The notes under the pieces were generated by a model that did no database searches, was not told the DNA's origin, and saw only the letters and a program-made list of their open reading frames with translations. From Candidatus Latescibacterota bacterium (lineage in GTDB: Bacteria; Latescibacterota; UBA2968; UBA8231): 64,000 bases of DNA. Positions 1-64,000 of the stretch are shown here, piece after piece. The stretch lies in contig CBDETY010000003.1 of the NCBI GenBank assembly GCA_965243025.1, forward strand, positions 3,200,001 to 3,264,000, given 5' to 3'. Every line of letters begins with the position of its first letter. Positions within the stretch are counted from its first letter, which is position 1. The translations under genes were made by a program, and so were the position numbers.

Positions 1-2670
1 CCCTGAGCCCGCCCGGTACCCGGAGTCGTCGGTGCCGTCCCAGACCGCCTGGTAGATACCCGGGGCGGCGGGAGCCCTTGCAAGGCGGCGCACCAGCCGG
101 CCGCTGAGGTCGCGCACCTCGAGGGACATCTCCGACTCGTCCGACAGGGACGCGTGCAGGATGCCGACGGTATAGTCGATCCGGGTCGAGGCGTTGAACG
201 GGTTGGGGAAGTTCGGCTTCAGCTCGAAGTCGACCGGAACGCGGGGATCGAAGTTGAGGGAAGGGCGCCAGGCGACCGGCCCGGATATGCGCTCGCCTAT
301 CCAGGTTTCGTCGTCGCTGCCCCACCAGTTGTTGTCGGCCAGGAGTTCCATCGGGGACTGGTTGTCGATCAGCAGGGCCGCCCCCTCCACGGCGTTGAGC
401 TCGAGGCGCTCGGGCACGCGGAGACCGGAGACCCGGAGTACCAGCTCGCTGTCGGCGAAGTAGTTGTCGACGATGCTGAGACCGGCGCTTCTGGCGATCA
501 CGGCGACGCGGTTGCCCTCGAACCGGTTCTGCACGATCTGCACCTCCCCCGATCCCTCGCCGAGAACCCCCGTGACCCCGGAAAAGCGATTGCCGCTGAC
601 CACGCCGTGGGTGCGCCTGCCCAGGACGAGGTTGGCCGCATCCTCCGCCTCCCGCCCGTTGCCCTCGAATTCACTGTCCAGGCAGTTGAGCCCGCCTCCG
701 ACCCGCACCAGTCCGCTGGCGGCGCTGTTCTCGATGCGGCTGTCCGCGACGTGCACCTTTCCGGCCGATCCGTGCACTACGACGCCGTTCGCTCCGGCGT
801 TGCGAACCAGCAGGCCTTCGAAGCTGATCGGGGCGTTGTCGGAGTTGATGCGCATCCCGTCAGCGGACGTGTTGGAGATCGTCACCTGCTTGAGCTCCAG
901 GTGACTGTGCAGGCCGTCCGACGAGATCGCCTCCTCCGCAAAATCGATATCGACTTCCCGCAGGACGAGACTCCCCGAAGAATGGATATGGAAGCCGCCC
1001 CAGGCTCCGGGCGCCGGGCGCGGGCCGGCAGGCATGATGCGGCTGCGCCGGCCGCCGGATATCGAGGCGAAGTCTCCCAGGAGGCGGATCTCGCAGCGGT
1101 CGGGATCGCTCCCGGCGCGGCGCTGGTCCTCACTCACCAGCACCGTGGTTCCGTTCAGCATTCTCACCGTCGCCGAGGATCCGACGGAGACATCGCCAAC
1201 CACCTGGATGGTGTCGGCCCAGATGTCCTCGGCGGCGATGAACCCGGCGCGCCTGCGGTCGTTCAGCTGCACGTCGGCGACCATGGCCTCCCCTGCGCGG
1301 CGTATGTTGGAGACGCTGATCCGCGTCGGGGCCGCGGGGTTGGATACGGTCGAGAAATCGCTGAAGAGCCTGCCGTCGAAGACGTCGGTCGCGTCGCCGG
1401 AATTGCCCCCGAAGCGGGCGTTGTACTCCTCGTCGCGGGACCAGAAATCGAGGTTGTCCCTGCCGATGTGAAACCCCTTCTCCGTTCCGTACGGATACCC
1501 GGCATCGAGGAAGAGCCCGTCGGCGCAGACGAGGTCCACCCTCTTCCCCTGTTCGTTGGTGTTGCCCAACGCCAGCTCGTCAATCTCCCAGACCAGCAGG
1601 CCCTCGCCCGGAAGGTTGCGTTCGTAGTGGCTGTTGGCGCGGCTGCGGTGCTCGACGAGGAGGTAGCGGGACTCGTTGATCCGTATCAGGACGACTTCCC
1701 CCCCGGCGTTGACGTCCTCGAAGACCAGCCCTTCGGCGTCGTTTTCGAGGAGGCGCAGGCGGCTGTTGGCCACCCCGAGCCATCCCAGCCTCGCCAGGCT
1801 CCAGGCGCACAGCGGGTTCGGCCCGTCGCCGCCGCCCCAGCCGATGGCCCCGTGGCCCATCAGGCCCCAGCTGCCGATGCCCGCGGACTGGCCGGAGGGG
1901 GGCACCTCCTCCCGCCGGATCAGGACGTCGGTATCGTACAGGTCCGGCAGCCCGAGGGTGTGGGCGAACTCGTGGCACATGTTGCCCGCGGCCGTGGCGA
2001 ACCTCGCCCCCTGCTGAGTAACTCCTTCCTCTATGCGGATGAATCCCCCGTTGGCCCGGGGGTCGTCGGTCCTGAAGCCCCACCCGAGGGAGGCGATTCC
2101 GGTGGCGTTCCTGACGATGAACCCCGGCGGGGTCGAGCGGGCGATCACGAACAGGAAATCGACTTCGCCGTCGTCGTCCCCCGAGTTGGGCAGGCCGTCG
2201 GGGCCGTCGTTGTCGTACAGGCCGTAGTCGATCTCCCTGTCGGAGGCGGCTATCAGCTCGGTGACGTAGTCCGCCCAGCGCCCCGGCTCCCCCTCGACCT
2301 GGCTGATGTAGGAGGAGGCGGGGCCGTTGGAGGAGTACTCCTTCGGCAGGACCGAGCCGGTGATCTCGTACTGACCCCGCGACATCTCGGTGTAGAAGTG
2401 GGTGACGCTTCCCGGGAGGCCGGGATCGAAGAGATCCTCGGCGAAGGCGGGAGGGGTGTTGCCGGGGCGCGCCTCCTCGTCGGCGAAGCGGCCGAACAGG
2501 GCGACCGCATGGACACTGCCGGTAACGGGAACGGATTCCAAGATCCTCTGCGCCGGTTTGGCCGCGGCGTGGGCGACATGAAACCCGGCCTCGAGGGCCG
2601 GGGCCCCGGTCTGCCCGGCAAGCAGCAGGGCGGCGCAAAGGCCCCTTTCCGCGAGGGGAAAGCGGCGCAT
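1..2670 (-). CDS. Secreted M6-family (immune inhibitor A-like) zinc metalloprotease with beta-helix region and FlgD/T9SS-like C-terminal domain; 3' end runs off the window
   Basis: Not in the ORF track; translated by hand. ATG at 2670 gives MRRFPLAERGLCAALLLAG (signal-like). HExxH motif NMCHEFAHTLGLPDLYD lies at ~1980 in the same frame, and the C-terminus reads FELKPNFPNPFNAST...WDGTDDSG. Paralogue of 8225-11800. Confidence 0.88.
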   Translation of the reverse strand, partial: MRRFPLAERGLCAALLLAGQTGAPALEAGFHVAHAAAKPAQRILESVPVTGSVHAVALFGRFADEEARPGNTPPAFAEDLFDPGLPGSVTHFYTEMSRGQYEITGSVLPKEYSSNGPASSYISQVEGEPGRWADYVTELIAASDREIDYGLYDNDGPDGLPNSGDDDGEVDFLFVIARSTPPGFIVRNATGIASLGWGFRTDDPRANGGFIRIEEGVTQQGARFATAAGNMCHEFAHTLGLPDLYDTDVLIRREEVPPSGQSAGIGSWGLMGHGAIGWGGGDGPNPLCAWSLARLGWLGVANSRLRLLENDAEGLVFEDVNAGGEVVLIRINESRYLLVEHRSRANSHYERNLPGEGLLVWEIDELALGNTNEQGKRVDLVCADGLFLDAGYPYGTEKGFHIGRDNLDFWSRDEEYNARFGGNSGDATDVFDGRLFSDFSTVSNPAAPTRISVSNIRRAGEAMVADVQLNDRRRAGFIAAEDIWADTIQVVGDVSVGSSATVRMLNGTTVLVSEDQRRAGSDPDRCEIRLLGDFASISGGRRSRIMPAGPRPAPGAWGGFHIHSSGSLVLREVDIDFAEEAISSDGLHSHLELKQVTISNTSADGMRINSDNAPISFEGLLVRNAGANGVVVHGSAGKVHVADSRIENSAASGLVRVGGGLNCLDSEFEGNGREAEDAANLVLGRRTHGVVSGNRFSGVTGVLGEGSGEVQIVQNRFEGNRVAVIARSAGLSIVDNYFADSELVLRVSGLRVPERLELNAVEGAALLIDNQSPMELLADNNWWGSDDETWIGERISGPVAWRPSLNFDPRVPVDFELKPNFPNPFNASTRIDYTVGILHASLSDESEMSLEVRDLSGRLVRRLARAPAAPGIYQAVWDGTDDSGYRAGSG

Positions 2671-3087
2671 CACCGCACCGCGGGGTCGGCGTCGTGCCGT
2701 TTGCGCCCTGGTTTCATCCAAGTTCCCGGTAGTGCCGGCGCGCGCGATCGAACGTTGCCCAGGCAGGCAGGCTGTTGCTGTATCCGCGCGCCATTCCGCC
2801 CGAGTCCGGGCGGTGCCGCCCCGGGGCACGGACACGGCGCTGGAAAAAGCCCGGACAAGCCGCGAATGTCCCGCCCGTCCACGGCCACCCCGGGGATCGG
2901 GGTCACCGGGCAGGCTCCGGAGTTCGCACGGGCGGTACGCGGTCCGTACGCCGGCGCGTCTTCTCCTTCGACGATCCAGGGGCAGTCCCGGTTTCTGCGG
3001 TTCGGCCCCGGCCGCGCCGGTTGCTGCAATCGGAAAACCAGCGGAAATGTAACGAGGCGCCCCGGCGGGCGCCTTTGCCGGCCTCCG

Positions 3088-4794
3088 TCAGCTCCCTGCC
3101 AGGTCGAGCTGCAAGCTGGCGAGGTGGCCGTTCTCGCGCCCGCGGCGGCGTTCGAAGCGGTAGCGGAACGAGGCGGAGGCAGGCCCCCTGGCGAGCTCCA
3201 GGAGCCCGTACGCCCGCCAGCCCTCCCCGTTCAGGGCGCGGATGCTGACGGCCCCGGGAAGATCGTACTCGAACTCGTAGATGCGGGCGTCCCACGTGTC
3301 GACGCGGAAGCGGCTGAGGTGCCCGCTGCAGCGCAGCGCCCCGAGACGCAGCCGGACAGCGACGGAGGCGCTGGCGGCGCGGTCTGTCTCGGAGCCGGTT
3401 CGCACCTGCCCGGTCTCGAGGCGGAGGCGGACCACCGGCAGGCGGCCCTCCCCTTTTCGCTGCAGGTCGAAGCGGACCTTGCGCGACCTGGCGGTCGCGG
3501 CTTCCCCCTGCTTCCAGACCGGTTTGCACCGCTGCCTGAGACTGAGTTTCGGGTTCCACGCCGCCACCCGCGCGAGAGCCCGGCCCAGTCCCTCCGGGCC
3601 CCGGCCCCGAAGCGGTTTCACCAGCCGGGCGAGTCTCCACTCGGCGCCGAACAGGGTGTGCTCGCCGGGCATCGGGTAGAAGTAGGTCCTCTCCGGACGC
3701 CGGTAGCGGTCGCCGTAGAAGCTCAGACCTGTCCTCCGGTGCCCGATCACCACCAGGACTCCGCGCTCGTTCTTCATGCCGCCGGCGCCGGGAGCGCCTC
3801 CGAAGAAGGCGTGGTACCCCGGGTCGTAGGCCCGCAGCAGCACCCCGGCGGTCAGCCGCCGCGACGACAGGCGCATGCCCCCCACCCACCCCAGGGGACC
3901 TCGGTCCTGAAGGGCGGCCTCGCCGAAGCCCTTGAACCGGCGGCCCCGCCAGGTCAGATCGAGGCCGGCTGTCGACTGCCCGCGTCCGTGAAAGGCGTAC
4001 TCGACCCGACCCGGGCGCCGCAGGTCGACCGGGCGGGAGAACCGGACCTTCAGAAGGGTCGTCCCGAACGAGAGCCTGCCGCGCTCGCGGCGCAGCCTCA
4101 GGACCCCGGTCTGTCCGCCGAGCCGGTCGGCATTGCGCCGTTCCGCCGGGCTGACGTGGTAGCCGCTCTGCGGCAGCGAGGTGACGCGCCCGCTGTCGTC
4201 GACGCGGGCGTCGAAGCGGATGCCTCCGGCCAGCACCGCCGCCTCGAAGCCGGGCCGGCGCAGGCGCAGCGACAGCCCGCGGACGGAGTGGTTCTCCGCG
4301 GAGGATCGGTACCCCGTCGCCCCTGTGTCGCGCCGCGGCCGGGGCATGGCCGCTCCACCGCGCCAGCCGTGGCGGCTGAACACCAGCCCCTGGGCGAAGC
4401 CCGGCCTCAGGTCTCCGGCGACCGCTTCGAACCCGGCGAGCTCCGCGGACGCGTGGGCGCTGGCGAAATCCCTCCAGGACCGCTCTCCCGGATCCTTCTC
4501 GGCCAGCGCGTACAGGGCGGGACCGCCGGGAGCTTCCCATTCGAGCCGCTGGTACACCCTGGCCTGGCGGTATCCCGGCTCGCGGCCCTGCAGACGCCAG
4601 CGCCCCGACCAGCCCGAAGCGGAGAGGTCCGCCAGGCGGCTGGCCAGGGAGGCTGCTCCCGCCCCCTCCTCGAAGGCGAGGGCGTCGGCATCCCCCTCTT
4701 CCCGGGACCCGTCGGCGGCGATCGGAACCGCGAGGAATGCAGGAGAAAGGATCGCCGCGGCGGCGACCGCCGCGATGGGCGTCCTGGAAAGCAT
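3088..4794 (-). CDS. Putative outer-membrane beta-barrel protein resembling the barrel part of Bacteroidota 'helix-hairpin-helix domain' proteins
   Basis: Signal peptide from ATG 4794. Motifs AEKDPGE, GDLRPGFAQGLV and RIYEFEYDLPG...GEGWR, with amphipathic beta-strand patterning. Confidence 0.6.
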   Translation of the reverse strand: MLSRTPIAAVAAAAILSPAFLAVPIAADGSREEGDADALAFEEGAGAASLASRLADLSASGWSGRWRLQGREPGYRQARVYQRLEWEAPGGPALYALAEKDPGERSWRDFASAHASAELAGFEAVAGDLRPGFAQGLVFSRHGWRGGAAMPRPRRDTGATGYRSSAENHSVRGLSLRLRRPGFEAAVLAGGIRFDARVDDSGRVTSLPQSGYHVSPAERRNADRLGGQTGVLRLRRERGRLSFGTTLLKVRFSRPVDLRRPGRVEYAFHGRGQSTAGLDLTWRGRRFKGFGEAALQDRGPLGWVGGMRLSSRRLTAGVLLRAYDPGYHAFFGGAPGAGGMKNERGVLVVIGHRRTGLSFYGDRYRRPERTYFYPMPGEHTLFGAEWRLARLVKPLRGRGPEGLGRALARVAAWNPKLSLRQRCKPVWKQGEAATARSRKVRFDLQRKGEGRLPVVRLRLETGQVRTGSETDRAASASVAVRLRLGALRCSGHLSRFRVDTWDARIYEFEYDLPGAVSIRALNGEGWRAYGLLELARGPASASFRYRFERRRGRENGHLASLQLDLAGS

Positions 4795-4966
4795 GGCAAC
4801 CCCGGGGCGGCAAATCCCGTACCCGCGCCTTCCTCTCCGGCGCAGGCCTCCCGATGTGTGATTTCGCACACACCCCGTTTCCCCGGCCACACGTTTGACC
4901 GCGGCCCCGCGGGGGCGGCATCTTGGTCAATCCCGCCCCGACCACCCCTGCCCGCGGAGCGCGCCC

Positions 4967-5785
4967 GTGAAGTTCGGAACCTGCAACGAGTACTTCGAAG
5001 ACTGGCCCTTGGAAGAGGTGTTCGACTACGCCGCGGCCATCGGCTACGACGGCGTCGAGATCGCCCCTTTCACCCTGGCCGGTTCGGTGGAGGAGATCCC
5101 CGCCTCCCGCCGCGCCGGGATCCGCCGCGCCGCCGAAGCGGCCGGCGTCGAGATCATCGGCCTGCACTGGCTGCTGATCAGTCCCGAGGGTCTGTACACC
5201 AACCACGTCGACGAGGGGATCCGCAACCGCACCCGGGACTACTTCCAGTCGCTGATCCGGTTCTGCGGCGATCTGGGCGGGGGTGTGATGATCATCGGCT
5301 CGCCCAAGCAGCGGAACGTGCAGGAAGGGTGGGACTACGGCGAGACCTGGGACCGCACCCGGGCGGTCTTCGAGGACTGCCTGCGGCTCGCCGAACAGCA
5401 CTCGGTGTACCTGTGCATCGAGCCGCTCAGCGCCGACCAGACCAACTTCATCACCACCGCGGCCGAGGCCCGGCGCATGGTGGCCGAGATCGATCACCCG
5501 AACTTCCGCACGATGATCGACTGCTGCAGCGGCTCCACCGAGGAGCGCAGCCTCGCGCAACTGCTGGCCGACTCGGGGGAACACCTCTACCACGTCCACG
5601 TCAACGACGCCAACAAGCGCGGACCCGGCTTCGGCGACACCGATTTCACCCGGGTGATGAGGAAGCTGCGAGAGCTGGAGTACGAGCGCTACGTGTCGGT
5701 CGAGGTGTTCGACTTCGCACCCGATCCGCGCACGATCGCCGCGGGAAGCCTGAAGTACCTCGAGGGGATCGCCGACGCGCTTTGA
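4967..5785 (+). CDS. Sugar phosphate isomerase/epimerase (xylose isomerase-like TIM barrel; D-psicose/D-tagatose 3-epimerase family)
   Basis: GTG start after GGAG. Motifs GYDGVEIAP, CIEPL, HVHVND, PGFG and SVEVF. Confidence 0.88.
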   Translation: MKFGTCNEYFEDWPLEEVFDYAAAIGYDGVEIAPFTLAGSVEEIPASRRAGIRRAAEAAGVEIIGLHWLLISPEGLYTNHVDEGIRNRTRDYFQSLIRFCGDLGGGVMIIGSPKQRNVQEGWDYGETWDRTRAVFEDCLRLAEQHSVYLCIEPLSADQTNFITTAAEARRMVAEIDHPNFRTMIDCCSGSTEERSLAQLLADSGEHLYHVHVNDANKRGPGFGDTDFTRVMRKLRELEYERYVSVEVFDFAPDPRTIAAGSLKYLEGIADAL

Positions 5786-5851
5786 CCCGGGCCCGCCTGG
5801 TCTTTGCCGGCGGTCCCGGTTGGCCCTGACAACGCCTGCCGAACGGAGAGA

Positions 5852-6085
5852 CTATTCGTACCGGGCCCCTCCTCCGTCCGCGTACGGCGGCACCAGAAAC
5901 CAGTCCTGCGAAAGCCCCCCTTTCACGACTTCCGCATAATAGAGTTGAAGAGGCGGCCCGTCGTCGAAGGTCACTCCGAGCTTCGTAGAACTGTGCCCGT
6001 GTGTCGAGGGGTTCCCCTCCCTCCAGGGACATCAACCCGCCGCTGTGATCTCCGTCGACGAAAACGAGAATGGATCCGTCTCTTT
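5852..6085 (-). pseudogene. Frameshifted internal fragment of a paralogue of the secreted protein at 31803-32720
   Basis: One frame reads DGSILVFVDGDHSGG...AQFYEA (compare DSIALAIDGDHRGG...AQLYEA). After a frameshift near 5975 it reads TFDDGP...WFLVPPYADGGG* (compare WTVSPPYGDGGG). Confidence 0.7.
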
Positions 6086-6228
6086 TTCGCTCCTCCATGG
6101 CTTGGGCCAGGTGAGCCGACTCCATCACGCCGGCGAACGGTGGGCTGCGTGAAAGGTACATTGTCTGCCGCAGGTTAGCGCCCCGGTCCCCTGCGGGATC
6201 TCCGCCCCCGTACCTGCGCCGCCGACTA

Positions 6229-6256
6229 TTGACAGGCAAACGCCAATGCTTAGCCT
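6229..6256 (+). promoter_or_regulatory. Putative sigma70 promoter for the VOC-gatB unit
   Basis: TTGACA-N16-TAGCCT about 110 nt upstream of ATG 6365. Confidence 0.45.
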
Positions 6257-6364
6257 TCGACCCCCCCGGGACCTTCACACCCGGGCCGGTGCGGATGGCC
6301 TTCCCGCAATCCGCCCGAGCCTGCGACATCCCCAACTACAGCAACCAGAAAACCGGGAGCAGAC

Positions 6365-6736
6365 ATGCCGAACTATTCCCTGAACCACGTTCACCACGAA
6401 TCCACCGACGTCCATGCCGCCGCCGACTGGTACGTCCGGCTGTTCGACGCCGCCGCGGACGAGCCGTTCGAGCGCGGCGGAGCCACCTGGCTGCGCGTTC
6501 ACATAGGGGAGGTCACGGTTACGATCACCGACCGCGACTTCTCCGCCATGGAGCTGGGCCGCTACCAGGGGCTCGATCACTTCGGGCTCGACACCGACGA
6601 CTTCGACGCCACCCTCGAGCGCATCGAAGCGGCCGGGGTCGACATCTGGGCCGGCCCCCTCGAGGCCGAGGGGATGCGCATCGTCTTCATCAACGGGCCC
6701 GACAACGTCAAGATCGAGCTGATGGAAAGGAAGTGA
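6365..6736 (+). CDS. VOC/glyoxalase family protein
   Basis: LNHVH...GLDHFGL...FINGPDNVKIELME metal-ligand pattern; GGAG RBS. Confidence 0.85.
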   Translation: MPNYSLNHVHHESTDVHAAADWYVRLFDAAADEPFERGGATWLRVHIGEVTVTITDRDFSAMELGRYQGLDHFGLDTDDFDATLERIEAAGVDIWAGPLEAEGMRIVFINGPDNVKIELMERK

Positions 6737-6763
6737 CCGCTCCTCTTCAGAAGCGTCCGGTCC

Positions 6764-8209
<1,446 letters not shown>

Positions 8210-8224
8210 GCCTTCCCGATCCCG

Positions 8225-11200
8225 CTACCTCAGCAGGGAGACCTTCCTCCCCTGGCTGAATTCCCCGGCCCGCATCTCGACAATATAGACGCCGCCGGCC
8301 GCCCTGTTTCCCCGGTCGTCGAGGCCGTTCCAGTAGACGGCGTGGGTCCCCGCCTCGAGGCTGGCCGAGACGAGAGTGCGCACCAGGGCTCCGCGCAGGT
8401 CGTAGACCCGCAGCTCGGCGCGCGCCGGCCGGGGCAGGTCGAAGCGCAGGTGGGTACGGCTGTTGAAGGGGTTGGGCCAGCCCGGGTGGAGGGCGAAGCG
8501 CCCGGGAAGCCCGGCGGCGGAGGTTTCCACCGCGGTATCGTGCAGGGCTTCGCTGGTCAGGAAGGGGCGCCATTCGACTTCCCCCTCGAACAGGGCGGCT
8601 ATGGCGGTGCTGTCGGTCGTGCCCCAGTAGTTCCCCCGGGCATTCACCGGCAGTCCGGACTGGTTGACGATGGCGGCGCGGTTGTTGACGAAGGAGTTGC
8701 CGGTTATTTCCCCCGGCACCCGGGAGCCGCTGATCGTTACCGCCGTGAGGTTGTTCTCGAACCGGTTGGCGATCAGCCCCGGCGCCGAATCGAGCGACTC
8801 GACCCCGAAGGAGCCGTTGCGGAAAATCGAGTTGCGCGCCGTCACGCCCTCGACTCCGACCAGCGACATCCCCGAGCTGCTGGCGAAATCGCTCATGTCG
8901 ATCAGCCCGGTGGCGCCGCCGCTCAGCACCAGCCCGGTGCCGACGTTGTCCTCGAACAGGGTCGTCCAGACCTCCATGCGGGAGTCGGCGAAGACGGCGC
9001 CGTGGCCGATGTTGCGGGAGACCGTCACGTCCTCGAACACCATCCGGGCAAGGCCGCTGCCGAGGATCCCGTTCCTGCGATTGCCGCTGATCTCGCAGAA
9101 GTGGAGCTCGACCTCCCCCTCCCACGGGTCGAGCTGCAACCCGTGCAGGGTGCTGCCGGAGACCGTGCATTTCCACAGCTCGATCTTCTGCCCCCGGCCC
9201 CCTGTCGCCACCAGGCCTGAGCGCGGGTCCTCCTCGTCGAGCTGTCCCGACGACTCGATCCTCGTGGAGATCGCCAGCAGACCGCTGTTGCCCAGCGAGA
9301 TCCCCTCCCAGCCGGTGTTCTCGATGACGCTGTCGCGCACCCGCACCAGTCCGGTCCCCCAGGCCCGGAGCGCGTTTCCGGTGATATCCTTCAGGGTCGA
9401 CCCGTCGACCGTCAGCTCGCCGTGCACGGACATGTTGATTCCGTGGACGGTCCGCCGGACGGTCGCGTTCTCCAGGTGGGCCCGCCCCCTGCCGGAGACC
9501 TCCCCGGTCAGGGCGAAGCCGCTCTGACTGATCTCGAGGTCGGAAGCCTCGAGGGTCCCGTCGGCTTTCAGCACCAGTCCGTACCAGAGTGAATCGCTCG
9601 ACGGCGAGTCTACGGTGAGCTCCACCGGGCCGGCCGGAGTTCCCGCAATCTTCAGCCCGCCCTTGACCACGAGCTCGGTAAACCCCGAGCTCTCCCCGCG
9701 CCCGGAGAGATCGCTCGGGGCGAAACGCACGGTGGCGCCGCTGTCTATCACCAGCTCGGAACCCTTCTCGACATGGAGGTCCCAGGGCAGGACGCGGTCC
9801 TGGGACCAGGTGGTCACTCCGGCCGGCAGCCGCTGCCGCAGGAGCCCGTACCGCGAGTTCTCGACCCGCAGCCCGCCGGAGGCCTCGGCCTCTTCAACCC
9901 CCCCGGAGGCGCTCGTCATCAGGAGCAGGCCGAGCCAGTCGCCGGAGCGCGGCCGCTCCTCGGCCGACTCGAGGACCACCGGGTCCCCGGAATCGCCGCG
10001 CACCTCGAGCTCGCCGTAGACGATCATCTCCCCGAAGCTGCGGTCGAAACCGGCGGCGCGGCTGTCGCCGCGGCGGAAGCGCACCCGGGTGCCGGCCTCC
10101 AGTACCAGGCGCACCCCCGGCTCGACGACGACGTCGCCGTCGACCTCGACCTCCCCGGACCAGACGGCGTCGGCCGAGACGTTCCCCTCCACCGGCTGGC
10201 GCACGAGGATGTCGAGGCCCATGCGGCCGCCGCCGAGGTCGCGGATGTTCTCGATGGCGATCCCGAGGGGAACGCCGCGCTCGAAGCGGGCGTGGGCCCG
10301 CAGGCCGGGATTGGTGGTCAGGTCGGCGCGGTCGAAGCGGTCGCCGTCGAAGGGGTCGGTGGCGTCTCCCCGGTTGCCGTTGTGTTCGCTTGCGTAGGTC
10401 TCGTCGCGGGCCCAGAAATCGAGGTTGTCGCCGCCCCTGAGAGGGTCCGGCTGCTCCCCGGGATAGCCGCGGTCGGCGAACAGTCCGTCGGCGCAGACGA
10501 GATCGACCTGCTTGTGGCGCTCCTCGTCGTTGTCCGCCCCCTCGTCGACGTGCCATACCAGCAGCCCGCCGGCGGGGATGTTGCGGTTGTAGAAGCTGCC
10601 GGAGTTCTGGCGGTTCTCGATCAGGAAATACTCCTCCTCGGAAACCGGGATCCGGTACACCGGACCGCCGCGGTCGATCTGCTCCATCTCGAGGCCGCGC
10701 AGCGACCCGGTGACCTCGACGAGGTTCTCGTTCTCCCTGCCGAGCCAGCCCAGCTGCGCCAGCGACCAGGCGGTGAAGGGGTTGGGGCCGTCCTCGACTC
10801 CCCACCCGAGGGTGCCCAGCCCCATCAGCCCCCACTTGCCGATCCCGGCGCCGTCGAGGGCCCAGTCGATCTCCCTGCCGAGAAGCACCGTCGACTGATC
10901 GAACAGGTCGGGAAGCCCGAGCACATGGGCGAACTCGTGGCACATGGTCGCCGAGGTAACGGAGAAGACGTGGCCGCGCTGGGTGGTCCCCCCGAAGCCG
11001 GAGAAACGGCCGCGCACGCGGATGTTTCCCCCGCCGGCGGCCGGGTCGTCGCTGATGAAGTCGGCGTCGAACCCGAGGGACGCGAGCCCGGTGGCGGTGC
11101 GCAGCAGGAAGTTCACCGGCACCGTGAGCAGGTTGATGAAGACGACGTCGACGTAGCCGTCGTCGTCTCCGGAATTCGGCATCCCGTCGGGGCCGTCGTT

Positions 11201-11800
11201 GTCGAAGCGGCCCATGTCGACGTCGGCGTCGGCCTGGGTCAGGATCTCGAGGTTGAAGCGCGGGTAGTCGCCGGAGGTTCCACCCTCTTCGGGCAGGTAG
11301 GCCGCGGCCTCCTCCAGTGAGCTGTAACGCCTGGGGAGGACCTCCCCCCTTACCAGGAGCTGGCCGCGCGACATCTCGTCGTAGAAGTGGGCGAAGCTGC
11401 CCGGAAGGCCGGGGTCGAACAGGTCGTCGGCCCAGGAGGGTTTGCTGTCGGCGCCGTCCGCCTCGCCGCGGAACTTGGCGAAGATCACCAGGGCGTTGAA
11501 GGTCCCCGTGACGGCCCCGCGGCTGTCCTGCGCGGTCCGGGCGCCGGAGGCGCCGGCCTGCTTGGGGGCGCCGCCCCGCGGCGGTTGCACCGGGGGGTCC
11601 GCGGAAAACCCCGAGAGAGATTCCCCCCCCGAATGCCCCTCTCCGGCGCCGCCGCAGGCCACGACCCCCTCGGGGATCAGCTCGACTTCCGACGCGCTGC
11701 CGGGGTTGCCTTCGCCGGAGCCGAGGCAGAGGAGCAGCGAGACCGCCGCGGCTGCCGGGAGGCGGCCACCCGCGGCTACGGGCAAGGCGTCCTGCGGCAT
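8225..11800 (-). CDS. Secreted M6-family metalloprotease with parallel beta-helix repeats and FlgD/T9SS-like C-terminal domain
   Basis: Signal-like N-terminus; CHEFAHVLGLPDLFD, WGLMG and YFLIENRQ motifs; beta-helix repeats; tail ALHPGWPNPFNS...WNGLDDRG...GVY...KVSLLR. Confidence 0.88.
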   Translation of the reverse strand: MPQDALPVAAGGRLPAAAAVSLLLCLGSGEGNPGSASEVELIPEGVVACGGAGEGHSGGESLSGFSADPPVQPPRGGAPKQAGASGARTAQDSRGAVTGTFNALVIFAKFRGEADGADSKPSWADDLFDPGLPGSFAHFYDEMSRGQLLVRGEVLPRRYSSLEEAAAYLPEEGGTSGDYPRFNLEILTQADADVDMGRFDNDGPDGMPNSGDDDGYVDVVFINLLTVPVNFLLRTATGLASLGFDADFISDDPAAGGGNIRVRGRFSGFGGTTQRGHVFSVTSATMCHEFAHVLGLPDLFDQSTVLLGREIDWALDGAGIGKWGLMGLGTLGWGVEDGPNPFTAWSLAQLGWLGRENENLVEVTGSLRGLEMEQIDRGGPVYRIPVSEEEYFLIENRQNSGSFYNRNIPAGGLLVWHVDEGADNDEERHKQVDLVCADGLFADRGYPGEQPDPLRGGDNLDFWARDETYASEHNGNRGDATDPFDGDRFDRADLTTNPGLRAHARFERGVPLGIAIENIRDLGGGRMGLDILVRQPVEGNVSADAVWSGEVEVDGDVVVEPGVRLVLEAGTRVRFRRGDSRAAGFDRSFGEMIVYGELEVRGDSGDPVVLESAEERPRSGDWLGLLLMTSASGGVEEAEASGGLRVENSRYGLLRQRLPAGVTTWSQDRVLPWDLHVEKGSELVIDSGATVRFAPSDLSGRGESSGFTELVVKGGLKIAGTPAGPVELTVDSPSSDSLWYGLVLKADGTLEASDLEISQSGFALTGEVSGRGRAHLENATVRRTVHGINMSVHGELTVDGSTLKDITGNALRAWGTGLVRVRDSVIENTGWEGISLGNSGLLAISTRIESSGQLDEEDPRSGLVATGGRGQKIELWKCTVSGSTLHGLQLDPWEGEVELHFCEISGNRRNGILGSGLARMVFEDVTVSRNIGHGAVFADSRMEVWTTLFEDNVGTGLVLSGGATGLIDMSDFASSSGMSLVGVEGVTARNSIFRNGSFGVESLDSAPGLIANRFENNLTAVTISGSRVPGEITGNSFVNNRAAIVNQSGLPVNARGNYWGTTDSTAIAALFEGEVEWRPFLTSEALHDTAVETSAAGLPGRFALHPGWPNPFNSRTHLRFDLPRPARAELRVYDLRGALVRTLVSASLEAGTHAVYWNGLDDRGNRAAGGVYIVEMRAGEFSQGRKVSLLR

Positions 11801-13191
11801 TCGGCTATGAACTCGGATGCCTCGAAATCGTAGGTCCTGAAGGGGTCGTCGAGGTTGAGGTACATCTCGTCCTCGACGTAGATCGAATCCCAGTCGATGA
11901 CGTAACGGGCCTTGTGGTCGGTGAGCTCACGCATCACCGCCGAGCGCGCCCGCGCCCGGGTATCCTGCGGGGGCGTCACGATGGCCCGGTTCACCATTTC
12001 GTCGGAGACCACCTTCCTGGTAATCCCCTGGTCCCGGAGATCGAAGTACAGCCCCTTGCCGGGGTTGAGGTTGTGATACTCGAGGTCGAGGCTCTGGACC
12101 CAGGTGTCCTGCCAGTCGAGCTGCTCCGACTCCATGAACGACTCGAGCAGCCATTTCTTCGTCACCCAGTCGACCCGGTCGACCAGCGCCATCGGGTCGT
12201 GAACCAGGGCGTCGAGCACGAAGCGCCACTCGTCGAGCACCCAGTCCGCCTCGCTGTCGAGGCCGCGCAGGTAGCGCTCGGCGAGCTCGAGGTACCGGTA
12301 CTGAATCTCGCTTGCGGTCGTGTAGCTGCCGTCCTCGAGCTGGACTTCCCAGCGGTACTCGAGGTCGCGGGAGATCTCCCGGATCGCCTGCACCGGGTCG
12401 AGGAGCTTGATGTCCGGGACGATGCGCTCCTCGAGCAGCTCGAGCATCAGGGCGGTGGTGCCGACCTTCAGCGCGGTCGCGTACTCCGACATGTTCGAGT
12501 CCCCTACCAGGAGGTGCAGGCGGCGGTAGAGTCCCCAGTCCGCCAGCGGCTCGTCGCGGGTGTTGATGATGGCGCGGCTGAACTGGATCCACTGGTAGAT
12601 CTCGGTGACGATGTGGTCGGCGCGCTGGGAGATCTGGTACGGGACCTCGCGGTCCTCGCCGCCGCCTCCGTACTCGAAGATGTCGGTGTGGCAGCCGACC
12701 CGGCCGGCCCCGGCGTAGATCTGGCGGCTGACGAAGAAGGGCAGGATCGCCGGCAGCAGGACCTGGGCGAAGGGAACGTCGCGGCGCACGAGGTAGTTCT
12801 CGTGGCAGCCGAAGGTCGCCCCGGTGTAGTGGTCGATGTTGTTCTTGAAGAACGAGGCGTCCTCGGCAAGGCCGAGCTGCTCGAGGGCCCGCTGCACCAT
12901 CAGCTCGCCGGCGCGGTCCGAGGCGACGAGGTCGAACAGCCCGCGGCATTCCGGGGTCGCGTACTCGACGTGGCCCATGTCGATGTACATCCTGCCGCCG
13001 TTGAACAGGAAGCCGCCGTTGCCTGGAGGCTCGTCGCGGCCCCGGTAGTGTATGTCGACGATGCCGAGGCCCTCGCGGTAGAAGACGTAGTCCTTGGTCT
13101 TCACCGAAATGAAATCCGGACTGAGGAAGGGGTCCGAGTCCGGAGGCATGCAGCCGAATTCGATTTCGAGTCCGTATATGCGGTTGCGCAT
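11776..13191 (-). CDS. pafA: Pup/UBact-protein ligase (PafA family)
   Basis: MRNRIYGLEIEFG (GhExE), FLFNGGRMYIDMGHVEYATPEC, FKNNID, FGCHENYL, IINTRDEPLAD, RRLHLLVGDSNMSE and LDLEYH. Lacks the Dop loop. The ORF-track N-terminal extension overlaps prcA and is discounted. Confidence 0.92.
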   Translation of the reverse strand: MRNRIYGLEIEFGCMPPDSDPFLSPDFISVKTKDYVFYREGLGIVDIHYRGRDEPPGNGGFLFNGGRMYIDMGHVEYATPECRGLFDLVASDRAGELMVQRALEQLGLAEDASFFKNNIDHYTGATFGCHENYLVRRDVPFAQVLLPAILPFFVSRQIYAGAGRVGCHTDIFEYGGGGEDREVPYQISQRADHIVTEIYQWIQFSRAIINTRDEPLADWGLYRRLHLLVGDSNMSEYATALKVGTTALMLELLEERIVPDIKLLDPVQAIREISRDLEYRWEVQLEDGSYTTASEIQYRYLELAERYLRGLDSEADWVLDEWRFVLDALVHDPMALVDRVDWVTKKWLLESFMESEQLDWQDTWVQSLDLEYHNLNPGKGLYFDLRDQGITRKVVSDEMVNRAIVTPPQDTRARARSAVMRELTDHKARYVIDWDSIYVEDEMYLNLDDPFRTYDFEASEFIAECRRTPCP

Positions 13192-13213
13192 CTGGGTCGC
13201 CCCTGGCCGGGGG

Positions 13214-13975
13214 CTACTTCCCGAACCGGCCCAGCGCCTCCTCGAGGTCGGCCGGCGGCAACAGGCGGAACTTCGATTTCGTCGGCAGGGTGCGGTCGAG
13301 GACGGCCGCTTCGATCCGCTGGCCGCCGTCCAGAGCCTGGGAGACGCTTTCGGAGATCTCGCCGGAGGTCGGCTCCCCGGTGCGCCCGGGCTCGCTGTAG
13401 AGCCGCCCCAGCGCCCAGCGCTCGAGGGCGCGCTGCAATGCTTCGTCAAGGCCGGGAGCCTCGGATCCGGCGGCGGCGTGCCGTTCCATTGCCTCCCGGC
13501 TCTCCGGGGTGCCGGCGACCGCGGCGGCCGCGCCCGAGGCGGCGAACGATCCGTCGGCGTCGACGGTGTAGAATGCCTCCCCTCCGGCGCCGGCATCGAG
13601 CTCGGCGACGAGTACGCGGGCGATGAACGGGGAGCGAAAGATCTCGTCGAAGGCGGTCTTCATCAGCGGCCCGATTCCGAAGCTGACCAGCCGCTGCAGG
13701 GAGACGTCCCGGGCCGAGAGGTTGAACGCCTCGACGTGGGCTATGTCGATGACGGCCTTGCGCAGCTTTTCGATGTCGGCAGGGTGGCCGATGGCGGCGA
13801 AGGCGACCTGGTTGTAGATCTCGAACAGCTTGCGCGGCCCCGGCGTCGTGGTCAGCAGCAGGATGCCGTCCTCGTAGACGGAACCGACCACCGGGCTGGC
13901 GGACTTGAGCTGGTCCTCGAGGTACTCGCGGCGATTGCGGATCGCCTCGACCCAGCGGTAGGGTTCGTCGAGCAT
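13214..13975 (-). CDS. prcA: 20S proteasome alpha subunit
   Basis: EPYRWVEAIRNRREY...SPVV...RKLFEIYNQVAFAAIGHPADIEKLR and IEAAVLDR; lies between prcB and pafA. Confidence 0.9.
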   Translation of the reverse strand: MLDEPYRWVEAIRNRREYLEDQLKSASPVVGSVYEDGILLLTTTPGPRKLFEIYNQVAFAAIGHPADIEKLRKAVIDIAHVEAFNLSARDVSLQRLVSFGIGPLMKTAFDEIFRSPFIARVLVAELDAGAGGEAFYTVDADGSFAASGAAAAVAGTPESREAMERHAAAGSEAPGLDEALQRALERWALGRLYSEPGRTGEPTSGEISESVSQALDGGQRIEAAVLDRTLPTKSKFRLLPPADLEEALGRFGK

Positions 13976-13978
13976 GGG

Positions 13979-14842
13979 TCAGTGGAGCGTCTCGTAGAGC
14001 GCCTGCAGCTCCGGTTCGGCGACCGGTTCGACCCCCGCGGCGGTGACCCGCATGACCTGGGGGAAGATGCGCGCCACCGGTTTGTAGCCGCCGGTGGCGG
14101 TGTCGTACTCGGCGGCGGTTTCCAGCATCTTCAGGATGAGGGACAGGGACTCCCCGGCCTCCATCCCCGCCAGCGGCCTTTCCCCCCAGCGGTTCAGGTA
14201 GTAGAGGGCGCCGCGGATGACCTGGGATCCCGACCCGGTTGTGCAGAAGTCGACCGACTCGAAGGTGGCTCCGAGAACGTCGTAGAAGAAGATCTTGCCG
14301 CCGCCGGGACCGCTGCCCTCGTAGGTCGCGTAGATCGGGACCACGGCGCCGATCCCCTGCAGGGCCATCGGCAGGTTCTCGCGCATCAGCCGCGACAGGG
14401 TTCGCAGCCTGCCGTCGAGGCTCATCTCCTGCAACTGCGAGCGCCGGTAGTGCTGGAAGGAAATCTCGAGCATGCGCGCGATCTCGTAGGCGTTCGCCGG
14501 CGAGCCCGACAGGGCCAGCACCGATCCGTCGTCGACCCGCAGGACCTTGTCGGCGCGGTCGTGGATGACGGTGTTGCCCATGGTCGCGCGGCGGTCCCCG
14601 GCGACGAGGACGCCGTCGCGGCAGCGCAGGGCGAGAATGGTGGTGCCTTCGGTCGACTCGACCGCGGCTTCGGCGCCGGTAGTTTCCGGCGCCCCGGGCA
14701 GCTGCCCGTTCTGTTTCAGGAGATTGAGGAAATCGGTGTGTTCCAAGGCGGATGGCCCTGTGCGGCGGCGCCCGGCCGGCGCTGCCGCCCCGGTTCGGGC
14801 CGCGCCCTGGTGGCCTGTCCCGGGAGGGGACGCCGGGCTCAC
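13979..14842 (-). CDS. prcB: 20S proteasome beta subunit with propeptide
   Basis: Autocleavage site TEG|TTILAL after a ~66-aa propeptide; AGDRRATMG, TGSGS and DTATGG. The GTG start overlaps the ubact stop. Confidence 0.93.
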   Translation of the reverse strand: MSPASPPGTGHQGAARTGAAAPAGRRRTGPSALEHTDFLNLLKQNGQLPGAPETTGAEAAVESTEGTTILALRCRDGVLVAGDRRATMGNTVIHDRADKVLRVDDGSVLALSGSPANAYEIARMLEISFQHYRRSQLQEMSLDGRLRTLSRLMRENLPMALQGIGAVVPIYATYEGSGPGGGKIFFYDVLGATFESVDFCTTGSGSQVIRGALYYLNRWGERPLAGMEAGESLSLILKMLETAAEYDTATGGYKPVARIFPQVMRVTAAGVEPVAEPELQALYETLH

Positions 14843-15030
14843 TCCCCGGTGCGCTGACGGTAGCGGCGCGCCTGGTTGGGGTCGACCTTGCGCATGCGGC
14901 GCAGCAGGTCGTCGGTGTTCGGCCGTTCCACCTTGGGGCGGCGGGGTCCTGGATCGTCGCCGTCGCCGCCGCCGCCGTCCATCGGCTTGGCCGGCCGCGG
15001 GGCCCGGTCGCGCATTTCAACTGACCGCAT
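14839..15030 (-). CDS. ubact: Ubiquitin-like modifier UBact (Pup analogue)
   Basis: 63-aa low-complexity protein ending LLRRMRKVDPNQARRYRQRTGE, which matches the UBact R[T/S]G[E/Q] terminus. GAGGAG RBS; sits at the pup position between dop and prcB. Confidence 0.9.
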   Translation of the reverse strand: MRSVEMRDRAPRPAKPMDGGGGDGDDPGPRRPKVERPNTDDLLRRMRKVDPNQARRYRQRTGE

Positions 15031-16561
15031 GGTGCATCTCCTCGAGTTGGGTGATCAAACCCGACACGCTGTCGGCCTCTTCCAAGACCGCCATAAAGGT
15101 AGCCGCCGTTTCCCGCTCGACACAACCCTTCAGGTCGACGGTCTCGACCCTGCCGCCGACGGTGAACTCGATGCTGTCCCAGTTCAGGGAGCGCACCTCG
15201 GAACCGAACTTCTGCAGGCAGCGGCCGCGAAAGGCGGCGCGCGTCGCCTCGGGGGCCTCGACCATGGCGCGGGCAACCTCGCCGTCGCCGGCCAACTGTT
15301 CGCCGGCGCCGTCTGCGGCGAGCAGGGTGAACAGCCCTTCCTCCGGATCGATGTTGTGGTACTCGAGGTCCTGGCTCTGCAGCCAGGCGAGGTCGTCGGG
15401 GTCGTTCCAGTCCAGCCCTTCGGCCTCGGCGAAGGCCCCGAGCATCCACTCCTTCGTCACCCAGTCGCACCTGCCCCTGAGCCGCGCGGGATCCCCGGCG
15501 AGCGCCTCGAGCACCTCCTCCCAGGCGCCGAGCACCCAGTCGGTTTCCGCGTCTCTCCCCGCCGCTCCGGCCGCGGCGCGCTCGAGGAAGGCGCGCTGGA
15601 TCTCGAGCGCGGTCGTGTGCCTGCCCCCCTCCAGCTCGACTTCCCAGACGCGCCGCGGATCCCGCGAGACCGACTTGACCGCTCCCACCGGGTCGGCGAG
15701 GACGAGCCGGGGCAGCTGCCCGCGCTCGAGCAGCTCGAGAACGAGCAGGGCGGTTCCCGTCTTCAGGGCGGTGGCGAACTCCGACATGTTGGCGTCGCCG
15801 TTTATCAGGTGCAGGCGGCGGTAGAGGGCGGCGTCGGCGTGCGGCTCGTCGCGGGTGTTGACCAGCGGCCGCCGCGTCATCGTGTCGATGCTGGCGATGC
15901 ACTCGAAGAAATCGGAGCGCTGCGCCAGCTGGAACACCGCCTGGCCGGCGCCGCGTTCCGCCTCGACCCCGACCTTGCCGGCCCCGGCGAAGATCTGGCG
16001 GGTGACCAGGAACGGCAGCAGGCCGTCGATCACCTGCTGGAAGGGAACGTCGCGGCGCACGAGATAGTTCTCGTGGCAGCCGTAGCTGTGGCCCTCGAAG
16101 TCGGTGTTGTTCTTGTAGAGGCGGACGGTGCCGCCGTCGTCCCGGGTCTCGGTGCGGCGGCGCGCGCACTGCAGCAGGATGCGCTCACCGGCGCGGTCGA
16201 AGGCGACCAGGTCGCGCAGCGAGAAGACCTCGGGGGTCGAGTACTCCGGGTGGGTGTGGTCGTTGTACAGGCGCGCCCCGTTGGTGAGGATCAGGTCGCT
16301 CTTGAGCTCCTTCAGCGGTATGCGCCGGTCGCGGTCGCGCTGCAGGTGGTCGGCTTCGTCCTTGTCGTTGAGCAGCTCCTCGACCTCGAAGCCGCGCGCG
16401 TCGAGGCGCGGGTTCTCCAGCCCGTAGTCCCAGCGCGCGACGAAGTCCTCGCGCAGGTAGCAGCGGATCAGCTCCATCGACTCGACGACGACATCGAGCT
16501 TCTCCACGCCGTCGACCTGGATCCCGTACTCGGTTTCGAGACCGAACAGCCGGTCGCCCAA
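15017..16561 (-). CDS. dop: Deamidase/depupylase (Dop, PafA2 family)
   Basis: TTG start; GLETEYG, Dop-loop WDYGLENPRLDARGF, LTNGARLYNDHTHPEYSTPE, YKNNTD, SYGCHENYL and NTRDEPHAD. Confidence 0.92.
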   Translation of the reverse strand: MGDRLFGLETEYGIQVDGVEKLDVVVESMELIRCYLREDFVARWDYGLENPRLDARGFEVEELLNDKDEADHLQRDRDRRIPLKELKSDLILTNGARLYNDHTHPEYSTPEVFSLRDLVAFDRAGERILLQCARRRTETRDDGGTVRLYKNNTDFEGHSYGCHENYLVRRDVPFQQVIDGLLPFLVTRQIFAGAGKVGVEAERGAGQAVFQLAQRSDFFECIASIDTMTRRPLVNTRDEPHADAALYRRLHLINGDANMSEFATALKTGTALLVLELLERGQLPRLVLADPVGAVKSVSRDPRRVWEVELEGGRHTTALEIQRAFLERAAAGAAGRDAETDWVLGAWEEVLEALAGDPARLRGRCDWVTKEWMLGAFAEAEGLDWNDPDDLAWLQSQDLEYHNIDPEEGLFTLLAADGAGEQLAGDGEVARAMVEAPEATRAAFRGRCLQKFGSEVRSLNWDSIEFTVGGRVETVDLKGCVERETAATFMAVLEEADSVSGLITQLEEMHHAVS

Positions 16562-16562
16562 G

Positions 16563-18344
16563 TCAGATGACCTTGCCGGCGGCCTCGGTTTCCCGGTCGC
16601 GGTCGGCGGCGGAGCTCACCGGCGCCACGCGGACGACGTTCTCCGGATCGTAGTCGAGCAGCTTGAGCCAGTCCTCGACGCTGTCGGTGGGGGGGAAGAC
16701 CTCGTTCTCGCGGTACTCGGCGTTGATGGCGTTGGCGAGGTCCTCGAAGCGGATGCCGGCGTCGCCGTCGCTCTCGGCGATGGCGCGCTTGATAGCCGCT
16801 TCCTTGGCGCGCTGGACGATGCTGTCTATGAGGGCGCCGCTGGCGAGATCGCCGAAATGAAGGTTCTCCTGGCGGCCGCTGCGCAGGGCGACCTCGAGGA
16901 ACCGGGTCTCTTCGCTGGGCGCGAACAGCGCCTTCACCGCCTCTTCGATCAGGGCGGTGCGGGCTTCCCCGGCGCCGCCGTAGCGCTCCACCTCGCCCGG
17001 GTCTATCGGCAGGTCCTCGGTCAGGTAGATCCCGAAGATTTCCCGGGAGGCCTCCAACCCCGGGCGCAGGACCTTGATCTTGCGGTCGATCCGCCCCGGC
17101 CGGAGGATCGCCGGGTCGATGAGGTCGTGCCTGTTGGAGGCGAGAATGATGACGACGTCCTGCAGCGACTCGATGCCGTCCATCTCGGTGCAGAACATCG
17201 GCACCACCGTGTTGGCGATGTGGTGGCTGCGCATCGACCGGCGCGTTCCGAGGATCGACTCCGCCTCGTCGATGAAGACGAAGGGCAGGTACCCCTCCTT
17301 CCGCTTCTGCCGCGCCTGCGCGAAGATCTCGCGGACCATGCGCTCGGTCTCGCCGAGCCACATGTTGAGGATCTCCGGGCCCTTGACGTGCATGAAGTAC
17401 TCCCTGACGTCGAGGCCCTCCTCGCTGCGCAGGTGCTGCACGAGGTTGTAGGCCGTCGCCTTGCCGATGAGGGTCTTGCCGCAGCCCGGCGGGCCGTAGA
17501 GCAGGAACCCCTTGGGGGTCGAGTAGCGGAACCTTTCGAACAGCTCCGGGTGCCTGGCCGGCAGCTCGATGGTGTCGCGGATTCCCCGGATCGCCTCCTC
17601 CTGGCCGCCGATCCGGTCCCACGTCATTTCCGGGATCTCCTCGAGGAAGTACTCCCTGCTCTCGCGCGACTGCAGCAGCTCGAGGGCGACCCTCATCGAG
17701 GCATCGGTGCGGACCTCGTCCCCCGCCTTGAGCTCGAGGCCGGCCAGCTCCTCGGAGCGTTCGAGAACGAAGTCGCTGGTGGCGTGCTCGTTGCCGATGC
17801 GCAGGCGGCCGTCGGGGAGGACGTCGGTGATTCGCACCACCGGCCCGGCGGGATTGCGCGGCAGCACCCCGACGACCGCGTACGCCTCGTTGATCAGCAC
17901 GCGCCCGCCGACCTCGAGCTCGCCCGGGTCGATGCGCGGGTCGACGTTGGCGAAGTACTCGGAGCCGCCGACGAGGATGGTGGCGATCCCGTCCCGGGGA
18001 GCGTCGATGCAGATGCCTACGCGGTTGGAAGGGGAGGTCACCTTCTCCAGGGCGGCCTCGAGCTCGACCAGGGCCCGCCGCGCCTCCTGGAAGGTGATCT
18101 CCCGCTCCATCAGCTGCCGCCGCAGCTGGTAGAGCAGCGGCCGCGACGGGTCGCGGTCCGGCAGCAGAATCAGCACCTGGTCGACGAGCCGGAGCGGCTC
18201 TTCGTCGAAGTCGCGCCGCCCCTCCTCTTCCGGGTCGCCCCGCAGGTAGGGGGACTCGAGCTCCTCGAACTCGTCGCCCTGGCGTCCCCCGCCGGCGGGG
18301 TCGTCAGGGTCGCGGTAATCCGGGTAGTCGCGGTCGTTTTTCAT
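16563..18344 (-). CDS. arc: Proteasome-associated AAA ATPase (ARC/Mpa)
   Basis: N-terminal coiled coil and OB region; Walker A GPPGCGKT, KGPEILNMWLGETER, Walker B FIDEAES, DPAILRPGRIDRKIKV and SGALIDSIVQRAK. Confidence 0.93.
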   Translation of the reverse strand: MKNDRDYPDYRDPDDPAGGGRQGDEFEELESPYLRGDPEEEGRRDFDEEPLRLVDQVLILLPDRDPSRPLLYQLRRQLMEREITFQEARRALVELEAALEKVTSPSNRVGICIDAPRDGIATILVGGSEYFANVDPRIDPGELEVGGRVLINEAYAVVGVLPRNPAGPVVRITDVLPDGRLRIGNEHATSDFVLERSEELAGLELKAGDEVRTDASMRVALELLQSRESREYFLEEIPEMTWDRIGGQEEAIRGIRDTIELPARHPELFERFRYSTPKGFLLYGPPGCGKTLIGKATAYNLVQHLRSEEGLDVREYFMHVKGPEILNMWLGETERMVREIFAQARQKRKEGYLPFVFIDEAESILGTRRSMRSHHIANTVVPMFCTEMDGIESLQDVVIILASNRHDLIDPAILRPGRIDRKIKVLRPGLEASREIFGIYLTEDLPIDPGEVERYGGAGEARTALIEEAVKALFAPSEETRFLEVALRSGRQENLHFGDLASGALIDSIVQRAKEAAIKRAIAESDGDAGIRFEDLANAINAEYRENEVFPPTDSVEDWLKLLDYDPENVVRVAPVSSAADRDRETEAAGKVI

Positions 18345-18403
18345 GCGTCAGTCCTGGCCCCGGGTGGGAGGCAGCGCCGCAGGCCCATGCCGGGTCCGCC
18401 GCA

Positions 18404-19147
18404 TCAGTGGATGACGTCGCCGAGCCTGCCGTAGCGGGTGCGCGTCGGAAGCGTTGGAAGGTTCCAGATGAAGCTGGCTGTATCCATCAGCAGCTGCGGC
18501 AGCCCCCGCAGGATGCCGGGGCCTGCTTTCAGGGTAGCCGACCAGTAGATGATCATCGCCTTTCCCTTGACGTGGCTGCGCGGAACCGGGCCGAAGACGC
18601 GGCTGTCGCTGCTGTTGTCGCGGTTGTCCCCCATCATGAAGAACTGGTCCTCCGGCACCCGGTAGGGGCCGAAGTTGTCCCGCATGCTGTAGGAGGCCTG
18701 GTGGATGCGGGGGTCGGTGTGTTTCGACAGCGGCGGGTTCGGGAATTCCTCGCCGTCGACGTAGAGGACCTTGTCGACCACCTGGACCTGCTGGCCGCCG
18801 ACGGCGACGCAGCGCTTGATCAGGTCGCGCCCCGGCTCGGTTTTCGAGCGGAAGATCACGATGTCCCCCGGCTGCGGGTCGCTCAGGGCCGGCAGCCTGA
18901 AAAGGGGGGCGGCCACGAAGGGAATCTCGACGGGGGCTCCGTACACGAACTTGTTCGCCAGCAGGTAATCCCCGACGAAAAGGGTGTCCTCCATCGATCC
19001 GGAGGGAATGTAGAAGGCCTGGACCACGGTGCTGCGGATGAGCAGGGCCAGGCATATGGCGACGACGATCGACGACAGGTACTCCCGCATCCCCGACCGC
19101 TGCGTCCGTTCCGGCGGGTCTGGCTCAGGCTGATTTTCAGGAGGCAT
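18404..19147 (-). CDS. lepB: Signal peptidase I
   Basis: TM helix followed by AFYIPSGSMEDTL (catalytic Ser), LIKRCV (Lys) and MGDNRDNSSDSR. Confidence 0.93.
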   Translation of the reverse strand: MPPENQPEPDPPERTQRSGMREYLSSIVVAICLALLIRSTVVQAFYIPSGSMEDTLFVGDYLLANKFVYGAPVEIPFVAAPLFRLPALSDPQPGDIVIFRSKTEPGRDLIKRCVAVGGQQVQVVDKVLYVDGEEFPNPPLSKHTDPRIHQASYSMRDNFGPYRVPEDQFFMMGDNRDNSSDSRVFGPVPRSHVKGKAMIIYWSATLKAGPGILRGLPQLLMDTASFIWNLPTLPTRTRYGRLGDVIH

Positions 19148-19187
19148 CGATCCGGACCTTCGAATTCCGGTGCAAGTCAGTCGGTAC

Positions 19188-19216
19188 AGTATACAGAAGG
19201 GGAAATGGCCTGTCAC
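19188..19216 (-). promoter_or_regulatory. Near-consensus sigma70 promoter upstream of lepB-arc-dop-ubact-prcBA-pafA
   Basis: Minus strand GTGACA (19216-19211)-N17-TATACT (19193-19188), 40 nt before the lepB ATG. Confidence 0.65.
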
Positions 19217-19344
19217 CAACGGATCGGCATCCGGATGGCCGGCGGCCCAGGGCGGGGGGTGGTCGATCCCGGCGGATGGGCGTTCTGCCGTTCCCCCCGG
19301 GTACCACCGGGACGGAAACGGACGCGGGTGGACCGGCCGGCCCG

Positions 19345-20346
19345 TCAGCCGCGGCTCGCGACCTCGGCCACCGCCCCTTCCCGCCAGGAGCGGATGGCGG
19401 CCTCGATGATTTCCTGGGCGGCGAGGCCGTCGTCTCCCGATGCCTCTATGCAGTCGGGGGCCGCCCCCTCGCTCAGCTGCTCGATCCAGCGGTCGATGCG
19501 GGTGTGGAAGGTGTCGCCGAATCCCGTCATCCCCCCCATGATGCTGTTGCGCACCACGGTCAGCTCCTCTCCCCGGCGCGGGTAGAAGGTCAGCTCCTCG
19601 AAGCAGTTGTCGAGGACGAACCGCCCTTCCGTTCCCATGACCTCGCAGCGCTCGAGGTTGTGGCGCGGCGCCGCGTCGTAGCTGCCGGTCAGGTGGCCGA
19701 CGACGCCGTTGGCGAACTCCATGTTGATCTGCGCGTTCGACCAGCAGATCCGCCCCGGGGCGCGGTTGAGGAAGGCGTGCACCCGCTTCACCTCGCCGCC
19801 GAAGTAGCGCATGATGTCGATAGAGTGCGGGTGCAGCGCCCGCAGGTGGAACCACTCGGAGGTTTCGTTGGGGTTGTCGATCCACATCGTCATGTTGAGC
19901 AGCAGCAGGTCGCCGAGCCGGCCCTCGTCGATCCAGGCCCGGGCGCGTTCCGCAGGCGGAACGAAGCGGTGGTTGAGGTTGATGCCGAAGCAGACCCCCT
20001 GCTCCCTGGCCCTGGCGACCATCTCCCTGGCCTGACCGATGTCGTTGGAGATCGGCTTCTCGCACAACACGTGCCTGCCGGCGTCCAGCGCCCTCATCAC
20101 CGGCTCGTAGTGGTCGCCGCCGTTCTCGAAGCCCCCCGTGGCGACGCTGACGGCGTCGAGCTCCTCGGACTCGAGCAGCTCTTCCACCGAGTAGTGCGGG
20201 CGGGCCCCGAAGCGGGCGGCCGCGGCGTCGGCGCGCTCCTTGACCATGTCGCAGACGGCGACGAGGTCGGCCTTGTCCGACCTGGCATAGACTTCGGCGT
20301 GGTTGGCCCCTATCCCCCTCATCCCGATCACGGCAACCTTCAGCAT
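19345..20346 (-). CDS. Gfo/Idh/MocA family oxidoreductase
   Basis: VAVIGMRGIG Rossmann motif, HVLCEKP and INLNHRF. Confidence 0.9.
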   Translation of the reverse strand: MLKVAVIGMRGIGANHAEVYARSDKADLVAVCDMVKERADAAAARFGARPHYSVEELLESEELDAVSVATGGFENGGDHYEPVMRALDAGRHVLCEKPISNDIGQAREMVARAREQGVCFGINLNHRFVPPAERARAWIDEGRLGDLLLLNMTMWIDNPNETSEWFHLRALHPHSIDIMRYFGGEVKRVHAFLNRAPGRICWSNAQINMEFANGVVGHLTGSYDAAPRHNLERCEVMGTEGRFVLDNCFEELTFYPRRGEELTVVRNSIMGGMTGFGDTFHTRIDRWIEQLSEGAAPDCIEASGDDGLAAQEIIEAAIRSWREGAVAEVASRG

Positions 20347-20422
20347 GATTCTTCTCCGGACTGTGTTCAGTGCTGTTCAGTGCCCGCTCGCGCAGGCAGG
20401 CGTACGAACAAAGGCGTTGAAT

Positions 20423-21517
20423 TCACGCCGAGCCGGACTCGCGGGCTCCGGGTGAATCCACCGCCAACGGTTCCGGCAGCGCCACTCCGAGCTCGCCGGC
20501 GACCGCGCGTATCTGCTCCCAGGCCGACCCGTCCACCGGCACGCCGTCTCTCAGGCGCTGCTCGCGCACCCGGTGCGACTTCTCCCCCGGCAGCACCACC
20601 TCGTCGAATCCATCTGCGGGAGGGGACGACTTCACCCGCGCCGCGAACTCCCCGACCTCTTCGAGGAACCCGGCGACGGGGACGAAGGCGGCGACGTTCA
20701 GGGCGGCGATCAACAGGGCGTTTCCCGCCTCGGGGGGATCCCGGCGGGAGCAGCCGGCCCCGGACAGCGCCCCGGCCAGGATGTCGACGGCGACGGCGAG
20801 ACCGAAGCCCTTGTGGCCGGTGCCGGGAAACCCCAGCGGCAGCAGGGCCCCGCCTCCGTAGTACTTCTCGACATCGGTCGTCGGGGCTCCCTCCGCATCG
20901 ATGATGAAACCGTCGGGTACCGGCTCGCCGAGATTCCGGTAGAGGCGCATGGCCCCGCCCGAGGTCATGCTGGTGGTCATGTCGAGGAGGATCGGCCAAT
21001 CGCCCCCGGTGGGAACGGCCACGGCCAGCGGATTCGTCGGCAGGCGTCTCCCGGCGCCCCCGAACGGGGCCGTCGAGTGGTCGCTGCCGTGCCCGTTGCA
21101 GAACAGCATTCCGACCAGGTCGCCCGAGGCGGCGATCTGCGCGGCGAAGCGGCCGAGGCGGGCGACGTGGTTGCAGCGCCTGACGGTCACCGCGGCGACC
21201 GCCCCGCCGCGCGCTTTCGCCACGGCCAGCTGCGCCGCCCTGTGGGCGGTGACCGGGCCGAAGTTCCAGTTGCCGCTGACGTGGGCGATCCGGGGGGCCT
21301 CGGACAGGATCTCGAAGGGGGCGCCCGGGATCACCTTGCCGCTGCGCACGCTGTCGACGTACTGCGGGTAGCGGAGAACGCCGTGGCTGTCGTGGCCCAG
21401 CAGCCCCGACTCGACCATGTGATCGGCCACCAGCTCCGCCTCTTCCCGGGGGGCGCCCACGGCAACGAACAGGTCGCTTCCGAGCCGGCGCAGATCCCCG
21501 GCGGCGAATACCGGCAT
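20423..21517 (-). CDS. Ldh_2 family (malate/L-lactate/hydroxycarboxylate) dehydrogenase
   Basis: GHDSHGV, NHVARLG, TNPLA, LDMTTS, GHKGFGL and VVLPGE. Confidence 0.9.
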   Translation of the reverse strand: MPVFAAGDLRRLGSDLFVAVGAPREEAELVADHMVESGLLGHDSHGVLRYPQYVDSVRSGKVIPGAPFEILSEAPRIAHVSGNWNFGPVTAHRAAQLAVAKARGGAVAAVTVRRCNHVARLGRFAAQIAASGDLVGMLFCNGHGSDHSTAPFGGAGRRLPTNPLAVAVPTGGDWPILLDMTTSMTSGGAMRLYRNLGEPVPDGFIIDAEGAPTTDVEKYYGGGALLPLGFPGTGHKGFGLAVAVDILAGALSGAGCSRRDPPEAGNALLIAALNVAAFVPVAGFLEEVGEFAARVKSSPPADGFDEVVLPGEKSHRVREQRLRDGVPVDGSAWEQIRAVAGELGVALPEPLAVDSPGARESGSA

Positions 21518-21518
21518 G

Positions 21519-22781
21519 CTACAGCGACGACAGGGGGGAGCCGGAAATCACGCGGCTGCCGGCGGCCTCGCCCTCCCGCCCCTGCGCCACCACGAGGAGG
21601 GCGTTTGCCACCTCGCGCTCACCGGTCTGGTCGGAAGGTCTGTTGACGACCTGGTTGGCGACCACCATCGTCGTCGAGCCGCCGCCGTCGAGGTTCAGGG
21701 CATTGTGAGCATTGGCCCCGGAGGCGGAAAAACGCTCGATGTCGTTGGCCATGAAACCGGCGAGCTCGGCAAGGGACATGCCGACGCTGTACCCGGGCTG
21801 GCGGCCGTCGACGGTTACCAGAAAGAGGGTGCGGCCATCCTGGGAGTGGCCGACCGCGGTGCGGGGATGGCGCTCCTCCGCAAAGCCGCGCCCCAGTCTT
21901 TCCCGTTCGTACTCGATCGAGGGGTAGCCGTCCCGAACGATGCGCGGACCGCCGCCGATCGCCTCTTCGAGGCGGCTGACAGCGGGAGGCAGCAGGCAGA
22001 ACAGCCCCACGGTGTCCCCCGCGGCGATCTCTTCCGGCATGCCGGTCGAACCGGCGACCACCCACTGGCCGTCGTCGACCTTCAGCGGCCACGCCCGGCG
22101 TCTCACCTGCATCACCCGGGCCCTTACGGTGTCGTTGATGACCGAGCGCTCCCCCAGGCTCTCCAGCTCGAACCCGACGTCGGCGTGCACCGAGTCGATC
22201 CGGGCGGCGGCGAAGCGGTTGAAGCAGGAGAACTTCCCCTCGGCAGGGGAGCGGTTGAACAGCGAAATCGGCAGCAGCTTGCCCGAGGGGGTGATCATCC
22301 CGGCGCGGATGTCGAACACAGCCACCATCGGCACCCCTTCCGAGGATATGGCGAACGCCGATTGCCCGCGGGGCGCCGAGACCAGCGCGCCGCGGCTGAT
22401 CTGCAGGCCGCTGGGGCTGCGGTCGAAGAAGAAGCCGCCGTTGATGGCGGCGATGGCGTCCCCGGCCATGCTGCTGGTTCGCGCCAGCCGCGCCTCGCCG
22501 GCGACCGGCCGCGCCGTGCGCAGGCGAATGCCGGCTTCCCACGCCTTGCTCAGGTCGAGCTCGATGACGTTGATCGACCACGGACCGTCGGTCAGGTGGA
22601 GGGCGTGATGGTAGACCCCGGCCGCCAGCTCCCTGGTCTTTTCGGCGAGGGGCTGGGACTGGCAGGCGGCAAGACCCAGAATCCCGGACAGGAGCGCCGC
22701 GCGCGCCCCCAGGGACGGCCCTGCGGGACCTGTGGAGGGGGGCTCCGGTTCCGTGTGCTCGGGGGGGGAAAGTGTGGGCAC
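21519..22781 (-). CDS. Phosphodiester glycosidase (NAGPA-like) family lipoprotein; start uncertain
   Basis: Lipobox LGLAAC; AAINGGFF, RHPRTAVG, VTVDGRQ, ALNLDGGGST and REVANAL. GTG 22781 was chosen over the ORF-track start. Confidence 0.8.
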   Translation of the reverse strand: MPTLSPPEHTEPEPPSTGPAGPSLGARAALLSGILGLAACQSQPLAEKTRELAAGVYHHALHLTDGPWSINVIELDLSKAWEAGIRLRTARPVAGEARLARTSSMAGDAIAAINGGFFFDRSPSGLQISRGALVSAPRGQSAFAISSEGVPMVAVFDIRAGMITPSGKLLPISLFNRSPAEGKFSCFNRFAAARIDSVHADVGFELESLGERSVINDTVRARVMQVRRRAWPLKVDDGQWVVAGSTGMPEEIAAGDTVGLFCLLPPAVSRLEEAIGGGPRIVRDGYPSIEYERERLGRGFAEERHPRTAVGHSQDGRTLFLVTVDGRQPGYSVGMSLAELAGFMANDIERFSASGANAHNALNLDGGGSTTMVVANQVVNRPSDQTGEREVANALLVVAQGREGEAAGSRVISGSPLSSL

Positions 22782-22820
22782 GGTGGAAGCTCGAACAGCG
22801 GAAAGGGCCTTCAAGATAGA

Positions 22821-22985
22821 GGGGCTCCCGGCAGCGGTCAAGCTGTGGGCAGGGCTTGAGTTAGGGCTCCTCAGGGCAGCGGCGGCAGGCGCCGTACGCG
22901 GGTTTTTCCGAGCCGTCGCCAGGGCCGCTGAACAGACCCCTGAGTGACGGTTTCGCCGGCAGGCTTCGGTCGGGCCGGAGATCCC
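22821..22985 (+). ncRNA. Candidate 6S-like rod-shaped structured RNA
   Basis: The ends pair (GGGGCUCCCGGC 22821-32 with GCCGGAGAUCCC 22974-85), followed by a large central bubble. Inner stems are CUCAGGG/CCCUGAG, CAGCGGC/GCCGCUG and GGCG/CGCC, ending in a UUUU loop. G-U wobbles favour the + strand; 165 nt; intergenic. Confidence 0.5.
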
Positions 22986-23091
22986 GGGGCCGATCCTGCG
23001 ACGGCACCGGCCGGCCGCCGCGATCCGGTCTGCGTTGCGCATGGATGACCCGCCGGGTGCTTGCCATGATTCCGCTGCGTTCCGCCGCTGC

Positions 23092-24411
23092 TCAGCCCCG
23101 GTTCGTATCCGACTGCCCGCGCTGGCATCGGGTTTCCGCCGCAGCCGAAGAGGCGGGACCCCCGGAAGAGCGCACCGCCCCGAGCACCGGCGCCGCCGCG
23201 GCGCTGACCACGGCGCCGAAACCCATCCGCTGCCGGATCTCGGTGATCGCCCGCCCGAGCCGGCGCTGCCTGCGCTCGGCCTCCTCCTCGAACAGGTCGA
23301 GCTGTCCCGAATCCCTGCCCGGCCGGATCGCCGAGACCTGGATCGACCGGATCGCCGCGCGGCGCTGGTGCAGACCGGTGAAGAGCGCCACCGCGGCCGC
23401 GGCGACGGCGGCGAAGTCGTCGCTGGCCGCCGGCAGGACGCGCGAGCGCTGCGCGGTGCGGTTGTCGGTGTAGCGCAGCCGCAGCGTCAGCCGCGAGGCG
23501 ACGTACCCGGCCCGGCGCAGCTTGTCGACGAGCTTGTCCGCGGTCAGGCGCACTGCCTGGACGAGCGTGAACTCGTCGTTGACGTCGCGCTCGAGGATGG
23601 TCTCGGCGGCGACGGCGCGGCCGCCGCGCCGTCCCGGAGCGCCGTCGATGCCGCGCACCAGTCCGTACAGCTGCTCCCCGGCGGCCCCCCCGAAGCGCCT
23701 GTGCAGCGCCGGGCGCTCGAGCGCGAGAACCTGCGCGGCCTGGTGCAGGCCGTAGCGGCGGGCGGTCTCGCGCACTCCGGCGGGAAGCGGCAGCTCGTCC
23801 AGCTCGAGGTTGGCGAGCAGTTCCGCCTCCCGGTCCGGGGCGCAGACCTCGACCCCGTCCGGCCTGGCGCGCTCGGCCAGCAGCCCGGCCAGCAGGCGGC
23901 TGCGGCTGACCGCGGCGGCGATCTCCTGCAGCCCGGTGCGCCGCCGCAGGTGGCGGGCGAGCCGCTCCCCCAGTCCGGCCCGGTCGAGATCGCCCCGGTC
24001 GAGGGCGCGCTGCGCCGGGGTTCCGGAGAGGGCGAGCGTGCCGCGGGCCGGCTCGTCCAGCCGGTAGTCCGGGGTCCAGGCGGCCAGGGCGTCGAGAAGC
24101 CGCTCGAGCACGCGCTGCTCCGCTTCCTCGTCCCGCTCGACGACCAGCGCGCGCCGTCCCAGCCGGCGGCGCAGGACGAACACCGGCTCCCCCGGGGCGA
24201 CCCCGAGCTCGCGGGCCGCCGGAGAGCGGGCGAACACCGAGGCGCGGTGGCTCTCCTGGTTCTGGCGCACGACGACGAACGCCTTGCCGAGCAGCTCGCG
24301 GCGCACCGCGGCGACCGCCTGGGCGGCGAACTGGTCCGCGGCGACGGCCGCGAACAACGGCTCGGGGCGGGGCCGGGCGGCCCGTCGGGAGGCCGATCCA
24401 TCCCGGCTCAC
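23092..24411 (-). CDS. Catalytically inactive Y-family polymerase homologue (ImuB/DinB-like)
   Basis: Y-family layout (SPAARELGVAPG, little-finger LTLRLRYTD) and clamp motif QLDLF. The catalytic D-x-D and SIDE motifs are degenerate (AAVAADQF; DEPARG). Confidence 0.78.
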   Translation of the reverse strand: MSRDGSASRRAARPRPEPLFAAVAADQFAAQAVAAVRRELLGKAFVVVRQNQESHRASVFARSPAARELGVAPGEPVFVLRRRLGRRALVVERDEEAEQRVLERLLDALAAWTPDYRLDEPARGTLALSGTPAQRALDRGDLDRAGLGERLARHLRRRTGLQEIAAAVSRSRLLAGLLAERARPDGVEVCAPDREAELLANLELDELPLPAGVRETARRYGLHQAAQVLALERPALHRRFGGAAGEQLYGLVRGIDGAPGRRGGRAVAAETILERDVNDEFTLVQAVRLTADKLVDKLRRAGYVASRLTLRLRYTDNRTAQRSRVLPAASDDFAAVAAAAVALFTGLHQRRAAIRSIQVSAIRPGRDSGQLDLFEEEAERRQRRLGRAITEIRQRMGFGAVVSAAAAPVLGAVRSSGGPASSAAAETRCQRGQSDTNRG

Positions 24412-24459
24412 GGCGTTGCCTTCACTCGCCGTACACCCCCGGTACGACTCGCGCAGGCA

Positions 24460-27400
24460 CTAGGCGGCCGCCGTTTCCACGTCCCCATACCTGCGCACCC
24501 CTTCCACCGACGCGGCCAGCTTCCGCGACGCCAGCTCGAAATCGACCTCGTTCGGCGACCAGGCGACCGCCCTGATCGAGTCCGCCTCGACCGTGAACGT
24601 GCCCCAGTCCTCGGTGACCCGGCCGCGGACCTCGAACGGACCCGGACCGGCGACGACGTCGGCGCAGCGCTCGAAGACATCGGGCCAGAGCACGACGTCG
24701 GCGCTCTCCGACTTGTCCTCGATGGTCAGGAACATCATCGCCTCGCCGCTGCGCTGAACCCGGTGGACGCGGTCGGTGACGCGGCGCCCGAACAGCCTGA
24801 TCCGGCGGCCGGCGCAGCGCCCGATGTCGGCCGCCGGCACCGCCCCGGCGGCCGCCGGGTGCATGTCGAGGATCTCGAGGATCTCCCCCGAGATCATGTA
24901 GCCGAGCAGCTCGAGCTCGTTGAGGCACTTCTCGGCGAGGCTGTAGTCGCGCAGCCCCTCAGGCACCGGGGGGCGCAGGGCGAGGCCGTCGATGAGCGGC
25001 GCCGCGGACGCAGCGCCGCCCCGCGCCGCGGCGGCGACGTCGTCGAGCTGCCACAGCAGCTCGGGCTGGGTGGGGCCGAAGCCGTCGAGCGCCCCGACGA
25101 GGACCAGGCGCTCGATCTCCTTTTTGTGCAGGCCGGGGACGCGGTGGGCGAGGTCCGGCAGATCGCGGAAGCGGCCGCCGGCCCGCCGCTCGGCGACCAG
25201 CGCCTCGAGCGCCTTCTCCCGCACCCCGCGCAGGTGCATCATCCCGGGCCGCATCAGGGCGCCGCGGCCCCGGTACCTGACGCCGGACTCGTTGACGTCC
25301 ATCGGCAGGACGCGGACGCCCCAGCGCCGCGCCTCGTTGAGGTAGACGTCGCGGTGGTAGAAGCCGTGACCGTTGCTGATCACCGCGGCGAGGAACTGCG
25401 CCGGGAAATGGGCCTTGAGGTAGGCGCACTGGAACGACAGCTGCGCGTACGTGGCGCTGTGCGACTTGCAGAAGCTGAACCCCGTGAACGAGCTGACGCG
25501 TTTCCACAGCTCGCGCGCCTGCTCCCCGGAGAGCCCGGAGTGGTCCCGGCAGCCCTGCAGGAAGGCGCGCTCCGTGTCCCTCCAGGCGCCGCTGTCGGGC
25601 GCTCCCTCGTGCTGGCTGTTCATCATCTTGCGGATCATGTCCGCCTGCTTGAAGGAGAGACCGGCGACCTGGTGGCAGATCTTGGTGACGTCTTCCTGGA
25701 AGGCGCAGACGTCGTGCGTCTCCCGCAGGATCGGCTCCAGCGCCGGGTGCACGAACTCCCAGTCCCTGATCCCCGTCTTGCGCTTGCGCTCGCGCTCGAC
25801 GTAGAGCTGCGTGTACGCCGAGCCGGCCGGGCGCACGAGGCTGGAGGTGACTGTGATCTCCTCGAAGGTCTCGGCCTGCGCCTTCTGGTTGAGGCGCCGC
25901 TGCGCCGGGCTCTCGATGTAGAAGATCCCCTTGGTGCGGCCCCTGCGGACGATCTCCCTGACCCGCGGGTCGGCGCAGCACTTCTCGAGGTCCCAGACCC
26001 CGGGGTCGGCGATCCCCTGCTCGTCGAGCTGGGCCAGCGCGTCGCGCAGCACCGACAGCGAGCCGTTGCCGAGGATGTCGAACTTGATCAGCCCGAGCTC
26101 GTCGATGCCGTTGTGCATGTCGATCTGGGTGACGGCGCGGTTCTTCGCCCCCCCCGAGGGCTCGCAGGCGACGTGGCGGCTGATCGGACCGTTGGCGATC
26201 AGCACCCCGCCGGGATGCTGCCCCATGTAGCGCGGTTTCCCCTCGAGGCGCCGCGCCAGCCTCCACAGCATCGCGATCTCGCCGTCCTCGATGCGCTGCG
26301 TCCGCGTCTTGCGGCTCTCGAGAATGGCGGTGACCTGGCCGTCGGTGTAGCCGAACACCTTGGCCGTCTCGCGGAAGGCGGCGCGGGCGCGGAAGTGGAT
26401 GGTCGTGCCGGTGACGGCGACGCGCTCCGCTCCCCAGCGGTCGACCATGAAATCGTACACCAGCTCGCGCTCGTCCCAGCCGAAGTCGAGGTCGGCGTCG
26501 GGAGGCGAGGCCCGGTCCTCGTTGAGGAAGCGCTGGAAGTAGAGGTCGTAGCGGATCGGGTCGAGGTCGCTGACCCCGATGTTGTAGAAGGTGATCGAGT
26601 TGGCGGCGCTGCCGCGCAGGATGGTGCAGTCCGCGGGCCGGCGGTAGCCGCCGCGGAAGCGCTCGTTGGCCCAGTCGCGGATCTCCTTGACGATCAGGAA
26701 GTAGGAGGCGTACCCGAGCCTGGAGATCACCTCGAGCTCCATCGCCTGCAGCTGCCGCGCCCTTTCGCGGAGCGCCGCGGACCGGCCGCCGTAGTTGGCC
26801 TCGAGGCCGGCGGCGGCGAGCTCGGCCAGGCGGCTTTCCGGGGTGTGGCCGGGAGGCACCGAGGCGCGCGGCATGATCCACTGGTCGAGCTCGAGCTCGA
26901 CGTCGCAGGCGGCGGCGATCTCGCCGGTGTTGGCCAGGGCCTCGGGGCAGTCGGCGAACAGCTCCTCCATGCGCGCCGGCGAGGCGAGCACCGCGGCGCG
27001 CGGGGCCGCCTCTCCGGGGCGGAGCCGCGAGAGGGTCGAGTTGAGGCCGACCGCGGTGAGAACGCGGTGGACCTGCCAGTCGCCGGGGTCGAGGAAGAAG
27101 CTGTCGTTCGACGCCGCCAGCGGCAGGCCCAGGGAGCCGGCGGCGGCGGCGAGCGCGGCGCTGCGCGCCCTCGTGAAGGCCGAGTTGCGGACCAGCTCTC
27201 CGAAGAGGCGGCCGCGGTTGGGCCCCGCCGCCAGAAGCTGCAGCAGTCCGGGGTCGGCAGTCAGCAGGAACAGGTTCGGCCACTCGCGCGCGAAGGCGCG
27301 GGCGAAGCTGAAGTCCGCGGCGGCGAGGTGGCGGTCGGTGACGATCCGGCAGAGGTCGCCGTACCCTTCCGCGTTCCGGGCCAGCAGCAGGACCTTGGGG

Positions 27401-27708
27401 CACTGCGTCCTGCCGGCGGCGCCGCGCGCCCGGTGCGGCGGGACCGGAAGGCCGGAGGCCCCGCCGCGGCGGCGAACCGGCTCCCGCTCACCGGGGTCCG
27501 GCTCGGTCAGCTCGACCCCGAGCAGCGGCCTGATTCCCGCCTTCCGGCACTCGAGGTAGTGCAGGATCAGGCCGCTCATGCGGTCGGTGTCGGTGAGCGC
27601 CACGGCCGGCAGTCCCAGATCGCCGGCTCTCTCCACGATTTCCCCGACGGCGGGAACGCCGGCGTGGAAGGAGAACATCGAGTGACAATGAAGGGGAGCG
27701 TAGGTCAC
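24460..27708 (-). CDS. dnaE2: DNA polymerase III alpha subunit, error-prone DnaE2 type
   Basis: PHP HCHSMFSF, RGSAANS, PPDADLDF, QHPGGV, LIKFDILG, FYIESP, FSFCKSHSATYA and C-terminal OB fold; adjacent to the ImuB-like gene. Confidence 0.88.
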   Translation of the reverse strand: MTYAPLHCHSMFSFHAGVPAVGEIVERAGDLGLPAVALTDTDRMSGLILHYLECRKAGIRPLLGVELTEPDPGEREPVRRRGGASGLPVPPHRARGAAGRTQCPKVLLLARNAEGYGDLCRIVTDRHLAAADFSFARAFAREWPNLFLLTADPGLLQLLAAGPNRGRLFGELVRNSAFTRARSAALAAAAGSLGLPLAASNDSFFLDPGDWQVHRVLTAVGLNSTLSRLRPGEAAPRAAVLASPARMEELFADCPEALANTGEIAAACDVELELDQWIMPRASVPPGHTPESRLAELAAAGLEANYGGRSAALRERARQLQAMELEVISRLGYASYFLIVKEIRDWANERFRGGYRRPADCTILRGSAANSITFYNIGVSDLDPIRYDLYFQRFLNEDRASPPDADLDFGWDERELVYDFMVDRWGAERVAVTGTTIHFRARAAFRETAKVFGYTDGQVTAILESRKTRTQRIEDGEIAMLWRLARRLEGKPRYMGQHPGGVLIANGPISRHVACEPSGGAKNRAVTQIDMHNGIDELGLIKFDILGNGSLSVLRDALAQLDEQGIADPGVWDLEKCCADPRVREIVRRGRTKGIFYIESPAQRRLNQKAQAETFEEITVTSSLVRPAGSAYTQLYVERERKRKTGIRDWEFVHPALEPILRETHDVCAFQEDVTKICHQVAGLSFKQADMIRKMMNSQHEGAPDSGAWRDTERAFLQGCRDHSGLSGEQARELWKRVSSFTGFSFCKSHSATYAQLSFQCAYLKAHFPAQFLAAVISNGHGFYHRDVYLNEARRWGVRVLPMDVNESGVRYRGRGALMRPGMMHLRGVREKALEALVAERRAGGRFRDLPDLAHRVPGLHKKEIERLVLVGALDGFGPTQPELLWQLDDVAAAARGGAASAAPLIDGLALRPPVPEGLRDYSLAEKCLNELELLGYMISGEILEILDMHPAAAGAVPAADIGRCAGRRIRLFGRRVTDRVHRVQRSGEAMMFLTIEDKSESADVVLWPDVFERCADVVAGPGPFEVRGRVTEDWGTFTVEADSIRAVAWSPNEVDFELASRKLAASVEGVRRYGDVETAAA

Positions 27709-27767
27709 TTGAGTCGGACGGACGGGAAGAGGGGAGACCGGCCGGTGACGGTCGATTGACGAAATAG

Positions 27768-27805
27768 CTGCACATATGTTTAGTATCGAGATGAGGCCGT
27801 GTCAA
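27768..27805 (-). promoter_or_regulatory. Candidate SOS (LexA) operator overlapping the dnaE2 promoter
   Basis: AT-rich imperfect palindrome CTAAACATATGTGCAG (GAAC-N4-GTTC-like) 60 nt upstream of dnaE2, downstream of a perfect TTGACA at 27805-27800. Confidence 0.45.
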
Positions 27806-27913
27806 ACGGAAAAAACGGCCCGCCGCGCCGGTTTTTGACGGATCGCCGCGGAGATTCGCAAACTGAAGAGGAAGCACGAACTCGGATACACCATTCAATC
27901 TTCAGATCCGCTC

Positions 27914-29119
27914 ATGATCCTTCCGCCTCCTCTTCTACTGGCCGCCGCTCTCGCCGCCGCAGTCGCGGGGTGCAGCCACACCGCCCCCTACTACCGGGCG
28001 GACGTCGCCAGCGGGGCCGCCGGCCAGGCCCTGCCCGCCGAAGACCTCGCTTTCCGCGTGATCCTGATCGGCGACGCCGGCGCCCCGGGTCCCGGGGAAC
28101 CGGTGCTGGCGACCCTGAAGGCGTGGGGGCGCAGGGACCCGGACCGCACCCTGGTCGCCTTCCTGGGGGACAACGTCTACGAGGACGGCTTCACGGGGGC
28201 GGACCGCCGCGACGAGGAGCGCCGCCTCGAGCGCCAGCTGGAGACCCTCGAGGGGTCGCCCGGGCCGCGGGGGCTGTTCATCCCGGGAAACCACGACTGG
28301 GCCGGAGGCTCGGAAGCGGGGCTGGCGGCGCTGAAGGCGCAGCAGGATTACGTCGAGCGCCGCCTGCCGCCGGGGAGCTTCCTGCCCCGGGACGGCCGTC
28401 CGGGGCCGGTGAAGATCGACCTGCCCGACTCCGCCGGCGCCGTGCTGCGGCTCGTCGCCGTCGACTCGCAGTGGTGGCTGCACGAGGGGCGGAAGCCGGA
28501 CGCCGACCGGGACCGGATCGTCGCCGGGCTCGTGCGCTGCCTGACGACGGACCTGCCGGTGGTCGTGCTCGCCCACCACCCGCTGGAGTCCGCCGGCAAC
28601 CACGGCGGGTTCTTCGACTGGCGCGACTTCCTGTTTCCGGTGACCCGGGCAACCGATGCCCCGTGGGCCTGGCTGATCCCGGCGCCCATGCTCTATCCCC
28701 TGGGGCGGAGGTTCACGCCGCTGGGGACCGGGCAGGACATCACCGCGCCGGCCTACCAGCAGATGAAGGAGGACCTCCGGGGCGCCTCGCGGGCGCGGGA
28801 CGCCGGGGGCAGGCTGCTCAAACCGCTCGCCTACGCCGCGGGGCACGACCACAACCTGCAGGTGATGGAGGGAGGGGAGTTCGCCGACTACCTCCTGATC
28901 AGCGGCGCCGGGTCGGCGGTGAAGATGCGCCCCGTCGGAGACCGGCCGCGGACGCTGTTCGCCCACGAGCACCCCGGCTTCATCCTCCTCGACGTGCTGG
29001 CCGACGGGTCGGTCTGGCTGCGGGTGGTCGAGCCCGCATTCGACGAGGCGGGGCAGCAACTCGACCCCGGGAGCGAGCCGGTGACGTTCACCCTGAGGCT
29101 CCGCGCCGGGGACCGGTAG
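27914..29119 (+). CDS. Calcineurin-like metallophosphoesterase lipoprotein
   Basis: Lipobox AVAGC; LIGDAG, FLGDNVY, PGNHDW, HHP and AGHDH. Confidence 0.87.
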   Translation: MILPPPLLLAAALAAAVAGCSHTAPYYRADVASGAAGQALPAEDLAFRVILIGDAGAPGPGEPVLATLKAWGRRDPDRTLVAFLGDNVYEDGFTGADRRDEERRLERQLETLEGSPGPRGLFIPGNHDWAGGSEAGLAALKAQQDYVERRLPPGSFLPRDGRPGPVKIDLPDSAGAVLRLVAVDSQWWLHEGRKPDADRDRIVAGLVRCLTTDLPVVVLAHHPLESAGNHGGFFDWRDFLFPVTRATDAPWAWLIPAPMLYPLGRRFTPLGTGQDITAPAYQQMKEDLRGASRARDAGGRLLKPLAYAAGHDHNLQVMEGGEFADYLLISGAGSAVKMRPVGDRPRTLFAHEHPGFILLDVLADGSVWLRVVEPAFDEAGQQLDPGSEPVTFTLRLRAGDR

Positions 29120-29329
29120 CCCCCGGCGACCACTGCCGGGCGCGGGGGCGCGGGGGACCGGCAGCCCTTTGCGAAAAAACCGGGGCGCCGGGACAGGCCG
29201 AAAAGCAACAGCCCGGTCGGTCCCGGCCGCGGCAGATTCGCAGACCCCACACAGGCGGTCGGGTTGACGCCGTCCGGAGGGGGGCTTCAGGCCGGGGCCA
29301 GCCGCGGAATCCGCGTCAATCCGGCCGGC

Positions 29330-30337
29330 TCAGACAGGCTCTTCCGCCGACTTCATCCAGGCCTTGATGCGCTCGTGCCCGAGCACCCCGGTGTTGAGCA
29401 GGTGCCGCGGCCGCCTGCCGGCGATGGCGTCTGTTATCTGCGAGAAGGTCATGGAGTCGAGACGCCCCACCGATTCGACGGTGATGCCGCCGTTGTGGTT
29501 GGTGCAGATGATGCGCGGGTGATCCTTGTGGCGCTCGCGCGGGCCGTTTACGGGGTCGTCCACCACGTAGTAGAACAGCTTCTCCTCGCTGACCGCCCGG
29601 TTCACGGCCTCGTCGTCGACGAGGTTCCCCCGCGACGGGTTGATGAGCGAGGCGTGGGGCTGCATCGCGCAGAGCAGGTCCCAGGTGACGATGCAGTCGT
29701 CGCCGGCGACGTGGAGGGACACGGTGTCGCACTCCTCGAACAGCCGCCGCGGTTCCTCCACCGCCTCGGCGCCGAACCGGGCGGCGAGGTCGCCGATGTC
29801 CGGACGGATGTCGTACACCAGCAGCCTCCCGGTGTCGCCGAGCAGCGGCCTGGCGCGCATGGCTACCTGCTGCCCGATGCGGCCGAACCCGTAGAGCCCG
29901 AGAGTCGATCCCTGCGCCTCGAAGGTCCGGATGATCGAGAAGTCGCCGCCGTGAGACAGTTGGTTCAGGGTGTAGGTGCGCTTGAGGGTCGCCATCCACT
30001 GGGCGATCGTGTACTCTGCCACGGTATCCATGTGGACCGGAGTGACAGTGACGGCGACCCCGAGTTCGGTGGCGATGTCTATCTGAACCTTGTCGAAGCC
30101 GACCCCCCAGCGCGCGATCAGGCGCAGGTCCTCCCCCTGCTCGTAGAACTCCCGGTGCACGAGGGCGGAGTTGGCGATTACGCCGATCACGCCGTCCACC
30201 TTGTCGGCGGTGAGATCGCCGTCGTAGTCTTCGAGCTCGGCGATGCCGGCGAGTCGTTCCAGACCCTGGCGGCGGGTATCGGATGCGAACGCGTCGTTCC
30301 TGAAAATGGTGCTCAACAGCACTTTCTTCTTCGCCAT
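29330..30337 (-). CDS. D-isomer-specific 2-hydroxyacid dehydrogenase family protein (atypical active site)
   Basis: RWGVGFD, VAEY, GLYGFGRIG, VSLHV, INPSRG and TNHNGG. Confidence 0.85.
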   Translation of the reverse strand: MAKKKVLLSTIFRNDAFASDTRRQGLERLAGIAELEDYDGDLTADKVDGVIGVIANSALVHREFYEQGEDLRLIARWGVGFDKVQIDIATELGVAVTVTPVHMDTVAEYTIAQWMATLKRTYTLNQLSHGGDFSIIRTFEAQGSTLGLYGFGRIGQQVAMRARPLLGDTGRLLVYDIRPDIGDLAARFGAEAVEEPRRLFEECDTVSLHVAGDDCIVTWDLLCAMQPHASLINPSRGNLVDDEAVNRAVSEEKLFYYVVDDPVNGPRERHKDHPRIICTNHNGGITVESVGRLDSMTFSQITDAIAGRRPRHLLNTGVLGHERIKAWMKSAEEPV

Positions 30338-30554
30338 TGGTCTCCCTTTGGGTGTTGCGCCCTTGATTACAGGTTGCCTACGCTAAACGGCCGGTGAAAG
30401 TCGCCCTGCGGGCGAGGCCGGGCAACAGCAGCCGGCCCCCCGTGCCGTCCGTTTCGAAGAGGCGGACAGGGGCCGGACGCCGGCGGGATTTGAGTCCGAC
30501 TCACTTGCCGGGCCCGCGCAATCCCGCCACTCAACCCGAACCGAGGATGACGAC

Positions 30555-31646
30555 ATGACCGCCGAAACCCGCGGCACCGCTTTCGTATACGCCGGCACCT
30601 ACACCAACGGCGACGACGGCATCTTCCGCTATCGCATGGACCTCGAGACCGGCGCCCTCGAGCCCGCCGGAACCACCCCGGCCCACAACCCGTTCTTTCT
30701 CCTTGTTGACCGGACCGGGAAGCTCCTCTACGCCACGGTCTCGCGGAACGGGGAGGAAGGAGACTTCACCGAGGGAGAGGTCGCGGCCTACGCCATCGAG
30801 CGGTCCGGCGAGCTTACCCTGCTCAACACCCAGCGCGCCCACGGCGCCTTCCCCTGCTACCTCGCGCTCGACCGGGGGCAGCGCCATCTGCTCGTCGGCA
30901 ACTACAACTCCGGCAGCGTCGCCGTGCTGCCGGTCGCCGAGGACGGGCGCCTCGGGGCGGCCACCGACGTCGTGCAGCACAGCGGCTCCAGCGTCAACGA
31001 GGAGCGCCAGGAGGGACCGCACGTTCACTCAATCGTTCTCGACCCGGCCGAGCGCTTCGCCTACGCCGCCGACCTCGGCATCGACAGGCACATGATCTAC
31101 GCCTTCGACGCCGGCGCCGGGAAGCTGAAGCCGGCGGCCCGGCCCTGGGTCGAAACCGCTCCCGGAGCCGGGCCGCGGCACTTCGCATTCCACCCGGACG
31201 GAGCGCGCGCCTACCTGCTGAACGAGCTCGACGGCACCCTCACCCTGTTCGACTACGACGCGGACAGCGGCGGGCTGAGCGAACGCCAGACGATCACCAC
31301 CCTGCCGGAGGATTTCACCGGCGAGAACTACGCCGCGGACCTCAGCATTCCGCCGCCGGGCGATTTCCTCTACTCCACCAACCGCGGCCACGACAGCATC
31401 GCCGTGTTCGCCGTCGACAGGGAGAGCGGGCTGCTGACCTTCGCCGCCCACGAGCCGGCGCAGGGGGGCTGGCCGTGGAACCTCGAGACCGACCCGGCGG
31501 GGCGGTTCATGCTGGCGGCGAACTACGAGAGCGACAGCGTCGCGGTGTGGCGGATCGATTCCGGAACCGGCAGGCTGATCCCGGCCGGGCACGGGGCCGA
31601 GGCCCCGAAGCCTACGGGTGTGGTCATGGCCCGGGCGGCAGGATAG
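30555..31646 (+). CDS. pgl: 6-phosphogluconolactonase (lactonase beta-propeller)
   Basis: YAGTYT, GNYNSGSV, RQEGPHVH, ADLGID, GAGPRHF, LNEL and STNRGHDSIAVF. Confidence 0.88.
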   Translation: MTAETRGTAFVYAGTYTNGDDGIFRYRMDLETGALEPAGTTPAHNPFFLLVDRTGKLLYATVSRNGEEGDFTEGEVAAYAIERSGELTLLNTQRAHGAFPCYLALDRGQRHLLVGNYNSGSVAVLPVAEDGRLGAATDVVQHSGSSVNEERQEGPHVHSIVLDPAERFAYAADLGIDRHMIYAFDAGAGKLKPAARPWVETAPGAGPRHFAFHPDGARAYLLNELDGTLTLFDYDADSGGLSERQTITTLPEDFTGENYAADLSIPPPGDFLYSTNRGHDSIAVFAVDRESGLLTFAAHEPAQGGWPWNLETDPAGRFMLAANYESDSVAVWRIDSGTGRLIPAGHGAEAPKPTGVVMARAAG

Positions 31647-31802
31647 GGCCGGCAACCTGTTTCAACTGAATACGGGACTTGCCCCAGAAACAGCCCAGGA
31701 TCTGGATTCTTTCTTCTGTATTTTGCCATGCCGCCTTGTTTGTTTCTTACCATACCCGAGAGTCAGGGGTCGGACATGCGTTTGAAACGGAGGAGGCAAC
31801 TG

Positions 31803-32720
31803 ATGAAGAATGGATATTCCGCCGCTCTGGTCCTGCTCATGGGGCTTGCCATCCCGGCCGGCGCCCACACCGGCGACCGCGTGTTCCCCATCCCCGAGCT
31901 GACCGATGAGATGCTGGAAGAGATCCGGCTCGACGATGGATCGATAGACGAGTGGTACGATCTTGTGGGCGAGCCGGTCATGACCCCGCTGGATTTCCAG
32001 GACCATCCCCGCGGCAACCGTCTGGCCGACCCGGCCGAACTGGATTTCCGCATCTGGCTGGCCTGGCACGACGACCCGGACCGGCTGTATGTCGCCTTCG
32101 TGTCGAGCGACGACGAGTATTCGAACTCACATGACTACGATGGAAAATCCCGGCTCCTCGAGCATGACAGCATCGCTCTGGCAATCGACGGAGACCACCG
32201 GGGCGGGCACGGAGGCGTCGACATTACGGCACCGGAAGACTGGGGGGATTTTCACGGGCAGGCACAGCTGTACGAGGCAGTTTCCCGTACTGTGACCGGT
32301 CTGCCGACCTTGAATGCCCCGGATATCCTCCGTCAGACGGGGAGTTTTTCCTGGACCGTCTCTCCTCCCTACGGAGACGGAGGAGGAGGTGTCGCCGGGG
32401 AAAACCCGACGGTCAGCGTGATCGAGCTGTACGTCACCCCTTACGACTTCTGGGAGGGATGGGACAGCGGGCCGGGGGAGACCGCTTTCAGCGATCTTGC
32501 CGCGGGAAAGGGAATCGGGTTTGCGGTCATGGTGTACGACTGGGACGAGACAACCGGCTCGTGGGAATACTTTACGGCGATACAGACCGAACGGCCCTAT
32601 ACCGACATGGTCGACCTTCGGGCGGATGTCTTCCTCGATGGGCTGCTGCTGCCGGCCAACCCGGAAGGCACCGCGGTCGAGGGCAGTACGTGGGGACGCA
32701 TCAAGGCAACCCTGAGATAA
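31803..32720 (+). CDS. Secreted hypothetical protein (CBM9/DOMON-like) with C-terminal TWGRIK motif
   Basis: AGGAGG RBS; signal peptide; IRLDDGSIDEW, LAWHDDPDRLYVA and IGFAVMVYDWD; ends TAVEGSTWGRIKATLR. Confidence 0.72.
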   Translation: MKNGYSAALVLLMGLAIPAGAHTGDRVFPIPELTDEMLEEIRLDDGSIDEWYDLVGEPVMTPLDFQDHPRGNRLADPAELDFRIWLAWHDDPDRLYVAFVSSDDEYSNSHDYDGKSRLLEHDSIALAIDGDHRGGHGGVDITAPEDWGDFHGQAQLYEAVSRTVTGLPTLNAPDILRQTGSFSWTVSPPYGDGGGGVAGENPTVSVIELYVTPYDFWEGWDSGPGETAFSDLAAGKGIGFAVMVYDWDETTGSWEYFTAIQTERPYTDMVDLRADVFLDGLLLPANPEGTAVEGSTWGRIKATLR

Positions 32721-32758
32721 TTTATTTAGCCTGCGCTGCACGTTTTTGCCCAATCACT

Positions 32759-32777
32759 GGCATTCCTGAGGAATGCC
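32759..32777. terminator. Perfect palindrome between convergent genes (possible terminator or binding site)
   Basis: GGCATTCC-TGA-GGAATGCC; no clear U-tract. Confidence 0.35.
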
Positions 32778-32867
32778 GTCAAAAAGGCAGGTCAGACCGG
32801 AGCAGCCTGGGTTCTTCCTCGAACTTGACAAATCCGGCAATCTTTGGTGACGCCGGCCTTTTCGGTC

Positions 32868-33362
32868 TCAAATCGGAGCCTTCGGGGACACGCGGATTCC
32901 TGAGGCCACCATTTCGAATTTCGGGGCCTCCGCAAGCCCGGACCGCTGCGCGGAGGATTCCGCCTGATAATGCTCCTCCGCGCCCTGATCAGCCACCTGC
33001 AACAAGCCATGGACAGTGGCCAAACGCCCGCTGATCTCCTGCGGCACTGTATAGGCGTAACTCCCGTCCTCATGGCGCGCTACGTGCACGCGCAATCCCG
33101 CTTCGGTATCCAAGGCGCGCAGCACGAACCAGCAGCCCGCCTTTTGGCATACCTCATGGACGGTACCCGTAACGGTAACCGGCTGGTCCAGATACCATTC
33201 GGGCTCAGCCAGGACAGCCTCTACCGGCAAGGCTTCCTGCGGCATGCCGGCTTTCCCGAAGAGATCGTCCTCCGGTGTGTCCAGCCGTGCGCAAGCCGCG
33301 CACACCAACAGAAGCACGAGGCTCGCCCAACGCATGGTTTGTATTGCAGCAGCGTTTTTCAT
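32868..33362 (-). CDS. DUF4920-like OB-fold lipoprotein
   Basis: Lipobox-like CAAC; VTVTGTVHEVCQKAGCW; ends ASGIRV. Confidence 0.7.
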   Translation of the reverse strand: MKNAAAIQTMRWASLVLLLVCAACARLDTPEDDLFGKAGMPQEALPVEAVLAEPEWYLDQPVTVTGTVHEVCQKAGCWFVLRALDTEAGLRVHVARHEDGSYAYTVPQEISGRLATVHGLLQVADQGAEEHYQAESSAQRSGLAEAPKFEMVASGIRVSPKAPI

Positions 33363-33594
33363 GATTTCAGGCGGCGCAAGCCGTCCGGCGTCGTTTCAAT
33401 AATCTCCAAAAATCAGCCCTCTTCCAACATGTCGCCGGCGCGGGTGGAGTCCCGCAGCCTGTCCCGGAGCTTCTGAATTCGCTGCGGCGGGGTTGGAAGT
33501 CCCAACAGGGGACGCCGGGCCTGGACCGATCCGGAGTCGGCACCGGCGGTCGGGTGGGCGCCGAGACAGCGCCGATGCTGACGGAAACCGAACA

Positions 33595-34203
33595 GTGATC
33601 CAGGACCCTGAGACACCTCCCCGGGCCCCCGGCCTCGACGACGTCCGCCGGGCTCTCGGCAGCCGGCGCCCAAAAACCGTGCCCGGGTGCCGCGCCGCGG
33701 TGGCCGTGGTCTGCTGCGAGCGCGACGGCGCGCTGCACCTGCTGTTCATCAAGAGAGCGGAAAGAACCGGCGATCCCTGGTCCGGGCACCTCGCCTTTCC
33801 CGGGGGGCGCCTCGAGGCGGTCGACCCCGGGCCCCGGGCCGCTGCCGAACGGGAGACCCGGGAGGAGGTCGGCCTCGACCTGGGCCCGGAGGAGTACCTG
33901 GGGCGCCTCGACGATCTCGCCACGGTGACCACCTCCATGCGGGTCGCCGCTTTCGTGTACGGAATCGCCGGACCGCGGCCGCTGCGGATCGGCGACGAGG
34001 TGGAGGAGGCGTTCTGGTATCCGTTGGCGGAGCTGCTCGACCCGGAGCGGCAGGCGCTGCGGGAGTTCGAGCACCGCGGCGAGCGTGACTTCTGGCCGAG
34101 CATCGACCTGCGGCGCCCGGGCAGTCCCTTCCTGTGGGGGGTGACCTACCGCTTCGTCGGGCACCTGGCGGAACTGCTCGGAAGTCCCTTGCCCGGGGCC
34201 TGA
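33595..34203 (+). CDS. NUDIX hydrolase, CoA pyrophosphatase family
   Basis: AAVAV, KRA...DPWSGHLAFPGG, AAERETREEVGL and LWGVT. Confidence 0.88.
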   Translation: MIQDPETPPRAPGLDDVRRALGSRRPKTVPGCRAAVAVVCCERDGALHLLFIKRAERTGDPWSGHLAFPGGRLEAVDPGPRAAAERETREEVGLDLGPEEYLGRLDDLATVTTSMRVAAFVYGIAGPRPLRIGDEVEEAFWYPLAELLDPERQALREFEHRGERDFWPSIDLRRPGSPFLWGVTYRFVGHLAELLGSPLPGA

Positions 34204-34300
34204 ATGTCTGCGCGCGATTCGGCGGGAACCGAGCGGCCCTGAAATCCGGCCGCTTTGCCCTCTCCCCCCGCGACCCGGGGCCCCCTGCCCGGGGCCTGAC

Positions 34301-34939
34301 CTACTCGACGGCGACCTCCTGAACCAGCAGGTACTGACCCGGCAGCAGCCGGCCCGTGACCTCCACCGGCCTGAAGTGGGAGCCGCTCCCGAGAAAGGCC
34401 TCGTTTCCGGAGCCGAACTGCAGGTAGTGGTAGATGCGGCCGTCCCCGGTCTCGAGGTGGTGCAGGTGGCCGAGTTGGCAGGAGTGCGGCAGGTCGACGA
34501 CGTCGAGGCCGCACTGGCACTTGTTCACCCCGGCGAGAGTGACCTGCTCCCCGGGGTCGTTGCGGAAGGCGGAGAAGTCGATCAGCGGCACCGTGGTCAC
34601 CGGCTTCAGGGAGTCGGCGTGAACCAGGGCTCCCCGCTCGAGCAGCCTGCCCCACACCCGCACCACCGAGCCGGGCCCGGTTTCCTTCAGGGCGCTCGCG
34701 TTTTCGGGGGTTTCGAGGAAGGCGTACACCCCCTCCTCGGTCACCAGGGCGCGGCCGGCGATCTCCTGCTCCGCCTGCAATTCCGCGGGGGCGCCGCTCT
34801 CCGATGCCGCGGTGAAGAAGCTGTTGATGTCGACGATGACGCCGTGTCCCTGGAACGGGGCGCTCTGCTCTGCCTGCTTCTGGCCGGCCCACGCGGCGGT
34901 GGCCGCGGCGACCAGCAGTATCTGTGTTGCCGTTCTCAT
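34301..34939 (-). CDS. Secreted hypothetical protein with two OB-like halves and a Cys/His cluster
   Basis: GGAG RBS; signal peptide ending AWA; repeated VRVWGRLL and VEVTGRLL; KCQC...HSCQLGHLHH. Confidence 0.7.
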   Translation of the reverse strand: MRTATQILLVAAATAAWAGQKQAEQSAPFQGHGVIVDINSFFTAASESGAPAELQAEQEIAGRALVTEEGVYAFLETPENASALKETGPGSVVRVWGRLLERGALVHADSLKPVTTVPLIDFSAFRNDPGEQVTLAGVNKCQCGLDVVDLPHSCQLGHLHHLETGDGRIYHYLQFGSGNEAFLGSGSHFRPVEVTGRLLPGQYLLVQEVAVE

Positions 34940-35106
34940 CGCTGTCTCCCCGGAATCAAGGTTTCGGTGTGACGGGTGCGCGGCACCTCCCGGCTCCACC
35001 GCCGGAGAGGGCCGCACGTGCATGGGTCAACTCGATTGCGGACGGTCGCGGTGTTGGCCAGGCTCCGGGGCCTGCGCTTCAACAGCCGCCGAACCGGCCA
35101 TTGCCC

Positions 35107-35907
35107 TCAGTCGTAGTTGCTCCGCTTGTGATCCCCCATGAGGCGCCGCTGCCGCGGCGTCGCCCTGGCGAGGATGTCGGGATCGAACCGGAAGCGGTTG
35201 AGGTAGGGCGGGTATTTCTGGGTGATGATGCGCTGCGCGTAGTGCACCTGCAGCAGGTAACGCACCTGATTGCTGGTGTTGGCGGTGCCCTGGTGCCAGA
35301 CCTCGCTGCGGAAGATCACCACGTCCCCCGCCTTGCAGAAAATCCCCTTCGGCGGAGACCCCTTGTACCCGGTGTCCCCGTCCGGAGGCCGTCCGGCGCG
35401 GTGGCTGCCGGGGACGAAGGCGGTCGGGCCGAGCTCCTCGTAGAGGTCGTCGAGGTAGTAATGGGCGGTGGTGATGTACACCGGGATGCGCAGGCGGGGA
35501 TCGGCCATCAGGTCTTCGGGTACCGTCAGGGGCTGCCAGTCGGCGTGAAGCTTCTGCTCTGGCCGCCCCGGGCCGGTCAGCCAGGCCGTCATGCCGATGC
35601 AGTGGCAGTCGGGGCCGTGCAGGGCCTCGGCCAGCTCGATGACCCGCGGGCGGTCGAGGTAGCCGGTGAACAGGGGGTCGCGGTTGAAGGCGTTGTTGAT
35701 GGACTTGCTGAAGAAGCCGCCCCGTTCCGGGGTTTTTGTGCGGTCGTAGCTCTCCGGGATCGCCTCCAGGGCGTCCATGGCCTGCCGCAGCCGCTGGACT
35801 TCCCCGGCGTCGATGACCCCGGGCAGATAGGCGTAGCCGTCGCGGTGCACGGCTTCGGCCTGCTCCTCCAACCTGTCATGGGCTACCAGCGGAATCGGCT
35901 CGAGCAT
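35107..35907 (-). CDS. Phytanoyl-CoA dioxygenase (PhyH) family protein
   Basis: DGYAYLPG, LHADW, GPTAFVPGSH and EVWHQG. Confidence 0.88.
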   Translation of the reverse strand: MLEPIPLVAHDRLEEQAEAVHRDGYAYLPGVIDAGEVQRLRQAMDALEAIPESYDRTKTPERGGFFSKSINNAFNRDPLFTGYLDRPRVIELAEALHGPDCHCIGMTAWLTGPGRPEQKLHADWQPLTVPEDLMADPRLRIPVYITTAHYYLDDLYEELGPTAFVPGSHRAGRPPDGDTGYKGSPPKGIFCKAGDVVIFRSEVWHQGTANTSNQVRYLLQVHYAQRIITQKYPPYLNRFRFDPDILARATPRQRRLMGDHKRSNYD

Positions 35908-35912
35908 GTCCC

Positions 35913-36998
35913 TCACCCCCTTTCCCTGGCGAGGATCCGCTCCGTCTGCCAGGGTCTTCTTTCCCCGTAGTACTCGTGCCGGGGACGCCGCGGTCCCGTC
36001 TCCGCAAGCTGCCTGCCGTACACGGCGAGGCCGGTGAGGCCGTTCCCGGTCCGCAGGCGCCGCGGCAGCACCGCCTCGAGCTCGAACCCGGCCTGCTCCA
36101 GGGCCTGCCCGGCATCCCCGTCCCCTTCGGCGGCGTAGGCCTGCAGGACGCAGACGCCGATCCGGTGGGCGCGGGAAGCGGCTGCGTCGAGCAGCTCGCC
36201 GGTCTGGTCCGCGTACTCCGGGGCGACGCGGAAGCTGAGCTGGGCGACGTGCTGCTGGTGGAACGTCGGCAGGCGCTCGGCGATGGCGCAGCCGACCACT
36301 CTCCGGCGCGGGTTCTCCAGCACCACGATGAGGCCCCGGTCCTCCTCGACGCGGCGCATCAGCCGCATGAAGTGACCTTCGAAACGGGTTCCGCGGAAGC
36401 AGTGGCTCAGGTACTCCTTGATCTCCCAGGCAGGCTGCGGGTGGCAGAACAGCACCGAGGCGCCCGGAAGGTCCCCCCAGTGCGCCTCGCGGACCGAGGC
36501 ATCCCCGGCGCGGGCAAGGTACCCGGCGTCGAAGTCGCCGGCCGCCTCCGACAGGCAGCGCATGCCGTCTCCGACGAAGTAGTCGAAGCCGCAGCTCTCG
36601 TACAGCCGCCCGGCCCCGGGACCGGTGGTGCAGAGGTACAGGGCGAGCCCGCCGTTGGCTTCGAAACGGGCGGTCAGCTGCCGCAGCAGGGCGGTGCCGA
36701 CCCCCTTGCGGCGGTGTTCCTCCGCGGTGTAGACGAACTCCACGAGGCCGACCTCGGGGTTTCGCGCCGGGATCAGGCAGGTCATGTACCCGGCGACCTC
36801 GCCGTCGATCTCGCCGATGTAGTATGGGCTGCGGAGCCAGGGGGCGAAGGCGCCGGAGAGCAGGTCCTCCTCGACATGCTCCCACCAGCATGACACCTTG
36901 CCGGTCCAGGCGCCGAGGGGGGGATCCACCTCGCTGAGGAGGAGGGTCTCCCCAGACTTCAGCTTCGCTTCGATTGTTTCTGGGGCGTTGGTGGCGAT
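35913..36998 (-). CDS. Tandem GNAT N-acetyltransferase; start uncertain (ATC 36998 or GTG 36929)
   Basis: VYTAEEHRRKGVG acetyl-CoA motif and RLYESCGF, plus a second degenerate GNAT domain. The frame stays open and protein-like upstream of the GTG. Confidence 0.8.
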   Translation of the reverse strand: MATNAPETIEAKLKSGETLLLSEVDPPLGAWTGKVSCWWEHVEEDLLSGAFAPWLRSPYYIGEIDGEVAGYMTCLIPARNPEVGLVEFVYTAEEHRRKGVGTALLRQLTARFEANGGLALYLCTTGPGAGRLYESCGFDYFVGDGMRCLSEAAGDFDAGYLARAGDASVREAHWGDLPGASVLFCHPQPAWEIKEYLSHCFRGTRFEGHFMRLMRRVEEDRGLIVVLENPRRRVVGCAIAERLPTFHQQHVAQLSFRVAPEYADQTGELLDAAASRAHRIGVCVLQAYAAEGDGDAGQALEQAGFELEAVLPRRLRTGNGLTGLAVYGRQLAETGPRRPRHEYYGERRPWQTERILARERG

Positions 36999-37050
36999 GG
37001 CCCGGCTGCCGTGGAATATCCGTCCGCTGGAATGCGGAGTCGGGCCGGAT

Positions 37051-37080
37051 ATTCTAGCCTGTCCCCTCCGGGTTCGGCAA
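37051..37080 (-). promoter_or_regulatory. Putative sigma70 promoter for GNAT-phyH
   Basis: TTGCCG-N18-TAGAAT on the minus strand. Confidence 0.45.
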
Positions 37081-37113
37081 TGCCCCCCGGGAGAGACGGG
37101 TCCCGGAAAGCGG

Positions 37114-37488
37114 CTACGCCTGCGCCGCGGTCTCTCCTGTGCTCCGGTGGGCCAGAACCTTCAGGATGATCCATGCCGGCAGCGCGGCCAGGAGGGCGTA
37201 GGCGACGACGCCGATCGGGCCGAGCAGTCCTCCGACGATTGCGCCCCAGGCCGTCGCCGACCCCAGCACTGCGGCGCAGCCGGAAGCGAGGAGGGGGGAA
37301 TGGCGGTGCATCAGGCGCACCGCCCAGGTCAGCGGTATCGCGGCCGGCCAGGTCAGCGCGAACAGCCAGAAGATGTCCGTGGCGCCGGCGTGGACGATGC
37401 CTTCGGCGCCGAACCTGAACAGGGAGATGATCAGCACCAGCACCGGGAGCCAGAGGGAGGAAAGTATGGTGGCGACGGCTCCGTTCAT
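37114..37488 (-). CDS. Small four-TM membrane protein
   Basis: GGAGG RBS before ATG 37488; four hydrophobic segments. Confidence 0.7.
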   Translation of the reverse strand: MNGAVATILSSLWLPVLVLIISLFRFGAEGIVHAGATDIFWLFALTWPAAIPLTWAVRLMHRHSPLLASGCAAVLGSATAWGAIVGGLLGPIGVVAYALLAALPAWIILKVLAHRSTGETAAQA

Positions 37489-37673
37489 GTCGGATCCTCC
37501 GGTTTGGGTGAATATTGACGGAAGGGCCGTTCTTTTCAAACCCAAAGACCCATGAGCTTCCGCCCCGGTTCCGCGCGGGCAGCGGAACCTTCCCGGTTCC
37601 CGGAGGCGTCCTGTATGCAGGAGAGTTCCGGGCCAATCGGGCGATGCCGCCCTTTGATCCAGGAGGACAAGCC

Positions 37674-39128
37674 ATGCACACCGAGGAGTCCTTCCCTGCC
37701 GCAAGCCGGGCGGCCGTACCGTTGCTGATCCTCCTCATTGCCGCGGCCACCTCCGCTCAGGAAGAACCTTTTCCCATCTTTGTCCCCGAGGATGCTCCCG
37801 ACAGCCTCAATGTGGAACGCGTCGGCGAGATCGTCCTCGTCCCCCTTTCCCGGGAAGGGCAGTTCCCTTACGGGGCCGACCTCTATCTGGCGGGGGACCA
37901 CGCGCTGATGGGGGACTTCCGCGGCCTCGTCCACGTCGTCGACATCTCCGACCCTGCCGCCATGCGCAAGGCAGCCGAGGTCCCCACCCCCGGACCGGCG
38001 CTGGACATCAAGGTCTCGGGTGATCTGGCGGTAATCGGCGTTCAGGCGAACGAGGCCGACTTCGGTCTGCTGATTCTCGACATCTCCGATCCGGAAAACC
38101 CGGCCGAGCTCTCGCGGCTCGAGGAGCCCGGCTGGGGAGGGGTCCACAATCTCTTCATCCACGGCGACCGCCTCTATCTCGCCCACATGGCCAGTCCGGG
38201 CCTGAGCATCGTCGACATATCGGTTCCCGCGGCGCCCGTGGTTTCGGGTTTCTGGCAGCACGGGACCTTCAGCAACCTGGTACACGACATCTTCATCCGG
38301 GACAACCTCGCGGTCATCAGCGATTACGACTCCGGGCTGGTCCTCCTCGACCTCACCGACCCGGACGCCCCCGCCCTGCTGGCGGAGGTGCCTTTCCCCG
38401 AGGGCATCCACAGCGCCTGGGCCGAGGGGGGCTACGTCTACTGCAACCAGGAGTTCGGCGGCTGGGAGCGGCGCCTCCACGTCGTCGACATCGCCGACCC
38501 CCAGCAGCCGCGGGTGGTCCACTCTTTCGCCAGCCGGCCGCCCCCTCACCGGGACATCTTGGGCCCGCACAACCCCTGGGTCCGGGACGGGCTGCTCTAC
38601 TGGGCATACTACGACGCGGGGTTGCGGGTATTCGACCTCGGCGATCCGGCGCGGCCGGTGGAAGTCGGCTACCACACCTATCCGGGGTTCGCCTGGAGCG
38701 TGCAGCCGCACGACGACGGCCTGCTCTACGTCGCCGACGGCACCGTGGGCATCCAGGCCTACAGGTTCGACGACGAGGCCATATCCGGCACCACCCCGCC
38801 GATATCGACCGCGGTGGCCGGAGAGGAAGGGGAGGTTGACGGGCGGCGCTCTGCCTTCAATCTCGCGCAGAACTTCCCCAACCCCTTCAACCAGTCGACG
38901 GCAATCCGCGTCGACCTGGAAACCGGGGCCGAAATGGAGCTGGCGGTGTACAATTTGAACGGACAGAAGGCCGCAACGCTTGCCCGGGGGGCATACCCGG
39001 CGGGGACCCATTCCTTCACCTGGGATGGCCTCACTGCCCTTGGGAGGGAACTGGCTTCCGGCGTATATACCTGCCGGCTCAGCGCCGGCGGGCAGGTGCG
39101 GACGCGCAAACTGATCCTGCTTCGCTGA
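37674..39128 (+). CDS. Secreted LVIVD-repeat beta-propeller protein with FlgD/T9SS-like C-terminal domain
   Basis: AGGAGG RBS; signal peptide; about six (V/L)xxxDISDP repeats with His-rich VHN/VHD/IHS/PHN; tail LAQNFPNPFNQ...SGVY...RKLILLR. Confidence 0.85.
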   Translation: MHTEESFPAASRAAVPLLILLIAAATSAQEEPFPIFVPEDAPDSLNVERVGEIVLVPLSREGQFPYGADLYLAGDHALMGDFRGLVHVVDISDPAAMRKAAEVPTPGPALDIKVSGDLAVIGVQANEADFGLLILDISDPENPAELSRLEEPGWGGVHNLFIHGDRLYLAHMASPGLSIVDISVPAAPVVSGFWQHGTFSNLVHDIFIRDNLAVISDYDSGLVLLDLTDPDAPALLAEVPFPEGIHSAWAEGGYVYCNQEFGGWERRLHVVDIADPQQPRVVHSFASRPPPHRDILGPHNPWVRDGLLYWAYYDAGLRVFDLGDPARPVEVGYHTYPGFAWSVQPHDDGLLYVADGTVGIQAYRFDDEAISGTTPPISTAVAGEEGEVDGRRSAFNLAQNFPNPFNQSTAIRVDLETGAEMELAVYNLNGQKAATLARGAYPAGTHSFTWDGLTALGRELASGVYTCRLSAGGQVRTRKLILLR

Positions 39129-39180
39129 ACGCCGCTCCGACGAACAGCCCCCTCAAGGGCAACCTTCGGTGAGAGCCTCC

Positions 39181-41010
39181 ATGACCGGGAACCCGCCAGA
39201 TACAGCCATTCGTCTTCTCACGGACGCCGACGTTGCGAAGATCCCCGGTTTCTTCGCGGGGGTTTCCGAGGCGAGCCGCAAATTCTTCCATCCCCATGCC
39301 TTCGACCGGGAGGCGGCCGCGTGGATCGCCCGGGAAATCCACGATCCGGACCGCGTCCACCTCGGGGCCTTCAGCGGCGACAGGCTGATCGGGCATGCCT
39401 GGTACGCGCGCAGCGGCGGAAAGCCCTTCCCCGGCCTCGGCATCGGCATCGTCGACGCCTTCCACGACCGGGGCATCGGCAGAAGACTGATGCAGCGGAT
39501 CGAAGCCATCGCCCGCGAGCGCGGCGAGCCGGGGCTGGCCCTGAGCTGCTACCCGGAGAACCACCGGGCCCTTCGCGTCTATGCCAGGCAGGGGTACCGC
39601 CTCGCCGGCAGGACGGGCGACGGAGCCCAGTTCCGCATGGTCCGCGACTTCGCCGACGACGGGACCCCCTATGCAAGACGCGGCGTGTACGCCTCGAGCA
39701 TCCCGTGGAGCATCGCCCCGCTGACGACGGATACCTGGAGCCTCGACGACTGGAAATGGTACCTCGAGCTGCTCAACGCCGCCGGCTGCAACCTGCTCAA
39801 GCTCTACATCTGGCCCACCCAGTACTTCCACCCGGACGAGCCGGGGCTCGCCTGCAACGAGTGGCGTTACCGGGTCTGGCGCGAGGCCCTGGCGTACGCC
39901 CGCGTCATGGGGATGGAGACCTGGGTCGGGTTTTCGACCGGGACCGTGCCTCCCTCGACCTGGCTGCGCCACCCCGAGCTGCGGGCCGAAGACGTCAACT
40001 ACACCGGCATCACCCTCTGCTGGCGGCGGGGGAAGGAGCGGATCCTTCCCTTTCAGGAGCACCTGATCGACAGCTTCGCGGACGTGGCGGACAGCTTCGT
40101 TCCCTGGTTCGCCGACCCGGGCGCCTGCGTCTGCCCGGAGTGCCGCGACTACCTGGGGGTCATGCTCGACGCCCTGCACACCCTGTCGGATGCAACAGGC
40201 GGCAGGGCAGCGGTCGCCGCCTGCCTGTGGTGGATCGAACGGATCGAAGCGGGACAGATCGGCTTTGCCCCGCACCCCGGCCTGCGCCGCCGACTGGCCG
40301 CGGAACTTCCCGGAGGGACCGCCGTGGTCACCAGGAGCTCCGGGTACGAGACCATCGACATCATGCGGGAACAGGGGCTGGCTCCCGTGCCGCTGGCCTT
40401 CTTCCTCGATCCGGAAGGCGGGTTCGAGTCGGCCAACATCCTGCCCGAGCCCAAGCTGCGGCAGGTCGACGCGTGGCTGGAAAAGGGACTCGAAGAAGGG
40501 CACACCGCCTCGCTCGCCTACCGGCTGACCCCGTATACCCAGTACCCGGGGGACTTCTATTTCTTCCGCCGGCAGCTCAACCCCGCGCAGTCGAGGGAAT
40601 CCGTTCTAACCGAGCTGGGGGAGTACATCTGCAATCCCCGCCAGGGGGAAGGATCAGGGAATGAGGGAAGGCAATTCGCCGCGGCAGTGGAGTCGCTCGA
40701 GCGGTGGTGGGGCCGGCGGCGGGAGCAGGACCTCGACCGGGCAGCTTCCGGACTGGCCTCCCTGGCGGAAACCCGCGATTCCGTCAGGGATCTCGCCGAT
40801 GCCGCGGCCCTCCTGCGGTTGCTTTCCGGCGGGCCGGGGGCCCGATCGCTCGAGGAATTCACCGAGGATCTGCGCCTGCGGATGAGCGCCATGCCGGTCT
40901 TTCGCGGCCTGACCCTCGATCATCTCTGGTCGGGCCGGGCGCGGGCGTTTCTCCAGCTCCGGGTCGAGAACTGGCTGCACCGGTTGCGGCAGGCCGGCGG
41001 AGGAGAATGA
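39181..41010 (+). CDS. GNAT acetyltransferase fused to a glycoside-hydrolase-like TIM-barrel domain
   Basis: N-terminal ~160 aa: GIGIVDAFHDRGIGRRLM and NHRALRVYARQGY. The remainder has WKWYLELLNAAGCNLL, YARVMGMETW and FADPGACVCPEC. Confidence 0.72.
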   Translation: MTGNPPDTAIRLLTDADVAKIPGFFAGVSEASRKFFHPHAFDREAAAWIAREIHDPDRVHLGAFSGDRLIGHAWYARSGGKPFPGLGIGIVDAFHDRGIGRRLMQRIEAIARERGEPGLALSCYPENHRALRVYARQGYRLAGRTGDGAQFRMVRDFADDGTPYARRGVYASSIPWSIAPLTTDTWSLDDWKWYLELLNAAGCNLLKLYIWPTQYFHPDEPGLACNEWRYRVWREALAYARVMGMETWVGFSTGTVPPSTWLRHPELRAEDVNYTGITLCWRRGKERILPFQEHLIDSFADVADSFVPWFADPGACVCPECRDYLGVMLDALHTLSDATGGRAAVAACLWWIERIEAGQIGFAPHPGLRRRLAAELPGGTAVVTRSSGYETIDIMREQGLAPVPLAFFLDPEGGFESANILPEPKLRQVDAWLEKGLEEGHTASLAYRLTPYTQYPGDFYFFRRQLNPAQSRESVLTELGEYICNPRQGEGSGNEGRQFAAAVESLERWWGRRREQDLDRAASGLASLAETRDSVRDLADAAALLRLLSGGPGARSLEEFTEDLRLRMSAMPVFRGLTLDHLWSGRARAFLQLRVENWLHRLRQAGGGE

Positions 41011-41090
41011 GCCGCCGGCTTCCCTGCTGAAGAATCCGGAGGGCGGCGGCGGGGCCTTCAGGGGACCGGGAGCCGGGCCCGGGAGGCGCC

Positions 41091-42245
41091 TCAGGCCTGC
41101 GGATCACCGGCCGCGGATCCCGCCAAGGTCTCCTCGACCACGAGGTCGACGACCGCGCGCAGGGCCTCCTCCTCGGAATCTCCTTCCAGCCGGCGCAGGC
41201 GGAAGTGATCGATCTGCCGGTCGGCGCCGGTGCCGTTCCGCACGAGGTGCAGGGCGTGGCGCAGCTCCTCCTCGCAGCCGAGGGCCCGGGCATCCTCGGA
41301 CAGACCCTCGACCACGGAAGTCGCGTACTCCTCGATGTCCAAGCGCCCGGCCCCGGCGGTATTCCCCAGGAACGAGAGAACGCCGTACCGCTGCGCCAGC
41401 CAGCAGTTCTCCTCGATCAGCTCCGACGGGGGCTCGGCCGGAAGCTTGCCCTCCATGTCCAGACGCAGCAGGTGCCGAATGAGACAGGCGTACAGCGCCA
41501 CGATGCACATGGCGTCGTCGACGGTGTGGCAGATGTCGCAGATGCGCAGCTCCACCGTGGGAAAGGTCCGGGAGGGGCGGATGTGCCACCACAGCTCGCT
41601 GCTGTCCTGGATGAATTCCATGCGGCGGTAGTCGGCCACCAGGCTGTCGAAGTCGGCCCAGGAGCGCAGCGGACCCGGCAGGCCGGTGCGCGGCATGCTG
41701 CCGAAGAGGGTCAGCCTGAAGGACTTGAAGCCGGTCTCCCGGCCCCCGCTGAACGGAGAGGAGGCGGAAAGCGCGTGCAGCAGCGGGAGATGGCGGCGCA
41801 TCGCCGTCATGACCCGCACGCGGCTGTTCAGGTCGCCGAAACCGGCGTGGATGTGCATGCCGCCGACGAGCAAGGTCCGGACCGCCTGCTGGTAGGTGAT
41901 CGCGAACTGCTCGTAGCGCTGGCCCTCGGTGATGACCTGGCTGGTCCAGGCCGCGAAGGGATGGGTCGAGGCGGCCAGGACCGCAGCCCCGTGTTTCGCG
42001 GCCCCGTCGATGACGAGGCTGCGGGTCTCGTTCAGGGCGGAGCGGACCTCCGCCACGGATGCGCAGACCCGGGTGGTGGTCTCGATCTGGGAGCGGAGAA
42101 ACTCCGCCACGACCTCGTGGGGCCCGCGGTTTTTCTCGCAGTCCTCGAAGATGCCGCGGTCGGGGTCCGGCAGGAGATCGCGGGTCCGCGGGTCGATCAG
42201 GAAGAACTCTTCCTCGACACCGATCGTTATTGCGAGGGGGTCCAT
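41091..42245 (-). CDS. ybdK: Carboxylate-amine ligase (YbdK / glutamate-cysteine ligase GCS2 family)
   Basis: TIGVEEEF, EFLRSQIE, ASTHPF, GMHIH, ALSASSPF and WWHIRPSRTFPTVELRICD. Confidence 0.88.
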   Translation of the reverse strand: MDPLAITIGVEEEFFLIDPRTRDLLPDPDRGIFEDCEKNRGPHEVVAEFLRSQIETTTRVCASVAEVRSALNETRSLVIDGAAKHGAAVLAASTHPFAAWTSQVITEGQRYEQFAITYQQAVRTLLVGGMHIHAGFGDLNSRVRVMTAMRRHLPLLHALSASSPFSGGRETGFKSFRLTLFGSMPRTGLPGPLRSWADFDSLVADYRRMEFIQDSSELWWHIRPSRTFPTVELRICDICHTVDDAMCIVALYACLIRHLLRLDMEGKLPAEPPSELIEENCWLAQRYGVLSFLGNTAGAGRLDIEEYATSVVEGLSEDARALGCEEELRHALHLVRNGTGADRQIDHFRLRRLEGDSEEEALRAVVDLVVEETLAGSAAGDPQA

Positions 42246-42310
42246 AATCTCTTGCACTCCCGGTTCAGCAAAGCCGCCGAAGCCGCCTGTCCGGCGCGCT
42301 TTCGAAAGCA

Positions 42311-43867
42311 TCAGACATAGGCAATTACCAGCTCGATCCCCACGATGCGCAGGCAGTCCCGGCCCTCGATGCGGTCGAGGGCGACCTCGATCCGGTTCTC
42401 TCCCTGGACGACGGGAATGTCGCGAAAGGTGACGGTGGTGCTGGAGGGCAGCTCGATCCGGCGTCCCGAATCGAGGCGGCTGCCGTTCAGGGAAACCGAA
42501 GCCCCGACCCGGGCGAGGTCGTACTCCCGACAGGTGATCCGCAGCCAGGTGTCGGCCACGGCCTGCTCCCGCCGCGCCGACTCGACGTCGTCCCCGACCA
42601 CGATGCGGAACACCCGACTCTCGCCGGGTTCCCGGATTTCGTACGGAAGCGGCATCTCTCCCCCCCGCTCGGGGGTATTCAGCTGCAAGTCGACGCTGAC
42701 GGTGTAGCGCTTGTTCCTGCGGGCGATCCGCCGCGGGTCGTCGATCTCGCGCAGCAGCTGGATCTCGTCCGGGGTGTAGGCGTCGCTGCCGGTCTTCGGC
42801 AGCCGGTGGCAGTCGTAGTTGAACAGGTAGATGCAGCTCGCCCCCTGGTGCCAGAAGCTCGAGGCGGCGGCGTACAGCATGTCGTTGCCGGCGTAGCCGT
42901 ACACCTTGGAGAAGCGCTCCAGGCCGCCGCCGACCCGGCAGGAGGTTCCCTTCGCCAGCTCTGCGAAGGCGGCGATCTCGGCCCCCATGTCGAGGTAGGC
43001 GTTGTCCATCGGGACGAACAGGTCGGCCAGCTCTTCCCGGATCCAGGTGGGCACGTCCAGGCCCGTGCCCAGGCAGCGCTCGCGCGTCGGCGGCACCCGC
43101 ATCATCAGGGTGAACGGCCGTCCCTTCTTCTTCGCGATCCCGGCGGTGCCGGCCCGGACCTTGCGCACGAAATCCGTCATCAGCGGCATGCCCGCGGCTT
43201 CCTCACCCTGCCTGAAGTACCAGCGTCCGCGCTGGAAGTCCATCTCGAAGCCGTCGACGTCGTAGCGCTCGCAGGTCTCCAGGATCAGCCCGAGCTTGCG
43301 CTCCCGCACCTCCTCGCGGGCGAAGTCGAAGGCCCAGGTGAAGTCGTCCTGCCGGTAGCCGGGGTACCCGGACACCTTCGGGTAGGGGGACCCGATCAGC
43401 AGGTGCCGGTTCTCCTTCTTGAAGTCGCTGCGCAGGGCGCTCCAGCGGGCGGTGTCGTCCTCGTGGATGTCGTTCATGCGCAGTGCGGGCCAGAACTGCA
43501 TGCCCCGCTCGTGCGCCCGCCCCGCCAGCAGCTCGATGATGTTGACTCCCCGGTCGAGGAGCGCCCTGGTGCTGTCGGCCATCCAGCGCACGTACTCCAG
43601 GCCCTCGGCCCGCGGCCACTCGTCGGCGTCGACGTTCGATCCGTACACCTCGCCGAACCCGGTGGGGTGGGAGAAAGTCTCGTCGCCGCGGCCCATCGAG
43701 TTGGCGAACACCTCGACGCCGGTGCCGGCGATCTCCTCGATGTCGCGGCAGGCCTGCTCCGGCGTGATCGGCGGCTCGAAGGCGATGTAGGTCGTCGAGT
43801 CCCCGTCCGAGTTGAAGATCAGCCGGGGGCAGTCCGCAGGGCTCTCGGGGCTGGAGGTTTCGCTCAT
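42311..43867 (-). CDS. Glycoside-hydrolase-like TIM-barrel protein (GHL10/DUF187-like)
   Basis: LIFNSDGD, LRMNDIH, FDFAREEVR, YDVDGFEMDFQR, GLDVPTWI and IYLFNY, plus a C-terminal beta-sandwich. Confidence 0.68.
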   Translation of the reverse strand: MSETSSPESPADCPRLIFNSDGDSTTYIAFEPPITPEQACRDIEEIAGTGVEVFANSMGRGDETFSHPTGFGEVYGSNVDADEWPRAEGLEYVRWMADSTRALLDRGVNIIELLAGRAHERGMQFWPALRMNDIHEDDTARWSALRSDFKKENRHLLIGSPYPKVSGYPGYRQDDFTWAFDFAREEVRERKLGLILETCERYDVDGFEMDFQRGRWYFRQGEEAAGMPLMTDFVRKVRAGTAGIAKKKGRPFTLMMRVPPTRERCLGTGLDVPTWIREELADLFVPMDNAYLDMGAEIAAFAELAKGTSCRVGGGLERFSKVYGYAGNDMLYAAASSFWHQGASCIYLFNYDCHRLPKTGSDAYTPDEIQLLREIDDPRRIARRNKRYTVSVDLQLNTPERGGEMPLPYEIREPGESRVFRIVVGDDVESARREQAVADTWLRITCREYDLARVGASVSLNGSRLDSGRRIELPSSTTVTFRDIPVVQGENRIEVALDRIEGRDCLRIVGIELVIAYV

Positions 43868-43984
43868 CGAATGCTCCTTTCCATGCCCGGTAACCTGGAG
43901 AACGGTGGCAGGGTTCCATTCCCCATTTCAAACCGAGCCAGGATAGGGACAGGAAATAAAGGTTCGGAAACTGAACTGACTGGC

Positions 43985-45694
43985 TCAGGCGAAGTCGGAT
44001 CGCCAGAGATGAACCGCCCGTGCCGCCAAGCGAATCTGACGCTCGTTCAGCAGCTCCGGGGTCCACTCCTCGGGGGCCATCTGGGGGATCTGCCGGGTGA
44101 GGCCATAGGTGCTTTCCCCGTAAACCTTCAGCTTGTCGCGATACCCGGCGTTGCCGACGCGCCGGTTGGCAGCCGACTCGAGCAGGGTAAGGTTGCCGAG
44201 CCGGTACTCCAAGGCTTCCCACCTCGCAGGATCGAAGGCCTCTCTCCACTCATCCGTGGGGTTTTCCGGAAGGATGTGCTCGACGGTGCCGGGGTCGGTA
44301 TCGGGATCACAGGCCCTCCCCGTCGTGTCCTGTTCCAGTCGAGCGAGGATATACCTGGCCAACTTTCTCTGTCTGCCGCTGGTCCCGACGGCAAAGCCCG
44401 CAAAATCCTGCTGCATCTTCTCGTCTGCCACGTAGATCGGTCTCAGGCGCTCGAACACTTCGGCTGGGGTGGTAACCGCTCCATCCTTGACAGGTTTTGC
44501 CGCCTCGTGAAACGCCGCTTCCAGGGCGCTCGGGTTGAGGCCGCTGACCACGGTATAGCGGAAGGACACCACGCTCACGAGCCGCAATACGCGGACGAAA
44601 TCCCCGGGTGGGAACGATTCCCAGGCAGTAAACAGCAAGGGCATCATCTGGCGTACGCGGAACAGGTTCAGCTCGCGGATGTAGGGCCTGGCGTCCGGCA
44701 ACTCCACCCAATAGGAATGGTTCGGGTCCGAAACCGCCACGAACAGCTCTGCGCGCCGCTCCAGATCCTCGAGCAACCCGAACACATCGTCTGGAGTCGT
44801 AGTCCGGTCCCGCACCAGCTTGAACAGCCGTTGGCTGCGCACCCTTGGCAGCTCGCAGAGCAGGTGGTAGCGGAGCAGTTCCGGGAACCGCTCCTGCTCC
44901 ACGGTGTCGACGAGCCAGCGCCAGCGGCGCTGGAGCGCCTCGAGGTCAGCGGCGACGCGAACGCGCGAGAACAGATAGTTCTTCAGCAGGTCGGTGGTGG
45001 TCAGCTCGAGGCCGCGGGCATTGAGGGTCTCGAACACCGTGTAGGCGTTCAGGTCATCGTCGACCGTGATCAGTATGAAGAGCAATTGCCGCGCAATGGT
45101 TTCGGAGAGCACGCTCGCAAGGGCTCTCCCGTCACGCTCCAGATCGGACAGCTCTTCAAGGCGGATCCTGAAGGTGCGGAAGCACTGCCACAGGAGCCGG
45201 TTGGATTTCGGCAGGCGCCTCGGGTTTCTCGGCTCCCTGATCTGTACCAGGTATTCCTGATAGAAGTCGTTGTCGGTCTCGTTCAGGTACAGCCGGCTGC
45301 TCTGGGTGAGGGACGCCGGATCTTTTTCCCCGATGAACCGGTTGCGCAGTTCCTGCGCTCGTTCGCTGTTCGCGTCGCTATCGATCCCCCCGTCCGCCAT
45401 GGTTCGAAGCTGGGAGATCACTGCCAAGGCCAGAACGCTGAGGGTGGCGAGCCTCTGCTGGCCGTCGATGATCAGGAACTCCCGGTCACCCCTTTCCTCG
45501 ACAACCAGGGCGCCGAGATAGTGGCGTTCGCCCGGATCCCTGCGCAGATCCACGAGGTCGTTCCAAAGGTCTTCCCACTGCTCCTCCGACCAGGAGTAAT
45601 CCCGCTGGTAAGGAGGCACGCGGTACTGTTTCCCGTTGCCGATCAACTCCAGGTAGTTGATCGTGCGGGTGTTCAATACGTTGCTTCTCGCCAT
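43985..45694 (-). CDS. DUF262 + DUF1524 (HNH) protein, GmrSD/SspE-like modification-dependent restriction candidate
   Basis: VPPYQRDYSW, IIDGQQRLAT, VFETLNARG, VEHILPE and LGNLTLL...AN; visibly less GC-rich than its neighbours. Confidence 0.88.
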   Translation of the reverse strand: MARSNVLNTRTINYLELIGNGKQYRVPPYQRDYSWSEEQWEDLWNDLVDLRRDPGERHYLGALVVEERGDREFLIIDGQQRLATLSVLALAVISQLRTMADGGIDSDANSERAQELRNRFIGEKDPASLTQSSRLYLNETDNDFYQEYLVQIREPRNPRRLPKSNRLLWQCFRTFRIRLEELSDLERDGRALASVLSETIARQLLFILITVDDDLNAYTVFETLNARGLELTTTDLLKNYLFSRVRVAADLEALQRRWRWLVDTVEQERFPELLRYHLLCELPRVRSQRLFKLVRDRTTTPDDVFGLLEDLERRAELFVAVSDPNHSYWVELPDARPYIRELNLFRVRQMMPLLFTAWESFPPGDFVRVLRLVSVVSFRYTVVSGLNPSALEAAFHEAAKPVKDGAVTTPAEVFERLRPIYVADEKMQQDFAGFAVGTSGRQRKLARYILARLEQDTTGRACDPDTDPGTVEHILPENPTDEWREAFDPARWEALEYRLGNLTLLESAANRRVGNAGYRDKLKVYGESTYGLTRQIPQMAPEEWTPELLNERQIRLAARAVHLWRSDFA

Positions 45695-45878
45695 TGCGTT
45701 CGAGTGGAGAATAGTGACACGACGTACCAGGAAAGATAAGGCACTTTGTTGGAGCCCCTTTCGCGGAACCGGGTGCGAAGCCAGGACGAGCTGTCCGGGA
45801 ATCTTCACCAGACCCTTCCGCTGCCCGGACCTGCGAAACCATCCCCTGAACTGAACTGGTGTGGCTCGAAGGAACCCG

Positions 45879-46882
45879 ATGACCGGAATGAATAGGAGAC
45901 CGCGCATCGCCATTGGCGGCATCCTGACCGAGTGCAACCACTTCGGCGGTCTGCCCATCGACCTGAGGACGTACGAGGAAAACGAGCTGCTGCGCGGAGA
46001 AGAGGTCCTCTCCTGCGATACCAGCGTGGTGGGCGGGATGCTGGAGGCCCTGAGGACGGAGAGCGCCGATCCGGTTCCCCTGCTCTACGCCACCGCCTGC
46101 GCCGGCGGACCGATCGCCGCTGCCTGCTACGCCCGGCTTCGCGGCGAGCTCCTCGACCGCCTGCGGAAAGCCCTGCCCGTGGACGGGGTGCTGATGCCCA
46201 TCCACGGGTCGGCCCTGGCCGAGGGAAACGACGATCCGGAGGGGGACATGATTCACGCCGTGCGCCGGATCGTCGGGCCCGACACCCCCATCGTCACCTG
46301 TCTCGACCTGCACGCCAACGTCACCGCGGAGATGGTGCGCCACGCCGACGCCATGCTCGGCTGGGAGACCTACCCCCACCGCGACCAGTACGGCACCGGC
46401 GTGCGCACCGCCCGCCTGATTCTGCGCATGCTGCGGGGAGAATGCCGTCCCGCCATGGGCACAAGCTGGACCCGCGCTGGGGGCGGACGCGCCGCTTCAC
46501 CGGCAGGGTGGAGGGCCTGAGCGACGGCCGCTTCACCTACACCGGCGGGCAGTGGGAAGGGCTCGAGGCCGAGATGGGAAAGACCGCTGTTTTCGCCGTC
46601 GGCCATGTCAGGGTCCTCGTCATGAGCCGCGCCACCTACGACTGGTCAGACGAGCAGTTCCGGGCGGCAGGAATCGACCCGGCGGAGACGAAGTTCATCG
46701 TCGCCAAGAACCCGATGAACTTCCGCCTCGCCTACGGCGGAATGGCGAAGGGAATGATCGTTCTCGACACCCCGGGGCCGACCCCGGCTACCCTCAGGCA
46801 CGTGCGCTTCGAGAAGTTGAAGCGCCCCTACTTCCCCGCCGATCCCGACGTTCCCGGTATGGAGCCTGTGGTTCTCGCCTGA
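45879..46882 (+). pseudogene. MlrC/M81 metallopeptidase with internal deletion and frameshift
   Basis: The N-half (TECNHF, DGVLMPIHGS, DPEGD, LDLHANVT, TYPHRD) switches frame at ~46458 into the C-half (LSDGRF, MGKTAV, GIDP, VAKNP, LKRPYFP). The total of ~335 aa is short for the family and the central part is missing. Confidence 0.78.
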
Positions 46883-47004
46883 GAAGGATCTCCGACTGGA
46901 ATCGCGGAGGCAGCTCGTGGAAGGAAGGCCGGTTACCCGGGGAGAAGCTTCAGGTAAACCGCAAAAAGGAGGCCGGGCTGAAAAAAGTTGCCGGCCGGGA
47001 AATC

Positions 47005-48066
47005 TCAAGGAGACCCGGGCGCCCTGGTCCCCCGCTTGATTTCGCCCCAGCTGCGGGGCGTGACTCCGGTGGGGGCCTCGACCTGCACGAAATCGAGGAA
47101 CCAGACCGGGTGGTGCCTTCCCGGGCTTCTGAAGAAGGCGATCTGATCGCCGGCCGGGCTCCAGTGCGGGTTCAGGTTCCACAGCGAATCGAAGGTGATC
47201 CGCCTGAGGCGCGCCAGCCCCTCCCCTTCGGCGATGAAGATCTCCCGGGTGTCCTCTTCAACCTTGCCGTCAAAGGCCAGGCGCCGGCCGTCGGGAGACC
47301 AGGAAGGCGGGAAGAAGCCGGACAGGTTCTCCCCGATTTCCATCCTGTCCCCTGTCATACCCTCCTGCACGTACAGTGCGTATTCGGGAACGAAATACTC
47401 ATCGGATCCTTCAGGCCTGGATTGTGCGTAGAAATAGGCCAACCGGGACGAAATTGGAGACCAGCTCGCGGTAGGGGGTTCCATCGCACGCGAGGTTCGG
47501 CGCCGACCCGTGTCGGGATCCAGGACACTCGTAAACCGCGTCCGTGACGGATTGATCCCCCACCCCGACACCGAGTGACATGCGATCCCGATCGACCACC
47601 AGTCGAACACGTTGTAGTCGAGGTGGCTGAGAGCGATTTCCCTGCGGTTGTCCCCTTCGATCTCCTCGATGAAGATCACCGGTATGAGCTCGCCGGATTC
47701 TTCCTGGCTCTGCCAGAATGCATAGCGGTCTCCGTGCGGCGACCAGCCCACAGCCCGTCCATCCCCCACCTGCCGACGGTTCGAACCGTCTGCCTGCGCG
47801 AGAAACACCTGCTCCGAGGAGGTGAACAGGATCCAGTCGCCGACGGGCGACCACTTCGGGTCATGTCCGGGTCCCAGGGCGGCAACAGTCCGATGGGTGT
47901 ACGCGTCCGCAACTAGGAGCTCCTCAGCGACTTCATACACCAGGCGGTCTCCCTGCGGAGACCACGACAGGCTCTGTGCCGAAACCGGAGCGGCTGCGAA
48001 GACGAGCAGGACGGCGACCACGGCTGCCGCAGCTGCCCGGCAAGGGACCTTCACCGCCCGGATCAA
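47005..48066 (-). CDS. Secreted TolB-like (PD40 repeat) beta-propeller protein with SWGEIK tail
   Basis: Signal peptide; six WSP(x)G-type repeats; ends TGVTPRSWGEIKR. Confidence 0.8.
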   Translation of the reverse strand: MIRAVKVPCRAAAAAVVAVLLVFAAAPVSAQSLSWSPQGDRLVYEVAEELLVADAYTHRTVAALGPGHDPKWSPVGDWILFTSSEQVFLAQADGSNRRQVGDGRAVGWSPHGDRYAFWQSQEESGELIPVIFIEEIEGDNRREIALSHLDYNVFDWWSIGIACHSVSGWGINPSRTRFTSVLDPDTGRRRTSRAMEPPTASWSPISSRLAYFYAQSRPEGSDEYFVPEYALYVQEGMTGDRMEIGENLSGFFPPSWSPDGRRLAFDGKVEEDTREIFIAEGEGLARLRRITFDSLWNLNPHWSPAGDQIAFFRSPGRHHPVWFLDFVQVEAPTGVTPRSWGEIKRGTRAPGSP

Positions 48067-48088
48067 TCAGGCGGAACGGGGCGCGGGG

Positions 48089-48730
48089 TTACCGGCGCCA
48101 GTCCGCTTTCAGGCCGCCCCAGGTCGTCCCGGCCACGGCAGTGTCGGCGTCGAGGCGCTGGAATTGCATGGTTTCTTCTCCCCCGTCCTCCGTGGGCGAG
48201 GTTATGGAGAGGGTGTCGCCCTCGATTGCCCAGGTGACCTCCTCCTCCTCGAATCCAGCGACGAGATCCTCCTCTTCGACTCCGGCGAGGAACTCGTCGA
48301 CGAATTCCTGCTCGAAGGCCGGGTAGTCCTCCTCGGAGACTCCGCCCAAGTCCGCTGTAACCCGGGCAAGGGCGCGGGCGACCTCGGTGAGGACCTCGAG
48401 GAAGGGTCGGTCGCCGACGAGCATCTCCACCTCGGTGATATCGACCGATATCTTGTCGCCGTCGACCCCGTAGGTGCCGGTACCCTGGACAGCGATCGCC
48501 TCCACGGGTGTTCCCGTGGATTCGACAACCTCCCGGAAGTCTTCTCCCAGCTCGATCATCTGATACAGCTCGAAGCCCCCATCCTCCTGAAAGGTAAGGC
48601 GCATTGTGACCGGGTTGCCCTCCTCGTCCACGAAGCTCGTCTCCCAGGTGCCGATGAGGGCCTCTTCCTGGGCGGAGAGAGGAAGGACGAGCAGACCGAG
48701 GAACAGGATGGGAAAGGAAATCCTGCGCAT
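48089..48730 (-). CDS. Secreted acidic lipocalin-like hypothetical protein with TWGGLK tail
   Basis: GGAGG RBS; signal peptide; LIGTW...LTFQEDG...GTYGVDGD; ends TAVAGTTWGGLKADWRR. Confidence 0.75.
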   Translation of the reverse strand: MRRISFPILFLGLLVLPLSAQEEALIGTWETSFVDEEGNPVTMRLTFQEDGGFELYQMIELGEDFREVVESTGTPVEAIAVQGTGTYGVDGDKISVDITEVEMLVGDRPFLEVLTEVARALARVTADLGGVSEEDYPAFEQEFVDEFLAGVEEEDLVAGFEEEEVTWAIEGDTLSITSPTEDGGEETMQFQRLDADTAVAGTTWGGLKADWRR

Positions 48731-49100
48731 GGGAAACCTCCTGGTTTCTTCTGGTTGAAGGAAAAGGCCGCGCGCGAAATGCGGGGGACGGATTATCCAT
48801 CGGCGGTCTTCAACCGTCGCTGCTTTGTAATCTAACGACGTTCTCATCTGGCCATGTGTTCCCGGTCTGCCGGCAACAGGCGGATGATGCCTTGTGAACC
48901 CCTGGGCGGAATGTCGCACGCAGCGGATTTGACAGGGGCGCTCAGAGAATCCTCTACTCAGAAGGACAGCCCCGATAAAAGAGTGGGCGCGATCGCGGAG
49001 CAGTGATGACGCCCCTCATCCGTCAGCCCGCCGGATCGACTTTATTCCCATCGATTCGGTGGCCATGCCATGATTGCCGGGTCGTCCTCGGGCCTGCCGG

Positions 49101-50276
49101 CTACGAGTGGTCGAGCTCCCAGATGGGGAAGTAGAAGGGAAACAGCCCGCCCAACAGGTCGGCCGCCCCCGCGGGCAGATCGAGCGGGTCGCAGGAGGGA
49201 TGGCCGCCGAAGACCAGCTGCACCATCTGCCGCCTGTTCAGGGCAACCCTTTCCGCATCCGGGGCGGGACCGAAGCGCACCTCGCCGTCGCCGAACCCGA
49301 GGGTAACCACAGCCCCGGTGTCCGTGCACTCCAGCGAGACGGCCCCCGAGAGCCCGGTCGACCGGGAGCGCAGGTGGCTCCCGATGCTCCTCAGCAGCAG
49401 TCCCAGGTCGTTGATCCGCATCATCTGGGGTCCGACCCCGGCGGCGAGCTCGACCGGCTTCCGCGTCGATGCCGCCCGGTCCGCCAGGAGGTCGTCCAGC
49501 ACCGAGGGGTTCAGGTTCGTTATCGCCTGGACCGGTGCGTTTGTCCTCACCGCCTCCGCCACCAGGGCTTCCACCGCTTCAGGAGCCCCGCCCGCCTCGA
49601 TCAGGCCTGGCTTGTTCCTTCCCGAGCCGACGCACAGATAGCCCGCCACCTCCCCGCCGGCCAAGGCCAGCCTCGTTTCGATCTTCGGGAGGGTCAGCAG
49701 GGCGGCGTACTCCTCCCGGGAGCGGGCGACCCGGAATGGCTCGGCGTCGTGGAAGCGGATGACGGCGTCGAGGTGTCCCGGGTGCCCCGGATCGAAGGGG
49801 ACGGTCTCGAAGTCCCCCCGCTCGAACGACGCGGCGTCGCCGGGGGCGAGGGTGTACACCCACCCCTGGTTGCCCACCGCCTCCCACCCGGAGTGGTGGT
49901 AGAAGGGGAAGGTGGCGTGCTGCGTCCACAGCACCGACACCGGCCAGCCGTTCTCCTGCATGATGCGGACGCAGTCGCGCAGGCAGCGGGTGGCGTACCC
50001 CTTGCGGCGGTGGTCGGGGTGGGTGACGGTGGGGCTGATGATGCCGGCGGTGAAGGAATCGCCGCCCGCGGCGATCACCCGCGGGGCAACCGGAACGTGG
50101 GCGACAACCCGGCCGGCGACCTTGAGGATGCGCATGTACCGGAGCCCCCCCTCGTTGAAGATCAGGGGGTAGTCGGTGCGGATGTCCTGGTCGGAGCCGG
50201 GGCGGAAGGTGGCGTTGATCAGGGCGATGGTCTCGTCGAACTCTTCCGGCCTGCAGGCGCGGGGTCCCTCGATCAT
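49101..50276 (-). CDS. Eis-like GNAT acetyltransferase with SCP2-like C-terminus
   Basis: TVTHPDHRRKGYA, SVLWT and FYHHSGWE; Eis-like length and layout. Confidence 0.8.
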   Translation of the reverse strand: MIEGPRACRPEEFDETIALINATFRPGSDQDIRTDYPLIFNEGGLRYMRILKVAGRVVAHVPVAPRVIAAGGDSFTAGIISPTVTHPDHRRKGYATRCLRDCVRIMQENGWPVSVLWTQHATFPFYHHSGWEAVGNQGWVYTLAPGDAASFERGDFETVPFDPGHPGHLDAVIRFHDAEPFRVARSREEYAALLTLPKIETRLALAGGEVAGYLCVGSGRNKPGLIEAGGAPEAVEALVAEAVRTNAPVQAITNLNPSVLDDLLADRAASTRKPVELAAGVGPQMMRINDLGLLLRSIGSHLRSRSTGLSGAVSLECTDTGAVVTLGFGDGEVRFGPAPDAERVALNRRQMVQLVFGGHPSCDPLDLPAGAADLLGGLFPFYFPIWELDHS

Positions 50277-50352
50277 GGGTTCTTTTCTCCGTTGCGATCG
50301 GTCGCTCCGGCCCGGCGTCGACCGCGAGGCTCGAAGATAACCGGCGGCGGCT

Positions 50353-51912
50353 TCAGCCTCCCGTCCGGGCCCAGTCAGGGAGCACCCCTGGCTCGATGCC
50401 GAACAGCAGCGGGCCCATGGCGCGGAAAACCAGGGTGATCACGACGGCGCCGACAAGGTTGAGGAAGATGCCGACCCGCGCCATCTCCGAGACCCTGACG
50501 CGGTCGCTGCCGAAGACCACGGCGTTTGGCGGCGTGGCCACCGGCATCATGAAGGCGCACGAGGCGGACAGGGTCGCCGGGATCATCAGCAGCAGCGGGT
50601 GAACCCCGGCCGACACGGCGACGGCCGCGAAGATGGGGAGCACCATCTCGGTGGTCGCCGTGTTCGAGGTGAGCTCCGTGAGGAAGGTGATCGTCAGGCA
50701 GATGACGAGGATGAGGACCAGAGGCGGCACCGAACCGAGCCCGCTGAAACCGTCGCCGATGAAGCGGGCCAGTCCGGTGGCCTGGAAGCCGTGGGCGAGG
50801 GCGAAGCCGCCCCCGAACAGCAGCACGATGTTCCAGGGCAGCCCGCGCACCACGTCCGGCCCCATCAGGGTCCGGGACTTCGCGCCCGGAGACCGGGCCG
50901 GCACGAGGAACAGGAGGCTGGCCATGGCGATCGCCACGGTGCCGTCGTCGATCAGGTTGCCGTACGGCAGCAGGGCGGACCAGCCGGGAATCGTCAGCCC
51001 CCCGATCTCGATCGGGGCGCGGAAGACCCAGAGCAGAGCGGTGGCGGCGAACACCGCGAGGATCACCCGCTCCTCGAAGGAGACGGGGCCGAGCTTGCGG
51101 GCCTCCGACTCGAGGATCTCCCGGTCGACGGCGACCTCGGCCGGTATGCGGAAGAAGACCTGCGTGATCAGCAGCCAGGCGGAGGCGAGCATGAGCACGG
51201 AGATGGGGGCGGCCATGACGAACCACACCCCGAACGATATGTGCGGCGCCTCCGGGAAGGTGATCTGGAAGATCCGCTCCAGCGAGAGGTTCGGGGGCGT
51301 GCCCACGAGGGTGGCGATGCCCCCGGCAGAGCAGGCGTAGGCGATCCCGAGCATGATGGCCACGGAAAAGGCCCGCGTCGGCTCCCGGCCGAACTGCTCC
51401 TCCATTCTCAGGATCACCGCGAGGCCGACCGGGATCATCATGATCGCCGTGGCCGTGTTGGAGATCCACATCGACAGGAAGGCGGCCGCGAGCATGAACC
51501 CGAGCACGATTCGCGCCGGCCCCCCGCCCACCGAGCGGATGACCCACAGCGCGATGCGGCGGTGGACGTCCCACTTCTCCATGGTCAGGGCGATCATGAA
51601 GCCGCCGAGGAAGAGGACGATGGTGCTGTTGAAGTAGACCGGCGCCGTGGCGCGGGTCTGCTCGATCCCGAGCAGCGGGTACAGGAGCAGCGGCAGGAGC
51701 GCGGTCGCGAACAGCGGAATCGCGTCGGTGATCCACCAGGCGGCCATGAGCAGGGCCACCGCGGCCATGCGCGTGATCTCCGGCCTGCCGGGCTCGAGGT
51801 CGAGCAGCAGGGTGAGCGCGAACAGCAGCGGTCCCAGCCACAGGCCGATGCGCTGCCCGCGCGACCGGGTTTCGCCGGAGGCCTGGGGGGCAGGGTCGTG
51901 AGTTCCGGTCAT
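50353..51912 (-). CDS. SLC13/DASS sodium:dicarboxylate (or sulfate) symporter
   Basis: SMWISNTAT, GTPPN, TELTSNTAT and CAFMMPVATPPNA. Confidence 0.92.
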   Translation of the reverse strand: MTGTHDPAPQASGETRSRGQRIGLWLGPLLFALTLLLDLEPGRPEITRMAAVALLMAAWWITDAIPLFATALLPLLLYPLLGIEQTRATAPVYFNSTIVLFLGGFMIALTMEKWDVHRRIALWVIRSVGGGPARIVLGFMLAAAFLSMWISNTATAIMMIPVGLAVILRMEEQFGREPTRAFSVAIMLGIAYACSAGGIATLVGTPPNLSLERIFQITFPEAPHISFGVWFVMAAPISVLMLASAWLLITQVFFRIPAEVAVDREILESEARKLGPVSFEERVILAVFAATALLWVFRAPIEIGGLTIPGWSALLPYGNLIDDGTVAIAMASLLFLVPARSPGAKSRTLMGPDVVRGLPWNIVLLFGGGFALAHGFQATGLARFIGDGFSGLGSVPPLVLILVICLTITFLTELTSNTATTEMVLPIFAAVAVSAGVHPLLLMIPATLSASCAFMMPVATPPNAVVFGSDRVRVSEMARVGIFLNLVGAVVITLVFRAMGPLLFGIEPGVLPDWARTGG

Positions 51913-51970
51913 GCGGCTTCCGCGTGCCCGGTTCTCGAAATGCGACTCATTTCTCTTGTAGCAGGCTGGA

Positions 51971-54067
51971 TCATCTGAGGAAGAGAAACCTCAACGAATG
52001 CACTCCGCCGGAGTGTTGAAGGCGGGTCAGATACACCCCCGAAGTCAAAGCCGCTCCCTCCTGGTCGCGGGCGTCCCAATAGACCTCGTAAGAACCTGCC
52101 GCATGGACTTGATCCACCAGGATGCGCACCGGCTGGCCAAGGACATTGTAGATCTCCAGCCGTACGGGGCCGGGATCGGCCAGGCGGTAGGGTATCCGGG
52201 TGGTCGCATTGAAAGGATTGGGATAGTTGGGTCCCAGTCGGCTGGTGGCGGGGACCCCGGTCGAGGCCCCAGGGGTCGCGGCCAAGGTTGGGACGGGTTG
52301 GGGTAAGTAAAGTGCAATTTCTCCCGCAGGCTCGGGTATTGAAAAAGATAAAATTTCGGAATCATCCACATCCAAACCGGCTTGTTTGATTTCACTGAAG
52401 CCGTAGTAGGATCCCCATTCCGGAAACAATTCAACCGCCGTCCAGTGCAACCTTCTTCTGACTGCGTCCAACGCAATGCTTACGGGATATGTTTTTGGAG
52501 GTCCATGGGCAGGTCGTTCCTGGACCTCGGCCTCGGGAGGGAAAGTTTCAACATTGGAACCATCCAGGTCCGCCAGCTGAATCCTTCCGTGGTCCGTCCA
52601 GTAAATCTTGCCTTCCACTCTATCAACGGCGATCCTCCTTGCATCGGATGACCATGACCTGACCAGGACTTCCGCATTGGAACCGTCCAAATCCGCCCGA
52701 TGAATCCCAGTCCGGTCCGTCCAGTACATTTTCCCCATGGCTTCATCAATTTCAATCCCAAATGGATGGGATAATCCTTCAATCAGGTATTCCTCAGCTT
52801 CCCCATCCAGGTCCGCACGTCTGATCCTGTCGTATTCCGCCCAGTACATTTTGCTTCCAGTTTCATCCAGGTCGATCTCCTTGGGATCCAGCAGCCTCGA
52901 AATCAGAACTTCCGCATTGGAGCCATCCAGATCCGCCCGTTGAATCGCCTGCCTGCCTCCATCCGTCCAGTACACTTTCTTCCCGGCCCCGTCCACGGCA
53001 ATTCCCCTCGGAAAAAAGGGGAAGGAGATTCGGATGAGCTCTTCGATATCTTTGGTATTGAAACCGTTAAAATCAGTGCCATCATAGTCCGCTCGTCGAA
53101 TCTTGTAGCCGTTGGTCCAATACAACTTGCCCGCTGCCGAGTCGAAGGCGTAACCCCATGGAAGCAGGAAATCGACATTTTCGGGGTTGGAACCATCCAG
53201 ATCGGCGCGCTTTTGGGATTCCAATGGGGGACCATGCAGCCATTGATATTCCCTCCAGTAAATTTGGCCTCCCGCGGTATCGACGATAAGGGAAGAAATT
53301 GCGACCCTGCCACCGGGCTTATAAATCCCCACGACATTAGATCCGTCCAGATCGGCCCTGTAGATCGCAGCACTATCCCCGTCAAGTTCCACCCAGTACA
53401 AGTTGCCTTCTCTCACATCCAGGGAGAAGTCCGTAACCAGGCGGCCCCTTTCTTCCCCAAAGATCGCCACCAGGTTTTCGACGTTTGAGCCGTCCATATT
53501 CGCCCGCCGGATCCCCGAATCACCATTATCCCCGGAATCGAGATTGAGCCAGTGCCAGTACATCTTTGCATTTGCAACATCCAAAGCAAGGGTTTCGACA
53601 GGGCCGTATTGCTCGGTTAGTGAAATCAAGGTTTCAGCATCGGAGCCGTCCAGATTTGCTCGTTGGATCGTTGCAGCACTTGACCAGTACATCTTTCCCC
53701 TGTCCGCATCGAGGGAAATTTGCCCTGCATCGAGGGAAGTTTGCCCTGCACCAACACCCTCTACAAGATCTTCGACATTGGAGCCGTCCAGATCCGCCCG
53801 GCGAATCGTGCCGCGGTCTTCAATCCAGTACACCTTGCCGCCTGCCAGGTCCAGGGCGAGATCCAATGCCTTGGGGCCTTTTCTTACGATGATCTCGGAA
53901 TTTGAACCATCCAGATCGGCCCGCTTGATAAAATGAGGGTAAGTCATGGTGGTCCAGTAAAGTTTGTCGGTATCGGTCGAAGGCTGACCGTAGGCGGTCC
54001 CCTAAAGGCCGAGAATCGTTGCGAATATCGACGCCATTATCTTTCGGCTGGCAACATGCAGTTCCAT
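51971..54067 (-). pseudogene. LDL-receptor class B (YWTD) repeat protein with FlgD/T9SS-like tail, interrupted by an in-frame TAG in the signal peptide
   Basis: GAGG RBS and ATG 54067 give MELHVASRKIMASIFATILGL*GTAYGQ...KLYWTT, continuing into the ORF-track ORF; the TAG is at 54004-54002. There are 12 YW-type repeats with RADLDGS and the tail NYPNPFNA...SGVY. Confidence 0.78.
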
Positions 54068-54099
54068 TAACCACCTCTTCGATAGGCAGCGGCCGCTGA

Positions 54100-55080
54100 T
54101 CAGCGGACCAGGTGTCCGAAGCGGTACCAGCGGACGGAATGTTCATCGCCGATCGAAAGGTACACGATCCCCGCCTTGGCGTGCAGAAGGGCGTGCGGAA
54201 CCGGTCCATGGATACGGCTGTCGGAACTGTTGTCCCGGTTGTCCCCGAGGAGGAAGTAGTGGTCCTGTGGGACTTTGAACGGCTCCGGGATCCCCATCCC
54301 GGCATGTCGAGGCCCTCGGTAGACGCCCGGATCCCCTGGCAATGGCTTCCCGTCTATGTAGAGCACGGTGTCGCGCAGGGTAATCCTTTCTCCGGGCAGG
54401 CCCATGATCCGCTTGACCACCTTCTTCCCCGGGTTCCTGGGGTGCTCGTAAACGACAATATCCCCTCGGCGCGGCTCAAAGGTGCGGGCCCATCGCGTGT
54501 CGGTAGTGATGTTGTCGCCCTGAAGCAGGGCAGGCTCCATGGAGCCGGATGAAATCCTGAAACTCTGCAGATACCGGTTGAGCTCTCCGGCGACGGCCGC
54601 GTCGATCCAGACCGTCAATGCCAGGGCGGCCAGGGCAATCAGCCGCTCACACCGCAACGGGGGCCGGGTGCGGGTGACGAAGGTTCCGCCGATCAGGTCG
54701 TGCAGGCCTCTCCTGGTTCGTGTAAACGGAATCAGCAGAAAGGAGGACCCGAGCAGAAGGGAATGAACGAGGGTGCGAAGCAGGCTGCGGCGAAACGAGA
54801 CAGGCCGAAACAGCCGGTCCACGACCGCCAGTCCGAAGAGGATCTTTCCGGGCGACCTGCGTCCTCCAGCATTCAGGAAGGCAAGACCGCCCAGGCTCGC
54901 CGCCACGCTCCCAGGAAACCACACAAACAGGAAAAGCCTCAGCAGCGCTTCCGTGCTCATGCCTGCATCGAGATGAAGAACCAGGAGAAGTAGAGCGGCG
55001 GACCCGAGGGTACATACCAGCGAGTCGACCAGAGCACTGGCGATGCGCACCAGGAAACCCGGGTATTTCCTTTCAGTCAC
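54100..55080 (-). CDS. RDD-domain / signal peptidase I fusion
   Basis: RDD motifs RIASALVD, SPGKILFGL and GLHDLIGGT, then SGSMEPAL, VKRIMGLPGE and LGDNRDNSSDSR. Confidence 0.85.
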   Translation of the reverse strand: MTERKYPGFLVRIASALVDSLVCTLGSAALLLLVLHLDAGMSTEALLRLFLFVWFPGSVAASLGGLAFLNAGGRRSPGKILFGLAVVDRLFRPVSFRRSLLRTLVHSLLLGSSFLLIPFTRTRRGLHDLIGGTFVTRTRPPLRCERLIALAALALTVWIDAAVAGELNRYLQSFRISSGSMEPALLQGDNITTDTRWARTFEPRRGDIVVYEHPRNPGKKVVKRIMGLPGERITLRDTVLYIDGKPLPGDPGVYRGPRHAGMGIPEPFKVPQDHYFLLGDNRDNSSDSRIHGPVPHALLHAKAGIVYLSIGDEHSVRWYRFGHLVR

Positions 55081-55275
55081 TCTGAACCGTATCCGAAAGA
55101 GAGCCTGAAGATGAAATCAGAATACGAGAACCGCCTGTTTCAGCAACTGTCGTGTGGCTGCGGAAGGGGATCTTTCCACGGAGCAGGAAAACTTCAGCGC
55201 CTTGCCCGGCACTCCGCACCGGCGTAGGGTTGGTGCGAAACGCCAGCCACCACCGGTCCCGCCGGGCATGAGGTC

Positions 55276-56130
55276 ATGACCGAACTGGAACTGAGCGCGG
55301 CCGAGCACAGCGCGCGCAAACTGAAACCGGAGCACCTGCAACGGGCGGTCGCCGCCCTGCAGGAGGACGGCTTCGTCGTCCTTCACGGGGCCATCGATCC
55401 CGCGCATATCGAAACGCTGCGCGAGCGCATGCTCGCCGACGTCGACAAGATCCTCGCCCTGGCCGACGTCCCCTACCAGTTCAACGACGGCCACCTGCAG
55501 CAGGACCCGCCCCCCTTCCCGCCCTATCTCTTCCGCGACGTGCTGGTCAACGACCTCGTCGTCGAGGTTACCCGGGCGGTTCTCGGGGACGGGGTCAAGA
55601 ACGCCTTTTACAGCGGCAACACCTGCCTGCCCAACACCACCCGGCAACCGCTCCACGTCGACGCCGGCCAGCTCTGGCCCGGTCTCGAGGCGGCGACGCC
55701 GGCCTACAGCCTGGTCGTCAACGTGCCTGTCGTCGACGCCACCCCGGAAAACGGCAGCACCGAGCTCTGGCCAGGCACCCACCTCGACACCACCCGCGCC
55801 ATCGACGACAGCGACATCAAGCTGCCGCCGGCGATCGAGGAGCGCCTCCGCGGCGAGCACCGGCCCCTGCAGCCGACGGTGCCGGCCGGCAGCGTGCTGA
55901 TCCGCGACATGCGCCTCTGGCACCGCGGCATGCCCAACCTGAGCGGCCAGCCGCGCCCGATGATCGCCATGATCCACTGGGTGCACTGGTGGGGCACGGA
56001 CAAGCCGCTGCTGTTTCCCAGGGGAACGGAGGAGTTGTTCGCGGACAGCCCGCTGGAGACGGTAGCCGAATTCGTTGACGGGCGGATCGACTACATCAGC
56101 CGCAACCGGAAGTACGATTACCCGGGGTAA
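55276..56130 (+). CDS. PhyH family dioxygenase
   Basis: EDGFVVL, QPLHVD, ENGSTELWPGTH and LWHRG. Confidence 0.88.
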   Translation: MTELELSAAEHSARKLKPEHLQRAVAALQEDGFVVLHGAIDPAHIETLRERMLADVDKILALADVPYQFNDGHLQQDPPPFPPYLFRDVLVNDLVVEVTRAVLGDGVKNAFYSGNTCLPNTTRQPLHVDAGQLWPGLEAATPAYSLVVNVPVVDATPENGSTELWPGTHLDTTRAIDDSDIKLPPAIEERLRGEHRPLQPTVPAGSVLIRDMRLWHRGMPNLSGQPRPMIAMIHWVHWWGTDKPLLFPRGTEELFADSPLETVAEFVDGRIDYISRNRKYDYPG

Positions 56131-56175
56131 GCCCCGGCTCGGAGCACCAGGCGCGGGCAACCGGGGGACCCCCCT

Positions 56176-56922
56176 CTACTGGCGGCGCTGGTAGGCTATG
56201 GCGTAGAAAGCCCGGGTGCGGCCGCTGCGGTTCGGCTCGCTGCGGTGCCAGGTGTAGTTGCTGAAGAACAGCCCGTCTCCGGGCCTGGTGTCGATCAGCT
56301 TCTCGCGGGTTGAATCGACCTGCTCCGGCGGCACCCGGTGGCGTTTGAAGGGCCGGAAGCCGTCCTCCCCCAGCGCGCACATCGGCGGATCGTCGTAGTA
56401 GGACTCGTGCTCGATCAGGCGCCAGCCCCGGTGGCTGGCCGGCATCACGGCGAGGGCGCTCGCTTCCACCCCGACCTCGGTCAGGGGGATCCAGCAGTTG
56501 CAGCCCAGCTCCGGATCTATCCTCCAGTAGAAGGAATCCTGGTGGAAATAGCTGCGGCTTCCCTGCTCTTCGACGATGGCGGCGTGCTTGACCCCTACCT
56601 GGTCGGTGAACCGCTCGACCGGGCCCCCGAGCAGGGCCGCCATGGCCTCGATCAGGCGGGGATGGTCGGCGATCCGGGCGAACACCTCCTCCCGGCCGGC
56701 CGGCTGCTGAATGCCGCCCGGCAGAGGGCCGCCCCCGGGGGATTGATAGCGGCCGGGATCGAGGACCTGGAAGTGCCTGGCCGGCCAGTCGGGCAAGGCC
56801 TCGGCGATCTCCATGGTGCGCTGCCGCGCGGCTTCGACCAGGTCCCCGGGAATCGGTTCCTCGACAAGGGAGTAGCCTTGTTCGCGGTATTGCCGCAGGT
56901 GGGTTTCCGTGGTCAAAACCAT
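56176..56922 (-). CDS. PhyH family dioxygenase
   Basis: FHQDSFYW, CWIPL, MPASH and WHRSEPN. Confidence 0.88.
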   Translation of the reverse strand: MVLTTETHLRQYREQGYSLVEEPIPGDLVEAARQRTMEIAEALPDWPARHFQVLDPGRYQSPGGGPLPGGIQQPAGREEVFARIADHPRLIEAMAALLGGPVERFTDQVGVKHAAIVEEQGSRSYFHQDSFYWRIDPELGCNCWIPLTEVGVEASALAVMPASHRGWRLIEHESYYDDPPMCALGEDGFRPFKRHRVPPEQVDSTREKLIDTRPGDGLFFSNYTWHRSEPNRSGRTRAFYAIAYQRRQ

Positions 56923-57173
56923 GGTCGATTCCTTGGGTACCTATTCATCCATCCCTGTCTCAGTGGACATCCGTGCGGTCGAAGAACAAGCGATCCGGGA
57001 AGGTAAGAGGCGTCCGCGGTTGCGCCAGGCGTGGTTCTTTGCGCATCCTGGCAATCCAGTGGTACCTCATCACGCAGAAACACAGTTTCTTCCGACCTTA
57101 TTTTCCGTCATCGTCCCAACTGAAGGGGGCCGCCAACACCGCAACCTTCCCCGAGTGAACGGCTGAACCTGGG

Positions 57174-58307
57174 ATGTCGACAATGAGAATCAGCGATCAG
57201 GGCACCATCAACCGCGGCCTGCCCGGCACCCGGCGGGCCTTTTCGACCTTTCCCGCGGTCATCCCGCTGGTCGACGGATCGCTGCTGGCCAGCTACCGCG
57301 CCGGCAGCGGCAAGGACTCGGCCGACGGCACGGTCGAGCTGAGGCGCTCGGAGGACGGCGGGAATTCCTGGGGCGCGCCCGAATCCCCTTTCGCCACGAC
57401 CCTGAACGGGCTCGAGGGTTCCCTCAGGGTCGGGTACATCACCGACCTGGGGAACGGCCGCCTGTTGCTGGCCGCCATGTGGGTCGACCGCCAGACCTTC
57501 CCGGGGCAGCCCCTGTTCAACGAGGAGACCGAGGGCTGCCTGCCGATGGAGGTCGTCCTGGCCGATTCCCACGACCTGGGGCGCACCTGGTCCGGGTGGC
57601 GCCCCGTGCCCGTCCCCGCGGACGTCGGCCCGCCGAGCCTCACCAACCCCGTGCTGGTCCTGCCGAGCGGCCGGCTCGCCCTGAGCATCGAGACCAACAA
57701 GACCTATGAGGACCGGGGCAGGTGGCTGCAGCGGGTGGTGTACCTGTACTCGGAAGACCGGGGCCGGACCTGGGGCGATCCGGTCACCACCTGCCAGGAC
57801 CCCACCGGCCGCATCTTCCACTGGGACCAGCGCGCCGGCCTCTTTCCCGACGGCCGCCTGGCCACCTTCACCTGGACCTACGACCGGGAGACGACCCGGT
57901 ATCTCAACATCCGGCGCCGCCTCAGCGCGGATGAAGGAGCGACCTGGTCCGCCGCCGAGGACCTCGGTTTCGCCGACCAGGCGGCGCATCCGGCCATCCT
58001 GCCGGACGGACGGGTGGTCCTGGCCTGGGTCGACCGCTTCGGGTCGCGCTCGATCCGCGCCCGCCTGGCAACCGCCGCCGACGCCCCCTTTGACGCCGCC
58101 ACCGAGGTGGAGCTGTACCGCCAGACAGCCGGCGGCTCCCCTTCCGCTGCCGGGCATGAGGACACCGGCGAACTGCTGGCCGAGATGGGGCTGTGGAGCT
58201 TCGGCCTGCCCTTTTCAGCGGCCCTGCCGGACGGCGGCGTCATGGTCGTCTACTACGCCGGCGACGACTCCTGCATGGAGGTGCGCTGGGCCCGTCTGTT
58301 CCTGTAA
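57174..58307 (+). CDS. BNR/Asp-box repeat sialidase-family protein
   Basis: Four Asp-boxes: SEDGGNSW, SHDLGRTW, SEDRGRTW and SADEGATW. Confidence 0.82.
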   Translation: MSTMRISDQGTINRGLPGTRRAFSTFPAVIPLVDGSLLASYRAGSGKDSADGTVELRRSEDGGNSWGAPESPFATTLNGLEGSLRVGYITDLGNGRLLLAAMWVDRQTFPGQPLFNEETEGCLPMEVVLADSHDLGRTWSGWRPVPVPADVGPPSLTNPVLVLPSGRLALSIETNKTYEDRGRWLQRVVYLYSEDRGRTWGDPVTTCQDPTGRIFHWDQRAGLFPDGRLATFTWTYDRETTRYLNIRRRLSADEGATWSAAEDLGFADQAAHPAILPDGRVVLAWVDRFGSRSIRARLATAADAPFDAATEVELYRQTAGGSPSAAGHEDTGELLAEMGLWSFGLPFSAALPDGGVMVVYYAGDDSCMEVRWARLFL

Positions 58308-58381
58308 GGGGTGCTGTCCTTCACCGGTTTGCAGGGCCGCCGGCTGCTCGGCCCTTCAACGCGCGCCTCTTTGCAACCGAT

Positions 58382-59128
58382 TCATACATCCAGAACATAG
58401 CGGGCCAACGGACCCAGGCGCCGAGCCGTCTCCGGGCGCAGGTACTCCCTCTGGTCGGTCTGCTGCGGGTGCTCGCGGGCGATGAAGGCGCAGTGCAGGG
58501 TGCGCCGCTTCGCGCCCGTCCGGTTGCGGCTGCAGCTGTGCCACAGGCTGCCGTTGAAGATGCCGACCGAGCCGGCCGGGGCGGTCAGCTGGACCTCGTC
58601 CTCCCGGGGGGCCGTCCGGTCCTCGACGTAGGCCTCGATCTTCTCGGGCAGCAGATGCGTCCCGGGCACCACGCGGGTGGCCCCGTTGCCGGCCGTGAAC
58701 CCGTCGAGCATCCACATGGAGTTGACCACGTGAAAGGCAGTGCGGTCGCCGCCCCAGTCCGGGTGCAGCTGCTGCTCTCCACGGCCGGGCAGGGGGTCGT
58801 GGCCGTTGAGGGAGTGCAGCTTGAAGGGCCGCCGCAGGACGTGCCAGACCGCCCGCAGCAGCGCCGGGTGGAGATAGACGCGGTCGAACACCTCCCCCTT
58901 GTTCGCCAGGTCGGAAAGACGGCGCACCCCGGGCGTCAGCCCCACTTCGCTGCCGGCCTGGTCTCCCTCCTCCCCGGAAAGGCGCTCGAAAGCCTCGGCC
59001 AGCTCCGCGCGCCAGGCAGGTTCGATGATGCCGGGCAGAACGGTGAACCCCTGCCGGTCCAGTTCCTGCAGATGGCGCTTGGGCAAGGTACCCGGCCCCA
59101 CCCCCAGCTTTTCCAGGACGGGGTCCAC
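58382..59128 (-). CDS. PhyH family dioxygenase
   Basis: QLHPDW, NGATRVVPGTH and LWHSCSRN; the start abuts the upstream phyH stop. Confidence 0.87.
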   Translation of the reverse strand: MDPVLEKLGVGPGTLPKRHLQELDRQGFTVLPGIIEPAWRAELAEAFERLSGEEGDQAGSEVGLTPGVRRLSDLANKGEVFDRVYLHPALLRAVWHVLRRPFKLHSLNGHDPLPGRGEQQLHPDWGGDRTAFHVVNSMWMLDGFTAGNGATRVVPGTHLLPEKIEAYVEDRTAPREDEVQLTAPAGSVGIFNGSLWHSCSRNRTGAKRRTLHCAFIAREHPQQTDQREYLRPETARRLGPLARYVLDV

Positions 59129-59131
59129 TGG

Positions 59132-59923
59132 CTATTCGCGGTAGATGACGGGATTGCGGTCCGGGTCTTCGAGGAACGCGGTAAGGCCTTCGTGGCGGTC
59201 CCCGACGGGGGCGGACTTCTCGGTGCGCATGTGGATGGCCAGGCTGCGCCGGGGTCCTGCCGAGCGGTTGGGACCGCTGCCGTGGAAGGTGAGGCAGTGG
59301 TGGAAACTGGCGCCGCCAGGAGGCAGAAGGGCGGGCACCTCTTCCCAGGACCTCCCCTCGGGCACGGGAATGGCCGCGCGCTGGTCGTCGAGGTCCTGGC
59401 GGAAGAAACCGCCGTCGTCCAGCAGGCCCCACTCGTGCGAACCCCGCACAAAGCGCATGGGGCCTGAATCGGCGGTCACGTCGCTCAGGGCAACCCAGGC
59501 GGTAAACAGCTCGCTGCCCTCCTCCCACACCTGCCAGTAGTGGCGGTCCTGGTGCCAGCCGATGTTGAGCTCCGCCTTCCCTTCCTCGGGTTGGGGCGGT
59601 TTGTACAGCAGCTGCGTCCACCAGACCTGCACCATGCGGGCGCCGGTTACCCGGGCGCACCACCGGCCGAGGTCGGGGTGGCTGACCAGGGCGCGGATGC
59701 CGAGGTCGGCCTGCTGCGGCAGCTCTATCTTGCACAGCTCGTTCGGGTCGTCCCCGGGGCTCCAGCGCGAGCCATGGGGAGGTTGTCCGGCGTCGTAGCG
59801 GCCCTCGCGCACCGCGTCCATGCCGGCGACGGCGGCCTGCACGACGCCGGCAGGCAGGACGGGCTCTGCGGCCAGGAAGAAACCGTCTGCCAGGTATTGC
59901 TGCTGGATGGTGGAAATGGCCAT
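59132..59923 (-). CDS. PhyH family dioxygenase
   Basis: GWHQDRHYW, WVALSD, GPMRFVRGSH and FHGSGPN. Confidence 0.88.
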   Translation of the reverse strand: MAISTIQQQYLADGFFLAAEPVLPAGVVQAAVAGMDAVREGRYDAGQPPHGSRWSPGDDPNELCKIELPQQADLGIRALVSHPDLGRWCARVTGARMVQVWWTQLLYKPPQPEEGKAELNIGWHQDRHYWQVWEEGSELFTAWVALSDVTADSGPMRFVRGSHEWGLLDDGGFFRQDLDDQRAAIPVPEGRSWEEVPALLPPGGASFHHCLTFHGSGPNRSAGPRRSLAIHMRTEKSAPVGDRHEGLTAFLEDPDRNPVIYRE

Positions 59924-60162
59924 GGCGTTCTCCGAAAAACCAGAAAATAGGGTGTGAAGGATCATGTACCACAAGCGATCCCTGCTGCCCTCGCGGGAGG
60001 CACTCCGGGAGCCGGCCCGGCTCGAGCCCGGGACTTTCCCAGCCCCGCGAAAACCCCTCGAGGCCGGACGGACCGGCTCATTCGTCCGAATGCCGCGCGC
60101 ACTTGTCCGTATCGCTTGCCCGGGATTAGTGATGTGTGACTATATGTGAAGGAGGAAACACA

Positions 60163-60363
60163 ATGGCGACAAACCTGGCGATAGACCCGATGCTGCTCGA
60201 CAAGGCGTTGGAAGTCGGCGGCGAGAAGACGAAGAAGGCGACTGTCAACCGCGCCTTGCGGGAGTTCATCGCGCGCAGAGAGCAGGAACGGCTCCTCGAT
60301 CTTTTCGGAAAACTCGACTGGGGCGAGGAGTTCGACTACAAACCCGAACGAAGCCGCCGGTGA
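60163..60363 (+). CDS. vapB: Type II antitoxin, VapB family (RHH)
   Basis: AGGAGG RBS; MATNLAIDPMLLDKALEVGGEKTKKATVNRALREFI...LFGKLDW...DYKPER. Confidence 0.85.
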   Translation: MATNLAIDPMLLDKALEVGGEKTKKATVNRALREFIARREQERLLDLFGKLDWGEEFDYKPERSRR

Positions 60364-60455
60364 CGCTGTTTGTGGACACGAGCGAAATGCTTGCCGACCT
60401 CGACTTCAATCACATGGCAAAGTGGACGGCAGACGAACTCTGGCCCGCCCGCTGA
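60360..60455 (+). pseudogene. vapC: VapC PIN toxin remnant (in-frame internal deletion)
   Basis: The GTG overlaps the vapB TGA. Translates as MTLFVDTS-EML-ADLDFNHMAKWTADELWPAR*, i.e. the PIN N-terminal VDTS fused to the C-terminal DxDF motif; only 31 aa. Confidence 0.75.
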
Positions 60456-60480
60456 CCACCCGGAAGGAGGGACCGATACC

Positions 60481-61311
60481 ATGCAGGACCTGCGCATCGC
60501 CGCGGTGCAGATGAACTGCCGCGTCGCCGAACACGAACGCAACCTGGCAACCATCGAGCGCTTCGCGGAAGAAGCCGCGGCGCAGAACGTCGACATCGCC
60601 TGCTTTCCCGAGCTGTGCGTGTGCGGGTACAACGCCGGCGACACCTCGACGCCCGAACCCGAGCCGCTCCAAGGGGAATCCCTCGGCAGGCTCGAAGAGA
60701 TCTCCCGCGGCTGCGGGATCACCCTGCTGGCCGGCATCCTCGAAAGGGACGCCAGCGGCATCGTCTACAACACCCAGGTCGTCTGCGGCCCCGAGGGGTA
60801 CGCCGGCCACTACCGCAAGACCCACGTCCCCGATCTCGAGATCGGCACCTGGCGCCACGGAGACGACCTTCCGGTGTTCGACCACCCGAAGGCCCGCTAC
60901 GGAATCGAGATCTGCTACGATTCCCACTTCCCGGAGCTGAGCGCGCTGCTGGCCGAGAAAGGGGCCGAGGTGATCTTCCTTCCCCACGCCTCGCCCCTGG
61001 AGACCCCCGCGGAGAAGCGTGCCCGCTGGATGCGCTACGTTCCCGCCCGCGCCTACGACAACAACGTCTTCGTCGCCATCTGCAATCACGTCGGCGACAA
61101 CGGGGCGGGCCGCACCTTCTCGGGGGTCACCTTCATCTGCGATCCCCTCGGCGCCGTCATCGCCGAGGTGAGCAGCGGCAGCGATGAGGAGATGATCGTC
61201 GCCGACCTCAGCGCCTCGGCCATCGATGAGAGCCGCAGGAACACGACGATGTTCTTCCGCCATTACCGCCGGCCCGAGATGTACCGGCGCTGGGAGGACG
61301 AAATCAGGTAG
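60481..61311 (+). CDS. Carbon-nitrogen hydrolase (nitrilase superfamily)
   Basis: GGAGG RBS; catalytic triad motifs CFPEL, YRKTH and EICYD. Confidence 0.9.
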   Translation: MQDLRIAAVQMNCRVAEHERNLATIERFAEEAAAQNVDIACFPELCVCGYNAGDTSTPEPEPLQGESLGRLEEISRGCGITLLAGILERDASGIVYNTQVVCGPEGYAGHYRKTHVPDLEIGTWRHGDDLPVFDHPKARYGIEICYDSHFPELSALLAEKGAEVIFLPHASPLETPAEKRARWMRYVPARAYDNNVFVAICNHVGDNGAGRTFSGVTFICDPLGAVIAEVSSGSDEEMIVADLSASAIDESRRNTTMFFRHYRRPEMYRRWEDEIR

Positions 61312-61340
61312 CGGAGGGCTGGTCCCCGGGCCCGCACAGG

Positions 61341-62540
61341 CTATGGTGAGAAGACTGCCCGGGTCAGCCGTTCCGTCAGGTCGTCCTCTACGGTACCGAT
61401 GTCGAAGGAACTCATCTCACTGCCATCCAGGACCTCGGAAATGCCGGGGGTTTCGGCAGTTGCCACCGCCTTGGCAGCGAACCCCGCTTGGTCGAGCAGC
61501 TCGTGGATCTTGTCGGCGCGGATACCGAACCCGAGGGCTGCCTGTGAGATGCGGGCAGGAGCTCCTCCCAGGGTGAGGACGACATTGGATATGCCGGCAT
61601 TGTTGACCGCCAGAACCTTCCCCGTCTCGTCGAAGATGGGGCTGCCGCTGGTGCCGCCCGACAGATCGAGGTTGTGCTGAACGACATAAGCATCGCGCGC
61701 GCTGTAGCGTTCGCCCTGAAACGGGGGACGCACGGCGCTGACAGTGCCGTCCTTGAATGTCGCGATGGGATAGAGGTGATCGAGATTCCCTCCCTGCAGT
61801 TCGCCGGGAAACCCCAGCGTCGCTACCCGTGAACCCACCTTCAACCGCAAAGCTTCCGATACCGTCGCCAGAGGAATCAACCGGGGCATCGACCCTTCCC
61901 GAACATGCAGCGCTCCTACATCCGGGGAGCTGAGATCGGCAGGGTCCCATAGCCCGTGTGTACTGTACTGGCTTATAAAGAAATAGTTCCACCTGGGTAC
62001 GAGAGAAGAAGTCAAGTTTTGCACGACAAGCCATTCGGCTGCCAGGTCAGTACCGAATCTCTCGTTGAAACCCTGGAATTGATCGTCCAGCTGGACAAGT
62101 GCGTCTATGATATGCCCGTTGGTAACTATAGTTTCCCTGGTTATCGCGAAGCCGGTTCCGACAAAGGTGAAAATAATGTCGTCCTCGGAAACGAACACGG
62201 CGTGAATCACGGCGTAGACGGAGCGCTGCATGCCGTTGACGACCTGGCTCCAGTCGCCGATCAGGCGCTCCAGTGCTTGGACGCGGTCCCGGAGTCTCTC
62301 GAACTCCGGGGGTGAGATATCCGTCTGGCCAAGCTTGGCCCTGATTTCATTCACTTCATCCGCATTGTCCGCGGTCACCGCGACCTGATCCAGCCGTTCC
62401 ATCAGGCTGTTTCGCTCCTCCTCCTGTTCTGCTTCGAGCTCGTCGATCCGCTGTTCCAGTTTCTCCACCCGTCCGGACAGGGGATCCTCGCTACAGGATC
62501 CCAAAACCATTGCCAGGATAAAAAGAGGGAGATAACGCAT
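61341..62540 (-). CDS. Trypsin-like serine protease lipoprotein with N-terminal coiled coil
   Basis: Lipobox VLGSC; heptad region; GTGF, TNGH, PDV, LGFPG and GGTSGSP. Confidence 0.85.
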   Translation of the reverse strand: MRYLPLFILAMVLGSCSEDPLSGRVEKLEQRIDELEAEQEEERNSLMERLDQVAVTADNADEVNEIRAKLGQTDISPPEFERLRDRVQALERLIGDWSQVVNGMQRSVYAVIHAVFVSEDDIIFTFVGTGFAITRETIVTNGHIIDALVQLDDQFQGFNERFGTDLAAEWLVVQNLTSSLVPRWNYFFISQYSTHGLWDPADLSSPDVGALHVREGSMPRLIPLATVSEALRLKVGSRVATLGFPGELQGGNLDHLYPIATFKDGTVSAVRPPFQGERYSARDAYVVQHNLDLSGGTSGSPIFDETGKVLAVNNAGISNVVLTLGGAPARISQAALGFGIRADKIHELLDQAGFAAKAVATAETPGISEVLDGSEMSSFDIGTVEDDLTERLTRAVFSP

Positions 62541-62679
62541 GATTCAGGCTCCTTTCTTTTATTGCCACCGATGAGTACAAGACACACTGTCATTGCGCCG
62601 GGTTCCCAACCCCAAGGGTCCCGCTGCAAGGAGGGATCCGGTACGGACAGGCTTATCTTCAAGGGAGGGAGACACCGGG

Positions 62680-63147
62680 ATGCAGCAGGAATTCATGGGC
62701 AGGGCCATAGAGCTTTCGCGGGTTCACATGAGAGCGGGGGAAGGCGGGCCGTTCGGCGCCGTCATCGTCAGGGGCGGTCGGATCGTCTCGGAGGGATACA
62801 ACGAGGTGATCGCCAGCAACGACCCCACCGCCCACGCGGAGATCATGGCGATCAGGAAGGCGGCCTCGAGGCTCGGCAGCTTCCACCTCGAGGGATGCGA
62901 GATCTACACCAGCTGCGAACCCTGCCCCATGTGCCTGGGCGCCATCTACTGGGCGAGGATCGAGAGGATCTATTTCGGGAATACCGCCGAAGACGCCAGG
63001 GAACTGGGCTTCGACGACGAGCTCATCTACCGGGAACTGCAACTGCCGGGGGCGGAACGCCGGATCCCCTCCCGGCAGTTGCTTCCCGGGCAGGCGGCGG
63101 CGGTCTTCCGGGAATGGCGGGATATGGAGGGGCACATCCCGTATTAG
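62680..63147 (+). CDS. guaD: Guanine/nucleoside deaminase (cytidine-deaminase fold, GuaD-like)
   Basis: GGPFGAVIV, DPTAHAE, SCEPCPMCLGAIYWA and GFDD; convergent with a purine permease. Confidence 0.85.
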   Translation: MQQEFMGRAIELSRVHMRAGEGGPFGAVIVRGGRIVSEGYNEVIASNDPTAHAEIMAIRKAASRLGSFHLEGCEIYTSCEPCPMCLGAIYWARIERIYFGNTAEDARELGFDDELIYRELQLPGAERRIPSRQLLPGQAAAVFREWRDMEGHIPY

Positions 63148-63328
63148 TGCCGCCCGAGCCCGAACCGTCCGGAACCGTCCGCTTCAGCCTGGAAGCGGAC
63201 GATTTCAGAGGCGCAACTCCCAGAAGATGCCCCGGATCCCTTCGCCGATGAAATCTGGTGCCTGCGCGCGCAAATTCCGCGTAAATCCGGCGCCCCGCGT
63301 TCGTAACGCTTCTTGCCCGCTCAGATCC

Positions 63329-64000
63329 CTAGCTCACCGCGAACCGGATCGCGAACAGCACCGCCACCGTGACCACCGCCAGGTTGAGCTCGCGGCGGCG
63401 TCCCACCAGCAGTTTGATGACCGCGTACGAGATGAATCCGAGGCCGATACCGGTGGCTATCGAATAGGTGAAAGGCATCGCGATCGCGGTCACGATGGCG
63501 GGAACCCCCTCGGTCAGATCGTCCCATTCCACGTGCCGCAGCGCCCGCGCCATGACGCACCCGACGAAGATGATCGCCGGAGCGGTAGCGTATCCGGGGA
63601 TCGCGGTCGCCACCGGCGCGAACACCAGCGCCACCAGGAACAGTCCGGCCACGACCAGGGCGGTCAGTCCGGTGCGGCCGCCCGCCCGCACTCCGGCGGC
63701 GCTCTCGATATAGGACGTCGCCGTCGACGTGCCCGCCAGGGCCCCCAATATGGTGGCGGAGCTGTCGGCCACGAGGGCCCGGCGCAGCCCGGGAACGCGC
63801 CCGTCCCTGTCGGTCAGCCCCGCCTCGTTGAGCACGGCGACCAGGGTGCCGCTGGTGTCGAACAGGTCCACCATCAGAAAGGCGAACACGATGGCGAGCA
63901 GGCCGACCTCGAGCGCCGCGGCGATGTCCAGCTGAAACGCTGTCGGGGCCAGGGAAGGGGGCGTGGACACCACGGATTCGGGCGCCGGCGACAGCCCCCC
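63329..64000 (-). CDS. NCS2/AzgA-type purine permease (5' part outside the window)
   Basis: DLFDTSGTL, YIESAAGVRAGGRTGLTA, ATAPA and MPFTYSIATGI. Confidence 0.9.
   Translation of the reverse strand, partial: GGLSPAPESVVSTPPSLAPTAFQLDIAAALEVGLLAIVFAFLMVDLFDTSGTLVAVLNEAGLTDRDGRVPGLRRALVADSSATILGALAGTSTATSYIESAAGVRAGGRTGLTALVVAGLFLVALVFAPVATAIPGYATAPAIIFVGCVMARALRHVEWDDLTEGVPAIVTAIAMPFTYSIATGIGLGFISYAVIKLLVGRRRELNLAVVTVAVLFAIRFAVS

What the first reader, a model, noticed from the sequence alone, without database searches (positions are those of the whole stretch)
11776..18344. Complete non-actinobacterial UBact ubiquitin-like conjugation and 20S proteasome operon
Seen: arc-dop-small ORF-prcB-prcA-pafA, tightly coupled (1-nt gap, 14-nt overlap, 4-nt overlap, 3-nt gap, 22-nt gap). 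The small ORF ends YRQRTGE rather than Pup's GG[E/Q]. Known: this terminus defines UBact, the Pup analogue of Gram-negative lineages, which is far less characterised than the Pup system. Inference: a terminal Glu needs no deamidation, so Dop would act mainly as a deconjugase. The host looks like an uncultured FCB-type lineage.
Basis: partly seen in the sequence, partly recalled or inferred. Interest (0 to 1): 0.85.

Follow-up and report, generated by a model that had tools for sequence, protein, structure and literature searches.

The report
Ordinary UBact-proteasome operon, Latescibacterota-like genome
This is an intact six-gene operon for a bacterial protein-tagging and proteasome degradation system (UBact), a family already catalogued and nearly universal in this organism's own class, so it is a good but ordinary example.

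Summary
On the minus strand lie arc (16563-18344), a Dop-like gene (15017-16561), a 63-codon ORF ending YRQRTGE (14839-15030), prcB, prcA (13214-13975) and a PafA-like gene (11776-13191). The small ORF passes the curated UBact models (PF20513, E 6.6e-21; NF033388, 82.9 bits against a cut-off of 35) and not the Pup model. Catalytic residues are intact. The two Pup-ligase paralogues separate cleanly into a Dop-type with a Dop loop and a PafA-type without one. A complex model places the UBact C-terminus in the PafA-like active site (0.80 against best control 0.01).

One correction: prcB most likely starts at a TTG at 14746. That leaves a 92-nt spacer rather than a 4-nt overlap.

The system is not rare. 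At least 434 species genomes encode UBact. All 52 loci that hold the six genes have this order. In the host's phylum 128 of 168 genomes have it. The nearest relatives are labelled Candidatus Latescibacterota, in the FCB group.

It is a new member of a known kind, and interest is low to moderate. The most interesting clade-wide detail is that these ARCs end in V-I and lack the penultimate tyrosine of Mpa.

The parts
16563..18344 (-). ARC/Mpa-type proteasomal AAA+ ATPase (593 aa). It has an N-terminal coiled-coil region, two OB domains, an AAA module (Walker A GPPGCGKT at 284, Walker B IDEAE at 358, pore loop W-L-G within MWLGE at 328) and a C-terminal tail ending ...GKVI.
   Evidence: Pfam AAA, Prot_ATP_ID_OB_N and Prot_ATP_ID_OB_C. 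TIGR03689 pup_AAA scores 455.4 bits, below its cut-off of 504.75. Best solved relative is mycobacterial Mpa, 343 bits. Motif positions; C-terminus.
15017..16561 (-). Dop-type Pup-ligase-family enzyme (514 aa): predicted de-conjugase, and deamidase in relatives whose UBact ends in Q. It carries a Dop-loop insertion.
   Evidence: PF03136, E 4.6e-156. TIGR03688 Dop scores 439.5 bits against TIGR03686 PafA 351.5. Acidothermus Dop 4b0r scores 412 bits against PafA 4b0t 246. Signature residues are D101-H102, S108-T109-P110 and F218.
14839..15030 (-). UBact, a 63-aa modifier ending YRQRTGE. A GAGGAG Shine-Dalgarno-like motif lies 7-8 nt before the ATG. The start overlaps the Dop-like stop by 14 nt.
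   Evidence: PF20513, E 6.6e-21. NF033388 scores 82.9 bits against a cut-off of 35. 197 homologues were found; the 120 listed all carry PF20513. Positions 28-62 are nearly invariant in the 31-sequence alignment. Upstream sequence.
14747..14838 (-). Probable 92-nt non-coding spacer between UBact and prcB. It lies inside the maximal prcB ORF.
   Evidence: Frame-breaking 1-nt deletion in L003 and in contigs of X16, X6 and X9. Relatives' PrcB start aligns to the TTG at 14746. The fold is not better than shuffles, z = -1.28.
13979..14746 (-). 20S proteasome beta subunit PrcB. The likely TTG start at 14746 gives 255 aa; the maximal ORF reaches the GTG at 14842. A propeptide is followed by the catalytic Thr1 (...STEG|TTILAL), with Asp17 and Lys33 present.
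   Evidence: PF00227, E 7.4e-26. TIGR03690 scores 158.7 bits, below its cut-off of 191.9. Thr1, Thr2, Asp17 and Lys33 are invariant in 73 of 73 aligned PrcB sequences.
13214..13975 (-). 20S proteasome alpha subunit PrcA (253 aa), the most divergent component.
   Evidence: PF00227, E 2.5e-7, 31 bits against a cut-off of 22.4. TIGR03691 scores 62.5 bits, below its cut-off of 139.05. Identity to Poribacteria-labelled loci is 38-41%.
11776..13191 (-). PafA-type Pup-ligase-family enzyme (471 aa): the predicted UBact-protein ligase. It has no Dop loop.
   Evidence: PF03136, E 5.3e-137. TIGR03686 PafA scores 359.5 bits against Dop 347.5. PafA-type residues sit at Hecht et al. positions 7 (F61), 13 (A78), 25 (H193), 33 (S205) and 46 (D433). 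The complex model with UBact scores 0.80 against a best control of 0.01.

Best explanation
The region is a complete and apparently functional UBact-proteasome system. It is the counterpart of the actinobacterial Pup-proteasome system in a Latescibacterota-like, probably sponge-associated bacterium.

The inferred mechanism is as follows. The PafA-type enzyme uses ATP to activate the side-chain carboxylate of UBact's C-terminal Glu63 and joins it to lysine side chains of target proteins. Because the tag already ends in Glu, no deamidation step is needed. The Dop-type paralogue removes the tag. The ARC hexamer recognises tagged proteins, unfolds them and feeds them into the PrcA/PrcB 20S core, whose beta subunit matures by cutting off its propeptide before Thr1.

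Shown here: family membership of all six genes, intact catalytic residues, conserved gene order, two distinct paralogue types, and a complex model that supports UBact-PafA binding. Inferred by homology: conjugation chemistry, reversal by Dop, and degradation.
For: - All six products match the expected families, and UBact passes both curated cut-offs.
- The genome holds exactly two Pup-ligase genes and two proteasome-family genes, all in this operon, and one strong ARC.
- The beta subunit's Thr1, Asp17 and Lys33 are invariant in 73 of 73 aligned sequences. ARC has Walker A, Walker B and an aromatic-hydrophobic-Gly pore loop.
- The paralogues split into 62 Dop-like and 60 PafA-like sequences with support 1.0.
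- The upstream paralogue has the Dop loop and the Dop signatures D-H and S-T-P. The downstream one lacks the loop and has PafA-type F, A, H, S and D at positions that Hecht et al. list as distinguishing the two enzymes.
- The complex model of PafA-like plus UBact supports binding but does not show it. The score was 0.80 and the best of 3 controls 0.01; that mark was reached by 58 of 80 solved complexes and 2 of 110 mismatched pairs. The runs agree in at least 61% of contacts, and the partner's pLDDT is at least 52. UBact residues 37-63 touch PafA-like residues 11, 13-15 and 71-74 around the catalytic Asp71, and helices 348-390. A PafA-Pup complex has been solved (4bjr), so part of the pass may reflect that likeness.
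- The six-gene order is identical in 52 of 52 complete loci. UBact is present in 128 of 168 genomes of the phylum.
- Contigs of one metatranscriptomic library (X16), from a relative about 94% identical, cover pieces of all six genes. One 1154-nt contig spans the Dop 3' end, UBact and the PrcB 5' end.
Against: - No biochemical proof of UBact conjugation was found. The word search for UBact listed 21 papers, none with the word in its title or abstract. The three I opened either only cite or name it, or showed no occurrence in the part of the text that is held. The original description is not held.
- All five enzyme and structural proteins score below the actinobacterial equivalog cut-offs.
- By raw score against solved structures, the PafA-like protein is slightly closer to Dop (275 bits) than to PafA (249 bits).
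- In the alpha-loop, the PafA-like clade has I/V-Q where actinobacterial PafA and Dop have two threonines whose mutation slowed PafA (PMC7947786 section 8). Loop alignment is uncertain.
- ARC lacks the penultimate tyrosine that is the main docking determinant of Mpa.
- The RNA evidence comes from assembled contigs of one library. No silent stretch was laid as a control, so carried-over DNA is not excluded.
Confidence: 0.85

Rival explanations
1. It is a true Pup system, an actinobacterial-type locus recently transferred, and not a separate UBact type.
For: The gene order is the same as in actinobacterial loci (recalled). The enzymes are clear homologues of Dop, PafA and Mpa. An early survey counted such non-actinobacterial tags as Pup orthologues with a G[EQ] end (PMC2588565 passages).
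Against: None of 31 UBact family members matches the Pup model PF05639 at E up to 10. The Pup model finds nothing at the operon in the host genome; its one weak hit (E 0.32) is elsewhere. A UBact profile matches no solved chain at E up to 10. The terminus is TGE, not GGE. All actinobacterial equivalog cut-offs are missed. The operon is present in 125 of 131 other genomes of families f1-f4 of the host's class, which argues for long residence.
Confidence: 0.05
2. UBact tagging here is mainly regulatory, or serves something other than 20S degradation. ARC may not dock on the 20S core in the Mpa manner.
For: The ARC tail ends V-I, and none of 61 complete ARC homologues has a penultimate tyrosine. 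That residue is described as the main docking determinant for Mpa (PMC8755798 passages). Tag systems without linked proteasome genes are reported in some lineages (PMC2588565 passage).
Against: The six genes are tightly linked and co-conserved in 52 of 52 complete loci. The aliphatic C-terminus is itself conserved (49 of 61 end in VI), which suggests a kept function. The 20S active site is intact. No HslV-like protease was detected in the 96%-complete genome, so the 20S core is the only member of its family.
Confidence: 0.08
3. The small ORF is not a conjugated tag but a leftover or a small regulator of the neighbouring enzymes.
For: No direct evidence for conjugation exists in the literature I could search.
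Against: Sixteen positions across the C-terminal half are invariant in the 31 aligned sequences, which come from several phylum labels. The terminal residue is always E or Q (73 of 73). The modelled C-terminus reaches the catalytic Asp region of the PafA-like enzyme.
Confidence: 0.02

Closest known systems
UBact conjugation/proteasome loci of Gram-negative bacteria (Lehmann, Udasin, Livneh, Ciechanover 2017, BBRC 483:946; I saw only the citation in a reference list, and the paper itself is not held), as captured by Pfam PF20513 and NCBIfam NF033388
   Same: The tag passes both models. It has the same YRQRTG[EQ] terminus as 72 of 73 complete relatives. It has the same arc-dop-UBact-prcB-prcA-pafA order as all 52 complete loci.
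   Different: Nothing of substance differs. The host lineage (Latescibacterota-labelled relatives) is, as far as I recall, not among the phyla named in the 2017 paper. Public annotation nevertheless already names UBact in that phylum. This copy ends in E, as 48 of 73 do.
Pup-proteasome system of Actinobacteria (Pup, PafA, Dop, Mpa/ARC, PrcBA)
   Same: The enzymes are homologous: Dop 412 bits, PafA 249 bits and Mpa 343 bits to solved structures. The Dop loop is present in one paralogue only. The catalytic Asp and GhExE motifs are kept. The beta subunit is a Thr1 protease with a propeptide. The tag ends in G-[EQ].
   Different: The tag has no detectable sequence similarity to Pup and ends TGE, not GGE. 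All actinobacterial equivalog cut-offs are missed. The residues after the catalytic Asp of the ligase are D-M-G (60 of 60), against D-V-G-S in PafA. The alpha-loop threonines are replaced. ARC ends in V-I instead of GQYL.
Archaeal PAN-20S and eukaryotic 19S-20S docking by the HbYX motif
   Same: A AAA+ unfoldase with OB domains sits next to genes of a 20S core, with a flexible C-terminal tail.
   Different: There is no penultimate tyrosine. The tail ends in two aliphatic residues.

Membership tests
UBact (PF20513 / NF033388) | Match to the curated family models above their cut-offs | tested here: met
   PF20513 scores 74.3 bits against a cut-off of 27.8. NF033388 scores 82.9 bits against a cut-off of 35.
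UBact (PF20513 / NF033388) | Small protein with a conserved C-terminus ending R-T-G-[E/Q] | tested here: met
   The protein is 63 aa and ends YRQRTGE. Of 73 complete relatives, 47 end YRQRTGE, 25 YRQRTGQ and 1 YRQRSGE.
UBact (PF20513 / NF033388) | Encoded between a Dop-like gene and prcB, in a locus that also holds arc, prcA and a PafA-like gene | tested here: met
   The same order is seen in 52 of 52 complete loci.
UBact (PF20513 / NF033388) | Covalent attachment through the terminal Glu to substrate lysines | not testable with these tools
   Only a complex model bears on this (0.80 against best control 0.01). It supports binding and shows no chemistry.
Pup (PF05639) | Match to the Pup model and a GG[E/Q] terminus | tested here: not met
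   0 of 31 UBact members match PF05639 at E up to 10. There is no hit at the operon in the own genome. The terminus is TGE.
PafA, Pup-protein ligase (TIGR03686) | Equivalog score cut-off | tested here: not met
   359.5 bits against a cut-off of 551.3. The Dop model scores 347.5 on the same protein.
PafA, Pup-protein ligase (TIGR03686) | No Dop loop, and PafA-specific residues at the discriminating positions of Hecht et al. 2020 (table 1) | tested here: inconclusive
   There is no Dop loop. PafA-type residues are F at position 7 (60 of 60), A at 13 (50 of 60), H at 25 (53 of 60), S at 33 (53 of 60) and D at 46 (57 of 60). Position 15 is the Dop-type P, the alpha-loop is otherwise different, and the two threonines are replaced.
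Dop, depupylase/deamidase (TIGR03688) | Equivalog score cut-off | tested here: not met
   439.5 bits against a cut-off of 492.3.
Dop, depupylase/deamidase (TIGR03688) | Dop-loop insertion, and Dop-type residues next to the catalytic Asp and in the S-T-P motif | tested here: met
   The loop aligns with that of Acidothermus Dop. D-H is present in 62 of 62, S at position 13 in 54 of 62, T in 62 of 62, P in 50 of 62 and F at position 25 in 62 of 62.
Bacterial 20S proteasome (TIGR03690 beta, TIGR03691 alpha) | Equivalog cut-offs | tested here: not met
   Beta scores 158.7 against a cut-off of 191.9. Alpha scores 62.5 against 139.05. Both pass Pfam PF00227.
Bacterial 20S proteasome (TIGR03690 beta, TIGR03691 alpha) | Beta subunit with a propeptide and the catalytic Thr1, Asp17 and Lys33 | tested here: met
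   These residues are invariant in 73 of 73 aligned PrcB sequences, the window's included.
Mpa/ARC proteasomal ATPase (TIGR03689) | Domain architecture (coiled coil, double OB, AAA) and pore loop | tested here: met
   Pfam domains. Aligns to Mpa over residues 80-587. Walker A, Walker B and the W-L-G pore loop are present. The equivalog cut-off is missed, 455.4 against 504.75.
Mpa/ARC proteasomal ATPase (TIGR03689) | C-terminal docking motif with a penultimate tyrosine (GQYL) | tested here: not met
   The window's ARC ends GKVI. 0 of 61 complete homologues have Tyr at the penultimate place, and 49 of 61 end in VI. The motif definition comes from PMC8755798 passages.

The most novel reading that the evidence does not exclude
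The UBact clade, this operon included, may be a co-evolved variant of the bacterial tag-proteasome machine that uses different recognition codes at two interfaces. First, the tag has no detectable similarity to Pup, yet it is nearly invariant across phyla and is modelled into a homologous ligase. Second, the ARC unfoldase may dock on the 20S core through a conserved aliphatic V-I terminus instead of the penultimate-tyrosine (HbYX/GQYL) motif that is regarded as general for proteasomal ATPases. This would be a property of the clade, not of this window alone.
Probability: 0.35. Interest if true: 0.5.

Novelty: new member of a known kind. Interest (0 to 1): 0.25.

Why it matters
UBact systems are widespread. 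The tag was found in at least 434 species genomes. Yet the library I could search holds no experimental work on them. A complete operon from a nearly closed genome, with an E-terminated tag that needs no activation step, would be a convenient source of genes for a first reconstitution.

Such work could settle three questions:
- whether the PafA-type enzyme really ligates UBact;
- whether UBact is a very diverged Pup or an independent invention;
- how an ARC without the penultimate tyrosine engages the 20S core.

The instance itself teaches nothing new. In its class the operon is the rule, present in 125 of 131 other genomes of families f1-f4.

Tried and rejected
- **Pup membership.** The small ORF does not belong to the Pup family.
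- **Spacer RNA.** I looked for a structured RNA in the 92-nt UBact-prcB spacer. The fold gave -64.4 kcal/mol against shuffles at -59.7 ± 3.7 (z = -1.28), and 22 of 200 shuffles folded as well, so it is not significant.
- **Rfam.** The whole window gave 0 matches at gathering score.
- **Promoters and terminators, 11000-19500.** One promoter-like site was found, on the minus strand at 19216-19188, upstream of lepB. One terminator-like site was found on the wrong strand. Nothing lies inside the operon, which is no evidence either way in this organism.
- **Rooted tree with actinobacterial Dop and PafA.** This was not possible. The unrooted split of the two paralogues is all I can show.
- **Original UBact paper.** It is not held, so its list of phyla and its motif definition are recalled or taken from the family models.
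- **Paper supplements.** They are closed. The supplementary alignments of PMC7947786 and PMC2588565 could refine the residue mapping and show whether Latescibacteria-like tags were already listed.
- **Read laying.** All four runs are contigs, so depth, transcript ends and strand cannot be read. Parts without a listed piece mean nothing. No silent stretch could be laid as a control for DNA in the RNA library, because the cap is 1 call. The many 'joints' have short sides (20-36 letters) at 90% likeness. I take them as cross-matches between the two paralogous Pup-ligase genes or from other organisms, not as rearrangements.
- **Habitat.** Only X16, X1, X6 and X9 were laid. The labels of the other listed runs are not used as evidence.


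Full report
**What is there.** Six co-directional ORFs lie on the minus strand of the window between 11776 and 18344:
- a 593-aa AAA+ ATPase (16563-18344);
- a 514-aa Pup-ligase-family protein (15017-16561);
- a 63-aa ORF ending YRQRTGE (14839-15030);
- two proteasome-family proteins (maximal ORF 13979-14842, and 13214-13975);
- a second Pup-ligase-family protein (11776-13191, taking the ATG that gives MRNRIYGLEIEFG).

G+C is 0.67-0.71 across the region, like its surroundings.

**Family assignments.** Pfam gives these matches:
- ATPase: AAA, Prot_ATP_ID_OB_N and Prot_ATP_ID_OB_C.
- Both large enzymes: Pup_ligase (E 4.6e-156 and 5.3e-137).
- Small ORF: UBact (PF20513, E 6.6e-21).
- The two subunits: Proteasome.

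NCBIfam names the small ORF by the equivalog NF033388 (82.9 bits, cut-off 35). The other five proteins hit the actinobacterial equivalogs pup_AAA, Dop, PafA, 20S beta and 20S alpha, but all fall below their cut-offs. This is what one expects of homologues outside Actinobacteria.

The small ORF is not picked up by the Pup model. None of 31 UBact family members matches PF05639 at E up to 10. A UBact profile finds no solved chain. In the host genome the Pup model gives only one weak hit, elsewhere (E 0.32).

**Which paralogue does what.** The upstream enzyme scores higher with the Dop model (439.5 against 351.5 bits) and with Acidothermus Dop (412 bits against 246 for PafA). It also carries an insertion that aligns with the Dop loop.

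The downstream enzyme is ambiguous by score: PafA model 359.5 against Dop 347.5, and solved Dop 275 against solved PafA 249 bits. I therefore mapped the discriminating positions listed in table 1 of Hecht et al. 2020 (PMC7947786; I read sections 6 and 8 and passages). The mapping used a joint alignment of 62 Dop-like and 60 PafA-like sequences from the window and the fetched loci.
- **Downstream clade.** It lacks the Dop loop. It has the PafA-type residue at position 7 (F, 60 of 60), 13 (A, 50 of 60), 25 (H, 53 of 60), 33 (S, 53 of 60) and 46 (D, 57 of 60). A hydrophobic-Gly pair (M-G, 60 of 60) follows the catalytic Asp, as in PafA.
- **Upstream clade.** It has the Dop-type D-H (62 of 62), S-T-P and F at position 25 (62 of 62).
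- **Differences from the actinobacterial enzymes.** The downstream clade keeps Pro at position 15. It also has I/V-Q where both actinobacterial enzymes have two threonines. The upstream clade has T-M there.

An approximate maximum-likelihood tree separates the two clades with support 1.0 and a long branch. It is unrooted and holds no actinobacterial sequences.

**Integrity of the other parts.** PrcB has the cleavage site ...STEG|TT. Thr1, Thr2, Asp17 and Lys33 are invariant in 73 of 73 aligned sequences. ARC has Walker A, Walker B and a W-L-G pore loop and aligns with mycobacterial Mpa over residues 80-587. The genome (6.8 Mb, 3 contigs, 96% complete) holds only these two Pup-ligase genes and only these two proteasome-family genes, with no HslV-like third member detected. 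It has one strong ARC.

**Binding model.** I folded the PafA-like enzyme with UBact, each with its own alignment (A2 of 37 rows, A1 of 31 rows).
- The model supports binding; it does not show it. The score was 0.80 in all three runs, and the best of 3 controls was 0.01.
- That mark was reached by 58 of 80 solved complexes and 2 of 110 mismatched pairs. These counts hold only roughly, because my own alignments were used.
- The runs agree in at least 61% of contacts, and the partner's pLDDT is at least 52.
- The confident interface uses UBact residues 37-63. On the enzyme it uses residues 11, 13-15, 71-74 (around the catalytic Asp71) and 120-130, plus helices 348-390.
- A PafA-Pup complex has been solved (4bjr, seen), so part of the pass may reflect that likeness. 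UBact itself has no detectable similarity to Pup.

**A correction to the anatomy.** In relatives PrcB begins M-E-S-x-D-F-L, which aligns with codon 33 of the window's maximal ORF, a TTG at 14746. The closest relative (L003) has one base fewer just upstream of that TTG. Contigs of three runs show a 1-nt deletion at about the same place (table 4). The frame is thus not kept upstream. PrcB most likely starts at 14746, and a 92-nt spacer (14747-14838) separates it from UBact. The spacer does not fold better than shuffles (z = -1.28). UBact's own ATG is preceded by GAGGAG.

**How common it is.**
- The small ORF has 197 homologues in the protein collection. The 120 listed all carry PF20513, and several are already named 'ubiquitin-like protein UBact' in Latescibacterota and Gemmatimonadota records.
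- Of the 80 best loci, 52 hold all six genes, and all 52 have the window's order. The other 28 are mostly cut by contig ends or lack one or more matches.
- Their labels include Candidatus Latescibacterota, Gemmatimonadota, Candidatus Poribacteria, Verrucomicrobiota, Planctomycetota and Armatimonadota.
- In the host's phylum, 128 of 168 genomes have a UBact match. By family the counts are f1 69 of 75, f2 3 of 3, f3 22 of 22, f4 31 of 31 and f9 2 of 2. None was found in the nine other families, 34 genomes in all. Some genomes without a match are incomplete.
- The C-terminal half of the tag is nearly invariant across all of these.
- The last residue is E in 48 and Q in 25 of 73 complete ORFs.

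**Host.** The nearest locus (L003) is labelled Candidatus Latescibacterota and is 94% (ARC), 92% (Dop-like), 95% (UBact) and 97% (PafA-like) identical. The runs that hold the stretch and that I laid (X6, X9, X16) are labelled sponge metagenome.

**Expression.** One metatranscriptomic library (X16) has contigs, about 94% identical to the window, over pieces of all six genes. One 1154-nt contig (14185-15302) spans the whole UBact ORF. Others bridge the pafA-prcA, prcA-prcB and dop-arc junctions (table 8). This is compatible with one transcript but does not prove it. The records are contigs, the strand is unknown, and DNA in the library was not controlled for.

**Comparison with what is known.** The system works like the actinobacterial Pup-proteasome pathway:
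- PafA ligates the tag's terminal Glu to lysines, and Dop removes it and deamidates Q-ending tags (PMC8223512 and PMC7947786 passages).
- Mpa threads the tag and docks on the 20S core by a C-terminal GQYL motif with a penultimate tyrosine (PMC8755798 passages).

Tags outside Actinobacteria were noted in 2008 (PMC2588565 passages) and named UBact in 2017 (I saw the citation only). This operon is a member of that known UBact kind.

The clade differs from the Pup system in the tag sequence, in several residues around the ligase active site, and in the ARC terminus. ARC ends in VI in 49 of 61 complete homologues, and none of the 61 has a penultimate Tyr. I found no paper that treats this. The only searches bearing on it were made, so I do not claim it is unpublished.

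**Verdict.** Novelty is low: a new member of a known, widespread and automatically annotated family. The finding's value is as a clean template for first biochemistry on UBact. The only mildly surprising points are properties of the whole clade.

Noticed in passing
window 16563-16620 (3' end of arc); loci L003-L082: ARC homologues in UBact loci end in aliphatic residues: 49 of 61 end in VI, and the others in II, VV, IV, AI, VA, TV or SV. None has the penultimate tyrosine of the Mpa GQYL docking motif.
   Followed up: partly
window 14747-14838: This is a probable 92-nt non-coding spacer between UBact and prcB. The maximal prcB ORF overlaps UBact by 4 nt, but relatives start at the codon aligned with the TTG at 14746 and carry a frame-breaking 1-nt deletion upstream of it.
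   Followed up: yes
window 12571-12600 (PafA-like residues about 198-207) and 15872-15901 (Dop-like residues about 221-230): In the alpha-loop, the PafA-like clade has I/V-Q and the Dop-like clade T-M where actinobacterial PafA and Dop both have two conserved threonines. The alignment of this loop is uncertain.
   Followed up: partly
window about 18404-19100, minus strand: A signal peptidase I gene (Peptidase_S26, E 2.4e-48) lies 59 nt upstream of arc on the same strand. The only promoter-like match in the scanned region (19216-19188) lies upstream of it. It might be co-transcribed with the operon.
   Followed up: no
window 8225-11800, minus strand: A 1191-aa protein with a right-handed beta-helix, a C-terminal FlgD Ig-like domain and an HExxH-type motif (HEFAH). 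Its open frame starts 25 nt inside the 3' end of the PafA-like gene. It looks like a secreted protease or adhesin.
   Followed up: no
window 51971-53947, minus strand: The gene lies in the window's lowest-G+C stretch (0.55 against about 0.68). It encodes LDL-receptor class B (YWTD) repeats plus a FlgD Ig-like C-terminal domain. This is a eukaryote-like repeat protein of the sort reported from sponge symbionts (recalled).
   Followed up: partly
whole genome G000: The 96%-complete genome has only the two proteasome-family genes of this operon. No HslV-like gene was detected, as in Actinobacteria that carry a 20S core (that comparison is recalled).
   Followed up: partly
window 11776-18344 in public runs: Near-identical or closely related copies of the operon stand in contigs of runs labelled sponge metagenome. 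These are the laid runs X6, X9 and the RNA library X16.
   Followed up: partly
window 54100-55080, minus strand: A second signal peptidase I homologue, fused to an N-terminal RDD-family membrane domain.
   Followed up: no
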